Under the pieces are notes generated by a model. That model had not been told where the DNA came from. It saw only the letters and a list, made by a program, of their open reading frames with translations, and ran no database searches. This document shows positions 1-64,000 of a DNA stretch of 64,000 bases, piece by piece. Each line of letters opens with the position of its first letter. Within the stretch, counting starts at the first letter, position 1. The position numbers were made by a program, and so were the translations under genes. The stretch lies in contig SVTV01000008.1 of the NCBI GenBank assembly GCA_015063605.1, positions 5,038-69,037 on the forward strand, written 5' to 3'. This DNA comes from Oscillospiraceae bacterium (GTDB lineage Bacteria > Bacillota > Clostridia > Oscillospirales > SIG627).

Positions 1-1
1 C

Positions 2-2893
2 AATGAAATATTTTTCGGCGCTAAGGAAAGAGAAAAGATAGGAAGCCTTCTTCGTGAGCAGCTTGCTCTTACAAAGAAAAACGAGGTCAAGAGAAAGCAG
101 TTTATAAAGGATGAATTGTTAAAGCTTGAGAACGGCGACGAGCTTGCCAACGATCTTTATATAGGAAGCGTATACCCGACGGAGAATCTGTTTGACTATG
201 CTACGGAGCTTTTTTATATCGTTTATGAGCCGGATACGCTTTCAAATGTTCTTAAGGGTGCCATGGAGCTTTTGCATGAGAATCTCCGCATTCTTATAGA
301 GGAGGAGCGCATATTCGCTCCCGAAAGAGCGGACGGTCTTCTCTGGGGCTTCGATATATTCTGTGACCTTGTTTCAAACGGGCGGGGACTTGTTATCGAA
401 AGCTTTGTAACAGGAAAAACACCCGTAAAGCTTGCGGGAATTTATAATTTCAATTCAAGGACCACATTCCCCTACGGTGACAGCTTTGAGCTTTTGAAGG
501 ATACCCTTAAGGAATATACAGAAAGCGGATTTAAGACACTTCTTCTCTGCGACAATACCTTTTCCGCTCAGAATATGTACAATATCCTGACGGAAAACAA
601 TATCCGATCGGCAGTATGCGATGCTTCTGATGATATATCGGCTCTTCCCCGTGATATTGTGTATGTAACAGCCTCCATGAAGCAGGACAAGCGTGTTATG
701 ACCATCGGATCGGGATATGAGCTTGTGGCTACGAAATTCGTTATCCTTACGGATTCCTCCGTATCGGTCAGAAGAACAACGAAGCTTACAAGCGTATATT
801 CATCTAAAAAGAAAAACAGCGCCCGTGAGAAGATTATATCATATGCCGATCTTAACATAAATGATTACGTAGTTCACGATACCTTCGGTATAGGTATCTA
901 CAAGGGCACCGAAAAAATAATGAGGGACGGTGCCGAAAAGGACTTCCTGAAGATCGCTTATGCGGGAACCGATGTTCTTTACGTCCCTTGCTCCAATGTG
1001 GACAGCATTGCAAAATATATCGGCGGTGATGCCGACAGCGGAAATGTAAAATTGAGTAAAATGGGCGGCGGAGAATGGCGGAAAGCCAAGCAGAAGGCAA
1101 AGAGCGCCGCTAAGGATATAGCAAAGGATTTGATAAAGCTTTATTCCGAAAGAATGAAAACGAAGGGGCATGCATTTTCCGAGGATACGGAATGGCAAAA
1201 GGAATTTGAAGGCGCATTTGAATACGAGGAGACAGACGGTCAGCTCAGCGCAGTCGAGGATATAAAGAGGGATATGGAATCCCCCGTTCCCATGGACAGA
1301 CTCCTTTGCGGTGATGTTGGATTCGGAAAGACCGAGGTGGCATTGCGTGCCGTTTTCAAATGCGTTATGGACAATAAGCAGGCGGCTATCCTTGTTCCTA
1401 CCACTATTCTCGCATGGCAGCATTATCAGAATATATTGTCCCGCTTCAGAGGTTATCCCATAAGAGTTGCCATGCTGTCCCGCTTCGCTACTCCGAAGGA
1501 AGCACGTCAGACGGTAAAGGATCTGAAAAGCGGTATAGTTGATATAATTGTCGGCACACACAGGATCCTCTCCAAGGATGTGGAGATACCGAAGCTGGGG
1601 CTTGTCGTAATAGATGAGGAGCAGCGCTTCGGTGTGGCTCAAAAGGAAAAGCTGAAGGCTTTGCAGAAAAATGCCGACATTCTTACTTTGACCGCAACTC
1701 CCATTCCCCGTACTCTCAACATGGCGTTGGGCGGTATAAGAGATATGTCCGTACTTGAAGAAGCTCCGGGTGACAGATTCCCCGTACAGACATACGTTAT
1801 GGAATATGATGAGATACTCATTATGGAGGCTATAAGAAAAGAGCTTCGGAGAAGAGGACAGGTGTTTTACCTTTGCAACAATATAGAAGAGCATCTTCCG
1901 AGAGTAAACAAGATAAAGGAAATGTTCCCCGACGCCAATGTGGAAAGCGCAAACGGTCAGATGGATAAGGAGGTCCTTTCCGATATATGGAAGAATATGT
2001 CCGACGGAAAGATCGATGTGCTTGTCTGCACCACCATTATCGAAACGGGTGTAGACCTTCCCAACGCAAATACGCTGATAATAGAAAACTGTGATAAATA
2101 CGGTCTTTCCCAGCTTCATCAGATAAGAGGACGAATAGGACGAAGCGACAGAAAAGCATACGCCTTCCTGACATACAGAAGGGGAAGCGTTTTGTCCGAC
2201 ATAGCCTCTAAGCGTCTCAGCGCCATCAGGGAATATACGGAATTCGGAAGCGGCTTCAAGCTTGCAATGCGTGACCTTGAAATAAGAGGTGCGGGAAATC
2301 TTCTCGGAGCACAGCAGCACGGACACATGAATAATGTCGGTTATGAAATGTATATGCGTCTTTTGAATGAGGCTGTTGCCGAGGAAAAGGGTCAGACTGT
2401 AAAGAGCAAGACCTCAAGCGTTATAGACCTTACTCTCGATGCGTTTATTCCCGAAAAATATATCGAAAGCTCAAAAATGAGAATAGATATATACAAAAAG
2501 ATAGCATCCTGCGAGAATGAGGATGATTACAACGATCTTATGGATGAAATAATAGACCGTTTCGGAGATCCTCCCAAGACGGTGTGCGCCCTTTTCGATG
2601 TGGCGAGATTGAAAAATAAAGCGGAAAAATGCGGCATAACGAAGGTATCGCAGAACGGTGCGAATATGATCTATTTCATATCCGAGGATTTCGACAGAGA
2701 GACTCTTGTGCCTTTGTTTGAGCTTTACGGCAGAAGAATGAGGACCCCGAAGAGCTTCGATGATGCAAAGCCGAGCTTCTCGGTGGAATTTTCACTCGAT
2801 AAGCAAAGTGCGCTTTCAAGTGCCGATGAAATTCTTACACATATTATAGGATTCATGAAGCCCCGGGCGGATGGATCGGGAGAGGTGGAATAA
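2..2893 (+). CDS. mfd: transcription-repair coupling factor Mfd (N-terminus lies outside the window)
   Basis: The frame is open from the window edge, and the listed TTG at 116 is internal. It has a CarD-like segment (DYVVHDTFGIGIY), SF2 helicase motifs (GDVGFGKTEVA, DEEQRFG, QLHQIRGRIGRS) and a TRCF C-terminal region. Confidence 0.95.
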   Translation, partial: NEIFFGAKEREKIGSLLREQLALTKKNEVKRKQFIKDELLKLENGDELANDLYIGSVYPTENLFDYATELFYIVYEPDTLSNVLKGAMELLHENLRILIEEERIFAPERADGLLWGFDIFCDLVSNGRGLVIESFVTGKTPVKLAGIYNFNSRTTFPYGDSFELLKDTLKEYTESGFKTLLLCDNTFSAQNMYNILTENNIRSAVCDASDDISALPRDIVYVTASMKQDKRVMTIGSGYELVATKFVILTDSSVSVRRTTKLTSVYSSKKKNSAREKIISYADLNINDYVVHDTFGIGIYKGTEKIMRDGAEKDFLKIAYAGTDVLYVPCSNVDSIAKYIGGDADSGNVKLSKMGGGEWRKAKQKAKSAAKDIAKDLIKLYSERMKTKGHAFSEDTEWQKEFEGAFEYEETDGQLSAVEDIKRDMESPVPMDRLLCGDVGFGKTEVALRAVFKCVMDNKQAAILVPTTILAWQHYQNILSRFRGYPIRVAMLSRFATPKEARQTVKDLKSGIVDIIVGTHRILSKDVEIPKLGLVVIDEEQRFGVAQKEKLKALQKNADILTLTATPIPRTLNMALGGIRDMSVLEEAPGDRFPVQTYVMEYDEILIMEAIRKELRRRGQVFYLCNNIEEHLPRVNKIKEMFPDANVESANGQMDKEVLSDIWKNMSDGKIDVLVCTTIIETGVDLPNANTLIIENCDKYGLSQLHQIRGRIGRSDRKAYAFLTYRRGSVLSDIASKRLSAIREYTEFGSGFKLAMRDLEIRGAGNLLGAQQHGHMNNVGYEMYMRLLNEAVAEEKGQTVKSKTSSVIDLTLDAFIPEKYIESSKMRIDIYKKIASCENEDDYNDLMDEIIDRFGDPPKTVCALFDVARLKNKAEKCGITKVSQNGANMIYFISEDFDRETLVPLFELYGRRMRTPKSFDDAKPSFSVEFSLDKQSALSSADEILTHIIGFMKPRADGSGEVE

Positions 2894-3693
2894 TGCTTAC
2901 AAATTACCATACACATACGACCTTTTGCGACGGAAAGAATACCCCCGAAGAGGTGGCGGAGTCCGCTGGCGAAAAGGGCTTTGATGCTCTCGGATTTTCA
3001 GGTCATGCGGGCTCTCCCTACAGCAGCTACGGTATAAAGGATATGAGAGGATATATTACCGCTGTGAAGGAGTTGAAGGAAAAATATAAAGGAAAGCTTC
3101 AGATATATCTTGGCGTAGAAGAGGATATGTATGCTCCAGTAAACAGGGATGATTACGAATACCTCATCGGTTCTGCACACTATATATTCAAGAACGGCGT
3201 ATACTATCCCCTTGATTCAACAAATGAACGCTTGATGAAATGCGTTTCGGAATGTTTTGACAATGATGCGGTGAAGCTTGCCGAATCGTATTATTCGAGC
3301 TTTTGCGACTACATTTTCAAAAGGCGTCCCGATATTGTAGGTCATTTCGATCTGATAACCAAATTTGACGAAAAAAATGGAGGACTCTTTTCGGAAAACA
3401 GAGAGTATCTTTCCGTTGCGAAAAAGTATATGGAAAAAGCAGCCTCGTCGGGATGTCTATTCGAGGTGAATACGGGTGCAATATCAAGAGGATATGCTAC
3501 GACACCTTATCCCCGTGAAGAGCTTCTTTACGTTTTGAAAAAATGCGGCGGAGATGTTATCCTGTCATCGGATTCCCACAGCAGGGATACTCTTGATTGC
3601 TTTTTCGATGAAACAAAAAAGCTTCTCCGCTTTGCGGGATTTGAATATACTTACATTTTATATGACGGAAGCTTTATCCGTGACAGCTTATAA
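2893..3693 (+). CDS. PHP-family histidinol-phosphatase (HisJ/HisK-like)
   Basis: N-terminal YHTHTTFCDGK metal-binding motif and a later SDSH motif are typical of the PHP histidinol phosphatase family. The start overlaps the mfd stop by 1 nt. Confidence 0.8.
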   Translation: MLTNYHTHTTFCDGKNTPEEVAESAGEKGFDALGFSGHAGSPYSSYGIKDMRGYITAVKELKEKYKGKLQIYLGVEEDMYAPVNRDDYEYLIGSAHYIFKNGVYYPLDSTNERLMKCVSECFDNDAVKLAESYYSSFCDYIFKRRPDIVGHFDLITKFDEKNGGLFSENREYLSVAKKYMEKAASSGCLFEVNTGAISRGYATTPYPREELLYVLKKCGGDVILSSDSHSRDTLDCFFDETKKLLRFAGFEYTYILYDGSFIRDSL

Positions 3694-3719
3694 ATAAAAA
3701 TTAAAGGGAGGGAAAGGTC

Positions 3720-4970
3720 ATGTCATCGTATAACGAGCTTATAAAAAATTTCGAGCGCACAAGAGCATATATGCGTGAGTTTTACGTTTACGGCTTTAAA
3801 AGCCGTGAAGAATACAACAAAAAAAGCGCACGGTCATACGACGATGAACGGCGGAGAATGGAAAGCTGGCTCGGCGATCACATGAGCTTTGTCCGTACTC
3901 CCGAGGGAAAAAGCGTTTTTATTTCCATAGACAGCCGTAATATATGCCACAATCCCTTTTATAAACCGTGGAAAGCCAAAAGCTTTACGGATCTTGATGT
4001 TACACTTCACTTTATTGTATTCGATATCCTTCATTCACCGGAAATATCAATGACGGTAAATGAAATTATGGACGTTATCGACGAAGAATATTTGTCGGGA
4101 TTTGATTCTCCCATTATGTTTGATGAATCTACCGTCAGAAAAAAGCTTAAGGAATATTCCGAAGCCGGTATTATTACCGTTGAAAAGATAGGACGGAGAT
4201 CGTATTACAGAAGAAGCGAAACCACGGACATCACCGAGCTTGATGATGCGATCCACTATTTTTCCGAGGTGTTGCCATGCGGAGTTATCGGCTCTTTCAT
4301 TCTCGATAAAACGGAAGCGGATTCGGATGCCTTCGGCTTCAAGCATCACTACATAACGAGTGCCATGGACAGTGGTGAGCTTGCGGAGCTTTTTACCGCC
4401 ATGCGGAAAAAGTGCGTTGTCACGGTATCCAATCTCAGCAGAAGAAAAAGCGAGCCGGAAAGATACAGACTCATTCCTTTGAGGATATTCATAAGCGTTC
4501 AGAACGGAAGACAGCATCTTATAGCCTACAATTCCGAGTATAACTGCATGTCCTCATACCGTATCGACTATCTTTCCGATGTCATAATAGAAGAGCCGAC
4601 GCCGAGATTTGACGAATTACGCTCCATGCTTTCCGATATGCAGGAAAATATGTGGGGTGTCAATGTCAGAAAGGGTAATGCGGAGCTTGAGCATATTGAA
4701 TTTACTGTCAGAGTAAATGAGGATGAGGAACATATAGTCAGACGTCTGGAAAGAGAAAAACGTGTCGGCAGGGTCGAAAAGATAGATGAAAACACATACA
4801 GATTTTCAGCCGATGTGTACGATACCAATGAAATGGTACCGTGGGTAAGGACATTTATCTGCAGGATCACACAGTTGAAGATCACAAACCGTGAGGTGGA
4901 AAAGAGATTCAAGGAGGATCTTGAAGAAATGTACCGTATGTACGGAGTTGACAAGGAGGAAACGGAATGA
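3720..4970 (+). CDS. WYL-domain-like putative transcriptional regulator (wHTH + WYL-like + C-terminal extension), partner A
   Basis: It has a winged-helix-like segment (TVNEIMDVIDEEY...STVRKKLKEYSEAGIITVEK). A WYL-like core follows (RYRLIPLRIFISVQNGRQHLIAYNSE...YRIDYLSDV). An RBS (GGGAGGGAAAGG) lies upstream. Confidence 0.55.
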   Translation: MSSYNELIKNFERTRAYMREFYVYGFKSREEYNKKSARSYDDERRRMESWLGDHMSFVRTPEGKSVFISIDSRNICHNPFYKPWKAKSFTDLDVTLHFIVFDILHSPEISMTVNEIMDVIDEEYLSGFDSPIMFDESTVRKKLKEYSEAGIITVEKIGRRSYYRRSETTDITELDDAIHYFSEVLPCGVIGSFILDKTEADSDAFGFKHHYITSAMDSGELAELFTAMRKKCVVTVSNLSRRKSEPERYRLIPLRIFISVQNGRQHLIAYNSEYNCMSSYRIDYLSDVIIEEPTPRFDELRSMLSDMQENMWGVNVRKGNAELEHIEFTVRVNEDEEHIVRRLEREKRVGRVEKIDENTYRFSADVYDTNEMVPWVRTFICRITQLKITNREVEKRFKEDLEEMYRMYGVDKEETE

Positions 4971-5878
4971 TATTCAGTGAGCTTTACTCCGCATATTACA
5001 ATACAATCGCCGCAATGATCTCAAAAATTATCGACGGCGAAAACTCCGACGAGGAGCTTCGGAGGGTAGTGGAGGAAAGAGCATTCGGAGAAAGTATACT
5101 TACTGTCATACCTTCTCTGAAGGCGGGAAAGTGGCAGCTTGTTCATCCCGATATGACCACCTCTCTCGTTCATAAGCCTACTATGCCCTTGACCGTTCTT
5201 CAGAAGCAATGGCTGAAGGCTGTGTCTCTTGATCCGAGAATAAAGCTTTTTGATATTTCTTTTCCCGATCTCGGTGATACGGAGCCTCTTTTTACTCCGG
5301 ATGATTATTACATATACGATAAGTACAGTGACGGAGACCCCTTTGAGGATGAAGAGTATATAAGGCAGTTCAGAGTTATTCTTGAGGCAATACGTAAAAA
5401 AACGCAGATAAGGTTTGAAATGGTGAACCGCAAGGGAAATACCGTATTCGTAAGATGCTATCCCAAAAGGCTTGAGTATTCCGAAAAGGATGATAAGTTC
5501 AGAGTGGTAACATCGGGCTGGCGATCTGTTTCAAGTGTAAATCTGTCGAAAATAAGAGCTTGCTTCCCGTATTTGGGCGAAAAGACCTTGGATAAGGATA
5601 TGCGTGAGACAGAGTACGATACCGCCGTCTTAAGAATTGATGATGAAAGAAATGCTCTTGAAAGAGTCATGCTTCATTTTGCCCATTTTGAGAAGCAGGC
5701 GGAAAAGATCGACGATAAAACTTACGTATTGAAAATAAAATACGCTCATGATGATGAGACGGAAATTGTGATACGTGTTCTTTCCTTCGGCCCCAGAGTA
5801 AAGGTCTTGGGCTCGGAATCATTTAAGGAAGCTGTAATTGAAAAAATAAGAAAACAGAAAAACTGCGGACTCAAATAA
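4967..5878 (+). CDS. WYL-domain-like putative regulator, partner B
   Basis: ATGA stop/start overlap with the upstream gene. The N-terminus MIFSELYSAYYNTIAAMI is typical of Firmicute paired WYL proteins. A WYL-like core is present (VFVRCYPKRLEYSEKDDKFRVVTSGWRSVSSVNLSKI). Confidence 0.55.
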   Translation: MIFSELYSAYYNTIAAMISKIIDGENSDEELRRVVEERAFGESILTVIPSLKAGKWQLVHPDMTTSLVHKPTMPLTVLQKQWLKAVSLDPRIKLFDISFPDLGDTEPLFTPDDYYIYDKYSDGDPFEDEEYIRQFRVILEAIRKKTQIRFEMVNRKGNTVFVRCYPKRLEYSEKDDKFRVVTSGWRSVSSVNLSKIRACFPYLGEKTLDKDMRETEYDTAVLRIDDERNALERVMLHFAHFEKQAEKIDDKTYVLKIKYAHDDETEIVIRVLSFGPRVKVLGSESFKEAVIEKIRKQKNCGLK

Positions 5879-5879
5879 G

Positions 5880-5930
5880 AGTTCGCAGCTTTTTTTCCGT
5901 GAAAAAAAGGAAATGGGATGGTAAAATATA
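5880..5930 (+). promoter_or_regulatory. promoter/operator copy 1: inverted repeat CTTTTTTTC-CGT-GAAAAAAAG over the -35 region, plus extended -10 TGgTAAAAT
   Basis: AGTTCGCAGCTTTTTTTCCGTGAAAAAAAGGAAATGGGATGGTAAAATATA. An almost identical 51-bp block recurs at 8061-8111. The -10 TAAAAT is at 5922-5927 and the TG at 5919-5920. Confidence 0.6.
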
Positions 5931-5936
5931 GGCACA

Positions 5937-6017
5937 AAGGCACAGACAGCAAAAGAATTAGACACAGGAGTCAGATTCCTTTGGTCGTCGGGTTTATAGC
6001 CCGGATAATGTGCCTTG
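5937..6017 (+). ncRNA. Y-RNA-like module 1
   Basis: Closing stem AAGGCACA (5937-5944) pairs with TGTGCCTT (6009-6016). ACAGCAA lies 1 nt after the 5' arm and the module ends in CTTG. An internal anticodon-arm-like hairpin sits at 5966-5980 (7-nt loop GTCAGAT), with a hairpin CGGG-TTTATAG-CCCG after it. Confidence 0.55.
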
Positions 6018-6021
6018 AAAA

Positions 6022-6099
6022 AAGACACAGACAGCAAGCTTCAGCACAAGACTTTTAATCTTGGAGGCTTGGGGCGTTTAGCTCGGATAGTGTGTCTTG
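6022..6099 (+). ncRNA. Y-RNA-like module 2
   Basis: Closing stem AAGACACA (6022-6029) pairs with TGTGTCTT (6091-6098). ACAGCAA is at 6031-6037 and the module ends in CTTG. An internal hairpin CAAGA-CTTTTAA-TCTTG lies at 6047-6063. Confidence 0.55.
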
Positions 6100-6103
6100 A
6101 AAT

Positions 6104-6174
6104 AGGTGCGTACAGCAATGTATACAGATCTATTACACCGCCGGCTGTCGGAAAAACAGCCAAAACGCACCTTG
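6104..6174 (+). ncRNA. Y-RNA-like module 3
   Basis: Closing stem AGGTGCGT (6104-6111) pairs with ACGCACCT (6165-6172). ACAGCAA follows immediately and the module ends in CTTG. An internal hairpin GGCTGT-CGGAAAA-ACAGCC is present. Confidence 0.5.
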
Positions 6175-6179
6175 TTATA

Positions 6180-6235
6180 AAGACTCAACCAGCAATTATT
6201 TGTTATTTACCGGATAGGCAGTAAAATGAGTCTTG
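6180..6235 (+). ncRNA. Y-RNA-like module 4 (short)
   Basis: Closing stem AAGACTCA (6180-6187) pairs with TGAGTCTT (6227-6234). The motif is the variant CCAGCAA and the module ends in CTTG. Confidence 0.45.
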
Positions 6236-6246
6236 TGAACAAAGAA

Positions 6247-6359
6247 AAGATGCCGACAGCAAACATACATAAGCTATTATTCGCTGCATAGCAGCAGCTG
6301 TTCTTTGTAAGCAGCCACGAACGGAGTGAAAGTCTTCGTATGAGTTAAGATGCATCTTG
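6247..6359 (+). ncRNA. Y-RNA-like module 5 (long)
   Basis: Closing stem AAGATGC (6247-6253) pairs with GCATCTT (6352-6358). ACAGCAA is at 6256-6262 and the module ends in CTTG. Several internal hairpins are present (GCTGC-ATA-GCAGC, GCTG..CAGC). Confidence 0.45.
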
Positions 6360-6361
6360 TG

Positions 6362-6459
6362 AAGGCACTAACAGCAATTTATGAATAGTTTAGTGGTTAA
6401 AGCAGAGGATGTTGAGATCCTCGTACGCAAGTTCGAATCTTGCATCAAACAGTGCCTTG
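6362..6459 (+). ncRNA. YrlA-like Y RNA module 6 with tRNA-like domain
   Basis: Closing stem AAGGCACT (6362-6369) pairs with AGTGCCTT (6451-6458), with ACAGCAA at 6371-6377. The D arm is GTTT-AGTGGTTA-AAGC (6388-6403). The T arm is GCAAG-TTCGAAT-CTTGC (6427-6443). The anticodon arm is aberrant (6-nt loop) and the acceptor-like helix is imperfect. Confidence 0.7.
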
Positions 6460-6495
6460 TATTTATTAATAACATCATGAAAAGGAGTGAGTTTC

Positions 6496-7953
6496 ATGTT
6501 AGAATACTTAAAGAAAGAAGATAATAAGACCGTTACCGAAAACGGCGCTTCAACATACATATCGACAGAGTCGGAATGTCTCGACCTGTTCGCAACCATC
6601 GGTGCCTTGCGCCGTGAAAGCGACAACGAAATAGAAACACGCTTTATACGTGCGTTCAGCGAAAACAGAGATATCGCGATGAAGCTCCTGTTTTTCGCAA
6701 GAGATATCAGAGGAGGTCTCGGCGAGCGCCGTGTGTTCAAGGTGATCCTTAATTGGCTTGCAAAGAACGAGCCTCAAACGGTACGTAAAAACATAGAATA
6801 CGTTGCCGAGTACGGAAGATTTGACGATCTTCTCGTTCTCATGGGTACTTCCTTGGAAAAGGATATGCTCGATGCTTTGAAAAAGCAGTTTCAAGCCGAT
6901 ACGGAAGCCCTTGAAAAGGGCGGAGAAGTATCGCTTCTCGGAAAGTGGCTGCCCTCGGTGAACGCATCAAACAAAACAACAGTTAAATATGCTAAAAGAA
7001 TAGCAAAGCACTTCGGTATGAATGAAGCAAGCTACAGAAAGGCACTTGTTGCCCTTCGCAGCCGCATCAGAATAATCGAAAATAATCTCCGTGAGAAGGA
7101 TTATACCTTTGACTACTCAAAGCAACCCTCAAAGGCTATGCTCAAATACCGTAAGGCATTTGCCCGTAACGATGCCGAAAGATACAGAGCATTTCTTGAT
7201 AAGGTGCTTTCGGGTGAAGCGAAGCTCAATACAGGCACATTGATGCCTTATGAGCTTATCAGACCCATTATCCGCGGGAACGCGGGCGAGGAGGAAAGAA
7301 AGGCTTTGAACGCTTCCTGGATATCTCAGGAGGATCTCGGCAGCGGTGAAAATTCCCTTGCCGTGATCGACGGCTCCGGCTCAATGTACGGCTGGGGCGA
7401 GCCTATGCCCGCAACGGTGGCTCTTTCCCTCGGCATCTACTTTGCCGAGAGAAACAAAGGTGCTTTCGGAAATCACTTCATCACCTTCTCGGAGAATCCC
7501 CGTCTCGTTGAAATAAAGGGAGAAGACATTTTCGAAAAGGTGCGCTATTGCGCTTCCTTCAACGAAATAGCAAACACAAATATTCAAAAGGTGTTTGAGC
7601 TTATCCTTGATACGGCAAAAAAGAATTCCGTACCCGATGAAGAGCTTCCCCGTAAGCTTTACATCATTTCCGATATGGAATTTGACAGCTGTGCCGAGGA
7701 TGCCTCGATGACAAATTTTGAATATGCAAAGAAGATCTTTGCGGAAGCGGGATACACTCTTCCCGAGATCGTTTTCTGGAACGTGGCAAGCCGTAACAGG
7801 CAGCAGCCCGTAACAAAGAATGAGCAGGGTGTTGCCCTTGTATCCGGATGTACTCCCCGTCTGTTCACCATGGCGGCAAACGGCACGATGGAGCCTTATG
7901 CATTTATGCTTGAGGTCATCGAGAGCGAGAGATACGCAAAGATAACCGCATGA
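6496..7953 (+). CDS. Ro60-like TROVE/vWA protein of the DUF2828 type
   Basis: The N-terminal motif TVTENGASTYISTESECLDLF and GKWLPS match my recollection of DUF2828/TROVE-like proteins. The C-terminal vWA domain has the MIDAS motif VIDGSGSM. ATG 6496 with RBS AAAGGAG 8 nt upstream is preferred over the listed GTG 6487. Confidence 0.7.
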   Translation: MLEYLKKEDNKTVTENGASTYISTESECLDLFATIGALRRESDNEIETRFIRAFSENRDIAMKLLFFARDIRGGLGERRVFKVILNWLAKNEPQTVRKNIEYVAEYGRFDDLLVLMGTSLEKDMLDALKKQFQADTEALEKGGEVSLLGKWLPSVNASNKTTVKYAKRIAKHFGMNEASYRKALVALRSRIRIIENNLREKDYTFDYSKQPSKAMLKYRKAFARNDAERYRAFLDKVLSGEAKLNTGTLMPYELIRPIIRGNAGEEERKALNASWISQEDLGSGENSLAVIDGSGSMYGWGEPMPATVALSLGIYFAERNKGAFGNHFITFSENPRLVEIKGEDIFEKVRYCASFNEIANTNIQKVFELILDTAKKNSVPDEELPRKLYIISDMEFDSCAEDASMTNFEYAKKIFAEAGYTLPEIVFWNVASRNRQQPVTKNEQGVALVSGCTPRLFTMAANGTMEPYAFMLEVIESERYAKITA

Positions 7954-7959
7954 TCCTTG

Positions 7960-7990
7960 GAGTGCTGTCACGATACAGCACTCTTTTTTT
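7960..7990 (+). terminator. rho-independent terminator after the Ro-like gene
   Basis: GAGTGCTGT-cacgat-ACAGCACTC followed by T7. Confidence 0.85.
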
Positions 7991-8060
7991 ATTAGGAAAA
8001 ATGAACTTCCGAAATATGATAACACATTTTTTCACGGATACGTAAAACGGAGCTTTCTTA

Positions 8061-8111
8061 AGTTCGCAGGTTTTTTTCCGTGAAAAAAATAAAGCATGAT
8101 GGTAAAATATA
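8061..8111 (+). promoter_or_regulatory. promoter/operator copy 2 (same element as 5880-5930)
   Basis: AGTTCGCAGGTTTTTTTCCGTGAAAAAAATAAAGCATGATGGTAAAATATA. The -10 TAAAAT is at 8103-8108 with an upstream TG. Confidence 0.6.
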
Positions 8112-16540: not shown

Positions 16541-17219
16541 ACATAACGAAAATCAATATGCAGAGGAAGTGGAGAAGACTTCCGAGGAATGAAAAGAGAT
16601 GGAATACGGAATGAATATACTTTACATGCATTCTTTTTCCGATCATGTAAAGAATGGCTCCGAGTGTGTATGCGATACCCCCTCCGAGAAGAAGAGCAAA
16701 TCCGTATTTACCGAGAGCCCATGCCATTTCCTGCCATGCGCATACTACGAACCAACCCATGCCGAGATATGTTATCATGGAGAAGGTCTTGTATTTTTTC
16801 AAATCTATTGAATTGAATGTTATTCCGAGAAGGGCAAAAAACCAGATGAATCCGAAAATACTCCATCCCAGCTCGGGGTCAAAGGTGCAGAGCAGGGACA
16901 CCGTGAAAGGAGTATATGTTCCCGCAATGAGAATATAAATGGAGCAGTGATCTATGATCTGAAGAACCTTCTTTGACATAAGCTTGGGGCTGAGACCGTG
17001 GTAAATGCTTGAGCATGTATATACAACTATCATGGAGAAGCCGAAAATAGCGCCTGCAACGATGCCCGGAATATTTCCGTGAAGAGCCGCTTTTATCACA
17101 CAGGCGAATATTGCGACGATTCCCATAGCTGCACCGACGATGTGGCTTGTCATATTGAATATTTCTTCTCCCTTTGTGTATGGAGGAAGCAGTCTGTCCT
17201 TAAGCTTTGTTCTTTTCAT
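16539..17219 (-). CDS. hemolysin III / PAQR-family membrane protein
   Basis: Seven predicted TM helices. The EEIFNMTSHIVGA and SSIYHG motifs are typical of the family. Confidence 0.85.
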   Translation of the reverse strand: MKRTKLKDRLLPPYTKGEEIFNMTSHIVGAAMGIVAIFACVIKAALHGNIPGIVAGAIFGFSMIVVYTCSSIYHGLSPKLMSKKVLQIIDHCSIYILIAGTYTPFTVSLLCTFDPELGWSIFGFIWFFALLGITFNSIDLKKYKTFSMITYLGMGWFVVCAWQEMAWALGKYGFALLLGGGIAYTLGAILYMIGKRMHVKYIHSVFHLFSFLGSLLHFLCILIFVM

Positions 17220-17355
17220 GATTGATTTTCCTTTTTTCTATGAACTCAATTTATATGCTGTATAAGACAACTTAACAATTATAACAAATTGAAGTTGCAC
17301 ACGGTTGACGAAAATATGATAACTCTGTGAAATAGTTGCTTTTGATATGATAAAG

Positions 17356-17387
17356 CAAAAAAAGAGCCGCTTCAAATGAAACGGCTC
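17356..17387 (-). terminator. rho-independent terminator after tsf
   Basis: On the minus strand the stem is GAGCCGTTTC/GAAGCGGCTC (one mismatch), followed by T7. Confidence 0.8.
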
Positions 17388-17412
17388 GAAACATTCAAGT
17401 GATGTTTATTTA

Positions 17413-18333
17413 TTATTTGCCTGTAAGCTTAGCGATCTCTTCTGCAAAGTTATCTTCCTTCTTTTCGAGACCCTCACCGCGCTCATATCTGTAGAAGGAT
17501 TCTACTGCGCAAGGAGCACCGATCTCTGCGGATACGCCTGCAAGATACTTAGCTACGCTGATGTTATCTTCCTTAACATAACCCTGGAGAAGGAGACAGT
17601 TTGTTTCATAGAACTTGCCGAGACGGCCAACAACCATCTTTTCGATGATGTTAGCGGGCTTTTTAGCGTTAGCTTCGTCGTTCTTTATTGTGGAAGCGAT
17701 GATTTCCTTTTCGTTCTCAACGATGCTTGCAGGAACAGAAGCTTCATCGAGGTAAAGGGGATTCATAGCAGCGATCTGGAGAGCAACGTTCTTTGCAGCC
17801 TCTGCGAAGAGGGGAGCGTCGGAAGCGGGTTCAGCCATCTTAACGATAACGCCGATAGAGCCCTTACCGTGGATATATGTGCTGAGAGCGCCTTCTACGA
17901 TTACAAAACGTCTGATGCTGATGTTTTCGCCTATTGTAAATACCTTATCCTTAACAGCTGCTTCAACTGTGAGATCATCGGAGAAGGGAAGAGCCATAAG
18001 AGCATCCATATCAGCGGGCTTATTCTTGAGGATGACCTTAAGAATATCCTGAACGAATGTACGGAATGTTTCGTTCTTAGCTGCGAAGTCTGTTTCGATG
18101 TTAACTTCGATCATAGCCGCTGTCTTGCATTCGTCGCAGTAAAGTATATCAACTACGCCTTCAGCTGCTATACGTGTGGACTTCTTTGCAGCAACTGCAA
18201 GACCCTTTTCACGCAATATCTTTATAGCTTCTTCTTCGTTTCCGTTTGCTTCTGTGAGCGCCTTCTTGCACTCCATCATGCCTATACCGGTCTTAGCTCT
18301 GAGATCAGATACCTGTTTAGCTGTGATTGCCAT
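17413..18333 (-). CDS. tsf: translation elongation factor Ts
   Basis: N-terminal UBA-like MAITAKQVSDLRAKTGIGMMECKKAL and an EF-Ts dimerisation core. Confidence 0.97.
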   Translation of the reverse strand: MAITAKQVSDLRAKTGIGMMECKKALTEANGNEEEAIKILREKGLAVAAKKSTRIAAEGVVDILYCDECKTAAMIEVNIETDFAAKNETFRTFVQDILKVILKNKPADMDALMALPFSDDLTVEAAVKDKVFTIGENISIRRFVIVEGALSTYIHGKGSIGVIVKMAEPASDAPLFAEAAKNVALQIAAMNPLYLDEASVPASIVENEKEIIASTIKNDEANAKKPANIIEKMVVGRLGKFYETNCLLLQGYVKEDNISVAKYLAGVSAEIGAPCAVESFYRYERGEGLEKKEDNFAEEIAKLTGK

Positions 18334-18380
18334 ATATATTTCCTCTCGTTTTCTGTATTATTTATAGTGTCTGCTGATAA

Positions 18381-19187
18381 TTATTCAGCGTCTGCTGCGG
18401 GAGCCTGCTCGAAAAGAGCTTCAGCTTCTTCTGCGGAGATCTCTTCGGATTCGTCTGCTTCGTTTACCTTAGCAGCTTCTTCGTCAGCGGCTTCGCCCAT
18501 CTGTTCGCCCTGATTGCCTTCGAGAACAGCGTCAGCGAGAACGGAAGCGATAAGTCTGATAGCGCGGATAGCGTCATCGTTTCCGGGGATAACGTAATCG
18601 ATCTCATCGGGGTCACAGTTTGTATCAACGATAGCAACTATCGGAATACCGAGCTTCTTAGCTTCTGCTACAGCGTTTCTTTCCTTGCGGGGGTCAACTA
18701 TAAATACAACGGAGGGAAGTCCTTCCATGTTCTTGATACCGCCGAGGTTTCTCTCAAGAGTTTCCATTTCTTTTCTGAGAGAGATAACTTCCTTCTTGGG
18801 AAGAAGTTCGAATGTGCCGTCTTCTTCGAGCTTGTGAAGGTTGTTGAGACGAGCTATAGACTTCTTTATTGTCTTGAAGTTTGTAAGCATACCGCCGGGC
18901 CAACGAGCGTTTACAAAGTACATACCTGCTCTTTCAGCTTCTTCCTTGATAGCGTCCTGAGCCTGCTTCTTTGTTCCTACGAAAAGAATTGTTCCTTTGT
19001 CCTGTGCAATTTCATGTACGAAATTGTAAGCTTCCTCTACCTTCTTAACTGTCTTCTGAAGGTCGATGATGTAGATACCGTTTCTCTGAGTGAATATATA
19101 CTCAGCCATTTTGGGGTTCCATCTTCTGGTCTGGTGTCCGAAATGAACGCCTGCTTCCAGAAGCTGTTTCATAGAAATAACTGACAT
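18381..19187 (-). CDS. rpsB: 30S ribosomal protein S2
   Basis: [19 protein letters not shown] motif, with an acidic C-terminal tail. Confidence 0.97.
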
Positions 19188-19299
19188 TTAAAATGTCCTC
19201 CTTAAAATTGGGTTTTTATACCACCACGTGCTCTAAACAAAAACATATTCGCAGAATACGACCCTTTTGAATAAGCACACGTGTGTGAATTACCGTAAT

Positions 19300-19328
19300 A
19301 TTATAGCAAAAAGTGCCGCAAAAATCAA
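19300..19328 (-). promoter_or_regulatory. sigma-A-type promoter for rpsB-tsf
   Basis: Minus strand: TTGATT, 17 nt spacer, TATAAT. Confidence 0.55.
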
Positions 19329-19404
19329 TAGCGATTTAAAAAAACGGCACTTTTTTACAATATTTTTCATGAAACCGTCACAATAACTGCTTCGGAATTT
19401 TTGT

Positions 19405-20346
19405 TTACAGTATCCATCCTGCCAATTGTATCATTGCGGGAAGTGTTACCATTGAAAAGAGCGTTGAAAGACCCACGCACTGAGCCGCAAGAGACGAGTC
19501 GCAGTCGTATAATTCCGCAAAGATCGCCGTGTTTGTCGCCGAAGGAACGGCACACATGGTTATCAGCATATAGGAGATGACCTCGGGCAGAGAAAGTATC
19601 TTGCATACGGCTATCATCAGAAGAGGCTGGAGAAGAAGCTTAAATGCGCAGAATATGTACACTCTTTTGTTGGTGAGCACTTTTTTGAAATCAAGGCGCG
19701 ATATCAGTGTTCCTATGATTATCATGGAAAGAGGGAAGGTAAGATCTCCCACCATATCCACTGCATCCCATAATATCCCGGGAAGCTTTATTCCTGCGGC
19801 AAAGAGTACGATACCCACGAGACTTGCGATCGTTCCCGCATTTACGAATACCTTCTTCAGTGAGGGCTTTTCAACATTTTCCTTGCCCTTTTGAAGCATC
19901 ACTATTCCGTATGTCCAAAGATAAAGATTGAACATCAGGCAGTAGAATGAGCCGTAAAAAACGCCGACACCTTCACCGAATATGGCATCGAGTACAGGGT
20001 AACCCAGAAATGCACAATTTCCGAATATTATGGAAAAGCGCATTATCTTATTCTTTTCCGCTTCCTTTTCCCATCCGAACAAAAGCTTTCCGAAAAAGGT
20101 CATGAGAATGTGTATCACCACCGACGCTCCCAATATTATAAGGGCGTTTTTGAGCTTTTCCGCTTCGAAATCCATCTGAAATGACGTGATTATGAGAAGA
20201 GGGGAGGTAATGTTTACAAGAAGTGAAGAAAGTGTTTTCGTGCCTTTTTCATCCACAAACCGCTTTTTACCTGCGTAAAAGCCGATAAGCAGTATGAGAA
20301 AAAGCATCGCAACCTTTGAAACAACAAGCGAAGGGTTTATCTGCAT
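19405..20346 (-). CDS. AEC-family (auxin efflux carrier-like) transporter
   Basis: About 10 TM helices and a two-repeat membrane topology typical of the AEC family. Confidence 0.8.
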   Translation of the reverse strand: MQINPSLVVSKVAMLFLILLIGFYAGKKRFVDEKGTKTLSSLLVNITSPLLIITSFQMDFEAEKLKNALIILGASVVIHILMTFFGKLLFGWEKEAEKNKIMRFSIIFGNCAFLGYPVLDAIFGEGVGVFYGSFYCLMFNLYLWTYGIVMLQKGKENVEKPSLKKVFVNAGTIASLVGIVLFAAGIKLPGILWDAVDMVGDLTFPLSMIIIGTLISRLDFKKVLTNKRVYIFCAFKLLLQPLLMIAVCKILSLPEVISYMLITMCAVPSATNTAIFAELYDCDSSLAAQCVGLSTLFSMVTLPAMIQLAGWIL

Positions 20347-21347
20347 ACTTTTGTGGTAGACGCTTTAACGAGAAGCTTTACAGTATTGTCAACATCGGAA
20401 ATGTCCAGCATTTCAGCCTGAGTGTGCGTGTATCTCAGAGGCACGGAAAGAGCGCCTGCAATAACACCGCCTCTTGAGGTAAGTACTGCCGAGGTATCAG
20501 TTCCGCCGGAGCTTGCCACCTCGATCTGATAAGGAATCTTATCGTCGGAGGCGCAATTCTTCATATGGTCTACCATTATGTACGAGCATATAACGGAAGC
20601 ATCCTTGATCTTGATGGCAGTTCCGCCGCCGAGCGAAAGACCGCTCTTTCCTCCGGGAACGTCTCCCGCAGGATATACGTCAACATTTATCGCATATGAA
20701 GGATCGAGAGTATAAGCCGCTGTCTTTGCTCCTCGGCAGCCTACCTCCTCCTGAGCCGTGAATGCGTAGCATACATTATAGGGAAGATCCTTCATTTCCG
20801 CTATCTGCTTTGCCGCCTCAATAAGACATACACATCCTATCTTATTATCCTGGAAGGAGCCGGAGATCCTGTTGTTGAGAAGCTTCAGTACGGGAGAGAA
20901 TACAGCGCATCTGTCGCCTATTTTGACTTTCTTCTCGATATCCTTCTTTGACTTTGCTCCGAAGTCCACATACAGCTTTTCGGGCTTAAGATCCCCTGCC
21001 GCCGTTCCCGAATCCGGAACAAGCAGACCTTTGATACCCGATTCGAATATGATGGTAGAGTATGCATATGCTGCGGAATTGATGCCGCCGAGAGGTGCGA
21101 TACGTGCCCTGCCCTTGTCGTCTATCTCCATTACCATGAATCCGATGTGATCCATATGTGCGGAGAGCATTATGCTTTCATTGGCGTTGACCGCCTTCTT
21201 TACCGCCAAAAGATTTCCCATGGGGTCAACATTTATTTCATCAACGTAAGGTTTTATAATTTCCGCTATTGCGTCAGCCATTGCGGATTCCTTTCCCGAT
21301 ACCGCAAGGACGGGATTTAATTTTCTGATAAGTTCCGATACTGCCAT
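20337..21347 (-). CDS. M42-family glutamyl aminopeptidase-like peptidase (paralog 3)
   Basis: HMDHIGF, AQEEVGCRGA and GGGTAIKIKD motifs. Confidence 0.85.
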   Translation of the reverse strand: MAVSELIRKLNPVLAVSGKESAMADAIAEIIKPYVDEINVDPMGNLLAVKKAVNANESIMLSAHMDHIGFMVMEIDDKGRARIAPLGGINSAAYAYSTIIFESGIKGLLVPDSGTAAGDLKPEKLYVDFGAKSKKDIEKKVKIGDRCAVFSPVLKLLNNRISGSFQDNKIGCVCLIEAAKQIAEMKDLPYNVCYAFTAQEEVGCRGAKTAAYTLDPSYAINVDVYPAGDVPGGKSGLSLGGGTAIKIKDASVICSYIMVDHMKNCASDDKIPYQIEVASSGGTDTSAVLTSRGGVIAGALSVPLRYTHTQAEMLDISDVDNTVKLLVKASTTKVCR

Positions 21348-21375
21348 TTTATTGTCGATCCTTTCTGTTTTAGAT

Positions 21376-22467
21376 TCAGTTGCACTTCTTGTATGATTCT
21401 TCGCCGAGGGTATCGATAAGAAGAGTCATGAGCTTCTGCATTTCGATAATATCAGATACCTTGATGGTGGAAGAGGGAGAATGTATATATCTTGCGGGTG
21501 CCGATAAAGCGATAACTCTGACACCGCTTGCCGTACGCTGCATTGCGGCAGCGTTGTTTCCTCCCGTGGCGCGAAGCTTATATTGGACCTTGATGTCATT
21601 TTTCTTTGCAGCTTCCATTACCTTATTGACTATTTCGGGCTCATAAACCGTTGCACCGTCCGCAAGGGAGATGACTCCGCCTTCACCCTGACGGCATACA
21701 ACATTCATTCCCGAAACTCCGTCAACATCTCCCGCCGTTGTGGAATCAATGGCAACACCTATGTAAGGCTTTATTTGATGAGCCGCTGTTTTTGCTCCGC
21801 GAAGTCCCGTTTCCTCCTGAACGGAGAATGAGAAATATGTATCGTAAGGAAGATCCTCCTTCAATGCATTGAGCATAAGGAAGCATCCCAATCTGTCGTC
21901 AAGCGCCTTTCCCTTGAAGAAGGAATCGTCGTCCCCGAAAAGGAATGAGTCGGAATCAAAGCAGATATGATCGCCGATCGAAACGTATTTCAATGCATCC
22001 TCTCTGCTCTCGGCACCGAAATCTATGACCATGTCCTTGATGGAGAGTATAGAGCCTGCTGCATTGCCTTTTTGCATATGCACGGGTGTCGAGGAAATGA
22101 CACCGGGAATTGCCGAATCGCCTATACGGACTCTTTTTGCGGGTAGTATTTTCGCATCCACACCGCCTATTGATTCAAATTTCAGATATCCTTCATCCGT
22201 TACTGCTGTAATTATGAATCCGACCTCGTCCATGTGGGCATCAAACTGTATGGGGCGCAACGGGTGTATTTTTCCTCGTTTGAATACTATGACGCTTCCC
22301 ATTCTGTCTATATAGAGCTTGTCGGCATATGGTGAAGCTTCGTTAATTATGATATCCTTTATCTTGTCTTCGTATCCGGAGGGACCGTCTGCATTGCAGA
22401 GACGTGCGAGAAGAGAAAGATATTCACCGTGGGTGCTTTCAATTATTTTTTTCATGTTATCTGTCAA
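21376..22467 (-). CDS. M42-family peptidase (paralog 2)
   Basis: AHMDEVGF, VQEETGLRGA and LDDRLGC motifs. Confidence 0.85.
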   Translation of the reverse strand: MTDNMKKIIESTHGEYLSLLARLCNADGPSGYEDKIKDIIINEASPYADKLYIDRMGSVIVFKRGKIHPLRPIQFDAHMDEVGFIITAVTDEGYLKFESIGGVDAKILPAKRVRIGDSAIPGVISSTPVHMQKGNAAGSILSIKDMVIDFGAESREDALKYVSIGDHICFDSDSFLFGDDDSFFKGKALDDRLGCFLMLNALKEDLPYDTYFSFSVQEETGLRGAKTAAHQIKPYIGVAIDSTTAGDVDGVSGMNVVCRQGEGGVISLADGATVYEPEIVNKVMEAAKKNDIKVQYKLRATGGNNAAAMQRTASGVRVIALSAPARYIHSPSSTIKVSDIIEMQKLMTLLIDTLGEESYKKCN

Positions 22468-23515
22468 TTAAAACGACCTCCTTTCCGGAAAATGTTCCGT
22501 TTGATGCGAATTCCGCAATTATGCCCGCAACGCTTTCCATATCGGAAAGAGAGCATATCTCAACGGGTGTGTGCATGTTCTTTAAGGGGAGAGACAATAC
22601 TACTGTCGGTATACCGTCGCAGGCTACGGCAAGATCGTGGGCATTTGTTCCCGTATGTCCGCCCGTTGCGGTTACCTGATAGGGAAGGCCGGAATCCTTT
22701 GCCGACTTTACGAGAGCATCGGATAATCTTCTTGAAAGAGTTCCGGTATATGTTATGGAGCCGCCCTTACCCATAACACAATGATGGATATCCTCGCCTT
22801 CGGGAAGCCTTGCATGATCCACGTCCACAACTATCGCCATATCGGGACGAAGGTTGTATGCTGAGGTCACAGCACCCAATGTGCCCGTTTCCTCTCTTGA
22901 AGTAAACACAGCGTAAATATCGTAATTGATCTCTTTATTCTTCAGAAGCTCCACCGCTCCTATAATGCAGAGAGCGCAGGCTCGGTCGTCGAGCCCCTTT
23001 GAATAGAATTTATTGTTTATAAGCTTGGAGGATGATGTATCAAATCCGATAAGATCGCCCTTTGATACTATTTTTGAAAGCTCCTCCTTTGTATATCCCG
23101 TATCTATGTAAAGTGAGGATATATCGGGCTTCTTTCCTCTCTGGGATTCGGGTACGAGATGGGGAGGAGCCGCGGCGACGATACCGCGTACCGTCTTTTT
23201 ACCGTATATGATAAGCTCTGAGGCGGGAAGTATACCCGTGTCTATACCTCCGACAGAAGCGAATTTTACCGATCCCTTTTCCGTGATATCCGTTACTACC
23301 ATGCCTATCTCATCGAGATGGGCATCAAGCATGAGCTTTTCCGCTTCGGGCTTGCCGCATCGCTTTATCGCTGTTACCGTTCCGTTGTGATCCGTATACA
23401 CCTCATCGAAGATGGGCGTGCATAGATCGACGAACCAATCGTGGGCTTTGTCCTCACGGCTCGATACAGAGACTACGGAAGCAAGCTCGGTCAGAAGTTT
23501 ACCGTATTCAAGCAT
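22457..23515 (-). CDS. M42-family peptidase (paralog 1)
   Basis: AHLDEIGM, SREETGTLGA and LDDRACA motifs. Confidence 0.85.
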   Translation of the reverse strand: MLEYGKLLTELASVVSVSSREDKAHDWFVDLCTPIFDEVYTDHNGTVTAIKRCGKPEAEKLMLDAHLDEIGMVVTDITEKGSVKFASVGGIDTGILPASELIIYGKKTVRGIVAAAPPHLVPESQRGKKPDISSLYIDTGYTKEELSKIVSKGDLIGFDTSSSKLINNKFYSKGLDDRACALCIIGAVELLKNKEINYDIYAVFTSREETGTLGAVTSAYNLRPDMAIVVDVDHARLPEGEDIHHCVMGKGGSITYTGTLSRRLSDALVKSAKDSGLPYQVTATGGHTGTNAHDLAVACDGIPTVVLSLPLKNMHTPVEICSLSDMESVAGIIAEFASNGTFSGKEVVLIDR

Positions 23516-23607
23516 ATTTATAACCGTTCCTTTCGTGCTGATCTGTGTCCGAAAGCATGATTTCGGACTTTTGGAAGATTCCCTTTGAAATAGTGTTTAG
23601 TGTTTTG

Positions 23608-25059
23608 TTATCTTCTTTCGGAAGAAATGATATGGGAAACGAGCTTTTTGAAAACATGAGCACGTTCCTCGAAGTTTTTGAACATATCGAAGCTTGCGCT
23701 TGCGGGAGAGAGAACTACCTTGTCGCCCTCTGTGGCATTATTGTAAGCTGTTCTTACCGCTTCCTCAAAGTCGGATGCTCTGTAAAGAATTATTTTGTCC
23801 TTATTTCCTTCGAAATTATCTGCGTTTACAATGGCGGAATGTATCTTTTCGGAGGTCTGACCGCACATTACACATACCTTTACCTTTTCGCAGATAAGCT
23901 TTCCGAGAGATTCATAAGAAAGATTCTTATCGTATCCGCCGCATATCAGTACTATTCTGCCGTCAAAGCTGTTGAGCGCCGCCGTAGTTCTTGCCGGACT
24001 TGTATCAATGGAGCTGTTATAGAATTTTATTCCGTTTATCTCTCCGCACAGCTCCATTCTGTGCTCCACGCCTCCGAAGGATGAAGCAACATCAAGGCAG
24101 ACCTTGTCCGTAACCTCGCCGTATACGGCACACATTGATGCCATAAGATTTTCGCAGTTATGCTTTCCGGGTAAAAGAAGCTCAGTACGGTCGAAAAGCT
24201 TTGTGATGCTTTTCTTTTCTTTTCTGTAGAAAGCTCCGTTTTCAAGAAAGATACCGTCGCCGTCAAAATTGTTGCCCTCCGATGAGAAATAACGCACCTT
24301 TCCGGGAATATCGGCGGCGAATTCCTTCACCACGGGATCGCATGCGTTTATTACGCAAACAGAGCCTTTGTTCTGAAATTTGAATATATTCTTCTTGGAT
24401 TCAATATATTCGTCCATATCCGTGTGCCAATCAAGATGATTTTCCGAGATATTGGTCACGATGCATATATCGGGAGAAACGTCGAAATCCATGAGTTGAA
24501 AGCTTGAAAGCTCACATACCGCTATATCGTTTTCTTTCATTTCCCCGATGAGAGGGAGAAGAGGGCGTCCTATATTTCCGCCGAGAAAAACATTTTTTCC
24601 GTCGGCTTCAAGAAATTTCGAAACGAGAGTCGTTGTGGTGGTCTTTCCGGCACTTCCCGTTATGGCGATGGTCTTGCAGGGACAGTATTTGATGAAAAGC
24701 TCCGTTTCACCGCATACGATCGAGCCGTTTTTACGTGCTTCTTCGAATTCTTCTTTATCGGGACGTATTCCCGGTGTACGTATTATTATATCTTCGTTGA
24801 GTCTTGAGAGATATCCTTCTCCGCTTACGATCTCAACACCCATGTCGGAAAATTTGTATTTTGCCGCTGTTTCACTGATATCCTTCTTGTCTCTTGCACT
24901 TATCTTTGATGCTCCGAGATAGTGGAGAAGGGAGATGAGAGGTGCGTTGGATACGCCGATACCTATTACGGCTGCCGATCGGCCTTTAACAAATTCACCC
25001 AGAGCTTCTATTCCCGTTTTCGATCTCTTTTCGCTACTTTTCGAAAAATTACTTTTCAT
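23608..25059 (-). CDS. murD: UDP-N-acetylmuramoylalanine--D-glutamate ligase
   Basis: GITGSAGKTTTTTL P-loop and Mur ligase middle and C-terminal domains. The true start is ATG 25059 with GGAGG 5 nt upstream. The listed 605-aa ORF is an upstream over-extension. Confidence 0.9.
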   Translation of the reverse strand: MKSNFSKSSEKRSKTGIEALGEFVKGRSAAVIGIGVSNAPLISLLHYLGASKISARDKKDISETAAKYKFSDMGVEIVSGEGYLSRLNEDIIIRTPGIRPDKEEFEEARKNGSIVCGETELFIKYCPCKTIAITGSAGKTTTTTLVSKFLEADGKNVFLGGNIGRPLLPLIGEMKENDIAVCELSSFQLMDFDVSPDICIVTNISENHLDWHTDMDEYIESKKNIFKFQNKGSVCVINACDPVVKEFAADIPGKVRYFSSEGNNFDGDGIFLENGAFYRKEKKSITKLFDRTELLLPGKHNCENLMASMCAVYGEVTDKVCLDVASSFGGVEHRMELCGEINGIKFYNSSIDTSPARTTAALNSFDGRIVLICGGYDKNLSYESLGKLICEKVKVCVMCGQTSEKIHSAIVNADNFEGNKDKIILYRASDFEEAVRTAYNNATEGDKVVLSPASASFDMFKNFEERAHVFKKLVSHIISSERR

Positions 25060-25236
25060 AAAGCCTCCAATGATGCTTTTTTGTTGCAATAGGATAAAAT
25101 CATCCTTGGAATAAAATATCCTCAGAAAAATATCCTTTCGGGATAATTTTATCCGCCGAATGTATAATATATTATATAATATTATATAACGGCGGAAAAA
25201 AATAATCAAGTATCTCTTAAAAATATCTGTAAGTAT

Positions 25237-25265
25237 TTGACAAACTGAGAAAAATGAGATATAAT
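25237..25265 (+). promoter_or_regulatory. consensus sigma-A promoter for rnpB
   Basis: TTGACA, 17 nt spacer, TATAAT. Confidence 0.65.
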
Positions 25266-25286
25266 GTATAATGTGATAACTTTTAT

Positions 25287-25659
25287 ATAACCGCACGGTG
25301 CGGTCGCGCGCAGAGGACGAAAGCAATCTGTGTGAGGAAAGTCCGGGCTTCACAGGGCATGGATAGTGGGTAACGCCCACCGAAGGCGACTTTAGGGAAA
25401 GTGCAACAGAGATATACCGCCGCATGAAAATGCGGTAAGGGTGGAAAGGCGAGGTAAGAGCTCACCGGCATCTGCGGGGACGCAGGTGTCCTGTAAACCC
25501 TATCCGAAAGCAACACCGTATAAAAGGCGGCAGACGAAAGTCTGCAATGTTTGCCCGACAGCCTTAAAGGTGGCATGAAGCTTGCGGCGACGTAAGCTCA
25601 AGACAGATGATCGCAGTCGTTTTATAACGGCACAGAACCCGGCTTACAAGTGCGGTTAT
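25287..25659 (+). ncRNA. rnpB: RNase P RNA (bacterial, class-A-like)
   Basis: The P1 helix pairs TAACCGCAC with GTGCGGTTA. Universal blocks are present: GAGGAAAGTCCGGGC, GGTAACGCC, GGAAAGTGCAACAGA, ATACCGCC, AGACAGATGAT and ACAGAACCCGGCTTA. Confidence 0.9.
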
Positions 25660-25746
25660 GTTATTACATTTAAGATTCGTGTATTCGGTACGGTAAAGTC
25701 GGTTATGCATTCCGACACAAAAAAGTAAAATTAAGGAGTAACGGCT

Positions 25747-26004
25747 ATGAAAGACAATGAACGTTCAACAATAACCTTCGAGCTGCACAGAAAAAAAGCC
25801 AACGTGATCAAGGAAACGATGACAACGGTATATGAGGCTCTCGTGGAAAAGGGATACGATCAGCCTATAGATCAGATCGTGGGATACATTCTTTCCGAGG
25901 ATCCCACATATATCACAAGTCATAATAAGGCGCGCACGCTCATCAGTAAGATCGACAGAGATGAGCTTCTTCGTCAGCTCCTGATAAACTATCTCGGTAA
26001 ATAA
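25747..26004 (+). CDS. IreB-family regulatory phosphoprotein (UPF0297)
   Basis: [36 protein letters not shown] is a family-typical sequence. Confidence 0.8.
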
Positions 26005-26101
26005 TTCTTTGACTGCCGCCGGCAGTCATATTATTGCTGTAAAAATGCACAGCTGCGAAATAGTATTCGCATGAAGTTTTTGAGAAAGGAACAGTTACGA
26101 A

Positions 26102-26380
26102 ATGGCAAATTATGTAGAGGATTATAAGTTGTTCAGGGACAGACCTTTGGTGAAAAACGGAAGTATCATGTGCTACGGCGATCCCGCTCAGGGAGTAGTT
26201 GCCGTATTTACGATACTTACAACAAAGGAATTTAAGGGTAAGGATATACCTGATCTTATTTTTATTCAGGTAATAGATACAAAAACAAATGACGTGCTGA
26301 AGCAGGCGGAAAGAAACGGCTTGTACAATGCCTTGGATCTCGGCTCCGTATGGCTCGAAAGAGAATTGAAAAAGAGCTGA
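26102..26380 (+). CDS. hypothetical small protein
   Basis: A 92-aa ORF with an RBS-like GAAAGGA upstream. I recognised no family. Confidence 0.4.
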   Translation: MANYVEDYKLFRDRPLVKNGSIMCYGDPAQGVVAVFTILTTKEFKGKDIPDLIFIQVIDTKTNDVLKQAERNGLYNALDLGSVWLERELKKS

Positions 26381-26420
26381 GGGATATATAACGAAATTCG
26401 ATATTTCCCGTTAAGGAGAG

Positions 26421-26630
26421 ATGCCGTTGAACAGTATATTGAAGATCGAAGAGGGCGATAAGGTCATTATGAGAAAGCAGCACCCTTGCGGAAACAGTGA
26501 GTTTCTGATAGTACGCTTGGGAAGCGATGTAAAGCTGATGTGCATAAAGTGCGGAAGGTATGTGGAGCTGCCCAGAGTGAAGGCTGAAAAGCAGATAAGA
26601 TCGATAGTTGAAAAAGATGCGGAGGCGTAA
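26421..26630 (+). CDS. DUF951-family small zinc-ribbon-like protein
   Basis: HPCG...CIKCG pattern and a size typical of DUF951. The exact start is uncertain. Confidence 0.7.
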   Translation: MPLNSILKIEEGDKVIMRKQHPCGNSEFLIVRLGSDVKLMCIKCGRYVELPRVKAEKQIRSIVEKDAEA

Positions 26631-26687
26631 AGCTCCGCAGGAAAGTTAAGGAAGCTTCCGAATTGAAAGAAGCTATGGAAACAGCAG

Positions 26688-27758
26688 ATGATAGATAAGC
26701 TCAGAGAAGCGGAAATAAGATATAAAGAGCTTGAAGACAGGCTCGCTCTGCCGGAGGTCGTAACGAATGCCGATGAGTATAAGAAGCTTATGAAGGATTA
26801 CAAGGCATTGACTCCGATAATTAATGTTTACAGAAAATATAAATCGGCGGAAGCATCCGAGGCGGAAGCAAAAGAGATACTTGGAGATAAACCGGACGCC
26901 GAAATGAAGGAGCTTTGCGAGGCGGAGCTGGCAGAGGCTAAGGAAACAAAGGCAAAGTGTGAGGAAGAGTTGAAAATATTACTGCTTCCCAAGGATCCCG
27001 ACGACGATAAAAATGTTATTATAGAGATCCGAGGAGGCGCCGGCGGTGATGAAGCGGCGCTTTTCTCCTATGTTCTTTACAGGATGTACAATATGTATGC
27101 GGAAGCCGTAGGCTGGAAAACCGAGCTGATAAATTCGAACGATACGGAACTCGGCGGCTTCAAGGAAGTATCCTTCATGGTAACCGGCGAAGGAGCGTAT
27201 TCACGCCTCAAATACGAAAGCGGTGTACACCGTGTACAACGTGTTCCCGAAACCGAGGCACAGGGCAGGATACACACCTCTACGGTAACGGTGGCGGTGC
27301 TTCCCGAGGCGGAGGATGTTGAAGTGGAGATAAATCCTGCAGACCTTGAAATAGAAACTCACAGAGCCTCGGGTGCGGGCGGACAGCACGTAAACAAGAC
27401 AGATTCGGCTATAAGGATAATCCATAAGCCCACCGGAATCGTTGTTGAATGCCAGGACGAAAGAAGCCAGCATAAAAACAGAGAAAAGGCGATGAAGGTC
27501 CTTCGCTCAAAGCTTTACGAGGCTGAACAGAAGAAGCAGAGCGACAGTATAGCTTCAAAGCGCAAAAGCCAGGTTGGTACCGGAGACAGAAGCGAAAGAA
27601 TACGAACCTACAATTACCCTCAGGGCAGAGTAACGGATCACAGAATAGGGCTTACGCTTTACAATCTCGAATATGTTCTTAACGGAAAGCTTGATGATGT
27701 TATAGAACCTCTTATTAACTACGAAAGAGCAAAGATGCTGGAGGAAGGCACGATCTGA
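26688..27758 (+). CDS. prfA: peptide chain release factor 1
   Basis: GGQ motif ([14 protein letters not shown]) and a P-x-T tripeptide region (RVPETE). Confidence 0.95.
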
Positions 27759-27826
27759 CGAATGTATTTTCGAGGCAAAACCGCACTTACCTTCGGTAGG
27801 TGTGAAAGGTATGATTACGATAAATT

Positions 27827-28867
27827 ATGGAAACCAAAATAATCAAAGCATATGATGAGGCGGGACTTAAGTACGCCGCATCAATGCTGAGAGAGGGAAA
27901 AACGGTGATATTTCCCACGGAGACGGTCTACGGTCTCGGTGCGGATGCATCAAACGGAAGTGCGATAAAGGATATATTCACGGCAAAGGGAAGACCTCAG
28001 GATAACCCTCTCATAGTACATATACCCTTTCCCGATGATATAGAAAAGTATGCTCATACGGAGAGCAGTATATTTTTCAAAAGAATAGCAAAGGAATTTA
28101 TGCCGGGGCCCATTACCGTTATACTTCCGAAGAAAGAAATTATTTCTTCCGAGGCAACGGCGGGACTTGACAGCGTCGGAATGCGCTGTCCTTCCCATGA
28201 GACGGCTCACAGATTATTATTATATGCCAAGGTGCCGGTGGCTGCTCCGTCCGCAAATATTTCGGGACGTCCCAGCCCGACGGAGTTTGCCCATGTTTTC
28301 GAGGATATGAACGGCAAGGTTCCGTTTATCATCGACGGCGGCAAGGTGGATATAGGATTGGAATCCACGGTAGTAAGCCTTCTCGGAGAAAAGGTACGCA
28401 TATTGAGACCGGGCGGAGTTACTCCCGAAATGCTCATAAGCGTTTGCGGTGAGGAAAACGTTATAACCGATGAGGGTGTCTTTGGAAAGCTGAAGGAAGG
28501 GCAGAAGCCCTTGTCTCCCGGTATGAAATACCGCCACTATGCTCCCGCGGCTAAAATAACGGCGGTAAAGGGAAGCGATGGATCCGTAAGAGCTTTCTTC
28601 AAGGAAAAGCTCGATTTGGGATGCGCCGTGCTTTGCTGGAATGAGGATAAGGCATTTTTACCACAGAATCCCAAGGTATTATCGATGGGCTCGGAGGAAG
28701 ATTTTGAAGCTCAAGCATCACTTCTTTTCGAAAAGTTGAGAGCCTTCGATGAAACGAATGTAAAAGAGATATATGCAAGATGTCCATCAAGGGAAGGACT
28801 CGGTCTTGCAGTATATAACAGATTACTCAGAGCATGTGCCTTCGAGGTGATAGAGCTTGACAAATAA
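27827..28867 (+). CDS. tsaC: L-threonylcarbamoyladenylate synthase (long Sua5/YwlC form)
   Basis: FPTETVYGLGADA, KGRPQDNPLIVH and SANISGRPSPT motifs, plus a Sua5 C-terminal domain. Confidence 0.9.
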   Translation: METKIIKAYDEAGLKYAASMLREGKTVIFPTETVYGLGADASNGSAIKDIFTAKGRPQDNPLIVHIPFPDDIEKYAHTESSIFFKRIAKEFMPGPITVILPKKEIISSEATAGLDSVGMRCPSHETAHRLLLYAKVPVAAPSANISGRPSPTEFAHVFEDMNGKVPFIIDGGKVDIGLESTVVSLLGEKVRILRPGGVTPEMLISVCGEENVITDEGVFGKLKEGQKPLSPGMKYRHYAPAAKITAVKGSDGSVRAFFKEKLDLGCAVLCWNEDKAFLPQNPKVLSMGSEEDFEAQASLLFEKLRAFDETNVKEIYARCPSREGLGLAVYNRLLRACAFEVIELDK

Positions 28868-29510
28868 CAAAAAAAACGATATTTTCGTACTCGGTCTTTG
28901 CGGAGGAAGCGGTTCGGGAAAAACAACGGTTAATTCAGTATTCGCTTCTCTCGGAGCTGTGGTTCTCGATTGTGACCTGATCTATTCCGAGCTTGTCGCA
29001 CCCTCCGATAAAAAAAGTGCGTGCCTTTCCGAAATTGAAAAGGAATTCGGAAAAGATGCAGTTTCTCACGACGGTTCTCTCAACAGACAGTATGTTTCAT
29101 CCGTAGTTTTTTCCGACAGCGGAAAACGGGATATTCTTAATAAGATAACCCATAAATACATACTTGATGAGGTTAGGTTGAGGATAAAGGAAAGCTTCGC
29201 TGAAGGAAAAAGCTTTTTCGTTGTGGATGCTCCCGTTCTTTTTGAAAGCGGGTTTGACAGGGAATGTCATATGACCCTTGCCGTAACAGCCGATAAGGCT
29301 CTCCGCATTTCCCGTATCACGGAAAGAGACGGAATTTCCCGTGAGAGAGCGGAAAAGCGCATATCGGCTCAGACCGATGACGAATATTTGAAGAAAAGAG
29401 CTTCTTTTTACATAGATAATTCGGGATCCCTCGAGGAGCTTGAAGAAAAAACGATACGATTTTATGAAGAACATATAAATCCGAAGATCACAAAGGATAA
29501 CGGTGACTGA
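28857..29510 (+). CDS. coaE: dephospho-CoA kinase
   Basis: P-loop GLCGGSGSGKTT. The TTG start is as listed and the exact start is uncertain. Confidence 0.85.
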   Translation: MTNNKKNDIFVLGLCGGSGSGKTTVNSVFASLGAVVLDCDLIYSELVAPSDKKSACLSEIEKEFGKDAVSHDGSLNRQYVSSVVFSDSGKRDILNKITHKYILDEVRLRIKESFAEGKSFFVVDAPVLFESGFDRECHMTLAVTADKALRISRITERDGISRERAEKRISAQTDDEYLKKRASFYIDNSGSLEELEEKTIRFYEEHINPKITKDNGD

Positions 29511-30133
29511 TGTCAGACAGAAGAAAACGAAAAAAGAGGTATGCAAGGCAAAGTCTTGCGGTACTGACGGCGGCGCTTCTGTTGGGAGCTGCGGCGGCTG
29601 TTTTTTACGGGATAACGCTTTTTTACGGTGAAAAGGCACCCGAAAGTACATCCGAAAACAATACCTCAGAGGAGCTTTTTTACGAAGAGCTTGTCAATAA
29701 ATATTCAAAGGAATATTCCGTTCCGCAGAACATCATATACGCCGTTATGAGAGTTGAAAGCGCATTCGATCCCGATGCTGTCTCCCATGCGGGAGCGGTG
29801 GGACTTATGCAGCTTATCCCTTCCACCTTCGAGTGGCTTTGTTCGGTCACGGGTGAGGAATATTTGCGGGAAAGATTATTCGATCCCGAAATAAATATAA
29901 AATACGGAACCATGTTCCTGTCGAGGCTGTATTCGCAATACGGCGATTGGCAGCTCGTTCATGCGGCTTACAATGCGGGACAGGGAAATGTAAATAAATG
30001 GCTTTCGGATGAAAGATATTCGGAAAACGGAAATCTTACATCCATTCCCTTTGCGGAAACGAGAGCATATATCGAAAAAGTTGAATACTACAAAGAACAT
30101 TATAAAAGCATTTACGAACAGAAAGGCTGGTAA
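29510..30133 (+). CDS. membrane-anchored lytic transglycosylase (SLT domain)
   Basis: N-terminal TM helix. Catalytic ES motif (VESAFDPDAVSHAGAVGLMQL) and an AYNAG motif. Confidence 0.8.
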   Translation: MSDRRKRKKRYARQSLAVLTAALLLGAAAAVFYGITLFYGEKAPESTSENNTSEELFYEELVNKYSKEYSVPQNIIYAVMRVESAFDPDAVSHAGAVGLMQLIPSTFEWLCSVTGEEYLRERLFDPEINIKYGTMFLSRLYSQYGDWQLVHAAYNAGQGNVNKWLSDERYSENGNLTSIPFAETRAYIEKVEYYKEHYKSIYEQKGW

Positions 30134-30138
30134 ACATT

Positions 30139-31539
30139 ATGAGCGAAAAAACATACGGAGAACAGATAAAGGAAGAGCTTTCTTACTCTAATAAGAGCGC
30201 CGCTGAAATAATGACAGCAGAGCAGATAGAGGAAGCCTTTGATTTTTCCGAAGGCTATATGATATATCTTGACAATGCGAAAACAGAGCGTGAGGCTGTA
30301 AAATTTTCCGTTCTCAAGGCAATAGATGCGGGCTTTGAAAGATTCGAATATGACAGAGAATACAAGCCGGGTGATAAGGTATATTACATAAACAGAAACA
30401 AATCTCTCATTCTTGCGGTAATAGGTAAGAAGTCTGTTGAAAACGGAGTTAAGATCTGCGCGGCTCACATAGATTCCCCCAGACTTGACTTGAAGCCCAA
30501 CCCTCTTTACGAGGACAACGGCTTTGCTTTCTTCAAGACCCATTATTACGGCGGTATAAGAAAGTATCAGTGGCCCACCATTCCCCTTGCACTTCACGGA
30601 ACGGTTATAACAGAGGATAATACATCCGTTGACGTAAGAATAGGCGAAGATGAAAGCGATCCCGTTTTCTATATAACGGATCTTCTTCCTCACCTTGATT
30701 CCTCCGCTGCATCCAAAACACTTGCAAGCGGCATCCCCGGTGAATCCCTCAACGCTCTTATGGGAACATTGCCCATCGATGACAAGAAGGTCTCCGAGAA
30801 GATAAAGCTTTCAGTTCTCAAGTATCTTTCCGACAGATACGGCATGAAGGAAGAGGATTTCCTCTCCTCCGAGCTTTGCTTCGTTCCCGCGGGCAAGGCA
30901 AGAGATATCGGCTTTGACAGAAGTCTTATTTTCTCCTACGGCCACGACGACAGAGTATGCGCATACCCCGCTCTTGAGGCAACACTTGCTCTTGATGTTC
31001 CCGAATATACCTGCGTGACGGTTCTTACCGATAAGGAAGAAATAGGAAGCTCCGGAAATACAGGTCTTAACACAAATTATCTCTATGATTTCCTTTGCGA
31101 GATAGCTTCCGCACAGAAGGTGAACGTAAGAAAGATGCTTGCAAACTCCTCCTGCCTCTCCGCAGACGTAAATGCTTGCTTTGATCCCAAGTTCGCAGAG
31201 TGCTATGAAAAGAGAAACAGCGCACTTATCAACTGCGGCGTTGTGATCACAAAATACACCGGCTCAAGAGGTAAGAGCGGTACATCGGATGCTTCCGCCG
31301 AATTTATGGGCAAGGTAAGAAAGCTCCTCAACGATAACAATGTTGTATGGCAGGCAGGCGAGCTGGGTAAGGTAGATCAGGGCGGCGGCGGAACAGTTGC
31401 ACAGTACGTGGCTAAGCTCAATATTGACGTCGTTGATGTCGGCGTTCCCGTTCTTTCCATGCATGCTCCTTACGAGGCGGTATCAAAGCTCGACGTATAT
31501 AATACTTTCAAGGCTTTCGAAGCTTTCTATAAAAACTGA
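30139..31539 (+). CDS. M18-family aminopeptidase
   Basis: Size is ~465 aa. AAHIDSPRLDLKP, GHDDRVC, DKEEIGS and SMHAPYE motifs. Confidence 0.75.
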   Translation: MSEKTYGEQIKEELSYSNKSAAEIMTAEQIEEAFDFSEGYMIYLDNAKTEREAVKFSVLKAIDAGFERFEYDREYKPGDKVYYINRNKSLILAVIGKKSVENGVKICAAHIDSPRLDLKPNPLYEDNGFAFFKTHYYGGIRKYQWPTIPLALHGTVITEDNTSVDVRIGEDESDPVFYITDLLPHLDSSAASKTLASGIPGESLNALMGTLPIDDKKVSEKIKLSVLKYLSDRYGMKEEDFLSSELCFVPAGKARDIGFDRSLIFSYGHDDRVCAYPALEATLALDVPEYTCVTVLTDKEEIGSSGNTGLNTNYLYDFLCEIASAQKVNVRKMLANSSCLSADVNACFDPKFAECYEKRNSALINCGVVITKYTGSRGKSGTSDASAEFMGKVRKLLNDNNVVWQAGELGKVDQGGGGTVAQYVAKLNIDVVDVGVPVLSMHAPYEAVSKLDVYNTFKAFEAFYKN

Positions 31540-31545
31540 TAAATA

Positions 31546-32814
31546 ATGAAAAACGATCATAAATATCCCATTCCCGAGCTTCTGAGCCCTGCGGGAAATT
31601 TCGAAAAGCTTAAATACGCTCTGATGTACGGCGCAGATGCCGTATATCTTGCAGGCGAATGCTTCGGTATGCGTTCTGCGGCGGGAAATTTTACCGACGA
31701 CGAGCTTTACGAAGCCGTGAAGCTTGCTCACAGCCTTGGGAAAAAGATATACATTACCGTAAATACAATGCCCAGAAGCGGAGAAATGCCTCTCCTGGAG
31801 GCATATCTCGAAAAGCTTAACGATATAAGACCCGACGCTCTCATAGTAGCGGATCTCGGCGTTCTCTCTCTGTGTAAAAAGCGTATATCGGGTATAGATA
31901 TCCACGTTTCCACTCAGGGCGCAGTGACAAATTACGAATCTTGTCTCATGTGGCATGAGCTGGGTGCATCGAGAGTCGTTCTTGCCCGTGAGCTTTCTCT
32001 TGATGAAATAGTCGGGATAAAGCAGAGGATACCCAAGTCTCTTGAAATCGAGACATTCGTTCATGGAGCTATGTGCGTGTCTGTTTCGGGCAGATGTCTT
32101 CTGTCGGAATATTACGTTGACAGAGATGCAAACCGCGGAAGCTGTGCTCAGCCCTGCAGATGGATATATGAGTTCAGCGAGGTAAAGCGCCCCGATGATA
32201 TTCTTACAGGCGAGGTGCACCCGGACGGAACATATATCTTCGGATCGAAGGACATGTGCCTTATAGAGCATGTGAAGGAGCTTTGCGATGCGGGCATATC
32301 AAGCTTCAAAATAGAGGGCAGAATGAAAAGCTCATATTACACCGCTGTGGTTACCAACGCTTACCGCATAGCACTCGATTCCGAATATGGCTTGAGAGAG
32401 CAGACGGAAACGGAGGATGAGCTTAAAAGAGCCCTTGTACGTGAGCTTGACAGCGTATCACACCGAGAATACTGCACAGGATATTACTTTTCTCATCCCA
32501 TGGAAGAGCCTCATCTTGCAAGTGCACCGGGATATATGAGAGAGACCTCATACATGGCGGCGGTAGAGTCGTATGACCACGTGTCGAATATTGCAGTCTG
32601 CACTCAGAAGAACAAAATGTATTCAGGGCAGAAAGCAGAGGTGCTTTCACCGGGAAAAACGGGACGGGCTTTTACAATAGGCGAAATGAAAAATGAGAAC
32701 GGGGAGATTATTGAAAGCACTCCTCATCCTCAGATGACATTTACAATGGAAGCTCCCTTTGAATTGAAGCACGGAGATATAATCCGTGCCTGCGCTCCCG
32801 AGGACAATAACTAA
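31546..32814 (+). CDS. U32-family peptidase/RNA-hydroxylation-related protein
   Basis: PELLSPAGN..YGADAVY N-terminus and a Cys-rich ...GRCLLSEY...CAQPCRW segment. Confidence 0.85.
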   Translation: MKNDHKYPIPELLSPAGNFEKLKYALMYGADAVYLAGECFGMRSAAGNFTDDELYEAVKLAHSLGKKIYITVNTMPRSGEMPLLEAYLEKLNDIRPDALIVADLGVLSLCKKRISGIDIHVSTQGAVTNYESCLMWHELGASRVVLARELSLDEIVGIKQRIPKSLEIETFVHGAMCVSVSGRCLLSEYYVDRDANRGSCAQPCRWIYEFSEVKRPDDILTGEVHPDGTYIFGSKDMCLIEHVKELCDAGISSFKIEGRMKSSYYTAVVTNAYRIALDSEYGLREQTETEDELKRALVRELDSVSHREYCTGYYFSHPMEEPHLASAPGYMRETSYMAAVESYDHVSNIAVCTQKNKMYSGQKAEVLSPGKTGRAFTIGEMKNENGEIIESTPHPQMTFTMEAPFELKHGDIIRACAPEDNN

Positions 32815-32855
32815 AACCGTACGATACTTTAAGTATTACGAAAGGAAAAAATAAA

Positions 32856-33974
32856 TTGCGTGTTCTGATCTTATCCGTGACTGCGGGCGGCGGTCACAAT
32901 TCCACCGCAATGGCGATGGATTCTTATTTCAAGAGTAAGGGCGTTGACAGTAAGGTTCTTGACACATTTGACAGTATAAGCAAGCCTTTATCAAAAACGA
33001 TATCGGAAGGATATCTTCTTGTGACCTCAAAGGCAAAATTCGCTTTTGATGAGGGATACAGAATGGCTGAAAGAAGAAGAACAAAGCCCGGCTCTCCATC
33101 TCCCATGCGTGTAAGCGGTGCTCTCATGTCAAAGAAACTGAAGGAGTACATATCCATATATGAGCCCGATGTAATAATCTATACTCATATTTTTGCGGGT
33201 ATAATTCTTGATGTTATCTCTCAGAAGCATGGACTTAAGGCAAAGACGATAGGAGTTCTTACCGATTTCGTATTCCACCCCTACTGGGAAGAGGCGACCC
33301 ATTCGGATTACGTTATAACAGCTTCCGAAATGCTGAATTATCAGGGCTTCAAGAAAGGCTTCAAGCGTTCACAGCTTAAGTCTCTCGGAATTCCGATAAA
33401 TCCGAAGTTTGCCGTTTCGGGCGACAAGAAGGAAGCAAAAAAAGCATTGGGATTGGATCCAGAAAAGCCTACAGTTCTTGTTATGGGAGGAAGCATGGGA
33501 TACGGAGATATTTCCCAGACGGTCTCAATGCTTGACAATATCGATTTAGACTACTCGATGATAGTCGTGTGCGGTAACAACAAAAAACAGTACGATGCCG
33601 TAAGTGCAATGAAAACGAAAAAGCAGTGCAAGGCTTTCGGCTTCACCGATAAGGTAAGTGAGCTTATGGATGCATCGGAATGTATAATAACAAAACCCGG
33701 CGGACTTACCACATCGGAGGCTCTTGCCAAGAGACTTCCCATGATAATCGTCAATCCCATACCCGGACAGGAGGAAAGAAATTCCGAATTCCTTCTGAAC
33801 AACGGAGCGGCATTCAGAGTGACGGAGGATTATTCTCTTGACGAGGCTGTTTACAACCTTATGTGCAGTCCTAAGAGATATGATCTGATGCTTTCTGCAA
33901 TAGATATGCTCCGTCATCCCGATTCAACGGCGGATATTTGCGAATTCGCCATAGAAATAGCGTCGAAAAAATAA
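32856..33974 (+). CDS. MGDG-synthase-family glycosyltransferase (diacylglycerol glycosyltransferase-like)
   Basis: N-terminal ILSVTAGGGHNSTA and C-terminal ITKPGGLTTSEALA motifs (GT28-like). The start is TTG. Confidence 0.75.
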   Translation: MRVLILSVTAGGGHNSTAMAMDSYFKSKGVDSKVLDTFDSISKPLSKTISEGYLLVTSKAKFAFDEGYRMAERRRTKPGSPSPMRVSGALMSKKLKEYISIYEPDVIIYTHIFAGIILDVISQKHGLKAKTIGVLTDFVFHPYWEEATHSDYVITASEMLNYQGFKKGFKRSQLKSLGIPINPKFAVSGDKKEAKKALGLDPEKPTVLVMGGSMGYGDISQTVSMLDNIDLDYSMIVVCGNNKKQYDAVSAMKTKKQCKAFGFTDKVSELMDASECIITKPGGLTTSEALAKRLPMIIVNPIPGQEERNSEFLLNNGAAFRVTEDYSLDEAVYNLMCSPKRYDLMLSAIDMLRHPDSTADICEFAIEIASKK

Positions 33975-34000
33975 TATAAATAAAGTGAGGTTATTTTATT

Positions 34001-34591
34001 ATGAAAAAATTCGGTTTTAAGAAGCTTTTTAAGCTTACCATGTTTTGTCTCGTTTTCGCAATGACATTGTCCATGCTCTCCTGCGGCTCCGAGCAGCTCC
34101 TCAGCGGAATGCATTACGCTGAAATGGAGATAGAAAACTACGGTACGATAAAGCTCGAGCTCAATGCTGACGAAGCTCCCATAACTGTTACCAACTTTGT
34201 AAATCTTGCAAAATCGGGCTTTTATGACGGACTTTCCATTATAAGAGTTGATACTGATTTCGTTATCCAGGGTGGAGACGGCGGTACGGAAAGACCTGCA
34301 AAGAATATCAAGGGAGAATTTGCGGCTAACGGCGTTGAGAACAATATATCCCATGTAAAGGGTACTATATCCATGGCGAGAGGCGATGATATGAACAGCG
34401 CTTCCTCTCAGTTCTTTATAATGTCAGCTGATTTTACAGGTCTTGACGGCATGTATGCGGGATTCGGTAAGGTTATAGAGGGTATGGAAGTTGTGGATAA
34501 GATAAATGCCGAAGTAAAGAGCGAATACGACATGGGATTCCTTCCCGAGGATGCACAGCCCAAGATCGTTTCCGTAAAGATCGTTGAATGA
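34001..34591 (+). CDS. cyclophilin-type peptidyl-prolyl isomerase, lipoprotein
   Basis: Lipobox LSMLSC. The cyclophilin core is present (FVIQGGD, SMAR, SQFFI). Confidence 0.9.
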   Translation: MKKFGFKKLFKLTMFCLVFAMTLSMLSCGSEQLLSGMHYAEMEIENYGTIKLELNADEAPITVTNFVNLAKSGFYDGLSIIRVDTDFVIQGGDGGTERPAKNIKGEFAANGVENNISHVKGTISMARGDDMNSASSQFFIMSADFTGLDGMYAGFGKVIEGMEVVDKINAEVKSEYDMGFLPEDAQPKIVSVKIVE

Positions 34592-34641
34592 CCCTATGGG
34601 TTAATTGAAAATAATCAATAAAGAGAGGTACAAATAAGGCT

Positions 34642-35451
34642 ATGGAAAAAATACTTGAATTCTTACAGCAGCTTATGATGACAGCAGGTGTGAAAATTAT
34701 AGGGGCAGTTCTTGTTCTCATAATAGGCTTCAAGGTAGTTAATATTTTTATAAAAGCGTTAAAAAAGAGCAAAGGATTTGCGAATGTAGACAAGACAGCT
34801 CAGGATTTCATTTTGGGAGTTCTCTCTATTGCTCTTAAAGTCGTTATTGCTCTTACGGCTGCTGCCGTTCTCGGCGTTCCCATGACGAATATGGTAGCTG
34901 TGCTCGGCTCCTGCGGACTTGCCGTAGGTCTTGCTCTTCAGGGAAGTCTTTCCAATTTTGCAGGCGGAATAATGCTTCTTATCTTCAAGCCCTTCAAGGT
35001 AGGAGATTTTGTTGAGGGCGGCGGTGTTTCCGGTACGGTAAGAGATATTACGATACTTTATACCGAGATACTTACTCCCGATAATAAAAAAGCAATGGTG
35101 CCCAACGGCGCTCTTTCAAATGCGGTTATCGTAAACTATTCCTCCGAAGCGACACGCCGTCAGGATATAGAAATAGGAGTATCATATTCCAGTGATCTTG
35201 AGGTGGTCAAGGCATCTCTTCTGAGAATTGCATCCGAATGTGACGTCGTGCTTAACGATCCCGCTCCCGTGGTCAATGTGGGCTCATACGGTGACAGCTC
35301 GATCAACATGTGCCTCAGATTCTGGACAAACAATGCGGATTATTGGACCGCTCATAATTATATCAAGAATGCGATCAAGGATAATTTTGATGCACAGGGA
35401 ATATCCATTCCTTTCCCGCAGATGGATGTCCATATAGGATCCGAAAACTGA
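34642..35451 (+). CDS. MscS-family mechanosensitive channel
   Basis: Three TM helices followed by the FKPFKVGDFVE...GTV..I beta-domain motif. Confidence 0.85.
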   Translation: MEKILEFLQQLMMTAGVKIIGAVLVLIIGFKVVNIFIKALKKSKGFANVDKTAQDFILGVLSIALKVVIALTAAAVLGVPMTNMVAVLGSCGLAVGLALQGSLSNFAGGIMLLIFKPFKVGDFVEGGGVSGTVRDITILYTEILTPDNKKAMVPNGALSNAVIVNYSSEATRRQDIEIGVSYSSDLEVVKASLLRIASECDVVLNDPAPVVNVGSYGDSSINMCLRFWTNNADYWTAHNYIKNAIKDNFDAQGISIPFPQMDVHIGSEN

Positions 35452-35491
35452 AAACCGTCGAAAACGGACATAATGTTATTTACGTAAGAAT

Positions 35492-35520
35492 GGGCCGGCT
35501 CACTATTGTGAGACCGGCCC
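35492..35520. terminator. GC-rich hairpin downstream of the MscS gene (weak U-tract)
   Basis: GGGCCGGCTCAC-tatt-GTGAGACCGGCCC with a one-nt bulge. Only a short T/A run follows it. Confidence 0.45.
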
Positions 35521-35697
35521 TAAAATTGAACTTGCGGTAAGAATGACACAGACCGACGGGACGGACGAGTTTTCTTTCAAACTTCACATAACTTTCCGAT
35601 TTCCTCACGGTGGTATTCTGAAAAAAATACATGTTTGTGCTATTATATGATGTTGAAACTGCACCGTTTTTGATAACGGCAGAGAAGGGGGCTTCTT

Positions 35698-36405
35698 ATG
35701 AACGAAAACAAAAACAATGACGGAATTATCGCTTTTTTCGACAGAAACAAATGGAAAATAATTATTCCCGCCGCTTTGATACTGATGGCAGCGATCATGA
35801 TACTGAATATCAATTCCAAGAAAAAATATGATATTTATGCATTGTATATAGGCTCTCAATTCGTCGATACCATGGTGCATGAGGATTTCACTTCAGCTCT
35901 GGCAGAGTTTACCGAAGGGGATTTTTACGATGACGGCGAGATCAATGTAAGCTTTTCTCCCATGCTTTATCTTACACAGGATGATATGGACCGTTACGAC
36001 GAAAACGATCTTTACTATAACCGTCAGACAAATGTTGAGACATTGCAGGAGTTTTACAGGACTATCGCAGTGGGAACATATATTGTGATAATGATGGATG
36101 ATATAGTCTACGAAGAACTCAAAGCAAAAGAAACTCCCGTTCTTGCACCTTTGTTGGATATTTTCACGGAGGTTCCGGAAAATGCCTTTGACGAATATGC
36201 CTTTTATTTGAAGGATACTCCTTTGGGAGCAAAGCTTTCGGAGAATTCCGATCTTCCGTTCCCCGAAAATACGGTTATCTGTGTTCGTTCCTTCCCTTAC
36301 ATTGCTTCAATGGTTGGGAAAGAGGAAAAGCAGAAGCAGTATGATTATCAAATCGAGTTATTCAAGAATATAACTTGTGAAAGCGTAAAGGATACAAATG
36401 ATTAA
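35698..36405 (+). CDS. hypothetical membrane-anchored protein
   Basis: Single N-terminal TM helix (IIIPAALILMAAIMIL). It overlaps the next gene by 8 nt. I recognised no family. Confidence 0.5.
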   Translation: MNENKNNDGIIAFFDRNKWKIIIPAALILMAAIMILNINSKKKYDIYALYIGSQFVDTMVHEDFTSALAEFTEGDFYDDGEINVSFSPMLYLTQDDMDRYDENDLYYNRQTNVETLQEFYRTIAVGTYIVIMMDDIVYEELKAKETPVLAPLLDIFTEVPENAFDEYAFYLKDTPLGAKLSENSDLPFPENTVICVRSFPYIASMVGKEEKQKQYDYQIELFKNITCESVKDTND

Positions 36406-39352
36406 AATAGGCCTTGATATTGGCTCGACAACACTTAAAAGCGTTGTTTTGGATGAAGCCGGAAATATAGTTTACAAGAATTACGAAAGGCATCTTTCGA
36501 AGATCGCCGAAAAAACGATAGCTCTTTTGGAAACTCTCAAAGAAAAGTTTTCGAATGAAAAGGATTTCAGAATATGCATATCGGGTTCAGCGGGAATGGG
36601 ATTTGCATCCAAGATAGGTATCCCCTTTATTCAGGAGGTGTATTCTACCCGTATTTCCGTTAAAAAGACTCTTCCCGATACGGATGTGGTGATAGAGCTT
36701 GGCGGTGAGGATGCTAAGATAATATTCCTTACGGGAATGAGCGAGGTAAGAATGAACGGAAGCTGTGCAGGCGGTACGGGAGCCTTCATAGATCAGATGG
36801 CTACTCTTCTCAATATCTCTCCCGATGACATGAACGATCTTGCCAAGGAATATAATAAGATATATTCCATAGCATCAAGATGCGGAGTTTTTGCAAAATC
36901 CGATATACAGCCTCTTTTGAATCAAGGCGCTTCAAAGCCCGATATCTGTGCCTCCATCCTTCTTGCGGTAGTGAATCAGACTATATCCGGTCTTGCGCAG
37001 GGAAGAGAGATCGAGGGAAATGTTACATATCTCGGCGGTCCTCTTACATTCTTCTCGGAGCTTCGTAAATTCTTCGACAAGACTCTTTCACTTACGGGAA
37101 CATGCCCCGATAATTCCTTGTATTACGTCGCATACGGCGCGGCATTATCTTTGGAAAATTCCGAAGATTCACCCCGGTTTGATCTCGATGATGTCATTGA
37201 AAAAATAAAGAAAGCCGAAAGCACAGCAACATATAAAAGCGTTCCACCTCTCTTTTCATCGAAGGAAGAGTATGACGCATTCAAAGCCCGCCACGGTGAT
37301 TGCGAGATAACGGAATCTGTTCTCCCCGATGATAAGACAGCTTATCTCGGAATAGATGCAGGATCTACCACGGTCAAGTGCGCCGTGATAGATAAAGACG
37401 GAAAAATAATTTTCAAAAGATACATAAAGGGTACGGGAAACCCCGTTCCCGCAGTAAAAGGCTTCCTTACCGAGCTTTATGAAAAATATCCCGACATAAG
37501 GATCGCCGCATCGGCGGCAACGGGATACGGTGAGGAGATCATTAAGAATGCCTTTCATCTCGATACGGGTATAGTTGAGACTATCGCCCACTATGAAGCG
37601 GCCAAGAGCTACGACCCGAAGGTCGATTTTATAATAGACATCGGCGGTCAGGATATAAAGTGCTTCAAGATCAAAAACGGTACTATAGATAATATATTTC
37701 TGAATGAGGCTTGTTCCTCGGGCTGCGGCTCGTTCCTTCAGACATTTGCGGCAGCTCTCGGATATTCGAATGATGAATTCGATAACCTTGCATTGTTTGC
37801 GGATAATCCCGTAAATCTCGGCTCACGCTGTACCGTGTTTATGAATTCCTCTGTAAAGCAGGCGCAGAAGGACGGGGCATCCATTGAGAATATTTCCGCA
37901 GGACTTTCCATAAGCGTTGTCAAAAACGCATTGTATAAGGTAATAAGAGCATCATCAGCCTCCGCATTGGGTGAGCATATAGTTGTTCAGGGAGGTACAT
38001 TCATAAATGAATCCGTTCTCAGAGCCTTTGAATTGGAGACGGGTTCCAACGTTACACGCCCCGCAATAGCAGGACTTATGGGCGCATACGGTGCGGCGCT
38101 TTACGCAAAAAAGAAGTATCCCGCAGATACGGGACATACAAGCACCGTTCTCACAGCGGATGAGCTTAAGGTGTTTGAGCACAAGGTGTCTGCGATAACC
38201 TGTAAGGGATGCCAGAATGCATGCCGTCTTACGATAAACAGCTTCAATGACGGAAGAAAGTTTATTGGCGGAAACAGATGCGAAAAGCCTCTTATCGCTC
38301 AGAACGGCGGAAAGCTTAAGGAAAGACACAATCTTTACGAATGCAAAAGAGAGCTCATATCATCATACAAGAATTTTGTGGGAGAGCTCGAAACGATACA
38401 TATCCCCTTGGGACTCAATATGTATGAAATGTATCCCTTCTGGTACACCTTCTTCAAGACACTCGGCTTCGGCGTGGCAAATTCGGGAATGTCCACGAGA
38501 AAGATATATATCAAGGGTCAGAATACCATTCCCTCCGATACCATATGCTATCCCGCAAAGCTTATCCACGGTCATATTGAAACGCTTCTCGAGGACGGAG
38601 CGAAGCATATTTTCTATCCCTGCTTAAGCTATAATTTCGATGAAGGCTTGGGAGATAACAACTATAACTGTCCCGTTGTTGCGTACTATCCCGAGGTAAT
38701 ATCCTCCAATATGAAGTCCTTGAAGGATGTACACTTTATAAAAACATATATCGGTATCCACCGCAGAAAGGAATTTCCCGCAAAGATGCTTGAAATGCTT
38801 CAAGGTGAATTTCCGCAATACAGCGCAAGGTTATCTCTCAAGGATGTGAAGCGTGCTTCCGATGCGGCGTATGACGAGTATTATGAGCATATGAAGCGTA
38901 TACGCAAAAAAGGTAAGGAATACGTTGAATTGGCAAAGACAAACGGACTTCCTCTCATAATCCTTTGCGGAAGACCGTATCATATAGATCCCGAGATCAA
39001 TCACGGTATAGATAACCTGATATGCGACCTTAATGCTGTCATCGTATCCGAAGACGGCATAAGTGATAACGTGAAGAGATTCCCCACAACGGTGCTGAAT
39101 CAGTGGACATACCACTCACGCTTGTATGCGGCGGCAAAGTATGTGTGTGAAAGTGATTACGACAAGATCAATCTCATTCAGCTCGTATCCTTCGGATGCG
39201 GCGTCGATGCCATAACCACCGATGAGGTCAGAAAGATACTTGAGGAAAAGGATAAGATCTATACTCAGATAAAGATAGACGAGATAACGAACTTAGGTGC
39301 TGTCAATATAAGAGTACGCAGTCTGTTTTCCGCTTTGGGACTTAACGAATAG
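36398..39352 (+). CDS. BadF/BadG/BcrA/BcrD-type ATPase (two copies) fused to a 2-hydroxyacyl-CoA-dehydratase-like domain (putative CoA-substrate-specific enzyme activase)
   Basis: Two ASKHA ATPase starts are present (IGLDIGSTTLK and LGIDAGSTTVK). A Cys cluster CKGCQNAC and a dehydratase-like C-terminal half follow. Confidence 0.8.
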   Translation: MIKIGLDIGSTTLKSVVLDEAGNIVYKNYERHLSKIAEKTIALLETLKEKFSNEKDFRICISGSAGMGFASKIGIPFIQEVYSTRISVKKTLPDTDVVIELGGEDAKIIFLTGMSEVRMNGSCAGGTGAFIDQMATLLNISPDDMNDLAKEYNKIYSIASRCGVFAKSDIQPLLNQGASKPDICASILLAVVNQTISGLAQGREIEGNVTYLGGPLTFFSELRKFFDKTLSLTGTCPDNSLYYVAYGAALSLENSEDSPRFDLDDVIEKIKKAESTATYKSVPPLFSSKEEYDAFKARHGDCEITESVLPDDKTAYLGIDAGSTTVKCAVIDKDGKIIFKRYIKGTGNPVPAVKGFLTELYEKYPDIRIAASAATGYGEEIIKNAFHLDTGIVETIAHYEAAKSYDPKVDFIIDIGGQDIKCFKIKNGTIDNIFLNEACSSGCGSFLQTFAAALGYSNDEFDNLALFADNPVNLGSRCTVFMNSSVKQAQKDGASIENISAGLSISVVKNALYKVIRASSASALGEHIVVQGGTFINESVLRAFELETGSNVTRPAIAGLMGAYGAALYAKKKYPADTGHTSTVLTADELKVFEHKVSAITCKGCQNACRLTINSFNDGRKFIGGNRCEKPLIAQNGGKLKERHNLYECKRELISSYKNFVGELETIHIPLGLNMYEMYPFWYTFFKTLGFGVANSGMSTRKIYIKGQNTIPSDTICYPAKLIHGHIETLLEDGAKHIFYPCLSYNFDEGLGDNNYNCPVVAYYPEVISSNMKSLKDVHFIKTYIGIHRRKEFPAKMLEMLQGEFPQYSARLSLKDVKRASDAAYDEYYEHMKRIRKKGKEYVELAKTNGLPLIILCGRPYHIDPEINHGIDNLICDLNAVIVSEDGISDNVKRFPTTVLNQWTYHSRLYAAAKYVCESDYDKINLIQLVSFGCGVDAITTDEVRKILEEKDKIYTQIKIDEITNLGAVNIRVRSLFSALGLNE

Positions 39353-39405
39353 TATTTCGGTCCTTTGACGTAAAACGAATCAAAAGTTAAAAGAGATAAA
39401 ACGGT

Positions 39406-40671
39406 ATGACAAACAAAACCAACGGAAGAATAGAATTTACAAAGGAAATGAAAAAGACACATAAGATCCTGTTTCCAAATATGTGTAATATTCATTTCAA
39501 AATATTAAGGAATATTTTTGCCGAATTCGGATATAACGTAGAGCTTTTGGAAAACGATGATGATTCCGTCATCGAAACGGGGCTTAAGTACGTTCATAAC
39601 GATACGTGCTATCCCGCACTCGTTACGATAGGTCAGATGATCTCCGCTCTTGAAAGCGGAAAATACGACCTTGACAGAACGGCTCTCGCTATGACTCAAA
39701 CGGGCGGAGGATGCAGAGCATCGAATTACATCCACCTTCTCAGAAAGGCTTTGAAAAAGGCAGGTCTCGGTAATATCCCCGTCATATCCTTGAATATATC
39801 GGGACTTGAGAAGAACAGCGGCTTTAAAATAACACTGCCCCTTCTCAGAAGAGCACTTGCGGCTGTTACATACGGTGATATGCTTATGCTTCTGAGCAAT
39901 CAGACAGAGCCTTATGAAGTCACTTGCGGTGAAACGAAATCACTTACCGATAAGTGGATAGCGGATATTTCCGATATGTTCAAGCGTAAGGAAGGCTACC
40001 GTACGGAGGAGATCAAAAGCTGTCTTTCACAGATAGTTGAATCTTTTTCGTGCATCAAAACAGAAAAAAGAGATAAGGTACGTGTCGGCATAGTGGGAGA
40101 GATATTCGTAAAGTATTCCGCTACGGCAAACAACAATCTTGAAAGGTTCCTTAAGGAGCAGGGATGCGAGGTAATGGTTCCCGGACTTTTAGGGTTCCTT
40201 CTCTTCAAGGTGGATAACAGAATAGAGGATATCAAGCTTTACGGCGGAAATATCATCAAAAAAGCGGGATGCGGTATATTGCTTGATTTCTTCTCGAAGT
40301 ATGAGGAATATATTGCCGAAGCCTTGAGAAACAGCAAGAGCGGTAAGTTTGTTATTCCCTCAAGCTACGCTCACTTGAAGGAGCTTATCGGACCCGTTCT
40401 CGGCAGAGGCTGTAAAATGGGGGAGGGGTGGCTTCTTACTGCGGAAATGATGGAGCTTATCGAGCTGGGATATGGTAATATCGTATGTACTCAGCCCTTC
40501 GGATGCCTCCCGAACCATATAGTCGGGAAAGGTATGATAAGAAAATTAAGCGAAATGTACCCCGAAGCAAATATTGTTCCTATCGATTACGACCCGGGCG
40601 CAACGAAGGTGAATCAGGAAAACAGGATAAAGTTAATGCTATCGGTGGCAAGAGAAAAGTCCGAAAAGTGA
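39406..40671 (+). CDS. 2-hydroxyacyl-CoA dehydratase-family / activase-associated protein
   Basis: HNDTCYPA, TQTGGGCRASNY and CTQPFGCLPNH motifs are typical of the dehydratase-related component D family. Confidence 0.7.
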   Translation: MTNKTNGRIEFTKEMKKTHKILFPNMCNIHFKILRNIFAEFGYNVELLENDDDSVIETGLKYVHNDTCYPALVTIGQMISALESGKYDLDRTALAMTQTGGGCRASNYIHLLRKALKKAGLGNIPVISLNISGLEKNSGFKITLPLLRRALAAVTYGDMLMLLSNQTEPYEVTCGETKSLTDKWIADISDMFKRKEGYRTEEIKSCLSQIVESFSCIKTEKRDKVRVGIVGEIFVKYSATANNNLERFLKEQGCEVMVPGLLGFLLFKVDNRIEDIKLYGGNIIKKAGCGILLDFFSKYEEYIAEALRNSKSGKFVIPSSYAHLKELIGPVLGRGCKMGEGWLLTAEMMELIELGYGNIVCTQPFGCLPNHIVGKGMIRKLSEMYPEANIVPIDYDPGATKVNQENRIKLMLSVAREKSEK

Positions 40672-40688
40672 CTTTTCGGACTTTTCTC
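40658..40688 (+). terminator. hairpin terminator overlapping the stop codon
   Basis: AGTCCGAAAAGT-g-ACTTTTCGGACT palindrome followed by TTTT(C)T. Confidence 0.65.
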
Positions 40689-41056
40689 ATAAAGTTTACA
40701 CTTGCCTGCCAAAAGCAGGGCAGGCATTTTGCACACGCAAAAGCGTGCAAACTTTCCGATAGATCAGATTTACGGGTTTTCTCATAAAGTTTGCACTTGC
40801 CTGCCAAAAGCAGGGCAGGCATTTTGCATACGCAAAAGCGTGCAAACTTTCCGATAGATCAGATTTATGGGTTTTCTCATAAAGTTTGCACTTTGCTGTC
40901 AAAAAGTCTGACAGCAATTTTGCATACGCAAAAGCGTGCAAACTTTCCGATAGATCAGATTTACGGGTTTTCCCATAAAGTTTACACTTTGCTGTCAAAA
41001 AGTCCGACAGCAATTTTGCATACGCAAAAGCGTGCAAACTTCCGGTTAGTGCACTT
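40682..41056 (+). repeat. four tandem ~95-96-bp structured direct repeats
   Basis: Units start at 40682, 40777, 40872 and 40968 (TTTTCTCATAAAGTTTGCAC...). Each contains a hairpin plus TTTT and a conserved block TTTTGCATACGCAAAAGCGTGCAAACTTTCCGATAGATCAGATTTACGGG. Confidence 0.9.
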
Positions 41057-41090
41057 CGTTGTCAAAATTAAGAAAGGAATGGTTACGACA

Positions 41091-41492
41091 ATGTTTAATA
41101 AGCTGAAAGAAAAACTTGCTTCCTTTATGATAGGCAGATACGGAATAGATGAATTATATATCGCTCTCGTTATACTTTACATAATTCTTTTCTTTGTCAA
41201 TCTCTTTTTGAATTCTCTTATTCTCGGCATAGTTATATGCCTTGTTATCGTTTTTGCTGTTTGGAGAAGCTTTTCCAAAAATCATGAAAAACGCAGAAAG
41301 GAAAATGCGTTTTTTATGAGGTATTACGGCAAGATCGAAAAGTGGGCAAAATTCCAAAAGAGAAAATTTGACGACAGGAAGACACACGTATACGTAAAGT
41401 GCCCGAAGTGTAAAGCGGTTTTAAGACTTCCGAAAAGAAAAGGGAAGAATACGGCGGTATGCCCCAAGTGTTCAAATAAATTTGAGGTGTGA
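41091..41492 (+). CDS. small membrane protein with C-terminal zinc ribbon
   Basis: 133 aa with two TM helices, then CPKC...CPKC. The RBS AAAGGA lies 12 nt upstream of ATG 41091. The listed 233-aa ORF extends back into the repeats. Confidence 0.6.
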   Translation: MFNKLKEKLASFMIGRYGIDELYIALVILYIILFFVNLFLNSLILGIVICLVIVFAVWRSFSKNHEKRRKENAFFMRYYGKIEKWAKFQKRKFDDRKTHVYVKCPKCKAVLRLPKRKGKNTAVCPKCSNKFEV

Positions 41493-41564
41493 ACGGTTTT
41501 TTCGTTTTTGAATAAAAATAAGCGCTCGAAAGAACCTCTGTAAAATCAGCGTAAAAATAGATTT

Positions 41565-41598
41565 AGCCACCACGTTTTTTTCGTGATGGCTATTTTTT
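41565..41598 (+). terminator. rho-independent terminator
   Basis: AGCCACCACG-ttttttt-CGTGATGGCT (one mismatch), followed by a T6 run. Confidence 0.8.
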
Positions 41599-41640
41599 AT
41601 GTGTAGCTAAAGAGAAGTGCCGCGCAAGGCGGGGCGGGAA

Positions 41641-42843
41641 TCATTTACGATAAATGCAATTTCTTGCAACTTTTACAAGTCCGATACGCTCACAAGTTTC
41701 AACACCAAGAGGTGAATCGTCTTCATCCGCATTTGAATTTCCAATCATAGCATTGTTTTTCAAGCAGTAATCAACAGCATATCTCCACATCAAATCAATA
41801 GATTCACCTTCTTTGTTTGTGTTAATGGTAAAGATTGCGCCAATATCGTATTTTCTAAGTTCACGAATTTGGTCAAGTGTAGGCATAGCAAGGCAGATAA
41901 GCTCACCGTTTTCAAATACGCCCATGGGTTTCATTCCTGCGTTGCCTTTGCCGTCAAAGCATATCTGAATTGCTCCAACGTGACATTCCGCACATCCGCC
42001 ATTTTGCTTGAACGCCTTGACTTGCGTCATATCCTCTGCGGTAAGCAGGCGAATTGACAATCCACCATATTCGGGAACAGAAATAGAATCATTTGGATAG
42101 ATCATATCATATCCATAGCGGCAGGTTAGACCGAGTTTGGCGACTTCCGCATCAAAAATTTCCCATTCTTTATCAACCGATCTTCGAATAGAAAATCGCG
42201 GATTTGCGTGCTTGGCAAAAAGCCTCAGATACGGCAGAGCATCTTCCTCGTTTTCACAAATGATCATAACAGCAGGCTCGACCGAATTGTAATCAGATAC
42301 ATAAATGAAATGTTCAAGTGTTTCGGGATTTCCAAGTGTGAGAATTTCGGATTCTGCAACCGTCATCCCTACAATATCCTCGGCATATTTTAGAGGATTA
42401 TGCGTAAAGCAAAAGTCAAGAGCGAGGTCAATGTCCGATATGTTTAATTCCGGAAAGCTTCGTCTAAAATGGCTGATTGCAATCTTACCGGAAAGGTCGT
42501 GCCAAGTTACAGCCTCTCCCGAATACTTTTCACGGTATTCACTCGGCGTAATACTGTAAAAATTTTTGAATGCACGAGTGAAACTTTCGGGGCTTGCATA
42601 TCCGAAGTCAAGAGCAATTTCAAGTACGGTCTTTTGTGTCCTGCGAAGCTCAAGGGCGCTTCTTGTGAGCTTGTAAATACGAGAATATTCTACGGGGCTG
42701 TATCCCGTATGCTGTCTGAATATTGCATCAAAGTAGGTGAGTGAGAATCCTGCGTTGTCTGCAATACTTTGTAGCGACAGATTGTCTTTGGGATTCTTTT
42801 GTATGAATCCGATGGCTTTGTCAATTAAGTTCTTGTTTTCCAT
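41641..42843 (-). CDS. AraC-family regulator (N-terminal HTH + C-terminal effector/GNAT-like domain)
   Basis: N-terminal AraC HTH (LSLQSIADNAGFSLTYFDAIFRQHTGYSPVEY...ESFTRAFKNFYSITPSEYR). Confidence 0.8.
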   Translation of the reverse strand: MENKNLIDKAIGFIQKNPKDNLSLQSIADNAGFSLTYFDAIFRQHTGYSPVEYSRIYKLTRSALELRRTQKTVLEIALDFGYASPESFTRAFKNFYSITPSEYREKYSGEAVTWHDLSGKIAISHFRRSFPELNISDIDLALDFCFTHNPLKYAEDIVGMTVAESEILTLGNPETLEHFIYVSDYNSVEPAVMIICENEEDALPYLRLFAKHANPRFSIRRSVDKEWEIFDAEVAKLGLTCRYGYDMIYPNDSISVPEYGGLSIRLLTAEDMTQVKAFKQNGGCAECHVGAIQICFDGKGNAGMKPMGVFENGELICLAMPTLDQIRELRKYDIGAIFTINTNKEGESIDLMWRYAVDYCLKNNAMIGNSNADEDDSPLGVETCERIGLVKVARNCIYRK

Positions 42844-43038
42844 AAAGTCATCTCCTTTCTGTGCCTATATTTTAGCATACGGATACGGCAGTTGTCCTTG
42901 CAGGAATTAAGAGGTTTAAACTATATCACAAAAGTAAGTTGTTCTCGATTGTTTTTGCTTTTATATTATCGTTAGTACCGAAAAAATCAGGGAGGCTGTT
43001 AACCTCCCGTTTTGTATTATTATGAAATGTTTTGAAAC

Positions 43039-43725
43039 TTATCCCTCGGTTATCACCGCGCGGCACGGTGTACAGCTTGTCCCCGATGCCTTTATGGGCA
43101 ATACCGTAAGCTTTAAATTTTCGCAAGAGCTGTCCACATTCTCAAGATTCACCACCGGAGCAAGCATAAGAATGTCAGCCGCATAGAATACGGGGAATAT
43201 ACCGCCGGGGGATTGGAGATTTTCCCAACGTGGAAAATCTGTTGTGAGAATAAACGGTTTCTTTGAAACGAGCCACTCCATAGCATCGAGAGTAAGATAA
43301 GGGGAGGCATCAAGATAATCCTTGTCAAACCAGAATTTTCCCCAACCGCATCCGACAGCCAAAGCACAGCCCTCGGGGATATTTCTGCCCTTGGAAGCCT
43401 TTTCAAGCATTTCAGCCGTTATCGCCTTTCTGCTTCCGCTTATACTGTCAAGACCGTCGATCATGATAAGTACGCAAGGTACATCAAAAAGCTTCTCAAC
43501 GGGAACATCTATAAGGTTATACGACTTTTCGGGGCCGTAAAAATGTGCCGGCGTTTCAAGATACGTTCCCGTCTGGGAATGAAGACCGTCAAATATCTCG
43601 CAGTATACCTTTGTCGTTACCCACGGTACCTCGGGAAGGGGTTTTATATGGTATTCGGGGAAGGGAAATTCGTAATTCCACATTCCGTCTCTGATCTCGC
43701 CTGTTATATCTGTTACTTTTTTCAT
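43039..43725 (-). CDS. cyclase-family protein (kynurenine-formamidase-like fold)
   Basis: The family-like pattern ...HSQTGTYLETPAHF... and the ~228 aa size support the call. Confidence 0.7.
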   Translation of the reverse strand: MKKVTDITGEIRDGMWNYEFPFPEYHIKPLPEVPWVTTKVYCEIFDGLHSQTGTYLETPAHFYGPEKSYNLIDVPVEKLFDVPCVLIMIDGLDSISGSRKAITAEMLEKASKGRNIPEGCALAVGCGWGKFWFDKDYLDASPYLTLDAMEWLVSKKPFILTTDFPRWENLQSPGGIFPVFYAADILMLAPVVNLENVDSSCENLKLTVLPIKASGTSCTPCRAVITEG

Positions 43726-43726
43726 A

Positions 43727-45094
43727 TCAGCCTCTGCGTCCCTTTCTTTTTGATATTATGATAACACTGATAAAGAGTATCAGAAATACGATAAGAACGA
43801 GAATAAGAGCTAAAAACGTTTGATTTTCGAAAAGTCTGCTAAGATCCTCAATTGATACGGGGATCTTCTGCTCTGTCATATCATTGTCACGGTTTCCCGT
43901 TTCGGGATCCTTCACTGATGCCGAATAAACATCCTCGGTTACTAAAAGAGAAGCTGAGGCAATGAGAATGTCATCGCAAAAAACGGATATCTCACCCGAT
44001 TCACCCTTAAGCACGGGAGCATTGAAGGACTCGGGAGCATTGACCTTGAAGGTCAATTCGGAATTTTTCGGAACGACTGCAGTTACACCTTCGGAGGGGT
44101 AAAGAGATACCGTATCCTTAAGTCCGTTTACAATGGGGATCTCCGCTGCTGCCGTTTCGGGAGATATCACCTCTTTGACCTCGTAATTATCGAACATGTA
44201 ATCGTAAAGATGTCTCGTGTCATCGTAGCAAAGGTTCTTCTGTGTTGTTGAAACAGGAGGCTGATCGAGATTTGCACCGAAAAGAATGATGCAATATGTG
44301 GCTCCGTCCTTTGTTGCCATGGAAGAAAGACAGCGTCCCGCCTTACCCGTGAAGCCTGTCTTGATACCCTTCATGTATTCGTAATAATCATCGCTTGATT
44401 CATTGAGCATTTCAATGGTGTATCTTACGGTACGGGCTTTTGATTTGTTTGTTTCGGGAATAGTATATTTTGTCTGCGATATGATCTCCATGAACAGAGG
44501 ATATTTCATCGCATGCTTCAATATCAGATACATATCCTTGGGAGAGGAATAATGGTCATCGGATTGAAGACCGTGGGCATTTTCGAAGTTTGTATTTTCG
44601 CATCCCAATTCCTTTGCCGTCTTGTTCATATCTTCCACGAAAGTGTCGATATTTCCTCCGCCGAAATGATATGCAAGCACGGAAGCGGCATCGCAAGCGG
44701 AGGGAAGTATGAGAGCATAAAGAAGATCCTTGACGGTCATCAATTCTCCTTCCTTGAGTGCGATATTGGAGCCGCCTACCTTGTATATCTCATCAAACAT
44801 ATTCGTATTGACGGGAACAAGTACCTTTTCCTCTGCCGGGTCACCGCATTTTTCCAGCACTACTGCGGCTGTCATTATCTTTGTAAGAGAGGCCGGATAC
44901 ATTCTTCGATCGGCGCTTTTTGAGTATACCACGGTCTCCGTATCAAGATTGACCATGTATACTCCTCTTGAATATGTGGTTATATTCTCGGGAATGTACG
45001 TGAAATTTTCTGCAGAGCATATTGTAAATGCGGAAAATATATTGACAAGAATGATTAAAGTGATTATAATTGAAACATAACGTTTGATATTCAT
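43727..45094 (-). CDS. D-alanyl-D-alanine carboxypeptidase (serine-type, PBP5-like)
   Basis: Signal peptide, SxxK motif (PASLTKIMT), KTGFT motif and a C-terminal TM anchor. Confidence 0.85.
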   Translation of the reverse strand: MNIKRYVSIIITLIILVNIFSAFTICSAENFTYIPENITTYSRGVYMVNLDTETVVYSKSADRRMYPASLTKIMTAAVVLEKCGDPAEEKVLVPVNTNMFDEIYKVGGSNIALKEGELMTVKDLLYALILPSACDAASVLAYHFGGGNIDTFVEDMNKTAKELGCENTNFENAHGLQSDDHYSSPKDMYLILKHAMKYPLFMEIISQTKYTIPETNKSKARTVRYTIEMLNESSDDYYEYMKGIKTGFTGKAGRCLSSMATKDGATYCIILFGANLDQPPVSTTQKNLCYDDTRHLYDYMFDNYEVKEVISPETAAAEIPIVNGLKDTVSLYPSEGVTAVVPKNSELTFKVNAPESFNAPVLKGESGEISVFCDDILIASASLLVTEDVYSASVKDPETGNRDNDMTEQKIPVSIEDLSRLFENQTFLALILVLIVFLILFISVIIISKRKGRRG

Positions 45095-45143
45095 TTGTTT
45101 AACTTCTTTTCTTTTTATAATTTTTAATTAAACGGAGGGTATT

Positions 45144-46184
45144 ATGACAAAAAACGAGATGTATCCGCTTTTCAAGGGAATATGCCGTATCGAGGACATG
45201 GATGATGGATATATTTTCCCCGCGCGTATGACAAAAAAGCAGGAAGAATATTTTGTAAATGACGGCCCGGGAATGGGAATGCGTGCAAAATGCACTCCCG
45301 GTGTCAGACTTGACTTTTATACCGATGCTAAAATAGTTTCATTTTCTTACCGTTTCGGTGAAGCGTACCGCAAGACCGTGTCCTTTGACCTTTACGTAAA
45401 CGACATACTTTGCGATTCTCATCACAATGACGGAAGCGACGGCGGAAAGATAGTCTGGAATCTTGAAAAATACAATATGTATCCCGAAACCTATGAGGAA
45501 CGAAGAGTTACGATACATTTCCCCTGCATTGCTCAGACATTCATAAAAGATGTTGAAATAGGAAATGCAAGGCCCGTTGAAAGTACGGATTCTCCGGAAA
45601 ATCCGAAAAGAAAGATACTCTTCTTCGGTGATTCCATTACCCAGGGTGTTGACTGCGGTGTGCACGCATCCTTGAATTACGTAAACTTAACCGCAAGATA
45701 TCTTAACGCGGAATATTTGAACCTCGGTGTGGGAAGCGCACGCTTCTGCCCCGGATTCATCGATAATGAGCTTCCCTTCAAGCCTGATGAGATAGTTGTG
45801 GCATACGGCTCAAACGATTGTGTTTTGGTATACAGCGAAGAGGGCGTAAGAAGAGACATTCCCGAATTTTTCCGTATACTGACGGAAGCTTACCCCGGTG
45901 TTCCCCTATATGTTATTACCCCCATATGGAATTGGAGATTCGATGACAACGGAACAAGTCCTTACAGCGAAGCCGAAAAGGAAAGAATATCCATTGTCCT
46001 TGATCTTATAAAGGACTCTTGTGAAAAGACGGGAGCGAATTTGATAGACGGCAGAAAGCTTATATGCCATATTCCCGACCTTTTCAGAAATAACGATCCC
46101 CATCCCGTTGAAGCGGGATTTGCAATCTACGGTGCGGAGCTTGCAAAGGCTGTTTACGAGATAAGAAACGGTAAACTCAAATAA
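45144..46184 (+). CDS. SGNH/GDSL hydrolase-family esterase with N-terminal beta-sandwich domain
   Basis: Block I FFGDSITQG, block III-like GSND, and C-terminal DPHP. Confidence 0.75.
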   Translation: MTKNEMYPLFKGICRIEDMDDGYIFPARMTKKQEEYFVNDGPGMGMRAKCTPGVRLDFYTDAKIVSFSYRFGEAYRKTVSFDLYVNDILCDSHHNDGSDGGKIVWNLEKYNMYPETYEERRVTIHFPCIAQTFIKDVEIGNARPVESTDSPENPKRKILFFGDSITQGVDCGVHASLNYVNLTARYLNAEYLNLGVGSARFCPGFIDNELPFKPDEIVVAYGSNDCVLVYSEEGVRRDIPEFFRILTEAYPGVPLYVITPIWNWRFDDNGTSPYSEAEKERISIVLDLIKDSCEKTGANLIDGRKLICHIPDLFRNNDPHPVEAGFAIYGAELAKAVYEIRNGKLK

Positions 46185-46259
46185 CACTGCGGCGAGAATA
46201 TCGCCAAAGGTACGATGAGGGCATCGTTTAACGGTACGGCGAGGTCATTGTACCCTGCG

Positions 46260-47357
46260 TTACATTATACGCACGCGCATGGCGTGTGCCGCCTCTTTCA
46301 TAAGCTCTTTATATTCGGAATCGGGTATTGCCTTCAAGGCATTGATGGCAGATACGATATATTCGTCAGCGCGCTTTGCGGAATACTCAATACCACCGTT
46401 ATTCTTTAATATGCTTATTGCTTCTTCCATATCAGCGGAAGAAGCATTTTTGTTTCCTACGATGGAGGAAAGGCGCTTCTTTTCTCCTGCTGAAGCGTTT
46501 TTATAGCTTTCTCGTAAAATGAGAGTGTTTTTGGCCTCCCTTATATCGCTTCCGATGGGCTTGCCGAGAGTCTTTTCATCGGAGAGAACGCCGAGAATAT
46601 CATCCTGAAGCTGAAAAGCTATTCCGCAAAGCTCACTGTATGTGCGGAGAGCTGTGAGGACACTTTCATCGGGCTCGTTTTTGCCCGAGCCTATTATATA
46701 TCCCGATGTGGTACAGAAAGCGAAAAGCTCTCCCGTTTTCTTTTTGAGAACGTTTATGACTTCATCCTCGGAAACCGTGAAAAGCTTTTCCATGGATGTG
46801 AAAAGCATTCCGTAACGTGTGTCGAGAGCTTCACCCTCGCAAAGGGCGGGAGTGCAGACTCTTGTCAGAAGTCTGATGACCTTCTGAACAGCCTTTATAT
46901 CGGCACCTCTGTTTACAGCATCGCATACAGAGTCGACTGCCAGGGCGAGAAGGACATCTCCCGATAATATTGCAGAGGCAGTTCCGTAGCGCAATGCATC
47001 GTTTTCATCAAGCTCTGAGCCGTACTCGGTCAGAAGATCGTTTTTGACCTTGATATGTACCGTGGGACCGCCGCGGCGTACATCGTCATCATCGATTATA
47101 TCGTCATGAACGAGAGTGAAGATATGATATAGCTCGGATGCGCATGCAACGGGAACAGCCATTTCTATGGCTTTTTCTCCGCCTGCCGCTGCCGCGCACA
47201 TTAAGCAAAGAGCGGGACGGAATCTTTTTCCGCCTCTGAGAAAATAAGAGGAAACACCGTCTCTTATCTCGGGAGGATTTACACCATCGAGATCTATAGA
47301 ATCAAAATAATCCTTTGTAAGCTTTTTTGAAAGATCTGTAAATTCTTTAAGAACCAT
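46260..47357 (-). CDS. polyprenyl diphosphate synthase-family protein
   Basis: The first DDxxD (LVHDDIIDDDD) and second DDxxD (QLQDDILG) are both present. ATG 47357 is preferred over the listed upstream start. Confidence 0.85.
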   Translation of the reverse strand: MVLKEFTDLSKKLTKDYFDSIDLDGVNPPEIRDGVSSYFLRGGKRFRPALCLMCAAAAGGEKAIEMAVPVACASELYHIFTLVHDDIIDDDDVRRGGPTVHIKVKNDLLTEYGSELDENDALRYGTASAILSGDVLLALAVDSVCDAVNRGADIKAVQKVIRLLTRVCTPALCEGEALDTRYGMLFTSMEKLFTVSEDEVINVLKKKTGELFAFCTTSGYIIGSGKNEPDESVLTALRTYSELCGIAFQLQDDILGVLSDEKTLGKPIGSDIREAKNTLILRESYKNASAGEKKRLSSIVGNKNASSADMEEAISILKNNGGIEYSAKRADEYIVSAINALKAIPDSEYKELMKEAAHAMRVRIM

Positions 47358-47435
47358 GAAGAATACCTTTTCAATAATTAAATATTTTATCTTATCAATT
47401 ATACCAAATAAAAACGATAAAAGCAATAGGCGGCA

Positions 47436-48395
47436 TCAAATTTTAAGAAATTTCAATATAAGGAAAACAGGTAACGCACTAAGAGCGCCAATAATGCCCA
47501 TTGCCCCTTTTCCTAAAATGTATTTTTTTCGTGAAATGCCGTCGGGCGCTATTGCAAAGGTTTGAAATACCGTTGAAAGTCCTCCGAAGCAAATAAAAAA
47601 CGATGCGATGCAAAACGTAAGAAGAGAGCTTTTCGAAATATTAGTAATTCCGCAGGTAACCTCAAGAAGTCCGCTCACTATCATAATGGGGAGACTTGAT
47701 GCTTTATTTCCTCCGAAAGCGAGAAGTATAAGCTCATTTATCAAGTAAAATGTTATTACGAAGCCGCATACTGTAATACTTGAGTGTAATGCTGTCTTCA
47801 CCGAGAGAATAAATGCTTTTGAAAAGGAAAGAGTTTTTTCATTTTCGTAACCGAAAGCTGTTTTAAATACATTGGATCTTGAAGAGGTTATCATCATAAG
47901 AAGCAAAGAAGAAAAAAGCTGTATAAGATACAAAGAAACTCCCGCAAACGGAATATCGCCGAAGGCTTTTTCCGAAAAGAAAATGACAAATGCGGGACTG
48001 CACAAATTACAGAGAGGAAGAAGCCTTTCCGTCTCTTCTTTTTCGATATTCCCTGCCTTATACAACCCAAACAATGAAGCGGCACCTACGGGAAAACCGC
48101 AAAAGCAGCCTATTATCACAGCCTGAAATGAAGAGGGTGACACCTTGAAGAGCTTCGAGAAGAAAAGAGACGGAAGCCTTAAAGCACTCGAAAGGATCTT
48201 TGTGGAAACGATCATGGCGGATATTATCATAAAAGGGAAGAGGGATGGAATGACTCTTCCCATGCATAATTCAAGAGCATCTCTTACCGATTCGGCACAA
48301 AAATTCGGGTGGGACAGAATCATTATCGTTGCAGCTGCTATTATGAAGGCGGGAAGAAGCTCGGTGATATATCCGTAATATGCTTTTTTAATCAT
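47436..48395 (-). CDS. ylbJ: sporulation integral membrane protein YlbJ-like
   Basis: A polytopic membrane protein with a nucleoside-recognition-like repeat. It is divergent from yqfC/yqfD. Confidence 0.7.
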   Translation of the reverse strand: MIKKAYYGYITELLPAFIIAAATIMILSHPNFCAESVRDALELCMGRVIPSLFPFMIISAMIVSTKILSSALRLPSLFFSKLFKVSPSSFQAVIIGCFCGFPVGAASLFGLYKAGNIEKEETERLLPLCNLCSPAFVIFFSEKAFGDIPFAGVSLYLIQLFSSLLLMMITSSRSNVFKTAFGYENEKTLSFSKAFILSVKTALHSSITVCGFVITFYLINELILLAFGGNKASSLPIMIVSGLLEVTCGITNISKSSLLTFCIASFFICFGGLSTVFQTFAIAPDGISRKKYILGKGAMGIIGALSALPVFLILKFLKI

Positions 48396-48411
48396 AAAAC
48401 TCTCCTTTTGG

Positions 48412-48440
48412 CTATATATTTATATTATAGATTATACAGA
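48412..48440 (+). promoter_or_regulatory. possible SigE-type sporulation promoter for yqfC-yqfD
   Basis: A -35-like ATATA and a -10-like TATACAGA separated by 14 nt resemble my recollection of the SigE consensus (ATA...CATACA-T). Confidence 0.3.
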
Positions 48441-48455
48441 CGGAGAAACGAGAAT

Positions 48456-48737
48456 ATGAAAAATAAAAACAATTCGGGAGAAAAGTCTTGCTTGAAAAGA
48501 AAGCTTATACATGATGTCAATGAGCTTCTTGCAATGAACAATGTTATCTACGTTTACGGAAGAAAATATATGATGATGGAAGGATGCAAAAAAATAATAA
48601 AATGCGATCATGATGAAATAATCCTCAGAAACGATCTTGAGGTAAAGATACACGGCACCTCTCTTGCTCTCAGGCAATTGGGAAACAATACCATGGGTGT
48701 AGAGGGAACGATAACATCCGTTGAATTTATAAAGTGA
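48456..48737 (+). CDS. yqfC: sporulation protein YqfC (YabP family)
   Basis: A 93-aa protein with the ...YVYGRKYMMMEGCKKIIKCDHDEIIL...ITSVEF pattern. The RBS GGAGA lies 10 nt upstream of ATG 48456. Confidence 0.8.
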   Translation: MKNKNNSGEKSCLKRKLIHDVNELLAMNNVIYVYGRKYMMMEGCKKIIKCDHDEIILRNDLEVKIHGTSLALRQLGNNTMGVEGTITSVEFIK

Positions 48738-48750
48738 AGAGGTATAGACA

Positions 48751-49956
48751 ATGATGTACAGAATAATTTCCGCAATAGCAGGGTATTACCGTTTTTTTGT
48801 AAACGGAAGAGCCGCTGAACGGGTACTGAACAGATTGATGACAATAAATGCGGATATTTTCGATATAGAGAGAATAAACGAAAATGAAATAACCTTCAGT
48901 GCGGGAGTAATACATTACAAAAAAATAAAGCATGTACTTGACGAAATGCGGAGTGTGGGAATAAAATACCGAACTGTTCTCAGGGGATTTCCCGAAGTTC
49001 TTTACAGATACAGAAAGAGAACGGGTCTTGTTATCGGAATTTTTTTGTCATGTGCTTTGATCTGGGCTTCAAGTCTGTTTATTTGGACTGTTGAGATCAG
49101 AGGTCTCGTTTCAGTAACTGACGAAACAATGAGAGAAATGCTTTCGGATGCGGGACTTTATGAGGGCAAAAGGATATCCGATATAAATTTTGATGATATT
49201 AGATTTGAATTGATAAACAGATATCCCGAAATATCCTATGCAACATTCTTTATATCGGGTACTCATGCTCTTGTCAGTATCAGTGAGAGAGCCTTTCCTC
49301 CCGATACATCGAAAAATAACGATCCCTATAACCTTGTGGCAAAGTGCGACGGTGTTATAGTGGATTCCGCCGTTTCAGACGGTATGACTATGGTAAAGTC
49401 GGGAGAGTTCGTCAGAAAAGGCGACCTTCTCGTAAGCGGAATCGTGGAATTGCAGACCACGGCTTATAAGACGGTTCATGCAAAAGGCAGCGTCTTTGCG
49501 AAAACGGTCCATGAATTTTCCGTAACCGTTCCCTTTGAATCTCATGAAAAGGTATATACAGGTAATGAAGCTGTGAAAAGAAGGCTTGAGATACTTGACT
49601 TTTCCGTTCCTCTTTATTTATCTTCCGATTGCGGCTTTGGAAAGTATGAGGCTTATAAAAGAACGGAGAATGTCATTCTCTTTGATCTTATCCGTCTTCC
49701 CTTCAGATTGACCGAAACAAGCTTCGCGGAATACAAAACTCCGCTTATTTATCTTACACCCGAAAAAGCCGAAAACAAAGCTTACGATATGTATAAAGAG
49801 TATATAAAAAACGAGCTTTCCGAAAGGGAGATCGTCAAGGAGGAGATATCGGTAAACGAAGAAGAAAAGGGTATCACATTCAAAGCCGTTATATGGTGCA
49901 TAGAGGACATTGCCGAGGAAAAGGCGTTTCTGTCCGAGGAATATGATGAACCATGA
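48751..49956 (+). CDS. yqfD: sporulation protein YqfD
   Basis: About 400 aa with an N-terminal YRF.V.G...ERVLN pattern and a central TM helix. It lies immediately downstream of yqfC. Confidence 0.85.
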   Translation: MMYRIISAIAGYYRFFVNGRAAERVLNRLMTINADIFDIERINENEITFSAGVIHYKKIKHVLDEMRSVGIKYRTVLRGFPEVLYRYRKRTGLVIGIFLSCALIWASSLFIWTVEIRGLVSVTDETMREMLSDAGLYEGKRISDINFDDIRFELINRYPEISYATFFISGTHALVSISERAFPPDTSKNNDPYNLVAKCDGVIVDSAVSDGMTMVKSGEFVRKGDLLVSGIVELQTTAYKTVHAKGSVFAKTVHEFSVTVPFESHEKVYTGNEAVKRRLEILDFSVPLYLSSDCGFGKYEAYKRTENVILFDLIRLPFRLTETSFAEYKTPLIYLTPEKAENKAYDMYKEYIKNELSEREIVKEEISVNEEEKGITFKAVIWCIEDIAEEKAFLSEEYDEP

Positions 49957-49988
49957 GAAGCTTGCTTTCAATAATTGAATAAAGAATT

Positions 49989-50016
49989 AAGGCGCTCCGT
50001 CACCACGGGGCGCCTT
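49989..50016. terminator. hairpin between convergent yqfD and oxidoreductase genes
   Basis: AAGGCGCTCCGT-cacc-ACGGGGCGCCTT (12 bp, one G-U pair). A U-rich tract is present only on the minus-strand side. Confidence 0.6.
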
Positions 50017-50041
50017 GTGATACTATCTGAAAAGCCTTTTA

Positions 50042-51181
50042 TTATTCGGGAAGAACTATCTCTATTTCTCTGCCTGCTTCTGCGGACTTTACGATACCGT
50101 CGATTATTGCCTGGTTGTAAAGTATCTGAGAAACGGGAACGGGAGAGGGTGTTCCGTTCTTGCATGCATCTAAGAAGGAGCGTATCTTCTGATCGAAGAG
50201 ACCGGGACCTCTGTTCTGGATTATCGGTATGGTAGTGGATGTCTGAACGCCTGCAACGTCGTGGTAAATGGTCATGGGACCGCCTACAGAGCCGTTCCAG
50301 CAGTCTGTGGAAGGAATGCGGAGAGCACCCTTTGTACCGAAGATGATGGTGTCGCCGGGGGTGTCAACATGCATAGCCCAAGAGATACGGAAGTCGAGGA
50401 TTATGCCGCCCTCAAGACGGATGAATGCCGCCGCGAAATCGTCAACATTGAAGCGTGCCGCATCTGCGGGGTTATTGTACATGGGGTTCGTTCCGAAGAA
50501 GGAGCTTGTATATCCGGAAACGGTAAGGGGCTTGGGATAACCGATCGCATTGAGGACCATATCGAGAGAATAGCATCCGATATCGCCGAGAGCACCGATT
50601 CCCGCAGTCTTCTTTTCGATGAATGTGCTGTTGGGAATACCTCTTCTTCTGCCGCCGCCCGTCTGGATGTAGTATATCTGACCGAGCTCACCGGATTCAA
50701 CGATCTTTTTTATCATCTTCATATTGGGATCGAATCTGGGCTGGAAGCCTATGGAAAGTACCTTGCCGCTTTCCTTTTCGGCTTTTGCGATTTCGATCGC
50801 TTCTTCAGTTGTAACGCAGAGAGGCTTTTCGAGAAGAACGTTTACGCCTTTTTGAAGAGCGTATATCGTGCACTCCGCATGAGTCGCATTGTATGTACAT
50901 ACGCTTACCGCATCAAGCTCTTCGTTGTCGAGCATTTCCTTGTGGGAAGGGTAGAACTTAACACCCTTGACTCCGTATCTTTCCATGAAAGCCTCGGCTT
51001 TTCCGGGAATAAGGTCGGCTGCCGCAACTATCTCCACATCGTTGAATTTCTTATAGGAATCGATATGGGATTCCGCTATCCAACCTGTTCCTATAATACC
51101 TACCTTAAGCTTTTCGCCCTTGAAGGGGGAGAAAACCTCTTTGATCTCTTGTTTGAATTGGCTGAGAACGCTGTCTGACAT
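50042..51181 (-). CDS. Gfo/Idh/MocA-family oxidoreductase
   Basis: N-terminal Rossmann KVGIIGTGWIA and an EKP motif (LLEKPL). Confidence 0.85.
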   Translation of the reverse strand: MSDSVLSQFKQEIKEVFSPFKGEKLKVGIIGTGWIAESHIDSYKKFNDVEIVAAADLIPGKAEAFMERYGVKGVKFYPSHKEMLDNEELDAVSVCTYNATHAECTIYALQKGVNVLLEKPLCVTTEEAIEIAKAEKESGKVLSIGFQPRFDPNMKMIKKIVESGELGQIYYIQTGGGRRRGIPNSTFIEKKTAGIGALGDIGCYSLDMVLNAIGYPKPLTVSGYTSSFFGTNPMYNNPADAARFNVDDFAAAFIRLEGGIILDFRISWAMHVDTPGDTIIFGTKGALRIPSTDCWNGSVGGPMTIYHDVAGVQTSTTIPIIQNRGPGLFDQKIRSFLDACKNGTPSPVPVSQILYNQAIIDGIVKSAEAGREIEIVLPE

Positions 51182-51199
51182 GATTTTTCTCCTTTTTGT

Positions 51200-52024
51200 T
51201 TATTTGTATATTTCTCTTATGTAATCAATACTGCTCTTTACGCATTCCGAGGGTGTCTTTCCGGGAGTGGGCTTATCCTGTTCGACTATAAGCCACTTTG
51301 TGCCCGCATTTTCCGAAGCCTTTATCAATGCTTCGATGTTCTGGCATCCGTTTCCGCATGAACGGAATTCGAATGTTGAAGTTTCCTTCTTCTCCGTCTT
51401 AATGCCTATAAGCTCGTACATGCTGCCGGAGTCCTTATCGGATGATTTGAAGTAATCCTTGAGATGTACTATGGGAGCGCGTCCCGAATACTTATTGATG
51501 TACTCCGCCGGATCTTCACCCGCTACTCTTACCCAGCAGGTGTCAAGCTCTGTTTTGAGAAGCTCCTCGGAAACGGTGCGGTACATATAATCGAGACCGT
51601 ATTCGCCGTTTACCTTTTTGAATTCGAAATCGTGATTGTGATAGAGAAGAGTGATACCCTTTGCCTTGAAGCTTTCACCTAATTTGCCTATAAGCTCAAC
51701 TGCCTCGAAAAACTTCTCACCGCCGGGACGGTATTCTTCTGTCATGTAGGGAACGACAGCATATTTGAGTCCCAAGGCGAGACATTCATCAATAACGCCT
51801 TCCGTGTTATTTACAAGGTCCGCAAAGGGAATATGAGCCGATACGAGGGAAAGTCCGATGGAATCGGCATATTTTTTTATTTCAACGGGAGAATTTCCGA
51901 AAAGTCCTGCAAATTCAACGCCGTCGTATCCCATTTCTTTAACGAGCTTCAGCGTGCCGAAAAAATCAGCCTGAGCTTCGTTTCTTAGGGAATAAAGCTG
52001 TAATCCTACGGGTATTTTGCTCAT
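51200..52024 (-). CDS. sugar phosphate isomerase/epimerase (xylose-isomerase-like TIM barrel)
   Basis: About 274 aa with the GYDGVEF and HNHDFEF patterns of the AP-endonuclease-2/TIM-barrel family. Confidence 0.8.
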   Translation of the reverse strand: MSKIPVGLQLYSLRNEAQADFFGTLKLVKEMGYDGVEFAGLFGNSPVEIKKYADSIGLSLVSAHIPFADLVNNTEGVIDECLALGLKYAVVPYMTEEYRPGGEKFFEAVELIGKLGESFKAKGITLLYHNHDFEFKKVNGEYGLDYMYRTVSEELLKTELDTCWVRVAGEDPAEYINKYSGRAPIVHLKDYFKSSDKDSGSMYELIGIKTEKKETSTFEFRSCGNGCQNIEALIKASENAGTKWLIVEQDKPTPGKTPSECVKSSIDYIREIYK

Positions 52025-52171
52025 GAGTCTGTATCCTTTCTTGAACGATGGGTTTTAAAAAACTGAAATTTCGCTATCTTGATTATAATATTATATTGGA
52101 AAAATGTCAAGAGAAATTATAAAATATTCCTTGAAATTACATAACGCGAAACTGCTTTCTGCAGTAATTAT

Positions 52172-52336
52172 TTATTTTTGTGATTCTTTTCCGCTTTGCC
52201 TTTTCTTCATCCTCCGCCAGCTTACAAAGCCGTAAATGTCATTTACCAAAAAAGCGGCAAAGCATACTGTGATTGCCGTCACCGACAGCGTCCACAGGAT
52301 AATGTCAAGAGTAGAAAAATACTGTTTGATTTTCAT
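52172..52336 (-). CDS. 54-aa single-TM ORF (not in the supplied track), possibly a transporter C-terminal remnant
   Basis: My own translation is MKIKQYFSTLDIILWTLSVTAITVCFAAFLVNDIYGFVSWRRMKKRQSGKESQK. The tail NDIYGFVSWRR resembles PnuC-type C-termini from memory only. I found no convincing RBS. Confidence 0.25.
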   Translation of the reverse strand: MKIKQYFSTLDIILWTLSVTAITVCFAAFLVNDIYGFVSWRRMKKRQSGKESQK

Positions 52337-52558
52337 TTGTTTGTATGTGCCTTTCCGAAAATCTCAATGGGAAAACCCGCCCAAAAAATAAACATTCGTG
52401 TACATATCTTCTGAGACCTAACGATATGCATACGAATGTTTTACCATTCCACTACTCGGTAGCAGTTTATCTGTATATGAATGTTGCGGTAATTATAGCA
52501 TAAAAACGGGAAAAAGCAATATGGAAAGTGATAAGAAAGATCGGAGAGGTGTTAAAAG

Positions 52559-52700
52559 GTGTACTTTTTGACAGTTAATTTCCTTGTCTAATTATAACAC
52601 TAAAATATATAAAATGCAAGGCTTTTTTAGAAAAAAGTTAACAGAATATGAATTTACTTGTTATCTATTCCCTTGAAATGGCTTTTGTCAAAAAGTACAC
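52559..52700. repeat. 15-bp perfect inverted repeat pair flanking 112 bp, upstream of the SPFH/TIR operon
   Basis: GTGTACTTTTTGACA (52559-52573) and its exact reverse complement TGTCAAAAAGTACAC (52686-52700). Confidence 0.8.
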
Positions 52701-52739
52701 TTATTGAAAATAGTCATACCTGTAAGGAGAATATGTATC

Positions 52740-54149
52740 ATGTCGAAAATTGCCGATATAATCAAATACGAGGGCGATAACAGCACCTTTATATGGAAAC
52801 ATCCTTGTGAGGATTTCAACACATTGACACAGCTTATCGTTCATGAAAGTCAGGAAGCTGTATTCTTTCTCAATGGAGAAGCCCTTGATCTTTTCGGACC
52901 GGGAAGGCATACTCTCGAAACTCAAAACATACCAAAACTTGGAAAACTTTTCAATAAAATTATAGGAGATGATACGCCTTTTCATTGCGAAGTTTATTTT
53001 ATTAATAAAACCGTGCAAATGGCTATTAAATGGGGCACAGATTCAAAAGTGCGTTTCGTAGAACCTATTTACGGTATACCTTTGGAAATAGGCGCATGCG
53101 GTGAGATGAATTTAGAGGTTTCGGATTCACGTAAGTTATTATTGAAGCTTGTGGGTACAATGAACGGTATTGCATGGGACGATTATGGAGCAGGTTTTAC
53201 AAAATCCCTTCAAAATTCTTTTCGTCCTCTTATTTCTACTGCTGTAAAATCAAATCTTCCGAGTGCCATAAAATCCAATAACATAGATGTTATTGAAATT
53301 GATGAGAAACTAGAGTTGCTTTCGGAAACAATGCGAAGAAGCATTGTAAATGGCTTTGAGGAATACGGTCTTACAATACCTCAATTCTACATTACCGGTA
53401 TTGCCCTTCCCGAGAACGATCCTAATTTCAAAAAAATGAAGGAGTTACATGCCGTATCATTCCAGACGAGAATGATACAAGCGGAAGCTTTTGTTAAATC
53501 CGCACAAGCCGATGCCGATGCGGATGTTACGGCAGCAAGACGAAAGGTTGAGATGGAACGCCAGCTTACTGAAACAGAAGTGAAAAAACGTGAAGCCGAA
53601 CGTGAGTTGATCAAAGCGCAAACGGAAGCGCAAGCCGTAAAGATGGCAGGTCTTGCCGAAGCTGAAGTAATGCGGGCAAAGGGCTACGATCAGAAAGACG
53701 TTATTACAGCCGAGGTTCAAAAGGCATATGCGGAAGGTATTGGCAACATGACTATCAGCGGAAGCGGCGGCGGAGTTGCCGGTGATATGATAGGATTGAG
53801 TGTGGGAATGGCTGCCGCAGGCGTAGTTGCTCCCAAGCTCGGTGAAATGTTTGCCGGCTCAACCGGTGCAACACCGAATACATCTTCCGAAGCGCCCGCG
53901 GCGGAAGCCAAATGCTCAAAATGCGGTGCGGTATTGCCGAAAAATGCAAAATTCTGTCTTGAGTGCGGTGAAAAGGTCGCTCCCAAAATACCGGAAGGTA
54001 TGGTTATCTGCCCCGAATGCGGTAAAACAGTATCAAAGGGTAAATTCTGTCCCGAGTGCGGACACAAGTTTATAACAGCTTGCCCGAAATGCGGAAAAGA
54101 ACTTATTCCGGGTGCAAAATTCTGCCTTGAATGCGGCGAAAAGCTTTGA
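52740..54149 (+). CDS. SPFH-domain protein (YdjI/COG4260-like) with three C-terminal zinc ribbons
   Basis: The N-terminus MSKIADIIKYEGDNSTFIWKHP...LIVHESQEAVFFLNGE is typical of the SPFH Band_7_1 type. It has an Ala/Glu-rich coiled coil. Three CxxC...CxxC ribbons follow (CSKCG..CLECG, CPECG..CPECG, CPKCG..CLECG). The RBS AAGGAGA lies 9 nt upstream of ATG 52740. Confidence 0.8.
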   Translation: MSKIADIIKYEGDNSTFIWKHPCEDFNTLTQLIVHESQEAVFFLNGEALDLFGPGRHTLETQNIPKLGKLFNKIIGDDTPFHCEVYFINKTVQMAIKWGTDSKVRFVEPIYGIPLEIGACGEMNLEVSDSRKLLLKLVGTMNGIAWDDYGAGFTKSLQNSFRPLISTAVKSNLPSAIKSNNIDVIEIDEKLELLSETMRRSIVNGFEEYGLTIPQFYITGIALPENDPNFKKMKELHAVSFQTRMIQAEAFVKSAQADADADVTAARRKVEMERQLTETEVKKREAERELIKAQTEAQAVKMAGLAEAEVMRAKGYDQKDVITAEVQKAYAEGIGNMTISGSGGGVAGDMIGLSVGMAAAGVVAPKLGEMFAGSTGATPNTSSEAPAAEAKCSKCGAVLPKNAKFCLECGEKVAPKIPEGMVICPECGKTVSKGKFCPECGHKFITACPKCGKELIPGAKFCLECGEKL

Positions 54150-54165
54150 TCGGAGGTTGTGAAAA

Positions 54166-54864
54166 ATGACAAAGGTATTTAAAAACTATTTAATAATTTG
54201 GGTTGTTTTATTGATAATATTCAATGTTGTTTCCTTTGTGTCGGTCGGTTGGACGGGACAGGAAAAATACACACCGTCATTTTGGATAGGTTATGCATTT
54301 ATTACACTTACATTTATCGGTCAGATAGTATGTGCATATTTTGCGTTGAAAAACGTAGATATTAAGAAAACATTTTATAACATTCCCCTTTTTGAAACAA
54401 GTTGCAAGGGGGTCATTCTTACCTTTGTTGTCGGCGGTCTTTGTATGCTTATATCGCCTCTTCCGTATTGGATCGGAATAATAGGTTGCTCAATCATCCT
54501 GCTTTTCAATATAATCTCAGTTGTTAAAGCATTCGCTACTGTTGATATCGTAAGCGGGTTGGATTCGAAATTAAGAACGCAAACTTTTTTCACAAAATCA
54601 TTAACAATTGATGCAGATACACTTATGGCGAGTGCAAAATCCGACTCTGTCAAGACAGAATGCAGAAAAGTATATGAGGCTATTCGATATTCAGATCCCA
54701 TGAGCAATGGTGCTCTTGCATCGGTTGAAACCCAAATAACGCTGAAATTTGCCGAGCTTTCCGAAGCTGTTAAAGCGGATAATATAGAAGCGGTAACAAC
54801 ACTCGCAAACGAGGTTTGTATATTGGTCGCGGACAGAAATAAGAAATGTAAAATGTTGAAGTGA
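54166..54864 (+). CDS. 4-TM membrane protein with C-terminal helical cytoplasmic domain, unknown family
   Basis: Four hydrophobic helices fall in aa 8-125, followed by a soluble tail (...VYEAIRYSDPMSNGALASVETQI...). The RBS GGAGG lies 9 nt upstream, and the gene starts 16 nt after the SPFH stop. Confidence 0.6.
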   Translation: MTKVFKNYLIIWVVLLIIFNVVSFVSVGWTGQEKYTPSFWIGYAFITLTFIGQIVCAYFALKNVDIKKTFYNIPLFETSCKGVILTFVVGGLCMLISPLPYWIGIIGCSIILLFNIISVVKAFATVDIVSGLDSKLRTQTFFTKSLTIDADTLMASAKSDSVKTECRKVYEAIRYSDPMSNGALASVETQITLKFAELSEAVKADNIEAVTTLANEVCILVADRNKKCKMLK

Positions 54865-54874
54865 GATTTTTGTT

Positions 54875-57373
54875 ATGTCAATCCTTTTTAAATGTAAAAT
54901 GTGCAACGGTAACCTTGAAATAGCAGAAGGTATCACCGTTACGGAATGTGATTATTGCGGTACAAAGCAAACAGTACCGAAAGCTATTGATGAAAATTTG
55001 CAAAATCTTTTCAATAGAGCCAATACTCTGCGTATCAAGAGCGAATTTGACAAAGCGGAAGAGCTTTATGAAAAGATAGTACAAGCAGATACAACGCAAT
55101 CGGAAGCGTATTGGGGGCTTATCCTCTGCAAATACGGTATAGAATACGTGGATGATCCCGCAACATTCAAAAAGATCCCCACATGCCATAGGGCTTCATA
55201 TGAATCAATAATTGCCGATGATGATTACAAATCGGCACTTGAAAACGCCGATTTAAGTCAGCGTGCCGTTTATGAGGAACAAGCAAAGGAGATCGACAGA
55301 ATACAAAAGGAAATCCTTGCTCTTGCACAAAAAGAAGAAACTTACGATGTATTTATCTGCTACAAGGAGACGGATTCCGACGGTCACAGAACGCAGGACA
55401 GCGTAATTGCAAACGATATTTATTATCAGCTTACAAATGAAGGATTCAAAGTTTTCTATGCCGCAATAACTCTTGAAGGAAAGTTAGGTTCAGCTTATGA
55501 ACCTATCATCTTTGCTGCGCTCAATTCCGCAAAGGTAATGCTTTCCATTGGTACAAAGCCAGAATATTTCAACGCTGTTTGGGTCAAAAACGAATGGTCA
55601 AGATATTTGAAGATAATCAAGAATGACCGTTCAAAGCTTCTTATTCCGTGCTACCGCGATATGGATGCATATGAGCTTCCCGAAGAGTTTGCACATCTCC
55701 AAGCGCAGGATATGGCGAAGATAGGTTTTGTCAATGATATTATTCGCGGTATCAAAAAGGTAATTAAATCCGATGAACCGAAAGCAACAGTAATTAAGGA
55801 AACGGTTGTTTCCGAAAGCAATACCAACACCGCACCCCTTTTGAAGCGCGCCTTCATGTTCCTTGAAGACGGAGAGTTTGATAAGGCAGATGATTTCTGC
55901 GAGCAGGTCCTCAACCAAGACCCGGAATGTGCCGAGGCATATTTGGGTAAATTGATGGCAGAGCTGAATGTAAAAGCAAGAGAATCTCTTAAAAACTGCA
56001 GTGAGCCTTTTGACAGTAAAAACAATTATTCAAAGGCTATGCGCTTCGGAAATGAAGCCTTGAAAAAAGAGCTTGAAGCGTGCATTGAGCATATCAAAGC
56101 AAGAAACGAAAATAAGCGAATAGAAGGAATATACAACGCCGCAGTCAAAGCAATGAATTCCGCAAAAAGTATGTCAGATTATAGAAAAGCAATATCGTTA
56201 TTTTCTGAGATAGATTATAAGGATTCAAAGGACTTGAGAGAGAAATGTATTTCGGAGATGCAAGAATTTTCAATTAAAAAGAAAGAATTGTCAAAAATTA
56301 TTGAAAAAATCCAGATTAAAAATTCTCAAATAAGTATTTCTGCCGGAACGGATTTTTCAGTGGGGTTGTTATCCAATGGGAGAGTTGTCACGAACTTTGA
56401 TACAGGGCTGTATTCTCGCGAGCGCGACTTTTCGAAGTGGTCGCAAATAATTGCTATTTCCACGTATTATCATACTGTGGGATTGAGATTGGATGGAATG
56501 GTTGTTGCTCATGGTTTGAACTGCTACGGTGAATGTTACGTTATGGGATGGACAGATATTGTTTCTGTTTCTGCGGGCGAAAGACATACAGTTGGATTGA
56601 AATCAGATGGAACTGTTATTGCAACAAAATATCTTGATGGCAATGGTTATGGCTACGACGGTCAATGTGATGTTTCAGAGTGGTCGGATATTATTGCTGT
56701 TTCTGCAGGGAGTCATCACACGGTAGGTTTGATTTATAACGGAAGAGTAATAGCTGTTGGTGGGAATAATTTTAGACAATGTAATGTTTTGAGATGGTCG
56801 GATATTATGGCTGTATCTGCTGGTAGCTATCACACCGTAGGATTAAAAACCGATGGAACGGTTGTTGCTGTTGGTAGAAACGAAAACGGTCAATGTAATG
56901 TTAACGGATGGTCGGATATTATTGCTGTATCTGCAGGAGGAAATCATACCGTAGGATTGAAAGCCGATGGAACGGTTGTTGCCGTTGGAGGGAACGAATG
57001 CGAGCAATGCGAAGTGAGCGAGTGGGCTAATATTGTTGCTGTATCTGCAGGAGGAGGTCATACCGTAGGGTTGAAATCTGATGGTACGGTTATTGCTGTT
57101 GGTAGAAACGAAAGGAGGCAATGCGAAGTGAGCGAGTGGGCTAATATTGCGCTTCCGATTAAAGCAGAAACAAGAGCTGAATATATATCCATGAGATATG
57201 AAATCATGAAACGGAGCCTGCAAAAGCAACAAAGAATGCAAGAGCAGCAAAGAATGCAAGAGCAGCAAAGAATGCAGTATAGAAACGCAGGCGTGTGTCA
57301 GTATTGTGGCGGTAGGTTTAAAGGCATGTTTTCTAAAATTTGTGTAAAATGCGGCAAAAAGAAAGATTATTAA
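54875..57373 (+). CDS. multidomain protein: N-terminal zinc ribbon, TPR-like helices, TIR-like domain, TPR-like linker, seven RCC1-like beta-propeller blades, Q-rich repeat, C-terminal zinc ribbon
   Basis: The N-terminal ribbon is CKMC..CDYC (aa 7-28). The TIR-like core is YDVFICYKETD...AVWVKNEWSRY (aa ~156-295; nt ~55340-55759). Seven repeats of (W)SDI(I)AVSAG..HTVGLK.DGTV.AVG span aa ~487-758. QQRMQE occurs 3 times. The final ribbon is CQYC..CVKC. Confidence 0.75.
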   Translation: MSILFKCKMCNGNLEIAEGITVTECDYCGTKQTVPKAIDENLQNLFNRANTLRIKSEFDKAEELYEKIVQADTTQSEAYWGLILCKYGIEYVDDPATFKKIPTCHRASYESIIADDDYKSALENADLSQRAVYEEQAKEIDRIQKEILALAQKEETYDVFICYKETDSDGHRTQDSVIANDIYYQLTNEGFKVFYAAITLEGKLGSAYEPIIFAALNSAKVMLSIGTKPEYFNAVWVKNEWSRYLKIIKNDRSKLLIPCYRDMDAYELPEEFAHLQAQDMAKIGFVNDIIRGIKKVIKSDEPKATVIKETVVSESNTNTAPLLKRAFMFLEDGEFDKADDFCEQVLNQDPECAEAYLGKLMAELNVKARESLKNCSEPFDSKNNYSKAMRFGNEALKKELEACIEHIKARNENKRIEGIYNAAVKAMNSAKSMSDYRKAISLFSEIDYKDSKDLREKCISEMQEFSIKKKELSKIIEKIQIKNSQISISAGTDFSVGLLSNGRVVTNFDTGLYSRERDFSKWSQIIAISTYYHTVGLRLDGMVVAHGLNCYGECYVMGWTDIVSVSAGERHTVGLKSDGTVIATKYLDGNGYGYDGQCDVSEWSDIIAVSAGSHHTVGLIYNGRVIAVGGNNFRQCNVLRWSDIMAVSAGSYHTVGLKTDGTVVAVGRNENGQCNVNGWSDIIAVSAGGNHTVGLKADGTVVAVGGNECEQCEVSEWANIVAVSAGGGHTVGLKSDGTVIAVGRNERRQCEVSEWANIALPIKAETRAEYISMRYEIMKRSLQKQQRMQEQQRMQEQQRMQYRNAGVCQYCGGRFKGMFSKICVKCGKKKDY

Positions 57374-57396
57374 TAATTTACATAGTTTAACAACGC

Positions 57397-57447
57397 AAAA
57401 GACTTGTACCAGATAACTCAACTGAAAAGTACAAGTCTTTTCTTTTA
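57397..57447 (+). terminator. rho-independent terminator after the TIR/RCC1 gene
   Basis: AAAAGACTTGTAC...GTACAAGTCTTTT stem followed by a TCTTTT run. Confidence 0.85.
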
Positions 57448-57577
57448 TTCAAATATTATAAAACCTTTTTTACATATTCATTTCAATATATCGGACAAGT
57501 CATCCAAATCAACTGTAGGCAGTTTAATGGAATCGCTTTCAATGAACATAAGCATATAAACAGGATTTGCTGCGATT

Positions 57578-57650
57578 ATGACATTTATGCAATATCTTAC
57601 AAGAAGAAAATGACATTTATTCCGATTGAAAAACGGCAAAAATGACATTT
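57578..57650 (+). repeat. three phased direct repeats ATGACATTT (32-bp spacing)
   Basis: Copies lie at 57578-57586, 57610-57618 and 57642-57650. Confidence 0.6.
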
Positions 57651-57735
57651 TTGAGATTTTCATTAAATAGATACAAATTTTATTTTCCCTCAAAAGCAAA
57701 AATCTGTGATCAACGAAGGAATTCGGAATTTTATC

Positions 57736-57764
57736 TTGACACGCATCGTAAAATGTTATATAAT
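57736..57764 (+). promoter_or_regulatory. consensus sigma-A promoter for the glutamine synthetase gene
   Basis: TTGACA, 17 nt spacer, TATAAT. Confidence 0.6.
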
Positions 57765-57840
57765 AAATATGTGATCATATACGGTGGGGAATTGTCACCG
57801 TTATGATGCGAATGTTTAATTTTAAGGATGTATAAATTTT

Positions 57841-59940
57841 ATGGATATATCGTCTGTTTTCGGTTCATTGGTTTTTAATGATGACGTAATGCGGGAGCGT
57901 TTGCCCGCAGAGGTCTATGAGGAGTTTCACGCTTGTGTAGATCAAAGACGTTCTCTCGATGTAAATACCGCCAATGTTATAGCTTCCGCAATGAAGGATT
58001 GGGCAATAGAGCATGGTGCGACCCACTATACCCATTGGTTCCAGCCTATGACGGGATATACTGCCGAAAAGCATGACAGCTTCATAAGCCCCGATAAAAA
58101 CGGAAAGGCGATAATGGAATTTTCCGGCAAGCAGCTTATAAAGGGCGAGCCCGATGCCTCCTCATTTCCGTCGGGCGGTCTCAGAGCCACATTCGAGGCA
58201 AGAGGATATACCAATTGGGATCCCACATCCTACGCATTTATAAAAGAAAATACATTGTGCGTTCCCACCGCATTCTGTTCCTACAGCGGTGAAGCGCTTG
58301 ACAAGAAAACACCTCTTCTCCGTTCCATGGAGGCTATCCATGATGCGGTAGTGGAGATCATGGATATATTGGGTATCAGATGCGATTCCGTGGAGACCAC
58401 GATAGGTCCCGAGCAGGAATATTTCCTTGTGGACAGAGCCGCCTTCAAAAAGCGCCGCGACTTGATATTTACGGGCAGAACGCTTTTCGGTGCCGCACCT
58501 CCCAAGGGTCAGGAATTGGGCGACCATTACTTCGGCGCCATACGTCCCCGTGTTCTCCAATTCATGAGAGCCCTTGACGATGAACTGTGGAAGCTGGGCG
58601 TTTTTGCAAAAACGGAGCACAATGAGGGCGCACCTTCCCAGCATGAGCTTGCTCCCGTGTTTACTACGGCAAACGTTGCGGTAGACCACAACCAGATGAT
58701 AATGGAAATGATGAAAAAGATAGCGGCTAAATTCGAGCTTGCATGTCTTCTTCATGAAAAGCCCTATGCCGGTGTCAACGGCTCGGGTAAGCACGTCAAT
58801 TGGTCTGTCGGAATAAACAATGAAGGAAGCCTTTTCAAGGCAGGGGATAACCCCCGTGAAAATACGATCTTCCTGCTTTTCTCCTGTGCCGTTATAGCCG
58901 CAGTTGACGAAAATCAGGATCTTCTCAGAATATCGTGCGCCGGTGCGGGTAACGATCACCGTCTCGGCGGTCATGAAGCACCTCCCGCCATAATCAGTAT
59001 ATATATTGGAAACGATCTTGAAAATATATATGAGGCTCTTGCGGGAAATGCGGATTATGTAAAGTATAAGAGGGAGCAGATGGAGACGGGCGTTCACGTA
59101 TTGCCTCAGTTCAAGAAGGACACCGCCGACAGAAACAGAACGAGTCCCTTTGCCTTTACGGGCAATAAATTCGAATTCCGTATGCCGGGCTCATCCTTCT
59201 CGGTATCCGATGCGGGTACGGTTCTCAATGCCATAATGGCAGATAAGCTGAGAGAATACAGTTCAAAGCTTCGCGGCATTCCTCAGGGCGAAAAGATGAA
59301 GGAAGCTGTAGAAAAGCTTATCGGCGAGGAATACAATAAGCACAGAAGGATCGTTTTCAACGGAAACAACTATTCCGAGGAATGGGTAAAGACTGCGGAG
59401 GAAAGAGGACTTCTCAATCTTCCCTCAACTGCGGACGCTCTTCCTTATCTTGTAAGCGAAAAGAATATTGCTCTTTATAAGCGTCAGGGTATATTCAGTG
59501 AAAACGAGCTTCATTCCCATCTTGAAATATATTACGAAAACTATTGCAAGACCGTATCCATCGAGGCTGCAACGATGATATCTATGGCGAAAAGGGAAAT
59601 AATTCCCGCTATAGAAAGGTACATCGGCGAGCTTTGCAGAACAGGCAAGGCAAAGAAGGAGCTTTCCGACGATATCTGCTGCGCTTATGAGAAGAAGGTC
59701 GTGACAAGACTTGCTTCCGATGTTGCGGATGCCGACGGATTTCTGGACGAGCTTGAAGAGGCCTTGGCAGATGCAAAGCTTCTCATGGCTTCCGACGCCT
59801 ACGGTGCGGTCAGGGCTTTCAGGGATAAGGTCATCCCTGTAATGGAAAAACTCAGAAAGGTATGCGATGACGCGGAAACGCTTGTTTCCAAGGAATATTG
59901 GCCTTTCCCCACATACGGAGAGCTTTTGTTCAGCTTTTGA
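57841..59940 (+). CDS. glnN: type III glutamine synthetase
   Basis: 699 aa, the size class of GS type III. It has the N-terminal GSIII-like region (THYTHWFQPMTG) and catalytic-domain motifs (GPEQEYFL, NGSGKHVNWS, APSQHE). Confidence 0.9.
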   Translation: MDISSVFGSLVFNDDVMRERLPAEVYEEFHACVDQRRSLDVNTANVIASAMKDWAIEHGATHYTHWFQPMTGYTAEKHDSFISPDKNGKAIMEFSGKQLIKGEPDASSFPSGGLRATFEARGYTNWDPTSYAFIKENTLCVPTAFCSYSGEALDKKTPLLRSMEAIHDAVVEIMDILGIRCDSVETTIGPEQEYFLVDRAAFKKRRDLIFTGRTLFGAAPPKGQELGDHYFGAIRPRVLQFMRALDDELWKLGVFAKTEHNEGAPSQHELAPVFTTANVAVDHNQMIMEMMKKIAAKFELACLLHEKPYAGVNGSGKHVNWSVGINNEGSLFKAGDNPRENTIFLLFSCAVIAAVDENQDLLRISCAGAGNDHRLGGHEAPPAIISIYIGNDLENIYEALAGNADYVKYKREQMETGVHVLPQFKKDTADRNRTSPFAFTGNKFEFRMPGSSFSVSDAGTVLNAIMADKLREYSSKLRGIPQGEKMKEAVEKLIGEEYNKHRRIVFNGNNYSEEWVKTAEERGLLNLPSTADALPYLVSEKNIALYKRQGIFSENELHSHLEIYYENYCKTVSIEAATMISMAKREIIPAIERYIGELCRTGKAKKELSDDICCAYEKKVVTRLASDVADADGFLDELEEALADAKLLMASDAYGAVRAFRDKVIPVMEKLRKVCDDAETLVSKEYWPFPTYGELLFSF

Positions 59941-59973
59941 TAATTTTATCGCGTCATCATCGGAAATATAAAT

Positions 59974-60726
59974 ATGGCGGAAAATCTTCATGCACATCAC
60001 CGTTCAAGATTGAAGGCGAGATTTCTCAAGGAGGGTCTTGAGAATTTTGAGAAGCATAATATTCTTGAATTACTGTTGTTTTTTGGTATCCCTTATATGG
60101 ATACGAATGAGATAGCCCATGTGCTCCTCGACAGATTCGGTAGTATTTCAGGGGTATGTGATGCCCCTTACAGCGAGCTTATAACCGTAAAGGGGATAAA
60201 GGAGAATTCCGCAACTCTGCTGAAGCTTATTCCCGAGCTTGCGAGAGTTTACTGTGAAGAAAAGTACAATGTGGATCCGTTGAAATTTTCATACGGAATG
60301 CTCGGTGAGTATTTCGTCGCAAAATTTCTCGGAATAAATAAGGAGCATGTCCTTGCGGCGTTTTTTGATAACGATCTTAATCTGATAACCATCGAGACGA
60401 TCTATGAGGGCGATGTGAATTCCTCCTTGCTTCCCATGAGGAAGCTTGCACAGCTTGTGATCTCCACAAATGCTTCGGCTGTGGTTCTTGCACATAATCA
60501 TCTTTCGGGTGTACATATAGCATCGAATGATGATATGGAGACAACCGGCAGAGTTCTCGATTTTCTCAATGAAATGAGAGTTACTCTTCTCGACCATTTT
60601 ATCGTGGCAAAGGATCACTACGGAAGTATCATGCCCGATAATTACAAGGAAAAGTATGAAAAGGCTGTGGCTTTGGAGGCTGAAAGCAAAAAGAGGAGAA
60701 AGAAAGAGAAAAGCAGTTTGAGATAA
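59974..60726 (+). CDS. radC: RadC-like JAB-domain protein (UPF0758)
   Basis: N-terminal HhH region (HHRSRLKARFLKEGLENF..ELLELLLFF) and JAMM-like HNHLSG. Confidence 0.85.
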   Translation: MAENLHAHHRSRLKARFLKEGLENFEKHNILELLLFFGIPYMDTNEIAHVLLDRFGSISGVCDAPYSELITVKGIKENSATLLKLIPELARVYCEEKYNVDPLKFSYGMLGEYFVAKFLGINKEHVLAAFFDNDLNLITIETIYEGDVNSSLLPMRKLAQLVISTNASAVVLAHNHLSGVHIASNDDMETTGRVLDFLNEMRVTLLDHFIVAKDHYGSIMPDNYKEKYEKAVALEAESKKRRKKEKSSLR

Positions 60727-60828
60727 ATGCTTTTTTGATAAAGGTTTTATTTTGGTTTTAAGATCGGTTTTTGCATCATGCATTAACCGATTTTTCTCCC
60801 CAAAATGCGGAAAAAGAGGTGAAACACT

Positions 60829-61530
60829 ATGAAAATAAGCGGAATACAAAAATTGACTCTCCTTGATTTTCCCGGGAGAACGGCGTGCACCGTTTTTCTT
60901 TCGGGTTGTAATATGCGTTGTCCCTTCTGTCATAATTCCGATCTTGTATTCGGAAAGGCGCCGCAGATATCCTCTGATGAGCTTTATTCACTTCTTGAAA
61001 AGAGAAGAGGCGTTCTTGACGGCGTATGTATAACCGGCGGTGAACCACTTCTGTACGAAAATACGGAGGAGCTTATAAGAGAGATCAAGAGACGCGGTTT
61101 TCTTGTAAAGCTTGACACAAACGGAACAAAGCCGGAACTGCTTGAAAAATTATTGAATAACAAATTATTGGATTATGTCGCTATGGACATAAAAAGCTCC
61201 CCCGAGGGATATGCTAATGCTGTAGGTATAGAGAATTTCGATATGACTCCGATCCGCCGCAGCATCGATCTTCTGAAAAACAGCGGTATCGAATATGAAT
61301 TCAGGACTACAGCCGTAAAACAGCTCCACGGAGAAAAGGAATTCAAGGGGATAGCAGATCTTGTAAAGGGCGCAGATAAATTTTTTATCCAGAAATTCAA
61401 GGATTCGGGAAATATTCTCGGTCACTTCACGGGTAAGATGCTGTTTATGGATCCTCCCGGAGAGGAAGATATAAGGCTCTTTTCGGATATAGTATCCGAG
61501 GTCGTTTCCTTCGTCGGAATAAGAGGCTGA
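60829..61530 (+). CDS. nrdG: anaerobic ribonucleoside-triphosphate reductase activating protein (radical SAM)
   Basis: The CNMRCPFCHN radical-SAM cluster motif lies near the N-terminus, and the size is ~233 aa. Confidence 0.9.
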   Translation: MKISGIQKLTLLDFPGRTACTVFLSGCNMRCPFCHNSDLVFGKAPQISSDELYSLLEKRRGVLDGVCITGGEPLLYENTEELIREIKRRGFLVKLDTNGTKPELLEKLLNNKLLDYVAMDIKSSPEGYANAVGIENFDMTPIRRSIDLLKNSGIEYEFRTTAVKQLHGEKEFKGIADLVKGADKFFIQKFKDSGNILGHFTGKMLFMDPPGEEDIRLFSDIVSEVVSFVGIRG

Positions 61531-61602
61531 TAAATTCTTTGTTTCTATGTAGCAATGTACGATATATATGGTATATCAGCCTTTTTTTTGAATATTCTGA
61601 AT

Positions 61603-61660
61603 ATACGGTATATTGTGTAGATTCGGAAAAAGATAATAAAAAATACACTATATCTTGTGA
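61603..61660 (+). promoter_or_regulatory. two candidate NrdR boxes
   Basis: ATACGGTATATTGTGT (61603-61618) and ACACTATATCTTGTGA (61645-61660) match the remembered consensus acaCwAtATaTwGtgt at 13/16 and 14/16. The centres are 42 bp apart. Confidence 0.5.
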
Positions 61661-61667
61661 TTTGCTA

Positions 61668-61696
61668 TTGACAAAACACGAAGGATATGATATAGT
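61668..61696 (+). promoter_or_regulatory. sigma-A-type promoter for nrdD
   Basis: TTGACA, 17 nt spacer, TATAGT. Confidence 0.5.
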
Positions 61697-61816
61697 ATAG
61701 TACACATAGTAAATTAGGGTTTCAAGGACGGGTCTCCCGTCCGATATTTATACAAAAAGGCGAAAAACGGAAAAAGAACAGAAAAGAACAGAAAAGAACA
61801 GCAGGAGAGATTACAG

Positions 61817-64000
61817 ATGTATCAGGTCATTAAGAGAGACGGAAAGATAGCTGAATTCGATATAGCGAAAATATCTGCCGTTATTACAAAAGCCTTTGAG
61901 GCGGAAAACAAAAATTATCATCCTTCGGTAATAGAGCTTCTCGCTCTTAAGGTTACTGCGGATTTCGAATCCAAGATAAAGGACGGATTCGTACACGTAG
62001 AGGATATTCAGGACAGCGTTGAGAACGTTCTCGTTCAGGCGGGATATTCCGATGTTGCAAAGGCATTTATCCTTTACAGAAAACAGAGAGAAAAAATAAG
62101 AAATATCAAGTCCACATTCCTTGATTACAAGGATCTTGTGGATAAATACGTATATGCTACCGACTGGAGAGTCAAAGAGAATTCCACGGTTACATATTCC
62201 GTAGGCGGACTTATCCTTTCGAATTCGGGTGCCATAACGGCTAACTATTGGCTTTCTGAGATATATGACAGAGAAATAGCAAAGGCGCATCAGGATGCTG
62301 ATATACACATCCATGATCTTTCAATGCTTACGGGATACTGTGCGGGATGGTCTCTCAAGCAGCTCATACAGGAGGGCTTGGGCGGAGTTCCCGGAAAGAT
62401 AACCTCATCTCCCGCAAGCCATCTTGCAACGCTCTGCAACCAGATGGTCAACTTCCTCGGTATCATGCAGAATGAGTGGGCGGGAGCTCAGGCATTCTCG
62501 TCCTTCGATACTTACCTCGCTCCCTTTGTAAAAGCGGATAACCTTTCTTACAGGGAAGTCAAAAAGTGTATAGAATCCTTTATATTCGGCGTAAATACTC
62601 CCAGCCGTTGGGGAACTCAGGCACCCTTCTCCAATATAACACTTGATTGGACAGTACCTGCAGACCTCGGTGAACAGAAAGCCATTGTCGGCGGCAAAGA
62701 GATGCCCTTCAAGTACAAGGATTGCAAGGCTGAGATGGATATGATAAACAAAGCCTTCATAGAGATAATGATTGAAGGTGATGCCAACGGAAGAGGCTTC
62801 CAGTATCCTATCCCCACATATTCCATAACAAAGGATTTCGATTGGTCAGAGACAGAGAACAACAAGCTTCTTTTCGAGATGACATCAAAATACGGAACTC
62901 CTTACTTCTCAAATTATATAAACAGCGATATGCAGCCCAATGACGTAAGAAGTATGTGCTGCCGACTCAGACTTGACCTTCGCGAGCTCAGAAAGAAATC
63001 CGGCGGCTTCTTCGGAAGCGGCGAAAGCACCGGTTCTGTTGGCGTTGTTACCATAAATATGCCCAAGATAGCGTATCTCTCCGAAAACAAGGAGGATTTC
63101 TACAGACGTCTTGATAAGCTTATGGATATTGCCGCACGCTCGCTCAAGATCAAGAGAACGATCATAACAAAGCTTCTTAACGAGGGTCTTTATCCTTATA
63201 CAAAGAGATATCTCGGAAATCTCGACAACCACTTCTCGACTATCGGTCTTGTGGGTATGAACGAGGTAGGTCTCAATGCAAAGTGGCTCAAAGCCGATAT
63301 GACTCACAAGAAGACACAGGAATTTTCGAAGGATGTCCTCAACCATATGAGAGAACGTCTCTCCGACTATCAGGAAGAGTATGGCGACCTTTACAATCTT
63401 GAGGCAACCCCCGCTGAATCCACCGCATATCGTCTTGCAAAGCATGATACGGCAAAGTATCCCGATATAATAACTGCGGCGAAGAACGGAGAAACACCTT
63501 ATTATACAAACAGCTCTCATCTTCCCGTCGGCTTTACTGCTGATATATTTGAGGCTCTCGATATCCAGGATGATCTTCAGACCCTTTACACATCCGGTAC
63601 TGTATTCCACGCATTCCTCGGTGAAAAGCTTCCCGATTGGAAATCCGCTGCTGATCTCGTAAGAAAGATAGCTGAGAATTACAAGCTTCCTTACTATACA
63701 CTTTCTCCTACATATTCCGTTTGCAGAACGCACGGATATATCGCAGGCGAGGTTGAAAAGTGCCCCGTTTGCGGCGAGGAAACGGAAGTGTACAGCCGTA
63801 TTACAGGCTACTACAGACCCGTAAAGAATTGGAATGACGGTAAGTCTCAGGAATTCAAGGACAGAAAGGTCTATGATGTGGGAGAATTCAGAGCAAGTGA
63901 AGGCTGCTGCTGTTCCGATGCCACTGAAGCATATGTTCCCGACAGCATAAACGGTGTAGCCAATACTGCGTCCAAGGTTGATTCTTCCGAGAAAAGATAC
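61817..64000 (+). CDS. nrdD: anaerobic ribonucleoside-triphosphate reductase (3' end beyond the window)
   Basis: It is absent from the ORF track because no stop occurs in the window. I translated it myself from ATG 61817 (RBS AGGAGAG). It has an ATP-cone N-terminus (MYQVIKRDGKIAEFDIAKI) and a CCRLRLDL..GS segment. The C-terminal CPVCG...RITGYYRP glycyl-radical region is present. The frame is open for 728 codons. Confidence 0.95.
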   Translation, partial: MYQVIKRDGKIAEFDIAKISAVITKAFEAENKNYHPSVIELLALKVTADFESKIKDGFVHVEDIQDSVENVLVQAGYSDVAKAFILYRKQREKIRNIKSTFLDYKDLVDKYVYATDWRVKENSTVTYSVGGLILSNSGAITANYWLSEIYDREIAKAHQDADIHIHDLSMLTGYCAGWSLKQLIQEGLGGVPGKITSSPASHLATLCNQMVNFLGIMQNEWAGAQAFSSFDTYLAPFVKADNLSYREVKKCIESFIFGVNTPSRWGTQAPFSNITLDWTVPADLGEQKAIVGGKEMPFKYKDCKAEMDMINKAFIEIMIEGDANGRGFQYPIPTYSITKDFDWSETENNKLLFEMTSKYGTPYFSNYINSDMQPNDVRSMCCRLRLDLRELRKKSGGFFGSGESTGSVGVVTINMPKIAYLSENKEDFYRRLDKLMDIAARSLKIKRTIITKLLNEGLYPYTKRYLGNLDNHFSTIGLVGMNEVGLNAKWLKADMTHKKTQEFSKDVLNHMRERLSDYQEEYGDLYNLEATPAESTAYRLAKHDTAKYPDIITAAKNGETPYYTNSSHLPVGFTADIFEALDIQDDLQTLYTSGTVFHAFLGEKLPDWKSAADLVRKIAENYKLPYYTLSPTYSVCRTHGYIAGEVEKCPVCGEETEVYSRITGYYRPVKNWNDGKSQEFKDRKVYDVGEFRASEGCCCSDATEAYVPDSINGVANTASKVDSSEKRY

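What the first reader, a model, noticed from the sequence alone, without database searches (positions are those of the whole stretch)
5880..5930. The same 51-bp promoter/operator occurs twice (5880-5930 and 8061-8111), heading the two halves of the island
Seen in sequence: copy 1 is AGTTCGCAGCTTTTTTTCCGTGAAAAAAAGGAAATGGGATGGTAAAATATA. Copy 2 is AGTTCGCAGGTTTTTTTCCGTGAAAAAAATAAAGCATGATGGTAAAATATA. Both have an 8-9-bp inverted repeat (C)TTTTTTTC-CGT-GAAAAAAA(G) overlapping a weak -35 (GTGAAA) and an extended -10 (TG-n-TAAAAT). Sequence between the conserved blocks diverges. That argues for selection on the blocks rather than a recent duplication. Inference: this is a shared operator giving coordinate control of the Y-RNA/Ro-like unit and the leader/SPFH/RtcB unit. 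The adjacent WYL pair is the most plausible regulator.
Basis: partly seen in the sequence, partly recalled or inferred. Interest (0 to 1): 0.6.

Follow-up and report, generated by a model that had tools for sequence, protein, structure and literature searches.

The report
Conserved WYL-box promoter for RNA-repair units
The repeated 51-bp element is a real, strongly conserved promoter carrying a 20-bp protein-binding box, found next to a pair of WYL-domain regulator genes in hundreds of gut Clostridia, and it most likely switches on RNA-repair genes and their companion structured RNAs together.

Summary
There are two copies (5880-5930 and 8061-8111, 44/51 identical), and no third copy in the 64 kb.

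Comparative data show a sigma-A promoter with a conserved upstream box. The box is TTCGCAGCTTTTTTTCCGTG, at about -52 to -33. A TAnnnT -10 hexamer follows 17 nt after GTG in 123 of 130 unique instances, usually TG-extended.

A blind scan of 185,579 species genomes found the box only in Clostridia. In 89 of 105 testable cases it lay directly downstream of a WYL-1/WYL-2 gene pair. It always headed RtcB, SPFH-RtcB, DUF2828 or, in one clade, the WYL genes themselves.

In 80 protein-anchored metagenome loci, 69 keep the box, down to 49% WYL-2 identity. The six loci with room but no box also lack the cargo genes.

In copy 1 the left half of the box doubles as the 3' arm and U-tract of the WYL operon terminator.

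Both WYL proteins resemble PafBC, DriD, BrxR and CapW. Best reading: a WYL-pair-dependent promoter of the DriD/PafBC type. Whether it activates or represses, and what the signal is, remain inferred.

Verdict: a new member of a known kind, of moderate interest.

The parts
3720..4970 (+). WYL-1 gene (416 aa): conserved N-terminal domain, winged-HTH (about residues 100-170), WYL, WCX. Candidate DNA-binding subunit of the regulator.
   Evidence: Pfam WYL 7e-6, PaaX-type HTH 2.3e-4, WCX 2.6e-3. PADLOC WYL 8.6e-15. Foldseek top hits are DriD, BrxR and PafBC at 7e-9 to 1e-7. The putative recognition helix D135-Y146 is invariant in 25 diverse homologues.
4967..5878 (+). WYL-2 gene (303 aa), overlapping WYL-1 by 4 nt (ATGA). 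WYL and WCX domains. Candidate partner subunit.
   Evidence: PADLOC WYL 2.2e-9. Pfam WCX 2.1e-4. Foldseek top hit is PafBC bound to RNAP (9fnd) at 4e-8, then DriD, CapW and BrxR. More than 6000 homologues.
5863..5896 (+). Intrinsic terminator of the WYL operon. The hairpin CTGCGGACTC/GAGTTCGCAG has its 5' arm in the last WYL-2 codons, followed by a U7 tract. Its 3' arm and U-tract are the left half of box copy 1.
   Evidence: Terminator scan. RNA fold of 5855-5897: dG -19.6, z -6.4. 78/122 unique boxes have a fully pairing 7-nt partner, with wobble-compatible variants and three CTGCGAG/CTCGCAG double changes.
5882..5901 (+). WYL-box copy 1, TTCGCAGCTTTTTTTCCGTG (about -52 to -33).
   Evidence: Family conservation.
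5899..5927 (+). Promoter 1: -35-like GTGAAA (5899-5904), 17-nt spacer, extended -10 TGgTAAAAT (5919-5927). Predicted start about 5934.
   Evidence: Conservation of the downstream RNA begins at the predicted start.
5931..6486 (+). Transcript 1, non-coding part: tandem array of six stem-closed modules (5' ..ACAGCAA, 3' ..TTG). The last holds a tRNA-like element (6379-6451).
   Evidence: Sequence. Repeat family D2. MFE fold z -3.9. Rfam tRNA 34.5 bits. ARAGORN negative.
6487..7953 (+). DUF2828/DUF7788 protein (488 aa), the cargo of unit 1.
   Evidence: Pfam 6e-38 and 3.5e-46. No TROVE or PDB sequence hit.
7959..7990 (+). Intrinsic terminator of unit 1.
   Evidence: Fold dG -15.3, z -5.6.
8063..8082 (+). 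WYL-box copy 2, TTCGCAGGTTTTTTTCCGTG. It has no hairpin partner upstream.
   Evidence: Fold of 8036-8078 gives z -0.13.
8080..8108 (+). Promoter 2: GTGAAA (8080-8085), 17-nt spacer, TGgTAAAAT (8100-8108). Predicted start about 8115.
8113..8548 (+). Transcript 2, non-coding part: a conserved structured RNA of about 430 nt with a tRNA T-arm-like hairpin (8222-8240), ending at the SPFH ribosome-binding site.
   Evidence: Alignment of 28 homologues and RNAalifold: 68 pairs, 54 with compensatory changes.
8549..9670 (+). SPFH/Band-7 protein.
   Evidence: Pfam Band_7 5.9e-31.
9667..10875 (+). RtcB RNA ligase.
   Evidence: Pfam RtcB 9.5e-58. NCBIfam RtcB family 6e-42.
10928..10975 (+). Intrinsic terminator of unit 2.
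   Evidence: 17-bp stem followed by T7.

Best explanation
Each copy is a housekeeping-sigma (sigma-A type) promoter. It has an extended -10 (TGnTAAAAT) and, in place of a proper -35, a 20-23-bp 'WYL box'. The box is TTCGCAG-C-TTTTTTT-CCGTG(AA), spanning about -52 to -31 and centred near -41.5.

The box is the binding site of the regulator encoded immediately upstream. That regulator is a PafBC-like pair of wHTH-WYL-WCX proteins (WYL-1/WYL-2), probably acting as a heterodimer.

When its WYL domains bind a signal, the pair most likely recruits or stabilises RNA polymerase at the box. By analogy with RtcR the signal is most plausibly damaged or cleaved RNA; ssDNA is not excluded. The action would resemble DriD or PafBC, with the site overlapping the -35 position at a fixed distance from the -10.

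This would switch on two units together:
- the RNA-module array plus DUF2828;
- the structured RNA plus SPFH and RtcB.

In copy 1 the left half of the box (AGTTCGCAG plus T7) additionally serves, at the RNA level, as the 3' arm and U-tract of the terminator that ends the WYL operon.

Shown: the repeat, the promoter geometry, the conservation, the linkage to the WYL pair and cargo, and the terminator.
Inferred: that the WYL pair binds the box (about 0.75), that it activates rather than represses (about 0.55 given binding), and the nature of the signal (about 0.4).
For: Promoter:
- A TAnnnT hexamer lies exactly 17 nt after GTG in 123/130 unique instances and at 16 or 18 nt in 6. It is TG-extended in 86. 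None of this was part of the search pattern.
- In 70 protein-anchored instances T-12, A-11 and T-7 are each present in 69/70.
- Conserved RNA sequence starts at the predicted start site.

Box under selection:
- Positions -51 to -47, -43 to -39, -37, -36 and -34 are invariant; -38, -35 and -33 are 69/70. The spacer from -27 to -14 carries under 0.6 bit.
- The box is kept at 43-49% WYL-2 identity.
- 44 boxes without a hairpin partner, including window copy 2, keep TTCGCAG and T7.

Link to the WYL pair:
- A blind scan of one genome per species found 119 or more stretches, all Clostridia.
- 89/105 boxes with enough upstream sequence follow a WYL-2 gene within 700 nt.
- 69/80 protein-anchored metagenome loci carry the box. 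The six with room but no box also lack RtcB, SPFH and DUF2828.
- 21/121 unique WYL-1 upstream regions carry the box with its own -10, which points to autoregulation.
- The first recognised gene downstream of 192 unique boxes is SPFH 48, RtcB 47, DUF2828 33 and WYL-1 18.

Regulator class:
- PADLOC WYL hits both proteins.
- Foldseek hits are exclusively PafBC, DriD, BrxR, CapW and Cas13d-WYL1, at 1e-8 to 1e-4.
- The genes overlap by 4 nt.
- The WYL-1 HTH helix is invariant, matching an invariant box.

Architecture matches DriD:
- DriD binds a 7-N7-7 pseudo-palindrome overlapping the -35 position, at an identical distance from the -10 in all targets, and those promoters lack a -35 (PMC13004042).
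- Here TTCGCAG and CCGTGAA are 5/7 reverse-complementary, and the -35-like hexamer drifts (GTGATA, GTGTTT) while the spacing stays rigid.
Against: - There is no experimental evidence of transcription start, binding or regulation.
- The AlphaFold models are of low confidence (pLDDT 55 and 66). PDB sequence searches gave nothing significant.
- The -10 is near-consensus and TG-extended, so the promoter could fire without help. That fits a repressor as well as an activator. BrxR and CapW, which are repressors, are also among the structural hits.
- The half-site symmetry is weak (5/7), and its outer AA is not invariant.
- Much of the box sample was found with a pattern that fixes 21 positions. Unbiased conservation rests on the 80 protein-anchored loci, which are still selected at 4 or fewer mismatches for the logo.
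- At least 7 box-headed units have no WYL gene within 3 kb. I could not confirm that those genomes encode the pair elsewhere.
- The heterodimer is inferred only from gene adjacency.
Confidence: 0.45

Rival explanations
1. Same site and same protein, but the opposite sign. The WYL pair is a repressor of the BrxR/CapW type. It sits on the box, occludes the -35/UP region of an intrinsically strong extended -10 promoter, and leaves when its WYL domains bind the damage signal.
For: - The -10 is near-consensus with a TG extension at both window copies and in 86/130 relatives. GTGAAA is a 4/6 match to the -35. Such promoters are usually active unaided.
- BrxR and CapW are clear structural neighbours.
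- The autoregulatory box copies are typical of autorepressors.
- WYL transcription factors in conflict systems are generally described as negative regulators (PMC9503650).
Against: - The box keeps a rigid 17-nt distance to the -10 while the -35-like hexamer itself drifts to 2-3/6 matches (GTGTTT, GTGATT). A steric repressor does not need that rigidity. An RNAP-contacting activator does, as with DriD and PafBC.
- The top structural hits are the activators PafBC and DriD.
- The two-gene (heterodimer) organisation is that of PafBC.
Confidence: 0.3
2. No dedicated regulator binds the box. It is a constitutive promoter whose T-tract acts as an UP-like element and whose left half is simply the terminator of the preceding gene. 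Partner-less copies are duplicated relics carried along with the cassettes.
For: - 78/122 boxes do have the hairpin partner, and T7 is a proper U-tract.
- T/A tracts just upstream of -35 are known to stimulate sigma-A promoters (general knowledge).
- Cargo units look modular and could have spread by duplication.
Against: - 44 partner-less boxes, the boxes upstream of WYL-1, and the divergently arranged L064 and L209 keep TTCGCA and CCGTG intact across 43-75% protein divergence.
- Neither sigma-A nor alpha-CTD contacts explain invariant TCGCA and CCG.
- The box is virtually never found away from WYL/RNA-repair loci.
- The box is lost together with the cargo.
Confidence: 0.08
3. The box is bound by some other trans-acting factor encoded elsewhere, such as another transcription factor or an alternative sigma factor. 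The WYL pair would be only a neighbour with a different role, for example RNA binding like the Cas13d accessory protein WYL1.
For: - At least 7 box-headed units are not adjacent to WYL genes.
- An RNA-binding WYL protein (6oaw) is among the structural hits.
- L059 has an ECF-like sigma gene just upstream.
Against: - No other gene is consistently linked. The upstream genes in stand-alone loci are unrelated housekeeping genes. Mfd/PHP and AraC are not conserved neighbours.
- WYL-1 carries a conserved wHTH.
- The -10 is of sigma-A type.
- The autoregulatory boxes in front of WYL-1 fit a transcription factor that recognises its own box.
Confidence: 0.07
4. One reading: the operator is the 8-9-bp inverted repeat TTTTTTTC-CGT-GAAAAAAA, recognised symmetrically by a dimer.
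For: The repeat is perfect in both window copies. A at -32 and -31 is common (66/70 and 60/70), and the majority form is GTGAAAAA.
Against: - Conservation is asymmetric. The left arm is invariant, whereas the right arm falls to 52, 46 and 42 of 70, and at the two outermost positions A is present in only 4 and 17 of 70.
- The variants GTGATA, GTGTTT, GTGATT and GTGCAA retain everything else.
- This version does not explain the invariant TTCGCA 8 nt further upstream.
Confidence: 0.05

Closest known systems
DriD-dependent promoters of Caulobacter crescentus (WYL activator; PMC13004042, PMC10853764)
   Same: - The regulator is a wHTH-WYL-WCX protein, and both window proteins hit DriD structures.
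- The binding site has two 7-nt half-sites with a 7-9-nt spacer, overlaps the position of the -35, and lies at an identical distance from a recognisable -10 in every target.
- The promoters lack a good -35 (searches compared).
   Different: - DriD is a homodimer with a good palindrome (ATACGAC-N7-GTCGTAT), senses ssDNA and controls DNA-damage genes.
- Here there are two different subunits and a weakly symmetric box with an invariant T7 centre.
- The organisms are Firmicutes, and the regulon consists of RNA-repair proteins and structured RNAs.
- Binding and the ligand are untested.
PafBC and its hybrid promoters in Actinobacteria (PMC8635444, PMC11804915)
   Same: - Two adjacent paralogous WYL genes give a heterodimeric regulator.
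- Target promoters have a canonical -10, no -35, and a factor-specific upstream element.
- PafBC bound to RNAP is the best structural hit for WYL-2.
   Different: - The PafBC element lies at -23 to -28 ('-26 element'). Here that region is unconserved and the box lies at -52 to -33.
- There is no significant sequence similarity (E 0.8).
- The phylum, regulon and presumably the signal all differ.
BrxR / CapW WYL repressors of phage-defence operons
   Same: They share the protein fold class. Their operator overlaps the promoter of the adjacent operon, and autoregulation is present (here in one clade).
   Different: They are homodimers on palindromes, acting as repressors of defence systems. Here the regulator is a gene pair, the box-to-(-10) spacing is rigid, and the cargo is RNA repair. 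None of the cargo proteins matches a PADLOC defence model.
RtcR / sigma-54 control of rsr-yrlBA-rtcBA in Salmonella (PMC7790460)
   Same: The logic is the same. A ligand-sensing regulator is encoded next to an operon that combines an RtcB ligase, a Y-RNA-type or tRNA-like RNA and an RNA-binding protein, and the operon is induced as a unit.
   Different: RtcR is a CARF-AAA+ enhancer-binding protein acting on a sigma-54 promoter. Here the regulator is a WYL pair and the promoter is of sigma-A type with TGnTAAAAT. This is analogy, not homology.
Band-7 / b7a-tRNA / RtcB neighbourhoods (Burroughs and Aravind 2016, as cited in bioRxiv 10.1101/312249)
   Same: Unit 2 (structured RNA with a tRNA-like arm, then SPFH/Band-7, then RtcB) is this predicted association.
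   Different: That work concerns the cargo. I could not read it. I found no description of the promoter box or of its link to a WYL pair. Only a general statement was found that some WYL transcription factors regulate RNA-repair pathways.

Membership tests
Sigma-70/sigma-A type promoter with extended -10 | -10 hexamer TAnnnT at a defined position | tested here: met
   TAAAAT at 5922-5927 and 8103-8108. 123/130 unique relatives have TAnnnT at the same 17-nt offset. T-12, A-11 and T-7 are each present in 69/70.
Sigma-70/sigma-A type promoter with extended -10 | TG dinucleotide one base upstream of the -10 | tested here: met
   Present in both window copies and in 86/130 relatives.
Sigma-70/sigma-A type promoter with extended -10 | -35 hexamer close to TTGACA, 16-18 nt upstream | tested here: inconclusive
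   GTGAAA is a 4/6 match at 17 nt. In relatives it drifts to GTGATA, GTGTTT and GTGATT while CCGTG stays fixed. The conservation is therefore not that of a -35.
Sigma-70/sigma-A type promoter with extended -10 | Mapped transcription start | not testable with these tools
   No transcript data are available. The only support is indirect: the conserved RNA begins at the predicted +1.
WYL-transcription-factor-dependent promoter (DriD/PafBC type) | Cognate regulator has wHTH-WYL-WCX architecture | tested here: met
   Pfam WYL, WCX and HTH. PADLOC WYL 8.6e-15 and 2.2e-9. Foldseek hits only this family at 1e-8 to 1e-4. The models are of low confidence. The wHTH of WYL-2 is not demonstrated.
WYL-transcription-factor-dependent promoter (DriD/PafBC type) | Factor site overlaps or replaces the -35, at a constant distance from the -10 | tested here: met
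   The box lies at -52 to -33 and the spacing is fixed in 123/130. For comparison see PMC13004042.
WYL-transcription-factor-dependent promoter (DriD/PafBC type) | Pseudo-palindromic site for a dimer | tested here: inconclusive
   TTCGCAG versus the reverse complement of CCGTGAA matches at 5/7, with the axis at about -41.5. The outer AA is present in 66/70 and 60/70.
WYL-transcription-factor-dependent promoter (DriD/PafBC type) | Direct, ligand-modulated binding of the factor and an effect on transcription | not testable with these tools
   This needs EMSA or footprinting and in vitro transcription.
PafBC system specifically | Two adjacent paralogous WYL genes forming a heterodimer | tested here: inconclusive
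   The genes are adjacent, with a 4-nt overlap, in the window and nearly all loci. Paralogy is weak (hhalign E 0.004). Dimerisation is untested.
PafBC system specifically | -26 element (-23 to -28) upstream of a canonical -10 | tested here: not met
   Positions -28 to -23 carry 0.64 bit or less. The conserved element is at -52 to -33 (PMC8635444).
RtcR / sigma-54 regulated rtc operon | Sigma-54 promoter and a CARF-AAA+ enhancer-binding protein | tested here: not met
   The conserved promoter elements are TGnTAnnnT. The regulator candidates are WYL proteins, and no AAA+ or CARF domain was detected.
Intrinsic (rho-independent) terminator (left half of the box) | GC-rich hairpin followed directly by a U-tract, at the end of a gene | tested here: met
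   Copy 1: 10-bp stem at 5863-5888 plus T7; dG -19.6, z -6.4. The partner is conserved in 78/122 boxes. Copy 2 does not meet this (z -0.13).

The most novel reading that the evidence does not exclude
The WYL-1/WYL-2 pair is a Firmicute counterpart of RtcR. It would be a heterodimeric WYL transcription factor whose WYL domains sense damaged RNA (for example tRNA halves or 2',3'-cyclic-phosphate ends) rather than ssDNA. Through one invariant box it would drive a portable regulon of box-headed cassettes, including stand-alone cassettes elsewhere in the genome. The cassettes are Y-RNA-like arrays with DUF2828, a 430-nt tRNA-like RNA with SPFH and RtcB, and AAA ATPases. This would be the first RNA-damage-responsive WYL activator, and a second, independent solution to inducing RNA repair.
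Probability: 0.3. Interest if true: 0.75.

Novelty: new member of a known kind. Interest (0 to 1): 0.5.

Why it matters
WYL-domain regulators are known to answer to ssDNA (PafBC, DriD, CapW) and to control DNA-damage or phage-defence genes. RNA-repair operons have one understood switch, RtcR with sigma-54.

This box ties a very widespread WYL gene pair in gut and rumen Clostridia (more than 6000 homologues) to RtcB, SPFH, DUF2828 and two families of structured RNAs. It gives an exact 20-bp sequence with which to test three things:
- whether the pair binds the box;
- which ligand it senses;
- what the whole regulon is.

The box also offers a simple genomic marker for finding further RNA-repair cassettes and their non-coding RNAs. 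It shows an economical design in which one sequence serves as the terminator of the regulator operon and as the operator and promoter of its target.

Tried and rejected
- Rfam, with permissive thresholds over 1-20000, has no family for the box or the two RNAs apart from a tRNA-like hit. ARAGORN found no tRNA.
- PDB sequence searches with the single WYL proteins and with profiles gave nothing significant. PafBC appeared only at E 0.8.
- The AlphaFold models from shallow alignments were poor (pLDDT 55 and 66). I used them only for fold-class assignment.
- The T7/A7 inverted repeat was rejected as the operator on asymmetric conservation. As an RNA hairpin it is not better than shuffles.
- Terminator-only explanation: rejected because 44 partner-less boxes are conserved.
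- An inverted half-box at 8024-8035 is not conserved in relatives.
- Mfd-like, PHP and AraC genes as part of the system: they are not conserved neighbours.
- DUF2828 as Ro/TROVE: there is no sequence support.
- A phage origin is unlikely: only 2 boxes in 2.9 million viral contigs, both in WYL loci. No cargo protein matches a PADLOC defence model.
- Burroughs and Aravind 2016 could not be retrieved.
- An alternative regulator next to stand-alone boxes: none was found.
Full report
**Observation**

They are 86% identical. The 28-nt left block occurs exactly twice in the 64-kb window even with three mismatches allowed, against none in 100 shuffles. With the 20-nt core, the next-best match anywhere in the window has six mismatches. 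The consensus scan finds GTGAAA-17-TAAAAT with a TG extension at both copies.

**Context**

All of the following lie on the + strand.

| Coordinates | Feature |
|---|---|
| 116-2893 | Mfd-like gene |
| 2893-3693 | PHP gene |
| 3720-4970 | WYL-1 |
| 4967-5878 | WYL-2, overlapping WYL-1 by 4 nt |
| 5880-5930 | Repeat copy 1 |
| 5931-6486 | 556 nt of non-coding sequence |
| 6487-7953 | DUF2828/DUF7788 protein |
| 7959-7984 | Terminator |
| 8061-8111 | Repeat copy 2 |
| 8113-8548 | 436 nt of non-coding sequence |
| 8549-9670 | SPFH/Band-7 |
| 9667-10875 | RtcB |
| 10928-10965 | Terminator |

The source is a Ruminococcaceae metagenome-assembled genome, according to the name attached to the identical WYL-2 protein.

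**Is it a promoter?**

I collected related loci in three ways:
- Contigs encoding WYL-2 homologues of about 72% identity.
- A blind scan of one genome for each of 185,579 species with TCGCAGnTTTTTTTCCGTGAAA. All were Clostridia.
- 80 metagenome loci anchored on the WYL-2 protein alone, at 49-74% identity.

The findings were:
- In 130 unique box instances, a TAnnnT hexamer lies exactly 17 nt after GTG in 123 and at 16 or 18 nt in six. It is TG-extended in 86. The -10 was not part of any search pattern, so this is independent evidence.
- In the protein-anchored set, T-12, A-11 and T-7 are each present in 69/70.
- The sequence of the hexamer varies (TAAAAT, TATAAT, TATACT, TACAAT and others) while its position does not. 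That is the signature of a functional -10.
- Conserved RNA sequence begins at the predicted start.

I take the promoter reading as well supported. The predicted starts are near 5934 and 8115.

**What is conserved upstream**

Setting the -10 at -12 to -7, the logo of 70 protein-anchored instances is as follows.

| Position | Conservation |
|---|---|
| -51 to -47 (TCGCA) | Invariant |
| -43 to -39 (T5) | Invariant; T-38 in 69/70 |
| -37, -36, -34 (C, C, T) | Invariant |
| -35, -33 (G, G) | 69/70 each |
| A-32 / A-31 / A-30 / A-29 / A-28 | 66 / 60 / 52 / 46 / 42 of 70 |
| -27 to -14 | Under 0.6 bit |

The selected element is therefore TTCGCAG-C-T7-CCGTG(AA). Loci with GTGATA, GTGTTT, GTGATT or GTGCAA keep everything else.

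An alternative weak symmetry exists. TTCGCAG and the reverse complement of CCGTGAA agree at 5 of 7 positions. The axis lies at about -41.5, and T7 is the central spacer.

The box persists at 43% WYL-2 identity in a divergently arranged locus.

**Dual use as a terminator**

In copy 1, CTGCGGACTC (the last codons of WYL-2) pairs with GAGTTCGCAG, and T7 follows. The fold has dG -19.6 kcal/mol and z -6.4.

- Of 122 unique boxes, 78 have a fully pairing 7-nt partner 7-26 nt upstream. The variants are wobble-compatible (CTGCGGA, CTGTGAA, CTGCGAA), and there are three double changes CTGCGAG/CTCGCAG.
- The other 44 have no partner. These include window copy 2 (z -0.13), boxes placed after a separate terminator, and boxes upstream of WYL-1. 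All of them keep the box.

The terminator role is therefore real but cannot explain the conservation.

**Who binds it**

Linkage to the WYL pair is strong:
- In the blind genome scan, 89 of 105 boxes with at least 1300 nt of upstream sequence lie within 700 nt downstream of a WYL-2 gene on the same strand. Several of the rest are second copies in the same locus.
- Across 192 unique boxes, the first recognisable gene downstream is SPFH (48), RtcB (47), DUF2828 (33) or WYL-1 (18).
- 69 of 80 protein-anchored loci carry a box. Five of the 11 without one have almost no downstream sequence. The other six also lack all cargo genes.
- In one clade (21 of 121 unique WYL-1 upstream regions), a box with its own -10 sits 70-86 nt before WYL-1. 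The window's clade lacks this.
- Only two boxes occur in 2.9 million viral contigs, and both are in WYL loci.
- Mfd, PHP and AraC are not conserved neighbours.
- About seven box-headed RtcB or DUF2828 units have no WYL gene within 3 kb and sit among unrelated housekeeping genes. This suggests action in trans, but I could not scan those genomes.

**What the WYL proteins are**

- Pfam finds WYL, a PaaX-type HTH and WCX in WYL-1, and WCX in WYL-2.
- The PADLOC WYL model hits both proteins, at 8.6e-15 and 2.2e-9.
- Direct and profile searches of PDB sequences gave nothing significant.
- The AlphaFold models were weak (pLDDT 55 and 66). Even so, their Foldseek matches at 1e-8 to 1e-4 are exclusively wHTH-WYL-WCX regulators: PafBC bound to RNA polymerase, DriD, BrxR, CapW and the Cas13d accessory WYL1.
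- The stretch D135-Y146 of WYL-1 aligns with the recognition helix of ArsR/SmtB-type HTH domains. It is invariant in 25 homologues of 53-73% identity. This fits an invariant DNA target.
- The two proteins are at best distant paralogues.

**Mechanism**

DriD binds ATACGAC-N7-GTCGTAT. That site overlaps the place of the -35, at an identical distance from the -10 in all its promoters, and those promoters lack a -35 (PMC13004042). PafBC is a heterodimer of two adjacent WYL genes. It adapts sigma-A to hybrid promoters with a canonical -10 and a factor-specific element (PMC8635444).

The present promoters share the fixed geometry, the drifting -35-like hexamer and the two-gene regulator. The best-supported model is therefore activation by the WYL pair bound at the box.

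Repression of the BrxR/CapW type is the main rival, because the extended -10 is strong enough to work alone.

The signal is unknown. By analogy with RtcR, which senses damaged tRNA (PMC7790460), and given general statements that WYL factors may sense RNA ends (PMC9503650), damaged RNA is the attractive guess.

**What the promoters drive**

Transcript 1 starts with six tandem stem-closed modules. Each has a different closing stem and the shared ACAGCAA...TTG flanks. The last encloses a tRNA-like element.

Transcript 2 starts with a structured RNA of about 430 nt. Of its 68 predicted pairs, 54 show compensatory changes in 28 homologues. It probably contains the 'band-7-associated tRNA' predicted earlier.

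**Known or new**

The cargo associations (Band-7 with RtcB and a tRNA-like RNA; Ro-type protein with Y RNA and RtcB) are in the literature. So is the idea that some WYL factors control RNA repair. I found no description of this box, of its promoter geometry, or of the WYL-pair link in Clostridia. The key 2016 survey could not be read.

I class it as a new member of a known kind: a WYL-factor-dependent promoter.

**Limits**

Everything about binding, sign and signal is inference. Most box instances were ascertained with a pattern that fixes 21 positions. The structural assignment rests on low-confidence models.

Noticed in passing
window 8113-8548: The 'leader' of SPFH-RtcB is a large conserved structured RNA of about 430 nt. 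It has a tRNA T-arm-like hairpin (GCGGGTTCGAATCCCGC, 8223-8239). In 28 homologues, 54 of 68 predicted pairs show compensatory changes. It has no Rfam family. It probably includes the predicted b7a-tRNA but is much larger than a tRNA.
   Followed up: partly
window 5931-6486: Tandem array of six hairpin-closed RNA modules sharing 5' ..ACAGCAA and 3' ..TTG flanks. The closing stems differ (GGCAC, GACAC, GTGCG, GACTC, GATGC, GGCAC). The last module holds a tRNA-like element at 6379-6451. It looks like a polycistronic array of Y-RNA-like units. Related loci start with GGTCACGAAAGGCACAGACAGCAA.
   Followed up: partly
The relationship, if any, would need a structure comparison.
   Followed up: partly
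window 3720-4004 (WYL-1 residues 1-95): WYL-1 carries an extra, highly conserved, Arg/Lys-rich N-terminal domain ahead of its wHTH. It has no family or structure match and is not present in DriD. It may be a second nucleic-acid-binding module.
   Followed up: no
window 8024-8035: TTTTTTCACGGA is the exact reverse complement of the right part of the box (TCCGTGAAAAAA), 27 nt upstream of copy 2's TTCGCAG. It is not conserved in relatives (6/188). It could be chance, a relic or an auxiliary site.
   Followed up: yes
L184 about 3940 and L185 about 3940; also L175, L178: In some metagenome loci the box is cut right after TTCGCAG(C)(T) and followed by unrelated sequence (TTCAGACTGTCG...), with the cargo genes absent within 3 kb. 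This suggests an insertion or deletion with a breakpoint in the T-tract.
   Followed up: no
L001 8916-10164 and 10174-12959: The cargo behind the box is modular. In L001 the first box heads an AAA/STAND-like ATPase gene and a second box heads the RNA array plus DUF2828. L007 has two boxes, each heading an RNA array. The same MAG can hold two separate WYL-pair loci (L020/L031 and L067/L068).
   Followed up: partly
L037, L058, L059, L060, L071, L086, L117: Box-headed RtcB or DUF2828 units with no WYL gene within 3 kb or more, set among housekeeping genes (LeuRS, GatB/AspRS, 1-phosphofructokinase). This suggests a dispersed regulon served in trans.
   Followed up: partly
window 116-3693: An Mfd/TRCF-like helicase and a PHP-domain protein lie directly upstream of WYL-1 (a 26-nt gap). 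They are not neighbours of the WYL pair in any related locus, so how the WYL operon is transcribed in this genome is unclear. The window has no autoregulatory box.
   Followed up: partly

What the first reader, a model, noticed from the sequence alone, without database searches (positions are those of the whole stretch)
5937..6459. Six tandem Y-RNA-like modules sharing a covarying closing stem and ACAGCAA/CTTG signature; the last one is YrlA-like with a tRNA-like domain
Seen in sequence: six consecutive modules of 56-113 nt have the same frame, 5'-(A)AG-N4-5-[0-2 nt]-ACAGCAA ... N4-5'-CTT-G-3'. The stems are AAGGCACA/TGTGCCTT, AAGACACA/TGTGTCTT, AGGTGCGT/ACGCACCT, AAGACTCA/TGAGTCTT (with CCAGCAA), AAGATGC/GCATCTT and AAGGCACT/AGTGCCTT. 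The variable stem positions change in a fully compensatory way while ACAGCAA and CTTG stay fixed. That pattern fits a protein-binding helix rather than coding sequence. The interiors differ. Modules 1 and 2 carry anticodon-arm-like hairpins with 7-nt loops. Modules 1, 2 and 4 share CGGATA(A/G), directly before the 3' arm in modules 1 and 2 and internal in module 4. Module 6 has near-canonical D (GTTT-AGTGGTTA-AAGC) and T (GCAAG-TTCGAAT-CTTGC) arms. Established knowledge: Y RNAs are defined by a conserved stem formed by the 5' and 3' ends that binds Ro60, and bacterial YrlA has a tRNA-like module. Inference: this is an array of Y-like RNAs for the adjacent Ro-like DUF2828-type protein, transcribed from the promoter at 5880-5930 and probably processed from a polycistronic precursor. 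Six modules in tandem is more than I recall for described bacterial loci, which have one to a few.
Basis: partly seen in the sequence, partly recalled or inferred. Interest (0 to 1): 0.85.

Follow-up and report, generated by a model that had tools for sequence, protein, structure and literature searches.

The report
Y-like RNA array for Ro-like protein
Six small structured RNAs, several mimicking tRNA, sit in a row before a gene for a Ro60-shaped protein and an RNA ligase; the same RNA "handle" accompanies that protein family in many gut bacteria and in ten of twelve sampled cultivated phages, and I found no description of it.

Summary
Window 5937-6459 (+) holds six back-to-back modules. Each is closed by a 7-8 bp helix whose 5' arm starts exactly 10 nt before an invariant CAGCAA, and each 3' arm ends ...CTT followed by G.

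In 80 related genomes I found 335 such modules, 1-12 per locus. Almost all lie just upstream of the DUF2828 homologue, on the same strand, and the helix covaries strongly. The same frame, with lineage-specific arms, flanks DUF2828 genes in 10 of 12 cultivated phages sampled, often inside tRNA gene arrays.

The DUF2828 protein models with high confidence as a Ro60 fold: a helical ring plus a vWA domain. The conserved cassette is WYL regulator pair, RNA array, DUF2828, RtcB.

Module 6 is a covariation-supported cloverleaf in canonical D-anticodon-T order. Module 5 is a second, degenerate tRNA-like class. Modules 1 and 2 carry anticodon-arm-like hairpins.

These RNAs fail the YrlA and Y RNA sequence and topology criteria, and no Rfam family covers them. 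Best reading: functional analogues of Y RNAs for a Ro60 paralogue in a tRNA/RNA-repair system. Binding and processing are inferred, not shown. Six modules is ordinary within this family.

The parts
3720..4970 (+). WYL-domain regulator, first of a pair (HTH-WYL-WCX, PafB/PafC-like architecture)
   Evidence: Pfam WYL and WCX. PADLOC WYL 8.6e-15. Present next to the array in 66 of 80 related loci.
4967..5878 (+). Second WYL/WCX regulator, overlapping the first by 4 nt
   Evidence: Pfam WCX. PADLOC WYL 2.2e-9. Present in 68 of 80 loci.
5863..5897 (+). Terminator-like hairpin and T-tract ending the regulator genes
   Evidence: 10-bp stem, 6 G-C pairs, followed by CTTTTTTTCC.
5899..5927 (+). Promoter-like site GTGAAA-17-TAAAAT with TG extension; the predicted start falls at about the first base of module 1
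   Evidence: Consensus scan, 9 of 12 matches with TG. Consensus-level evidence only.
5937..6017 (+). Module 1: handle AAGGCACA/TGTGCCTT plus GACAGCAA. Cargo is an anticodon-arm-like hairpin (AGGA-GTCAGAT-TCCT) and a T-arm-like hairpin (CGGG-TTTATAG-CCCG).
   Evidence: Three homologues (L005, L016, L017), with one compensatory change in the first hairpin.
6022..6099 (+). Module 2: handle AAGACACA/TGTGTCTT. Cargo includes the hairpin CAAGA-CTTTTAA-TCTTG, a Lys(UUU)-type anticodon loop.
   Evidence: Minimum-energy fold. The same loop occurs in a 5-member module cluster in other loci. No sequence homologue of the whole module was found.
6103..6174 (+). Module 3: handle (T)AGGTGCGT/ACGCACCT(T), 8 bp, with a terminal T-T mismatch. 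Cargo is unique.
6180..6235 (+). Module 4: handle AAGACTCA/TGAGTCTT, motif CCAGCAA. It is the smallest module and its cargo is unique.
6247..6359 (+). Module 5: handle AAGATGC/GCATCTT. Cargo is a degenerate cloverleaf (class II): acceptor-like helix, 5-bp arm with ATA loop, 6-bp arm with 7-nt loop CTTTGTA, and a T-like arm with loop TGAAAGT.
   Evidence: Model R2 scores it 90.9 bits and finds 48 relatives. Handle, acceptor-like and T-like helices are 92-100% paired with many compensatory changes. The other two arms are inconclusive.
6362..6459 (+). Module 6: handle AAGGCACT/AGTGCCTT. Cargo is a near-canonical tRNA cloverleaf (class I) in D-anticodon-T order, with the acceptor reduced to 3-4 bp and an atypical 8-nt anticodon loop.
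   Evidence: Rfam tRNA 34.5 bits at 6379-6451. Model R1 scores it 92.8 bits, with 43 members in 42 loci. 96.5% of cells are paired and 19 of 25 pairs have compensatory changes.
6496..7953 (+). Ro60-fold protein (DUF2828 + DUF7788; PHROG 850 'RNA-binding protein'), 485 aa, with the MIDAS motif D292-G-S-G-S296
   Evidence: Pfam and PHROG, 3e-134. AlphaFold2 pLDDT 93.6. The 12 best Foldseek PDB matches are all Ro60/TROVE entries (1yvr E 4.7e-10, TM 0.62). Homologues are 485 aa, so the start is the ATG at 6496.
8096..8410 (+). 104-aa ORF with no family match; it belongs to an insertion that is uncommon in related loci
   Evidence: Found in only 3 of 80 loci.
8549..9670 (+). SPFH/Band 7 protein; an uncommon insertion between the Ro-like gene and rtcB
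   Evidence: Pfam Band_7 5.9e-31. Found in 2 of 80 loci. Also follows the distant homologue in L081.
9667..10875 (+). RtcB RNA ligase
   Evidence: Pfam RtcB 9.5e-58. PHROG 'tRNA splicing ligase' 2.7e-128. Present in 62 of 80 loci, usually directly after the Ro-like gene.

Best explanation
The region encodes a polycistronic array of six small non-coding RNAs built on one plan.

Each has a constant handle: a terminal 7-9 bp helix formed by the 5' and 3' ends, followed directly on the 5' strand by a single-stranded (A)CAGCAA in an internal loop. Each also has a variable cargo domain.

The handle is most likely the binding site for the co-encoded Ro60-fold protein (DUF2828/DUF7788). That would make these RNAs functional analogues of Y RNAs for a Ro60 paralogue.

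The cargo domains are tRNA mimics of graded completeness. Module 6 is a full cloverleaf, module 5 a degenerate cloverleaf, and modules 1 and 2 carry anticodon-arm-like hairpins.

The RNP would act with the RtcB ligase, under a WYL regulator pair, in surveillance or repair of damaged tRNA or RNA. The tRNA-like cargo would tether tRNA-acting partners or gate access to the protein ring, as Y RNAs do for Ro60.

Shown here: the RNA family and its structure, its tight linkage to the protein family across bacteria and phages, and the predicted protein fold.
Inferred: protein binding, processing into separate RNAs (probably by the tRNA-processing machinery) and the biological role.
For: 1. RNA family. 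335 modules occur in 80 of 81 loci. The fixed frame is AAGRYRCNNA-CAGCAA ... GYRYCTT-G.

2. Location and strand. The pattern AAGRYRCNNNCAGCAA occurs 256 times within 3 kb upstream of the DUF2828 gene on its strand. It occurs 5 times elsewhere on that strand and never on the opposite strand, in 947 kb.

3. The helix is real.
- 90% of true arms have an anchored Watson-Crick complement of at least 7 bp. For arms swapped among modules the figure is 21%.
- On 148 distinct sequences, 97.4% of cells are paired and all 8 pairs show compensatory changes. No shuffle of 500 reaches the observed pairing or covariation score. Slid controls give 27-55%.

4. tRNA-like cargo. Class I has 96.5% of cells paired and 19 of 25 pairs compensatory. 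Class II is supported in three of its five helices.

5. Protein. The model has pLDDT 93.6, and the 12 best PDB matches are all Ro60/TROVE entries over the full length.

6. Co-occurrence across wide divergence.
- About 55 of 120 viral contigs carry modules, and 18 of these have a 25-45% identical DUF2828 homologue in the held stretch, on the same strand and next to the modules in the cases examined.
- 10 of 12 cultivated phages from different host phyla have modules next to the gene on the same strand. Their arms are lineage-specific, but the spacing and CAGCAA are the same.

7. Autonomy of modules. In phages, single modules sit between tRNA genes.

8. Synteny. The order is WYL pair, array, DUF2828, RtcB.

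9. Architectural parallel. Published Y RNA-like RNAs have a 5'-3' stem flanking an internal bulge that holds a short motif, CGAA (PMC12135203; PMC4201824).
Against: - There are no expression, end-mapping or binding data for any member.
- The Y RNA and YrlA sequence motifs are absent, and no Rfam Y RNA hit appears even at E<=10.
- The protein has no sequence-level match to Ro60 in the PDB and no Pfam TROVE hit. Only the predicted fold links them, at 12% identity.
- Two of 12 sampled phages (Vibrio nt-1, Erwinia pEa_SNUABM_12) show no module within 4 kb of the gene.
- Many viral stretches with modules hold no DUF2828 gene in the DNA I could see.
- Linkage would also be expected if the RNAs were substrates or regulators rather than stable partners.
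Confidence: 0.72

Rival explanations
1. The array is a cis-acting leader of the DUF2828-rtcB mRNA. The protein, or another factor, binds the repeated handles to autoregulate translation or stability, and no free small RNAs are made.
For: No terminator lies between the array and the ATG at 6496. The last module ends 36 nt before it. In most bacterial loci the array lies directly upstream of the gene.
Against: In several phages the modules lie downstream of the gene (Faith1, Staphylococcus S-CoN_Ph2, Felix O1-like) or singly between tRNA genes far from it. Copy number ranges from 1 to 12. The cargo domains are conserved, covarying tRNA-like folds, which a simple operator would not need.
Confidence: 0.1
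2. The modules are mainly tRNA decoys, sensors or RtcB substrates. They would be baits for anticodon nucleases whose cleavage is sensed by the WYL regulators, or RNAs whose juxtaposed ends are ligated or circularised by RtcB. The handle would be a processing or ligation signal rather than a Ro-protein site.
For: Anticodon-type 7-nt loops recur: Phe GAA and Met CAU in class I, and Lys UUU in m2 and a 5-member cluster. RtcB is linked in 62 of 80 loci. Phage copies sit in tRNA arrays. Genuine-looking tRNA-Phe genes sit inside related arrays. Damaged tRNA fragments are the known inducer of the Salmonella rtc operon (PMC7790460).
Against: The invariant feature tracks DUF2828, not RtcB. No RtcB hit appeared in any viral-contig stretch holding modules. 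Of the cultivated phages examined, only Listeria AG20 has an annotated RtcB within 4 kb of the gene. m3 and m4 have no tRNA-like feature. The window's own m6 has an atypical 8-nt loop. This reading is compatible with, rather than exclusive of, protein binding.
Confidence: 0.13
3. The array consists of decaying tRNA pseudogenes or a selfish repeat with no function of its own.
For: Several modules are recognisably tRNA-derived. Relatives hold real tRNA-Phe genes in the array.
Against: The handle and CAGCAA are maintained across proteins only 25-80% identical, in several bacterial and phage lineages. Pairs are kept by compensatory change rather than by sequence identity. Placement is strictly strand-specific.
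Confidence: 0.02

Closest known systems
Bacterial YrlA/YrlB Y RNAs with Rsr (Ro60) in the Salmonella rsr-yrlBA-rtcBA operon (Chen et al. 2014, PMC4201824; Hughes et al. 2020, PMC7790460)
   Same: Small RNAs are encoded beside, and on the same strand as, a Ro60-fold protein in an RtcB operon. A terminal 5'-3' stem lies next to a short conserved single-stranded motif. At least one RNA per locus mimics tRNA.
   Different: - The motif is (A)CAGCAA at a fixed 10-nt offset, not GNCGAAN0-1G.
- The tRNA-like domain runs in canonical D-anticodon-T order, with the handle extending the acceptor. YrlA is permuted (T, stem-loop, D).
- The protein is DUF2828/DUF7788, not Pfam TROVE.
- The regulator is a WYL pair, not sigma-54 RtcR. 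No RtcA was found among the ORFs I scanned (1-14 kb).
- Arrays hold up to 12 modules.
Metazoan and Deinococcus Y RNAs with Ro60/Rsr (RYPER complex with PNPase)
   Same: Modular logic: a protein-binding stem plus a variable effector-binding domain. The protein is a ring-shaped HEAT-repeat plus vWA fold.
   Different: There is no GGUCCGA bulged helix and no Rfam Y_RNA match. No link to PNPase is evident. The genes are polycistronic with an mRNA.
Thermus phage phiLo Ro60 with Yrl1/Yrl2 (PMC12135203)
   Same: A phage-encoded Ro60-fold protein has Y-like RNAs encoded next to its gene. The stem-bulge-stem plan includes a short motif in the bulge.
   Different: The phiLo RNAs carry CGAA. Its protein (9kop, 9l5y) is only a fold-level match to the window protein, at about 15% identity.
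tRNA (Rfam RF00005)
   Same: Module 6 and 42 relatives have D, anticodon and T arms with tRNA-type conserved bases (U8-A9, the GG in the D loop, TTCGAAT).
   Different: The acceptor stem is cut to 3 bp and opens into the CAGCAA loop and handle. There is no free acceptor end or CCA, and ARAGORN rejects the window copy.

Membership tests
Bacterial YrlA Y RNA (Chen et al. 2014) | Encoded within 4 kb of, and on the same strand as, a Ro60 orthologue | tested here: inconclusive
   The array ends 36 nt upstream of, and on the same strand as, a protein with a Ro60 fold. That protein is a DUF2828 paralogue with no Pfam TROVE hit.
Bacterial YrlA Y RNA (Chen et al. 2014) | GNCGAAN0-1G motif near the 5' end | tested here: not met
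   The pattern does not occur in 5937-6460. The only two CGAA occurrences are internal, in m5 and in the m6 T loop.
Bacterial YrlA Y RNA (Chen et al. 2014) | tRNA-like domain in permuted order: T arm, closed 'acceptor' stem-loop, D arm | tested here: not met
   Module 6 and 42 relatives run D, anticodon, T. A permuted version on the same handle type does exist in mycobacteriophage Faith1.
Bacterial YrlA Y RNA (Chen et al. 2014) | tRNA-type modifications, RNase P cleavage and CCA addition | not testable with these tools
   These features need experiments.
Metazoan-type Y RNA (Rfam Y_RNA) | Conserved bulged lower stem containing GGUCCGA, and a match to the covariance model | tested here: not met
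   There is no GGTCCGA. No Y RNA family was reported at E<=10.
Metazoan-type Y RNA (Rfam Y_RNA) | Terminal stem formed by the 5' and 3' ends | tested here: met
   Handle helix: 97.4% of cells paired, and all 8 pairs show compensatory changes.
tRNA (RF00005) | Cloverleaf scoring above the gathering threshold | tested here: met
   34.5 bits against a threshold of 29, at 6379-6451.
tRNA (RF00005) | 7-bp acceptor stem with a free 3' end, and a 7-nt anticodon loop | tested here: not met
   Only 4 of 7 acceptor pairs form, and only 3 bp are conserved in relatives. The window copy has an 8-nt loop. ARAGORN makes no call.
Ro60 / TROVE protein | HEAT-repeat ring plus vWA domain with a MIDAS motif | tested here: met
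   Model pLDDT is 93.6. The 12 best PDB matches are all Ro60/TROVE entries, with TM up to 0.63. DGSGS lies at 292-296 and is invariant or nearly so. This rests on a predicted structure.
Ro60 / TROVE protein | Sequence membership (Pfam TROVE, or similarity to solved Ro60) | tested here: not met
   Pfam reports only DUF2828 and DUF7788. A profile search of PDB sequences finds no Ro60.
Rtc RNA-repair operon (rtcBA with RtcR) | RtcB ligase in the operon | tested here: met
Rtc RNA-repair operon (rtcBA with RtcR) | RtcA cyclase and the sigma-54 activator RtcR | tested here: not met
   Neither is among the ORFs scanned at 1-14 kb. Two WYL/WCX proteins sit in the regulator position instead.

The most novel reading that the evidence does not exclude
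The CAGCAA-handle RNAs are the general, so far unrecognised RNA partners of the whole DUF2828 'Ro-like RNA-binding protein' family. That family appears in 711 cultivated phage genomes and in many gut Clostridia. On this reading the handle is a universal adaptor that lets the protein display interchangeable tRNA or anticodon-arm mimics. These would act as baits, sensors or guides in the conflict over tRNA cleavage. Phages would use them to protect or repair their tRNA pools against host anticodon nucleases. Bacteria would couple them to RtcB under WYL control.
Probability: 0.3. Interest if true: 0.9.

Novelty: new variant of a known kind. Interest (0 to 1): 0.8.

Why it matters
Ro60-Y RNA particles are conserved from bacteria to humans and are clinically important autoantigens. 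Their bacterial biology rests on a few species and one RNA type.

This locus points to a second, larger branch: a Ro60-fold paralogue with its own RNA signature. The protein family has homologues in 711 cultivated phage genomes (Felix O1-like, Listeria A511/P100-like, Tsamsa-like, cluster L mycobacteriophages and others). The modules themselves were found in 10 of the 12 phages sampled and in gut Oscillospiraceae and Lachnospiraceae.

It offers a simple sequence rule for finding the RNAs: a helix, then CAGCAA 10 nt from the helix start. It shows that tRNA mimicry was attached to the same handle in at least two different topologies. It places the system inside tRNA gene arrays and RtcB operons.

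That makes an open question directly testable in tractable phages and in cultured strains: what do Ro-like proteins and tRNA-like RNAs do in RNA repair and in phage-host conflict?

Tried and rejected
- **Rfam.** Gathering and E<=10 scans of the window, and scans of 12 related loci, gave only tRNA hits on the tRNA-like modules. Membership of any curated family other than tRNA is rejected.
- **YrlA and Y RNA motifs.** Both are absent.
- **ARAGORN.** No tRNA is called in the window.
- **Sequence search of the protein against PDB chains.** No Ro60 match. Only the fold search linked them.
- **PADLOC and NCBIfam.** No defence-system or named family for the DUF2828 protein.
- **RNAalifold on a MAFFT alignment of the module 5 class.** It failed to recover the interior, so a hand-drawn structure and covariance-model realignment were needed. 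The D-like and anticodon-like arms stayed inconclusive.
- **Literature.** Eight searches and several papers gave no description of an RNA partner for DUF2828. Burroughs & Aravind 2016 and Sim et al. 2020 are not held in the library and could not be checked.
- **Supplements of Chen et al. 2014.** They are not held. I could not see whether any DUF2828 phage was in their list.
- **First module detector.** It allowed G-U pairs and 6-bp arms and was too permissive on background. It was replaced by an anchored Watson-Crick test with swapped-arm controls.
- **Viral pattern scan.** It returned many chance single hits, and only about 55 of 120 stretches held bona fide modules.
- **Shared CGGATA.** Rejected as a motif because it is not conserved in homologues.
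Full report
**1. The observation**

Window 5937-6459 (+ strand) contains six contiguous modules:
- m1 5937-6017
- m2 6022-6099
- m3 6103-6174
- m4 6180-6235
- m5 6247-6359
- m6 6362-6459

Each module begins with a 7-8 nt arm and ends with its exact Watson-Crick complement followed by G. Each carries (A/C)CAGCAA just after the 5' arm.

Helix position 1 is always 10 nt before the C of CAGCAA. After the +1 G, spacers between modules are only AAAA, AAA, TTATA, TGAACAAAGAA and TG.

Six of the 17 + strand CAGCAA sites in the 64-kb window lie in this 523-nt stretch. None of the others has an AAG.../...CTTG arm pair.

Single modules fold better than shuffled controls, with z from -2.4 to -4.1; m5 is the exception at -1.1. 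In a fold of the whole array, the handles of m2-m5 form locally. The almost identical arms of m1 and m6 cross-pair in the energy model.

Rfam reports only a tRNA match to m6 (34.5 bits; gathering score 29) and nothing else even at E<=10. ARAGORN calls no tRNA.

**2. Genomic context**

The gene order is:
- Mfd, then a PHP-domain protein
- two overlapping WYL/WCX regulators (3720-4970 and 4967-5878)
- a terminator-like hairpin (5863-5888 plus T-tract)
- a promoter-like site with an extended -10 (5899-5927), which places the transcript start at about the first base of m1
- the RNA array, with no terminator after it
- a 485-aa DUF2828/DUF7788 protein (ATG at 6496)
- a 104-aa ORF
- an SPFH/Band 7 protein
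- RtcB

**3. The protein**

Sequence searches give DUF2828 + DUF7788 and PHROG 850 'RNA-binding protein' at 3e-134. There is no Pfam TROVE hit and no sequence match to solved Ro60.

An AlphaFold2 model built on a 67-sequence alignment is confident (pLDDT 93.6, pTM 0.92). Its 12 best Foldseek matches in the PDB are all Ro60/TROVE entries over the full length:
- Xenopus 1yvr, 1yvp and 2i91
- human 9nep, 9nf8 and 9nfa
- Deinococcus Rsr 2nvo
- Thermus phage phiLo 9kop and 9l5y

The best E-value is 4.7e-10 and TM reaches 0.63, at about 12% identity. The next matches are vWA/MIDAS domains. The MIDAS-type DGSGS at 292-296 is invariant or nearly so.

**4. Comparative evidence for the RNA family**

A scan of one genome per species returned 80 loci whose DUF2828 homologue is 63-80% identical. 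They come from Oscillospiraceae, other Clostridia, Lachnospiraceae and Christensenellales, and include cultured strains.

Using the fixed frame I found 335 modules in 80 of 81 loci. The one empty locus has only 11 nt of upstream sequence. Loci hold 1-12 modules, with a median of 4, and 22 loci hold six or more.

The consensus is a-AAG-R-Y-R-C-N-N-A-CAGCAA ... G-Y-R-Y-C-T-T-G.

Tests that do not presuppose pairing:
- The pattern AAGRYRCNNNCAGCAA occurs 256 times within 3 kb upstream of the gene on its strand, 5 times elsewhere on that strand and never on the other strand, in 947 kb.
- 90% of true arms have an anchored Watson-Crick complement of at least 7 bp within 230 nt. For arms swapped between modules the figure is 21%. 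That control is inflated because neighbouring modules share arms.

On a model-based alignment of 148 distinct sequences:
- The handle helix is 97.4% paired.
- All eight pairs show compensatory changes, in 151 cells.
- No shuffle of 500 reaches the observed pairing or covariation score.
- Slid controls give 27-55% pairing.

**5. Cargo domains**

Clustering of module interiors gave the following:
- m6 belongs to a family of 46 modules in 44 loci.
- m5 belongs to a family of 20.
- m1 has three homologues.
- m2, m3 and m4 have none at the sequence level.

*Class I (m6).* A covariance model finds 43 full members in 42 loci. The proposed structure is the handle, a 3-bp acceptor remnant, then D, anticodon and T arms. 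It is 96.5% paired with compensatory changes in 19 of 25 pairs. No shuffle of 500 reaches it, and slid controls give 35-46%.

These are close tRNA mimics. They have U8-A9, a GG-containing D loop, TTCGAAT T loops and 7-nt anticodon loops, mostly CTGAAAA (Phe type) or TTCATAC (Met type). They run in canonical order. The acceptor opens into the CAGCAA loop and the handle, so there is no free acceptor end. The window's copy has an atypical 8-nt loop.

*Class II (m5).* A second model finds 48 members. The handle (100% paired), the acceptor-like helix (92%) and the T-like arm (94%) are well supported. The D-like and anticodon-like arms reach only about 61%, probably from register differences in the alignment. 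I count those two arms as inconclusive.

*Modules 1 and 2.* m1 has an anticodon-arm-like hairpin with a 7-nt loop, supported by one compensatory change among its four homologues, plus a T-arm-like hairpin. m2 has a CAAGA-CTTTTAA-TCTTG hairpin whose loop recurs in a five-member cluster elsewhere.

*Real tRNAs in related arrays.* Many close relatives carry a genuine-looking tRNA-Phe(GAA) gene inside the array, just before the last module. The window does not.

**6. Synteny**

The WYL pair is present in 66-68 of the 80 loci and RtcB in 62 of 80. RtcB usually lies directly after the DUF2828 gene. In a few loci it lies between the regulators and that gene, with modules before both. The SPFH protein and the 104-aa ORF are rare insertions.

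**7. Phages**

*Viral contigs.* An exact-pattern scan of viral contigs returned 120 stretches. About 55 hold bona fide modules, 1-8 each, many from contigs of 50-400 kb. Eighteen of these stretches contain a DUF2828 homologue at 25-45% identity. It lies on the same strand next to the modules in the cases I examined.

In the large phages the modules are interspersed, on the same strand, among big tRNA gene arrays. In L099 the DUF2828 gene itself is embedded in the tRNA array.

*Cultivated phages.* The protein has homologues in 711 of 50,697 cultivated phage genomes. I fetched 12 from different host groups. Ten have modules with the same spacing and CAGCAA directly beside the gene on its strand, with lineage-specific arms:
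- Bacillus phage Tsamsa
- Listeria phage AG20 (arms AGGAATC and similar)
- Mycobacterium phage Faith1 (arms TGGACGC and similar)
- Felix O1-like UAB_Phi87 (arms AGACCNN)
- Campylobacter phage Los1
- Enterococcus phage VRE9_4
- Staphylococcus phage S-CoN_Ph2
- Synechococcus phage B3
- Sinorhizobium phage phiM19
- Prevotella phage Lak-A1

Vibrio nt-1 and Erwinia pEa_SNUABM_12 showed none within 4 kb.

None of these elements is annotated in the records. Rfam finds only tRNAs there.

One Faith1 module carries a T arm, then a stem-loop, then a D arm. That is the YrlA-type permuted tRNA mimic, on the CAGCAA handle. Two different tRNA-mimic topologies have therefore been joined to the same handle.

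**8. Interpretation**

Three elements persist across proteins 25-99% identical and across phages of several host phyla: the helix, the 10-nt offset and the CAGCAA. The arm sequences drift by compensatory change and the cargo is swapped freely. This is the signature of a protein-recognition element.

Its only constant genomic companion is the Ro60-fold protein. The layout matches published Y RNA-like RNAs, which have a 5'-3' stem next to an internal bulge holding a short motif, CGAA.

I therefore read these as Y RNA analogues for a Ro60 paralogue. They would act with RtcB, and in phages within tRNA operons, on damaged or misfolded tRNA or RNA.

The following are inferences:
- that the protein binds the handle;
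- that the modules are released as separate RNAs. This is plausible because phage modules stand alone between tRNAs, and because the handle with its +1 G resembles an acceptor helix with a discriminator base;
- the biological role.

**9. Comparison with known families**

The RNAs work like Y RNAs and YrlA but fail their membership tests. They lack GNCGAAN0-1G and GGUCCGA. The tRNA-like domain in the window is not permuted. No Rfam family matches. The protein is not a Pfam TROVE member. The operon lacks RtcR, and no RtcA was found among the scanned ORFs.

In the library available I found no paper describing an RNA partner for DUF2828. [quoted passage not shown] Two key reviews could not be read, so prior mention cannot be excluded.

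**10. Verdict**

I class it as a new variant of a known kind. It is a widespread, apparently undescribed Y-like RNA family with a simple signature. I score interest at 0.8.

Noticed in passing
window 40682-41041: A 96-nt tandem repeat, 3.8 copies, 93% matches, directly after the gene ending at 40671. A single unit folds far better than shuffles on either strand (z about -4). No Rfam match was reported there.
   Followed up: partly
window 56663-57148: Repeats with a 114-nt period, 3-4 copies, 76-82% matches. They may be a protein-coding repeat.
   Followed up: no
window 25288-25662 (+): Bacterial RNase P RNA class A, 258.9 bits. It is an ordinary housekeeping gene.
   Followed up: no
L120 5852-6477 (-), viral contig IMGVR_UViG_3300018495_000082: A full-length ROOL RNA (RF03087, 323 bits) lies inside a phage tRNA array of 21 tRNAs that also holds eight CAGCAA-handle modules. 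A partial OLE-model hit at 187-276 scores just above its threshold (52.9 vs 50) and looks doubtful.
   Followed up: no
L001 5796-5871, L003 1170-1245, L004 5771-5846, L006 12-87, L011 509-584, L016 5789-5864, L025 5797-5872, L061 5794-5869, L063 5592-5667: A genuine-looking 76-nt tRNA-Phe(GAA) gene sits inside the RNA array, just before the last (Phe-type tRNA-like) module, in many close relatives. The window lacks it.
   Followed up: partly
L204 5521-5643 (Mycobacterium phage Faith1, downstream of gene 55): A 122-nt module on a CAGCAA handle has a T arm, then a stem-loop, then a D arm. That is the permuted YrlA-type tRNA mimic, unlike the canonical order seen in the Clostridia.
   Followed up: partly
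window 8096-9670; also L010, L062, L025, L081: A 104-aa ORF and an SPFH/Band 7 gene are inserted between the Ro-like gene and rtcB in the window and a few relatives only. A Band 7 gene also follows the 40%-identical homologue in L081.
   Followed up: partly
window 5937-5944 and 6362-6369, with 6009-6016 and 6451-6458: The arms of modules 1 and 6 differ at one position only. An energy-based fold of the whole array therefore cross-pairs them, enclosing modules 2-5 in a long-range helix. Whether this alternative pairing ever forms is unknown.
   Followed up: no
L143 13681-14089 (-), viral contig IMGVR_UViG_3300018878_000419: A phage-encoded tmRNA lies at the end of a 16-tRNA array, in a contig that also carries handle modules.
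   Followed up: no

Follow-up and report, generated by a model that had tools for sequence, protein, structure and literature searches.

The gene for the SPFH protein YdjI of Bacillus subtilis shares the pspA-ydjGHI operon with genes for a membrane protein and a Zn-ribbon protein (PMC11237479, PMC8581546), and Band-7 domains have been proposed to form superstructures in conflict systems (Kaur et al., 2020; PMC7159879). TIR proteins are found in Thoeris, where ThsB sensors are combined with a ThsA-type effector (types I-XI) and where membrane-spanning effectors are known (bioRxiv 10.64898/2025.12.03.692087). A further group is that of the sensor-fused TIR NADases, which includes SARM1, AbTir/BtTir, TIR-STING, TIR-Avs and the plant TNLs. 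Among these, AbTir makes cyclic ADPR isomers. Here we describe an operon, located in a 64,000-nt stretch of DNA from an Oscillospiraceae bacterium (hereafter the window), that encodes a YdjI-like SPFH protein, a protein with four membrane helices (4TM) and a TIR protein. The operon is one representative of an unnamed gene set, widespread and patchily distributed among gut Clostridia, which, judging from its context, is most likely a new kind of TIR-based defence module.

The operon and its three products

The three genes are co-oriented and tightly spaced, with 16 nt between genes 1 and 2 and 10 nt between genes 2 and 3. Together with the open reading frames, a promoter-like site, a ribosome-binding site and an intrinsic terminator (Table 1), this spacing bears out the operon proposed in an earlier note on this DNA, and the three genes are one real operon. 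The terminator had been described as strong, and its stem (57397-57441) indeed folds with a dG of -15.6 kcal/mol (z -3.95), a value equalled in 0/200 shuffles; a consensus scan missed it because of its long loop. The expected housekeeping genes are present on both sides: genes for a GFO_IDH_MocA oxidoreductase and for a xylose-isomerase-like TIM barrel precede the operon, and those for type III glutamine synthetase, RadC and NrdG/NrdD follow it. The block had also been called AT-rich: its GC content is lower than that of the genome (40.9% vs 43.2%), as is the GC3 of the three genes (0.35-0.38 vs a genome mean of 0.47, 4th-7th percentile), but the overall shift is mild, at the 13th percentile among equal-sized windows. 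The intergenic regions have a GC content of 33% and 29%. The long region upstream of the operon does exist (715 nt) but is not empty, since its opposite strand bears a 54-codon remnant of a PnuC-like gene.

Table 1. Features of the operon, in window coordinates
Feature	Position	Strand	Evidence
Promoter-like site, TTGACA, 16 nt, AATTAT, 5' of gene 1	52568-52595	+	consensus scan, 10/12 matches; pattern match only
Ribosome-binding site AAGGAG, 10 nt 5' of gene 1 ATG	52724-52729	+	sequence reading
Gene 1, soluble SPFH protein, 469 aa	52740-54149	+	ORF call; Pfam, hydropathy
Three CxxC..CxxC Zn ribbons, gene 1 C-terminus	53904-54146	+	Pfam; cysteine conservation
Gene 2, 4TM protein of an unannotated family, 232 aa	54166-54864	+	ORF call; AF2 model, hydropathy, alignment
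Gene 3, multidomain TIR protein without membrane helix, 832 aa	54875-57373	+	ORF call; Pfam, AF2, Foldseek, hydropathy
Gene 3 N-terminal module	54881-55324	+	AF2 model, pLDDT 91
Gene 3 TIR domain, aa 155-300	55337-55774	+	Pfam, AF2, Foldseek
Candidate catalytic Glu240 codon, gene 3 TIR	55592-55594	+	invariant motif V-W-V-x-N-E-W
Gene 3 all-helical TPR-like region, aa 320-480	55832-56314	+	AF2 pLDDT 95-98; Pfam TPR_19
Gene 3 seven-bladed RCC1-like beta propeller, ~aa 490-765	56342-57169	+	Pfam RCC1_2
Gene 3 C-terminal CxxC..CxxC Zn ribbon, after Gln-rich repeat linker	57296-57352	+	translation reading
Intrinsic terminator, 13-bp stem and U tract	57397-57449	+	RNA fold

Gene 1 consists of a Band_7_1 domain (aa 30-226; PF13421, 122.8 bits against a gathering cut-off of 24, E 2e-35), an Ala/Glu-rich coiled linker and three Zn ribbons (aa 389-469), assigned by Pfam to DZR, Zn_Ribbon_1 and Zn_ribbon_3, whose cysteines are at least 90% conserved in the alignment of the family. 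No hydrophobic or membrane helix was found in it. Both the profile score and the presence of C-terminal ribbons without a membrane helix place the protein in the YdjI-like Band_7_1/COG4260 group, to which it had initially been assigned. Homologues with 60-82% identity are found in the same gene order elsewhere.

The second product has the four hydrophobic helices anticipated for it, and in the AF2 model (pLDDT 86) the fourth extends into a cytosolic four-helix bundle. The family, which comprises 5228 clusters at 50% identity, shows two conserved motifs, R-[YF]-S-D-P-x-S and a C-terminal ERNxKCKLLK. No match to gene 2 was obtained in Pfam, PADLOC, NCBIfam or the PDB, and its relatives in AlphaFold DB and ESM Atlas are uncharacterised only. 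The 4TM module also occurs in natural fusions: in one, it is joined to an RCC1 ectodomain 56-58% identical to that of gene 3, the fusion gene lying directly 3' of a Band_7_1-ribbon gene, and others, at a type VII secretion locus and beside a PP2C phosphatase, combine it with Ser/Thr kinases.

In gene 3 the order is Zn ribbon, TPR, TIR, helical region, seven RCC1 blades and Zn ribbon. The domain calls made at first reading stand. The N-terminal module is formed by a four-stranded Zn ribbon (aa 3-33) with C10, C25 and C28 invariant in the family alignment, TPR helices, a beta hairpin and a long helix reaching ~aa 150. The TIR assignment, for which profile and structure checks had been proposed, passed both: the TIR_2 match scores 37.7 bits against a cut-off of 28, the domain is modelled confidently by AF2 (pLDDT 91), and the best structural matches are NADase TIRs, Foldseek giving, with probability 1.0, AbTir (7uxu; TM 0.78, rmsd 3.1), the SARM1 TIR (TM 0.70-0.73), BtTir and plant TIRs. 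W236 and E240, in a WxxxE arrangement, are invariant in 41 diverse family members; E240 is presumably the equivalent of SARM1 E642, judged from the motif and not from a structural superposition. The invariance of the Glu points to a NAD-consuming enzyme rather than an adaptor, and the TIR is predicted to be of the NAD-cleaving type, with a sequence that fits either NAD+ depletion or signal production. The propeller call is based on sequence, seven stretches matching RCC1_2 (1.2e-45). No hydrophobic helix was found in gene 3 of the window (maximum 19-residue hydropathy 1.15), and the propeller, with no membrane helix before it, is predicted to be cytosolic. Moreover, no NACHT or NB-ARC type NTPase was recognised by Pfam in gene 3, the AF2 model of aa 1-480 consisting of ribbon, TPR, TIR and helical repeats.

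Recurrence and variation of the gene set

The occurrence of the three genes elsewhere, set beforehand as a test of the proposal, was surveyed in 401 genomes of the same taxonomic order as the source and was confirmed. Of 41 good gene 2 homologues, 40 are situated directly 3' of an SPFH-ribbon gene (as read from the coordinates), and in GTDB the two are adjacent in 38/38 loci having both, with a median gap of 13 nt. About 36/41 of these pairs have a neighbour headed by the ribbon-TPR module of gene 3, which carries a TIR in 25 cases and another payload in 11. In 25/41 pairs the TIR module is no more than ~5 kb away; among the TIR-less pairs, the same N-terminal Zn ribbon heads a neighbour in 11/17, with payloads that include LRR_5, DUF6591, the ribosomal L12 C-terminal domain and Trypsin_2. 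The Zn-ribbon-TPR module, which heads TIR and non-TIR proteins beside the same SPFH-4TM pair, is the part that links gene 3 with the other two genes. At the level of whole genomes, the 4TM gene and the TIR module are found together in 29, against ~4 expected by chance from 45 and 37 positives among 401, that is ~sevenfold above expectation; furthermore, of the 32 TIR loci for which 15 kb or more of sequence is available, 27 have an SPFH gene within 9 kb. Where TIR paralogues accompany an SPFH-4TM pair, they number one to four, often two to four, and differ in their sensor domains.

The set is patchily distributed (45/401 genomes, 29/177 genera) and was not found in the single other genome of the source's genus that was searched. 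No member of the family was found in 50,697 deposited phage genomes, which excludes a phage-borne origin among those records and is neutral with regard to defence.

In 178/215 members of the gene 3 family, one membrane helix separates an internal TIR from an external LRR, DUF6273 or RCC1 domain, and the positive-inside rule is obeyed by 171/171 single-helix members. The gene 3 of the window is a soluble minority form of its family, and the picture of an NLR-like cytosolic sensor, although the copy in the window is indeed soluble, is wrong for a family whose members are mostly single-pass with the variable domain outside. A C-terminal Zn-ribbon tail is found in 15/37 helix-less members vs 0/178 of those with a membrane helix. 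The RCC1 propeller, considered as a possible conserved feature, was ruled out as such, being carried by only 21/95 TIR paralogues.

With regard to genomic context, stand-alone TIR, HEPN, DUF4365 and SIR2_2 genes occur as accessory members of the same clusters. When 46 genes flanking triads were compared with PADLOC, matches were obtained to PDC-S01 (2e-161), RT_UG29 (3e-54), SoFic (1e-37) and pAgo (2e-24), and integrases, a relaxase and a T4SS gene are also among these 46, while 0/46 other genes of the window, used as a control, reached 1e-20 and gave weak generic matches only; the comparison is a small one, with 46 genes and a control from one other region. One other copy of the triad adjoins a prophage and another a Fic/VbhA pair. 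The copy in the window lies among housekeeping genes. The three proteins themselves have no match among the PADLOC models, in agreement with the view that the operon belongs to no named system. At the operon and its immediate flanks, PADLOC, NCBIfam and Pfam revealed no Thoeris effector (SIR2-SLOG, Macro-TM, SLOG, caspase-like, ThsF-L), and their Pfam and PADLOC matches include neither a cyclase nor an Argonaute.

A proposed mechanism and its alternatives

The reading that we favour, with a probability of roughly 0.45, is that of a membrane-scaffolded TIR conflict system, spread horizontally as a triad. The soluble SPFH protein would be held at the membrane by the 4TM/four-helix-bundle product of gene 2 and, like other SPFH proteins, would build an oligomeric platform beneath it, on which client proteins, all headed by the same Zn-ribbon-TPR module, could dock. 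The commonest client, represented here by gene 3, would join an enzymatically competent TIR to a variable repeat domain acting as the sensor, which in this copy would be the cytosolic RCC1 propeller and in most relatives an LRR, DUF6273 or RCC1 domain exposed outside the cell beyond a single membrane helix. A trigger acting on sensor or scaffold, perhaps a phage or another invader, would cluster and so activate the TIR domains, and the resulting NAD+ cleavage would arrest the cell in an abortive-infection or conflict response. Against this reading count the absence of a PADLOC match for all three proteins and, for the copy in the window, its housekeeping neighbours and mild shift in composition.

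It is rather unlikely, but deserves weighing, that the set serves a non-immune membrane signalling or envelope surveillance similar to that of ydjGHI, in which SPFH protein and anchor organise Zn-ribbon clients at the membrane and the TIR is one of several outputs, kinases and proteases being others, that report envelope or extracellular cues. The shared Pfam family of gene 1 and YdjI, and the Zn-ribbon and membrane proteins beside both, speak for such a function, as do the surface-type repeats (LRR_5, Flg_new, RCC1, DUF6273) that most clients display outside the cell and the housekeeping neighbours of the copy in the window. In addition, clients without any effector-type domain exist and kinase fusions of the 4TM module lie next to a PP2C phosphatase, so that the core could be a general signalling or scaffolding device. 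However, a search for PspA (PF04012) was negative in the source genome, which is 96% complete, and positive in 9 control genomes; PspA is also not one of the top families flanking triads elsewhere, and the set is accessory and patchy, not core. It does not track with core envelope-stress operons. Paralogue arrays together with HEPN, SIR2, DUF4365 and stand-alone TIR are, moreover, typical of conflict systems, and the invariant catalytic Glu points to a NAD-consuming enzyme, not an adaptor.

A Thoeris-like division of labour, with the TIR proteins as sensors making an ADP-ribose-derived signal and the SPFH-4TM pair as a membrane-disrupting effector, seems distinctly less probable. Several divergent TIR paralogues surround a single pair, as multiple thsB genes surround one thsA, and effectors that span the membrane exist in Thoeris; the cyclic products of AbTir, the nearest solved TIR to gene 3, would also fit, and NCBIfam returns a match to ThcB4, but a faint one (21 bits vs a cut-off of 220). 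No signal-binding domain (SLOG, Macro, SAVED, STING, CARF) is recognisable in genes 1 and 2, and SPFH, Band_7 and RCC1 are absent from the text and supplements of the systematic Thoeris survey. The same pair also works with TIR-less Zn-ribbon clients, and a TIR-made signal cannot therefore be the general link. That the genes are chance neighbours, or that genes 1 and 2 alone are paired, gene 3 being a stand-alone TIR protein independent of them, is highly improbable: some close homologues of gene 3 do lack a nearby SPFH gene (locus L012; 5/32 long loci), but order and spacing recur across many genera in proteins only 45-80% identical, the excess in co-occurrence is large, and the 4TM module is found fused to an ectodomain of the gene 3 type. 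The linkage of genes 1 to 3 is not due to chance.

Comparison with known systems

The favoured conflict system can be set beside several described ones. With the sensor-fused TIR NADases, gene 3 shares the fold, the register of the WxxxE Glu and a fused repeat sensor; it differs from them in lacking a STAND NTPase, STING, SAM or ARM part and in having an N-terminal Zn-ribbon-TPR module and an SPFH-4TM partner. Most relatives of gene 3 resemble Toll-like receptors in their repeat ectodomain (BspA-type LRR, RCC1, DUF6273), single membrane helix and cytosolic TIR, but the polarity is reversed, the TIR being N-terminal with its catalytic Glu kept, and gene 3 of this operon lacks the membrane helix. 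The resemblance does not imply that the architecture has a common origin. As in SPFH-NfeD operons and the Band7-like scaffolds of vWA-MoxR systems, the SPFH gene forms a close pair with the gene of a dedicated membrane protein; no vWA or MoxR ATPase is present, and gene 2, having no Pfam match, has no detected NfeD domain. The likeness to Thoeris lies in the TIR proteins, whose sensor parts vary and of which a locus often has several, in one constant partner and in the patchy occurrence, whereas no known effector is present here and an SPFH scaffold pair, which also serves non-TIR clients, is the constant partner. Finally, gene 1 and YdjI have in common the Pfam family, a C-terminal Zn ribbon and the absence of a membrane helix of their own, and both genes have as neighbours a membrane-protein gene and a gene whose product bears N-terminal Zn ribbons. 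In contrast to pspA-ydjGHI, the genome of the window has no detected PspA, and gene 2 is a novel 4TM/four-helix-bundle protein, with no Pfam match to a TPM domain, rather than a counterpart of YdjH with its TPM domain; a TIR is present in the Zn-ribbon partner, and the set is accessory and often multi-paralogue.

Anatomy and genomic setting of the operon

The three-gene operon described in the earlier note is borne out; the reading frames, the short gaps between them, a ribosome-binding site, a promoter-like site and a terminator have all been found. The terminator hairpin has a folding energy of -15.6 kcal/mol (z -3.95), and none of 200 shuffled sequences folded equally well (0/200). A search of Rfam over positions 51900-58000 gave no match.

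Features of the operon and of the gene 3 product (nucleotide positions refer to the window, aa to the protein)
Feature	Position	Strand	Remark
Promoter-like site of the operon	52568-52595	+	Pattern match
Ribosome-binding site AAGGAG	10 nt 5' of the gene 1 ATG	+	Sequence reading
Gene 1	52740-54149	+	ORF of 469 aa
Gene 2	54166-54864	+	ORF of 232 aa; 16 nt after gene 1
Gene 3	54875-57373	+	ORF of 832 aa; 10 nt after gene 2
Intrinsic terminator, 13-bp hairpin and U tract	57397-57449	+	RNA fold; 23 nt past the last stop codon
Gene 3 Zn ribbon, four-stranded	aa 3-33		AF2 model of residues 1-480, pLDDT 91
Gene 3 TPR helices, beta hairpin and long helix	after the ribbon		AF2 model of residues 1-480
Gene 3 TIR	aa 155-300		AF2 model of residues 1-480; disordered linker follows
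Gene 3 all-helical region	aa 320-480		AF2 model of residues 1-480

The left flank, on the opposite strand, encodes a GFO_IDH_MocA oxidoreductase and a xylose-isomerase-like TIM-barrel protein, while the right flank holds a type III glutamine synthetase gene with its own perfect promoter match, followed by RadC, NrdG-like and NrdD genes. Perfect promoter matches (TTGACA, 17 nt, TATAAT) are in fact found on both sides of the block, at 57736-57764 (+) and 52110-52082 (-), one serving glnN and the other the divergent sugar-metabolism genes. The host genome measures 2.67 Mb with 43.2% GC and contains the sporulation gene YqfD, and the host is therefore a spore-forming organism of Clostridium type. 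The block had been described as AT-rich; a shift in that direction is present but only mild, its 40.9% GC lying at the 13th percentile among equal-sized windows, and the GC3 of the operon genes lies at the 4th-7th percentile. A local GC peak (0.526, window 53500-54000) at the Ala/Gly/Glu-rich linker between the SPFH domain and the ribbons keeps gene 1, taken over its full length, from being AT-rich.

Directly upstream of the operon lies a 54-codon ORF (52172-52336, - strand) with a weak match to the PnuC/NMN transporter profile, confined to the final 34 positions of that profile and falling short of the 27.3-bit cut-off (20.9 bits, E 3.7e-4). From its sequence the ORF looks like the leftover of a gene for an NAD-precursor transporter, lying upstream of a putative NADase operon. 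A split pnuC was considered as an insertion scar and rejected, since only the C-terminal remnant lies upstream and the N-terminal half is absent downstream of the block. In a same-genus genome compared in search of an empty site, the genes flanking the operon lie on separate contigs. Contigs from four runs, at a depth of about 4x, carry identical short pieces across the block and its flanks, and none of them joins the flanks without the block. The data sets listed as containing the block are all animal faecal DNA metagenomes, with no RNA data set among them. In contigs of four faecal-metagenome runs (X1-X4), window position 57374 is joined to 54885-54887 across 23-25 other letters; here the end of one gene 3-like sequence meets the start of another, which points to TIR paralogues lying in tandem in related organisms from the same samples.

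The SPFH-4TM pair and its clients

The product of gene 1 comprises a Band_7_1 SPFH domain (2e-35), an Ala/Glu-rich linker and three C-terminal Zn ribbons; no membrane helix was found in it. Gene 2 is without match in Pfam, PADLOC and NCBIfam. Its AF2 model (pLDDT 86) has four membrane helices (4TM), the last of which extends into a cytosolic four-helix bundle, and its alignment reveals two near-invariant motifs, R-[YF]-S-D-P-x-S and a C-terminal ERNxKCKLLK. Foldseek found no match to this fold in the PDB; the relatives retrieved from AlphaFold DB are all uncharacterised, and the clusters from the ESM Atlas are all labelled 'hypothetical'. When 1.84 billion representatives were searched by profile, 5228 clusters were recovered, and the gene 2 family is thus large and unannotated.

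That the three genes should co-occur elsewhere had been set beforehand as a refutation test, and the proposal survived it. When 401 genomes of the host's order were searched separately with each part of the operon, gene 2 was matched in 45 of them (29 of 177 genera), with no match in the single same-genus genome searched, and the ribbon-TPR-TIR module of gene 3 in 37; both occurred together in 29 genomes, against about 4 expected under independence, a descriptive comparison as the genomes are related. By coordinates, 40 of the 41 gene 2 matches with E <=1e-10 immediately follow a same-strand SPFH-ribbon match, and a TIR-module gene is located within about 5 kb in 25 of the 41, mostly as the gene next after gene 2, which is also its place in the window. 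Moreover, GTDB species representatives were scanned independently with the alignment of the TIR module, which yielded at least 368 loci. The 32 best TIR loci spanning 15 kb or more include 27 with an SPFH gene and 23 with a gene 2 homologue, and the SPFH and 4TM genes are adjacent in all 38 loci of the scan with both (median gap 13 nt), the commonest orders being SPFH-4TM-TIR (11 loci) and SPFH-4TM-x-TIR (10 loci). Metagenomic contigs have a like arrangement, and a close homologue of gene 3 may also occur stand-alone.

The third member of the triad is variable. Among 17 SPFH-4TM pairs lacking a TIR match, the adjoining gene starts with the same type of N-terminal Zn ribbon as gene 3 and a TPR in 11; the conserved triad is therefore best described as an SPFH-ribbon gene, a 4TM gene and a client beginning with the ribbon-TPR module. 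TIR is the most frequent client payload. The payloads of TIR-less clients are BspA-type LRRs, DUF6591, the C-terminal domain of ribosomal protein L12 or none recognisable, and ribbon-Trypsin_2 and ribbon-DUF6273 proteins are found in other clusters. In the relative's locus L021:6204-8186 (+), and also in the protein P0020, the Zn-ribbon-TPR module is joined to an L7/L12 C-terminal domain (4.8e-14), an unusual payload given that the normal partners of this domain are translational GTPases. A single pair is often accompanied by two to four TIR paralogues of differing C-termini, of which only 21 in 95 carry RCC1, and BLAST clustering of the C-terminal domains of the family yielded one single-linkage cluster. 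The slot between the 4TM and TIR genes is often taken by a small gene (stand-alone TIR, HEPN, DUF4365 or DUF2971), and SIR2_2-type genes lie at the edges of triad clusters. Accessory proteins of 310-404 aa are encoded in triad clusters at L029:83-1267 (-), L048:5455-6669 (+) and L042:10631-11563 (+); two start with FLFG[SA]GA, one matches SIR2_2 (31 bits), and the language-model features of another are nearest SIR2-like/AbiH clusters (0.93-0.96), which serves as a lead only.

The 4TM module is found in fusions as well. In one protein, encoded right after a Band_7_1-ribbon gene, it is continued by TPRs behind a fifth helix and by an RCC1 domain that shares 56-58% identity with the one in gene 3; such fusions support a link between gene 2 and these cassettes. 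Further fusions carry Trypsin_2, an extra C-terminal part without Pfam match, or Ser/Thr kinases (P0189, P0235, P0244). On the contig of P0235 the kinase-4TM gene stands in a WXG100/EssC type VII secretion locus, adjoining a PP2C phosphatase and a small Zn-ribbon protein, and no SPFH gene was found in that locus. A variant SPFH protein of 517-622 aa with an extra N-terminal Zn ribbon (L013:4646-6463, L043:9862-11604, L046:5086-6954, L048:6662-8215) is found in a second class of triads, which is more divergent (25-50% identity) and includes one common gut species (P0088, in 213 collection blocks).

The TIR domain and topology of the gene 3 family

The earlier assignment of a TIR domain to gene 3 is confirmed by Pfam, with TIR_2 above the cut-off beside seven RCC1_2 repeats and TPRs, by the TIR fold of the AF2 model and by Foldseek, where the closest structures are AbTir (TM 0.78, rmsd 3.1), SARM1 (TM 0.70-0.73), BtTir and plant TIRs. 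The predicted fold thus places this domain nearest to NAD-cleaving TIRs. Furthermore, V235, W236, V237, N239, E240 and W241 are invariant in 41 aligned family members, including 33%-identical paralogues, and we take this stretch to correspond to the WxxxE motif in which SARM1 and bacterial TIR NADases carry their catalytic Glu, with E240 as the candidate residue. A sequence search of the PDB with the TIR segment gave no match, a profile search of the PDB retrieved designed TPR proteins only, and complex prediction for gene 1, gene 2 and residues 1-150 of gene 3 scored 0.01, a value that the tool treats as no verdict and that counts neither for nor against docking. The gene 3 protein ends in a Gln-rich repeat followed by a second CxxC..CxxC ribbon.

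One strongly hydrophobic helix is present in 178 of 215 family members (L049-L127, P0004-P0123), where it falls around residues 480-610 and separates the cytosolic module from the variable domain. The positive-inside rule holds in all 171 single-helix members (7.9 Lys+Arg before the helix vs 2.1 after), and the TIR side is therefore cytoplasmic and the variable domain extracellular. The ectodomains consist of BspA-type LRRs, Listeria-Bacteroides repeats (Flg_new), DUF6273 or RCC1, often behind extracellular TPRs. Gene 3 of the window is among the 37 members without a membrane helix; 15 of these, gene 3 included, have a C-terminal Zn ribbon, vs none of the 178 with a helix, so that ribbon and helix are mutually exclusive in the family.

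Possible roles and relation to known systems

The likeliest mechanism, to which we assign a probability of about 45%, is a membrane platform holding TIR receptors for triggered clustering and NAD+ cleavage. An SPFH ring, held at the membrane by the 4TM protein, would form the platform; TIR receptors would dock on it via their Zn-ribbon-TPR modules; and, upon a trigger, the platform would let the docked receptors cluster and cleave NAD+. It is doubtful, though conceivable, that these proteins of gut Clostridia form a large family of bacterial counterparts of Toll-like receptors, each with a sensor (an extracellular LRR, RCC1 or DUF6273 domain, or a soluble variant as in the window) and a catalytic cytosolic TIR, docked by ribbon-TPR modules on a dedicated SPFH microdomain scaffold, sensing phage or another outside threat at the cell surface and causing NAD+ collapse from the membrane, with the SPFH-4TM pair as a general docking hub for exchangeable effector and sensor clients. 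The pspA-ydjGHI stress-operon reading, named for the B. subtilis operon of the Band_7_1 protein YdjI, does not transfer directly, because PspA was not found in the genome.

Whether the triad serves conflict at all has to be weighed against a non-immune membrane signalling hub, which we regard as rather unlikely. Clients without an enzyme domain and the kinase fusions do suggest a more general hub; this copy sits amid housekeeping genes, and no PADLOC model matches the three proteins, NCBIfam likewise giving nothing significant. No homologue of gene 2 or of the gene 3 N-terminal module was detected in deposited phage genomes, which speaks neither for nor against defence. A conflict role is favoured, on the other hand, by the catalytic-type TIR, by the paralogue arrays with varied sensors and by the HEPN, SIR2, DUF4365 and stand-alone TIR accessories. 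It is also favoured by the patchy distribution (Oscillospiraceae, Acutalibacteraceae, Ruminococcus, Lachnospiraceae, Anaerovoracaceae, Erysipelotrichaceae and others), by the neighbours of other copies (prophage, a Fic/VbhA pair, integrases, a relaxase and a T4SS gene) and by the strong PADLOC matches among 46 triad-flanking genes (PDC-S01, RT_UG29, SoFic, pAgo, PDC-S48 and dGTPase), whereas 0/46 control genes from the window reached 1e-20; this enrichment test is small. The same 46 genes (L049-L085, A4) include two bAvd-like and two 23S_rRNA_IVP four-helix-bundle genes and a reverse transcriptase (RT_UG29, 3e-54), resembling accessories of diversity-generating retroelements. A signal-to-effector scheme like that of Thoeris, a TIR-based defence family, appears quite improbable; SPFH and Band_7_1 domains are unmentioned in the text and supplements of a systematic Thoeris survey.

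TIR domains are common to immunity in bacteria, plants and animals. To our knowledge, the bacterial TIR systems described so far combine TIR with soluble sensors or signal-activated effectors; the triad joins it to an SPFH membrane scaffold of flotillin/stomatin type and, for the majority of its members, to an extracellular domain. If defensive, the platform would be the first bacterial SPFH microdomain with a part in immunity and an example of a TIR receptor sensing threat at the cell surface, and would give a function to two large unannotated families, that of gene 2 (more than 5000 clusters at 50% identity) and that of the Zn-ribbon-TPR-TIR proteins (more than 8000 proteins), both of them plentiful among the gut Clostridia of humans and animals. 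If not defensive, it would be a modular membrane signalling hub whose clients have TIR, kinase and protease outputs. The literature searched holds no link of SPFH/Band_7_1 to TIR or anti-phage defence; the partner set of the triad is undescribed in the searchable literature, and the system would be a new form of TIR-based conflict systems. As nearest precedent we found the vWA-MoxR conflict systems, in which Band7-like domains serve as scaffolds (PMC7159879). With the Toll-like receptor, most gene 3 relatives share the three-part logic of ectodomain, helix and TIR, in reversed polarity.

Follow-up and report, generated by a model that had tools for sequence, protein, structure and literature searches.

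One of the closest described counterparts of the locus analysed here is the PspA–SamGHI (YdjGHI) system of B. subtilis, in which the SPFH protein SamI is brought to the membrane by SamG and SamH and restrains SamH (PMC13713150, PMC8581546). Our locus is a three-gene operon in the window (the whole 64,000-nucleotide stretch of an Oscillospiraceae genome that was analysed), encoding an SPFH protein (gene 1), a four-transmembrane (4-TM) protein (gene 2) and a TIR-domain protein with an RCC1 propeller (gene 3). Gene 1 and SamI share the Band_7_1 domain and a common build (a soluble SPFH protein that has no anchor of its own and continues through a low-complexity linker to a C-terminal zinc finger; PMC13713150), both SPFH genes adjoin genes for integral membrane proteins, and each system includes a partner with a cytosolic zinc ribbon, SamG in B. 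subtilis and gene 3 in the window. However, gene 2 lacks the TPM domain of SamH and belongs to no Pfam family, the third partner here combines a TIR module with a variable sensor domain, and the cassette is accessory and patchy whereas SamGHI is a sigma-W stress operon. PspA (PF04012) was found neither in the operon nor in the genome (96% complete), nor among the recurrent flanking families of related cassettes, contrary to what would be expected if, as the preliminary description had offered as a refutation, the family tracked core envelope-stress operons.

The TIR domain also invites comparison with bacterial immune systems (Thoeris ThsB, TIR–STING and TIR–SAVED CBASS, SPARTA TIR–APAZ and AbTir), with which the operon shares the TIR fold, a glutamate in a WxxxE context, the joining of TIR to repeat or sensor domains, and accessory genes. 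Unlike in those systems, the partners are an SPFH and a 4-TM protein, and the sensor domain lies outside the cell in most family members. The earlier claim that ThsA, cyclase and Argonaute partners are lacking was confirmed, and no STING or SAVED partner was found among the operon or flanking proteins either; Pfam searches of the operon and its flanks likewise returned no SIR2, SLOG or Macro domain that would indicate a Thoeris effector (SIR2–SLOG or TM–Macro) by the TIR gene, and an NCBIfam match to ThcB4 reached 21.4 bits against a cut-off of 220. No PADLOC v2 model matched any of the three proteins or ten flanking proteins, and no account of an SPFH–4TM–TIR cassette was found in the collection of papers searched, in keeping with the initial view that no named system matches.

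A variable sensor joined to a TIR effector is likewise the logic of the DGR-diversified 'antigen sensor' conflict systems of multicellular bacteria (STAND/VMAP; PMC10907252, PMC7159879), and some related loci (not the window) carry a DGR-targeted C-terminal C-type lectin on the TIR-bearing protein; the hosts here, however, are unicellular gut Clostridia, and the core is SPFH/4-TM instead of an NTPase, with STAND and MoxR NTPases, vWA and adaptor domains all missing. Animal Toll-like receptors resemble only the majority of the family, whose members have a single TM helix between repeats (LRR among them) or a lectin on the outside and a TIR in the cytosol; the order is nevertheless reversed (TIR N-terminal, type II orientation), the TIR is probably an enzyme, the window copy has no TM helix, and common descent of the whole architecture is unsupported.

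Organization of the operon and its products

The preliminary description had reported a tight co-oriented trio that ends at a strong terminator (placed at 57397-57447) and sits between sugar-metabolism genes and glnN, and each of these points was reproduced. The three ORFs form one operon at the coordinates of Table 1, with gaps of 16 nt (54150-54165) between genes 1 and 2 and 10 nt (54865-54874) between genes 2 and 3; the terminator folds with a dG of −15.6 kcal/mol (z −3.96; 0 of 200 shuffles fold equally well); and housekeeping genes flank the operon, those for YqfD, GFO/IDH/MocA and a xylose-isomerase-like TIM barrel to one side and those for glnN type III, RadC, NrdD and a radical-SAM protein to the other. 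No defence genes were found among these flanks in the window, and the operon lies outside any defence island here.

Table 1 Features of the operon and its surroundings (positions in the window)
Feature	Position	Strand	Basis
Upstream intergenic region with candidate promoters and Shine-Dalgarno AAGGAG (52724-52729)	52025..52739	+	GC 0.33
PnuC/NMN_transporter C-terminal remnant-like 54-aa ORF	52172..52336	-	PF04973 match
Gene 1, SamI/YdjI-type SPFH protein, predicted cytosolic	52740..54149	+	Band_7_1 and three zinc ribbons
Gene 2, 232-aa 4-TM protein, unnamed family	54166..54864	+	Four hydrophobic helices
Gene 3, 832 aa, ZnR-TPR-TIR-TPR-RCC1(7 blades)-ZnR	54875..57373	+	Profile matches, motifs
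TIR domain of gene 3	55349..55717	+	TIR_2, fold match, Glu alignment
RCC1-like seven-bladed propeller, presumed ligand-binding module	56336..57199	+	RCC1_2, blade motifs
Intrinsic operon terminator	57397..57449	+	13-bp stem 57397-57441, then U-tract

The AT-richness noted earlier is real but modest: block GC is 0.409 against 0.432 for the genome (13th percentile among same-size genome windows), and GC3 values of 0.379, 0.348 and 0.369 for genes 1, 2 and 3, against an ORF mean of 0.469 (sd 0.058), place them at the 4th–7th percentile of ORFs. Downstream of the operon, intergenic GC is 0.287. The long upstream region is AT-rich as described (Table 1) but not empty, since it contains the minus-strand pnuC-like ORF (aligned to positions 142-175 of the 175 of PF04973; E 3.7 × 10−4; 20.9 bits, below the 27.3 cut-off), which lies outside the operon and looks, from its sequence, like a scar from an earlier rearrangement at the site. 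Promoter consensus matches in this region are near chance (22 versus 18.6 expected from shuffles) and include, for example, TTGACA-16-AATTAT at 52568-52595, a consensus match only.

Gene 1 was correctly recognized as a YdjI/COG4260-like SPFH protein with three ribbons. A profile search matched Band_7_1 at 122.7 bits, DZR (62.7 bits) and Zn_ribbon matches cover the three CxxC...CxxC ribbons, and no hydrophobic or TM helix is predicted, so that all features of a SamI/YdjI-type protein (Band_7_1, COG4260-like; no TM helix; C-terminal zinc ribbons) are present. Between Band_7_1 and the ribbons lie a coiled-coil/Ala-Glu-rich stretch and a Gly/Ala low-complexity linker; the start is most likely the ATG at 52740, which follows the Shine-Dalgarno motif and whose start residue is shared by homologues (A5 consensus). 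The 4-TM call for gene 2 agrees with its four predicted hydrophobic helices, the last of which runs on into a predicted cytosolic helical bundle (aa ~130-232) that is highly conserved across homologues; the invariant residues of the protein are S176-D177-P178, E188, R224 and K232. Pfam, NCBIfam and PADLOC gave no match for gene 2, and a fold search returned generic helical bundles only (for example, the MLKL four-helix bundle at Z 8.0-8.4, against noise of ~13 for helical proteins). Homologues also occur fused to Ser/Thr kinases, and the family pairs with kinases and proteases as well; gene 2 therefore looks like a general anchor or transducer.

Gene 3 comprises an N-terminal part with a zinc ribbon (aa 7-28), TPR-like helices, the TIR domain (aa 159-281) and TPR (aa ~320-470), and a C-terminal part with the RCC1 propeller (aa ~488-775), a coiled coil (QEQQRM, three times) and a second zinc ribbon (aa 808-826), with no predicted TM helix. 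The TIR assignment withstood profile, fold and residue comparisons: TIR_2 (PF13676) scored 37.7 bits against a Pfam cut-off of 28; Foldseek gave a probability of 1.0 against the TIR domains of AbTir, SARM1, RUN1, RPS4 and SPARTA; and the AF2 model (m983358aba5b5), in which confidence for the TIR domain is only moderate (pLDDT about 60-72), aligned to AbTir with a TMt of 0.75 and an rmsd of 3.8. The putative catalytic Glu240 (codon 55592-55594, motif W236-V-K-N-E240-W) aligns with the conserved, catalytic glutamate of solved TIR domains, namely that in 'WCLMEL' of L6/L7 and those of a TLR TIR and TcpB/BtpA. All 25 aligned homologues share the residue, and among 237 carrier genera it is E in 222. 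At the level of sequence and fold, the WxxxE motif is intact and of catalytic type, and the domain may have NADase activity. At the sequence level the propeller, too, is as first described (RCC1_2 at 152.7 bits; seven [ST]VG[LI] blades at aa 495-730, with a blade period of ~114 nt). The domain calls of the preliminary description hold, but a profile search of the three proteins found no NTPase (STAND: NACHT/NB-ARC), and the parallel once drawn with NLR-like proteins is therefore only an analogy.

Linkage and distribution of the cassette

Across many genera, the three genes are linked far above chance, so that the refuting outcome named in the preliminary description, a lack of co-occurrence elsewhere, was not seen. 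No more than 5 kb separates Band_7_1 from the TIR module in 69/99, 24/45, 9/36 and 9/108 carrier genera (likeness bands in falling order), and gene 2 homologues have a TIR module at 5 kb or less in 6/6, 24/33, 24/45 and 36/90 genera, whereas random places in the same genomes gave fewer than three genera in both tests. In 78 species loci, the genes always occupy a single strand in the order SPFH, gene 2, TIR gene or genes, with SPFH–gene 2 gaps of −61 to 26 nt and one to five TIR paralogues per locus. The arrangement in the window (SPFH, a 4-TM protein of ~232 aa, ZnR-TPR-TIR) is repeated in L002, L005, L008, L020, L028 and many others, and relatives of gene 3 without a TM helix likewise adjoin SPFH and gene 2 (L002, L087, L089). 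Where the contig extends 2.5 kb or more beyond the locus in each direction (33 loci), 22 loci carry SPFH; roughly one TIR-module gene in three has no SPFH/gene 2 nearby, and the scaffold is therefore not obligatory.

Some loci carry inserted genes (HEPN, DUF4365, SIR2_2, HNH or Fic) between gene 2 and the TIR gene, and integrases make up 7 of the 118 immediate flanking genes of cassettes. Viral contigs almost never carry the TIR module, and the phage and plasmid collections searched contained no copy of it, which lends no support to a defence role. A search of 30 relatives, among them a same-genus genome that is 98% complete, did not find the cassette. Together, these results identify the three genes as one copy of a very widespread, unnamed cassette of gut and rumen Clostridia that is accessory and patchy in distribution, and the family is probably horizontally mobile.

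Topology and variable domains of the gene 3 family

The most conserved stretch of the gene 3 family is the cytosolic module of about 460 aa (50-75% identity). Past this TIR module, one strong TM helix is present in 81 of 109 TIR-module proteins, with K+R counts of 6.05 before and 1.64 after the helix (more before it in 74 of 77 proteins); most relatives are, by sequence prediction, single-pass proteins with the TIR module in the cytosol and the variable domain outside the cell. Among RCC1-type homologues (n = 121), 103 have only the TM helix, 11 only a C-terminal zinc ribbon and none both. The window copy is of the minority form and, because it has no TM helix and ends in a zinc ribbon, is probably all cytosolic; such TM-less members are intact and recurrent, with a C-terminal zinc ribbon of their own. 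The original concept of a membrane-microdomain sensor (RCC1/TPR) coupled to TIR survives in its domains and linkage, but the window copy is TM-less and RCC1 is one of several swappable domains.

Indeed, the C-terminal domains are interchangeable (DUF6273 in 49/102, RCC1 in 22/102, LRR in about 10/102, and others). DUF6273 is a C-type-lectin domain, some copies of which are DGR-hypermutated: four loci (L032, L037, L046 and L048) carry classical DGR TR/VR pairs, with adenine-specific mismatches, at the 3′ terminus of the TIR gene, and bAvd genes adjoin some cassettes. In the window, where the domain is RCC1, there is neither a DGR nor a VR, and no TR/VR repeat was found. Domain swapping, the one to five paralogues, DGR pairs, bAvd and the inserted HEPN, DUF4365, SIR2_2, HNH and Fic genes were counted as conflict-system signatures, as were flanking integrases, absence from the 30 relatives, low GC3 and the pnuC remnant. 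Counted on the other side were the lack of a PADLOC match, the housekeeping flanks, the third of genes without SPFH/gene 2 and the moderate TIR pLDDT, together with the ectodomains themselves (BspA-type LRR, Flg_new, C-type lectin and RCC1_2), which adhesins and surface proteins in gut Firmicutes typically carry as well.

Possible functions of the cassette

We assign a probability of roughly 45% to the cassette encoding a sensor–effector complex that is scaffolded at the membrane, acts through a TIR NADase and serves in conflict or defence. Gene 1 would, in line with known SPFH behaviour, oligomerize as a soluble protein into a scaffold, which gene 2 would hold at the membrane, as suggested by their invariant adjacency and by analogy with the anchoring of SamI by SamG and SamH, and on which gene 3 would dock via its conserved ZnR-TPR module. 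Ligand binding by the variable domain could then cluster the TIR domains and switch on NAD+ cleavage, which would either deplete NAD+ or yield a nucleotide signal and so bring about growth arrest or abortive infection. The window copy, whose variable domain is a cytosolic RCC1 propeller with a zinc ribbon, would therefore be the intracellularly sensing form of the system. More tentatively, the family may be a new surveillance system of Toll-like-receptor-like build, with ligand domains (mostly extracellular, some DGR-hypermutated), one TM helix, TIR and an SPFH/4-TM scaffold, and with the TM-less RCC1 copy of the window as an intracellular paralogue; if this doubtful but possible reading is true, gut Clostridia might be able to detect invaders, whether phages or others, both at the surface and in the cytoplasm.

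Other functions would place the same parts in different roles. Non-immune membrane signalling is unlikely, although a serious contender: the system might sense the envelope or the environment in the manner of SamGHI, or serve as a Toll-like receptor whose ligands come from sources other than phage (host or dietary glycans, neighbouring cells). Here SPFH would restrain or organize the receptor, and TIR/TPR would be an adaptor or regulated enzyme serving physiology, not killing. It would suit the SamI architecture of gene 1 (PMC13713150), the fusion of gene 2 homologues to Ser/Thr kinases (typical signal-transduction outputs), the occurrence of lectin, LRR and Flg_new ectodomains among gut bacterial surface proteins, and the housekeeping neighbourhood of the window. 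However, PspA was not found in the genome (96% complete), the operon encodes no TPM-domain SamH equivalent, the near-invariant catalytic-type glutamate argues for an enzyme over an adaptor, and patchy distribution, DGR targeting and inserted HEPN/SIR2/DUF4365 genes suit conflict better. In type II Thoeris, a TM effector is switched on by a TIR product (cf. 10.64898/2026.01.22.701046). With that precedent, and given the linkage of gene 2 to the TIR module, its conserved cytosolic bundle with invariant SDP, E188 and R224, and the restraint of SamH by SamI (PMC13713150), the TIR could make a nucleotide signal that turns the gene 2 bundle into a membrane-disrupting effector otherwise restrained by SPFH. 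We consider this two-step scheme improbable: the fold of gene 2 matches generic bundles, with MLKL below noise, searches of the operon for Macro, SLOG, SAVED and other known nucleotide-binding domains found none, PADLOC gave no Thoeris match and ThcB4 scored far under its cut-off, and gene 2 has the look of a general anchor or transducer.

Conflict sensing also has to be set against a scheme in which the gene 3 family consists mainly of surface adhesins or binding proteins, anchored or sorted by ZnR-TPR-TIR on an SPFH/gene 2 assembly platform, with the window copy a decaying or regulatory paralogue. The ectodomain repertoire and DGR-diversified C-type lectins are indeed typical of ligand-binding surface proteins (PMC10743442, PMC11792537), but it is the cytosolic module that is most conserved, the TIR keeps its catalytic-type residues, and the TM-less forms, intact and recurrent with a zinc ribbon of their own, hardly look like products of decay, all of which makes this scheme very improbable. 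Most remote is that three unrelated genes are neighbours by chance, which is contradicted by linkage far over random in both directions and by an order and strand that are constant in dozens of species.

A delimited operon and the domains it encodes

The three genes form a real, well-delimited operon. As the preliminary description had it, they are co-oriented and tightly spaced (16 nt between genes 1 and 2, 10 nt between genes 2 and 3), lie between housekeeping genes, with which our annotation of the flanks agrees, and are closed by a strong terminator (fold of −15.6 kcal/mol, z −3.96, better than 200 of 200 shuffles). ATG 52740 is the most likely start of gene 1, because AAGGAG lies 10 nt upstream and homologues begin at the equivalent residue. 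The block is somewhat AT-rich, as had been judged by eye, although the deviation is mild and the compositional signal had been overstated: GC is 0.409, versus 0.432 for the genome (13th percentile of same-size windows), and GC3 of the three genes falls in the 4th–7th percentile of long ORFs.

Coordinates of features in the window and in related loci. L-numbers denote loci in genome contigs, mostly of related species; L092–L096 belong to the genome of the window.
Feature	Position	Strand	Basis or remark
Gene 1 ORF	52704/52740-54149	+	ORF calling; start most likely ATG 52740
Gene 2 ORF	54166-54864	+	ORF calling
Gene 3 ORF	54875-57373	+	ORF calling
Intrinsic terminator	57397-57449	+	13-bp hairpin, GC-poor but long, then U-tract
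pnuC-like ORF	52172-52336	-	54 aa
Sigma-70 promoter, upstream	52110-52082	-	TTGACA-17-TATAAT
Sigma-70 promoter, downstream	57736-57764	+	TTGACA-17-TATAAT
Radical-SAM protein	60829-61530	+	Upstream of NrdD
DGR repeat pair	L032:12418-12544 / 13111-13237		
DGR repeat pair	L037:2676-2801 / 3383-3508		
DGR repeat pair	L046:12422-12543 / 13129-13250		
DGR repeat pair	L048:6520-6646 / 7213-7339		
bAvd gene	L089:11981-12379		
Cargo slot	L017:13224-13859		Between gene-2 and TIR-gene homologues
Cargo slot	L026:6915-7364		As above
Cargo slot	L039:7659-8264		As above
Cargo slot	L053:9480-9992		As above
Cargo slot	L032:9108-9995		As above
Own-genome TIR_2 gene	L092:1960-3021	-	
Own-genome TIR_2 gene	L093:1562-4222	-	
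Own-genome TIR_2 gene	L094:1595-3760	-	
Own-genome TIR_2 gene	L095:2083-3207	+	
Own-genome TIR_2 gene	L096:1733-3835	-	
TIR-RCC1 locus of a metagenomic relative	L003:3603-8475		TM-type

The earlier domain calls (SPFH with three ribbons, 4-TM protein, TIR, TPR and a seven-bladed RCC1 propeller) were borne out by Pfam matches, helix predictions and blade count. Gene 1 has the features of the SamI/YdjI type, with a Band_7_1 domain (122.7 bits) and with DZR and zinc-ribbon models over three CxxC...CxxC units; across the family, the tail of the SPFH partner carries either zinc ribbons, as in the window, or is SHOCT-like. A PDB sequence search with gene 1 gave nothing useful. Gene 2 has four hydrophobic helices and no Pfam match, its family being without a Pfam model. 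Its AlphaFold model (pLDDT 84) has four TM helices, the fourth of which extends into a confidently modelled cytosolic helical bundle; with this model, Foldseek (best E 0.2) and VIA-align (Z up to 10.7) retrieved generic helical bundles only, and the ESM Atlas clusters matching gene 2 were all unnamed 'hypothetical protein' ones. The MLKL four-helix bundle reached a VIA-align Z of 8.0–8.4, under the noise level of helical proteins; these fold matches are leads only. The predicted complex of genes 1 and 2 scored 0.00, which we counted neither for nor against contact. The gene-2 family comprises 4603 representative clusters at 50% identity, and some of its members carry, as fusions, a Ser/Thr protein kinase at the N-terminus (with a zinc ribbon), others, beyond a fifth TM helix, ectodomains of trypsin-like, RCC1 or Flg_new type (database homologues P0209, P0226, P0182, P0129 and P0243). 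These fusions suggest that gene 2 serves generally as an anchor or transducer at the membrane, in combination with varied outputs and sensors.

In gene 3, TIR_2 matches residues 159–281 (37.7 bits; Pfam cut-off 28 bits) with TPR models on either side, the RCC1 propeller scores 152.7 bits (RCC1_2) with seven blades counted, and zinc ribbons stand at both ends of the protein; no TM helix is predicted in gene 1 or gene 3. The N-terminal 470 residues, modelled from a 25-sequence alignment, reached pLDDT 78 overall, but only about 60–72 in the TIR domain. Foldseek against the PDB matched this model, at probability 1.0, to the TIR domains of AbTir (7uxu; TMt 0.75, rmsd 3.8 over 144 columns), SARM1, RUN1/RPV1, RPS4, L7 and SPARTA TIR-APAZ. 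Because both the HMM and the structure checks were passed, the TIR assignment stands at the level of sequence and model. In a profile of the TIR region, E240 (W236-V-K-N-E240-W) pairs with the Glu found in flax L6/L7 'WCLMEL', in a TLR TIR domain and in Brucella TcpB/BtpA, which we take to be the catalytic residue of TIR NADases; the WxxxE spacing is common to AbTir-type cyclases. W236, E240 and W241 are invariant in the 25-sequence alignment, and 222 of 237 carrier genera have E at position 240. NCBIfam yielded only a far-sub-threshold ThcB4 match, and a PDB sequence search with residues 1–470 only designed TPR proteins.

Linkage, topology and diversification across the family

We assessed how far the cassette (SPFH gene, gene 2 and TIR genes) extends beyond the window using a census of one genome per genus. 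The N-terminal TIR module, the first ~460 residues of gene 3, occurred in 291 genera (Clostridia for the most part, with some Bacilli_A and a scatter of other phyla) and gene 2 in 177. Band_7_1 lay within 5 kb of the TIR module in 69/99, 24/45, 9/36 and 9/108 carriers by falling band of likeness, and the TIR module within 5 kb of gene 2 in 6/6, 24/33, 24/45 and 36/90, both far over the fewer than 3 at random places; the co-occurrence on which the preliminary description depended is therefore found elsewhere, and chance adjacency of the three genes is excluded. In 78 species loci from genome contigs, whose called ORFs were scored with the window's proteins, the arrangement was always co-oriented, running from SPFH through a ~232-aa protein to one to five TIR-module genes, with an SPFH–gene 2 spacing of −61 to 26 nt. 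Where the contig extended at least 2.5 kb beyond the locus on each side (33 loci), 19 had both SPFH and gene 2, 3 had SPFH only and 11 had neither. The TPR-TIR-RCC1 type forms at least 8000 clusters at 90% identity, across which the first ~460 residues share 50–75% identity. Its distribution marks the cassette as accessory. A search of 30 relatives (one from the genus, 98% complete, 17 from the family and 12 from the order) yielded no TIR module, bar two distant TIR-only matches. Phage and plasmid collections contained no match to the module, and IMG/VR only 2 loci.

Judged by Pfam matches in 102 C-termini (DUF6273 in 49, RCC1 in 22, BspA-type LRR_5 in 6, LRR_8 in 4, plus Flg_new and others), what follows the TIR-TPR module is exchangeable. 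Two kinds of match in these 102 regions were unexpected: CIDE-N in 7 (best E 1.9e-9) and PRTRC_E in 5 (alignment A2). One very hydrophobic helix stands between module and variable domain in 81 of 109 TIR-module proteins; mean K+R is 6.05 in the 15 residues before it and 1.64 in the 15 after, with the excess before the helix in 74 of 77 proteins. By the positive-inside rule, this bias places the TIR module in the cytosol and the variable domain outside, and the family is accordingly predicted to be mostly transmembrane, with an extracellular variable domain. The 121 RCC1-type homologues from databases divide into 103 with the TM helix but without a C-terminal zinc ribbon, 11 (including gene 3 and its closest full-length relative, P0007) with the zinc ribbon but without a TM helix, and 7 with neither. 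Gene 3 thus belongs to a minority form, which is probably fully cytosolic. This TM-less form is intact and recurrent, adjoining SPFH and gene 2 in L002, L087 and L089; in L089, a single SPFH–gene 2 pair has a TM-less TIR-RCC1 gene on one side and a TM-type TIR-DUF6273 gene on the other.

DUF6273 has the C-type-lectin fold and is a known target of diversity-generating retroelements (DGRs; PMC10743442, PMC11792537). Four related loci contain 122–127-bp repeat pairs with one copy at the extreme 3' end of the TIR gene, and template-copy adenines account for 86–100% of the mismatches, a DGR signature. The variable repeat sits at the 3' end of TIR-module genes ending in DUF6273, and bAvd genes occur among immediate cassette neighbours, as well as in L089. 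These variable and template repeat pairs, together with the adjacent bAvd genes, indicate that some TIR-TM-lectin proteins are hypermutation targets. The gap between gene 2 and the TIR gene in relatives holds varied inserted genes (HEPN, DUF4365, DUF2971, SIR2_2, HNH_2, Fic and a P-loop protein). These cargo genes are unrelated and small, and of kinds typical of defence hotspots. We read the DGR targeting, the inserted genes and the accessory distribution as pointing to a possible conflict role.

A proposed mechanism and its rivals

We propose that gene 1 oligomerises like other SPFH proteins and that gene 2 would tether it to the membrane, the analogue being SamI, which is without its own anchor, is recruited by SamG/SamH and restrains SamH (PMC13713150, PMC8581546, PMC9239133). 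Gene 3 would dock via its ZnR-TPR module, and ligand binding by the variable domain (in the window, the cytosolic RCC1 propeller) would trigger TIR assembly and NAD+ cleavage, leading to growth arrest or abortive infection. To this proposal as a whole we assign a probability of about 0.45. The preliminary description, which had suggested a membrane-associated RCC1/TPR sensor coupled to a TIR effector, was right about the parts and about the want of a known partner; it missed the family-wide TM architecture and the interchangeable, sometimes DGR-targeted sensors.

The main rival, a non-immune receptor or stress-signalling system, appears rather unlikely. A PspA-linked stress operon was rejected, no PspA having been found in the genome; since the TPM partner is absent as well, this is not a PspA-SamGHI operon. 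Nor is it Thoeris, CBASS, Pycsar or SPARTA, because no matching partner or PADLOC model fits, and, having no NTPase, it is not strictly NLR/STAND-like. A Thoeris-like variant, in which gene 2 would be the signal-activated effector, is improbable, and a surface adhesin very improbable. A secreted, host-directed Tcp-like TIR effector was rejected because the signal peptide is absent and zinc ribbons stand at both ends of gene 3. A similar logic, with different core components, is seen in the 'antigen sensors' that multicellular bacteria diversify by DGRs (PMC10907252). The layout of the family majority resembles a Toll-like receptor in reversed orientation.

TIR enzymes play a central part in bacterial, plant and animal immunity. 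To our knowledge, the bacterial TIR systems characterised so far all sense within the cell, their partners being cyclases, Argonautes, ThsA or STING/SAVED. In this cassette, the TIR module goes instead with an SPFH (flotillin-like) scaffold and a membrane protein dedicated to it and, in most relatives, also with a binding domain that lies outside the cell, is interchangeable and is in some cases DGR-hypermutated; the family is very large, and its hosts are abundant but little-studied gut and rumen Clostridia. The cassette is very widespread and apparently undescribed; a literature search for an SPFH–TIR link or for this cassette found no paper, its coverage being incomplete and an earlier mention possible. 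The novelty of the window's system would lie in a candidate TIR sensor-effector with new partners. Were it an immune system, bacterial SPFH proteins would gain a concrete function and, possibly for the first time in bacteria, sensing at the surface would be seen coupled to a TIR effector; even as a non-immune receptor system, it would represent a signalling architecture new to bacteria.

Genomic surroundings of the cassette

Rfam searches over 51900–57900 found no RNA family, and PADLOC v2 matched neither genes 1–3 nor 9 of 10 flanking proteins. The exception, a radical-SAM protein with weak, generic pVip matches (E 4e-12), is most likely the NrdG activase rather than viperin. In related loci, integrases make up 7 of the 118 nearest flanking genes, and a few flanking genes match PADLOC candidate systems. 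The genome (2.67 Mb) encodes five more TIR_2 proteins of other architectures than gene 3, namely one TIR-MORN, three TIR-Sel1-TPR_12/TPR_10 (701–887 aa) and one of 375 aa; tblastn found no SPFH or gene-2 neighbours of their genes.

The match of the pnuC-like ORF to the PnuC/NMN_transporter profile is confined to the final 34 positions and falls below the cut-off (E 3.7e-4). This ORF is probably what is left, at the upstream cassette border, of a nicotinamide-riboside transporter gene; no full pnuC was found in the genome. The same-genus genome has glnN in common with the window (68% identity), synteny around it being absent. In the metagenomic relative L003, the neighbourhood matches that of the window and the cassette content differs: a TM-type TIR-RCC1 gene directly follows glnN, with RadC nearby and without SPFH or gene 2. 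Four animal-faeces metagenomes searched with 49000–61000 gave short, low-depth contigs, none spanning the cassette. Some joined window position 57374 to 54885/54887, a gene-3-like end being followed after 23–25 nt by another start, and related strains therefore carry tandem TIR-module paralogues. The glnN leader (~470 nt) is strongly AT-rich (GC 0.287) and without an Rfam match, and two perfect 12/12 sigma-70 consensus promoters bracket the cassette, facing outward into the sugar-gene operon and into glnN.
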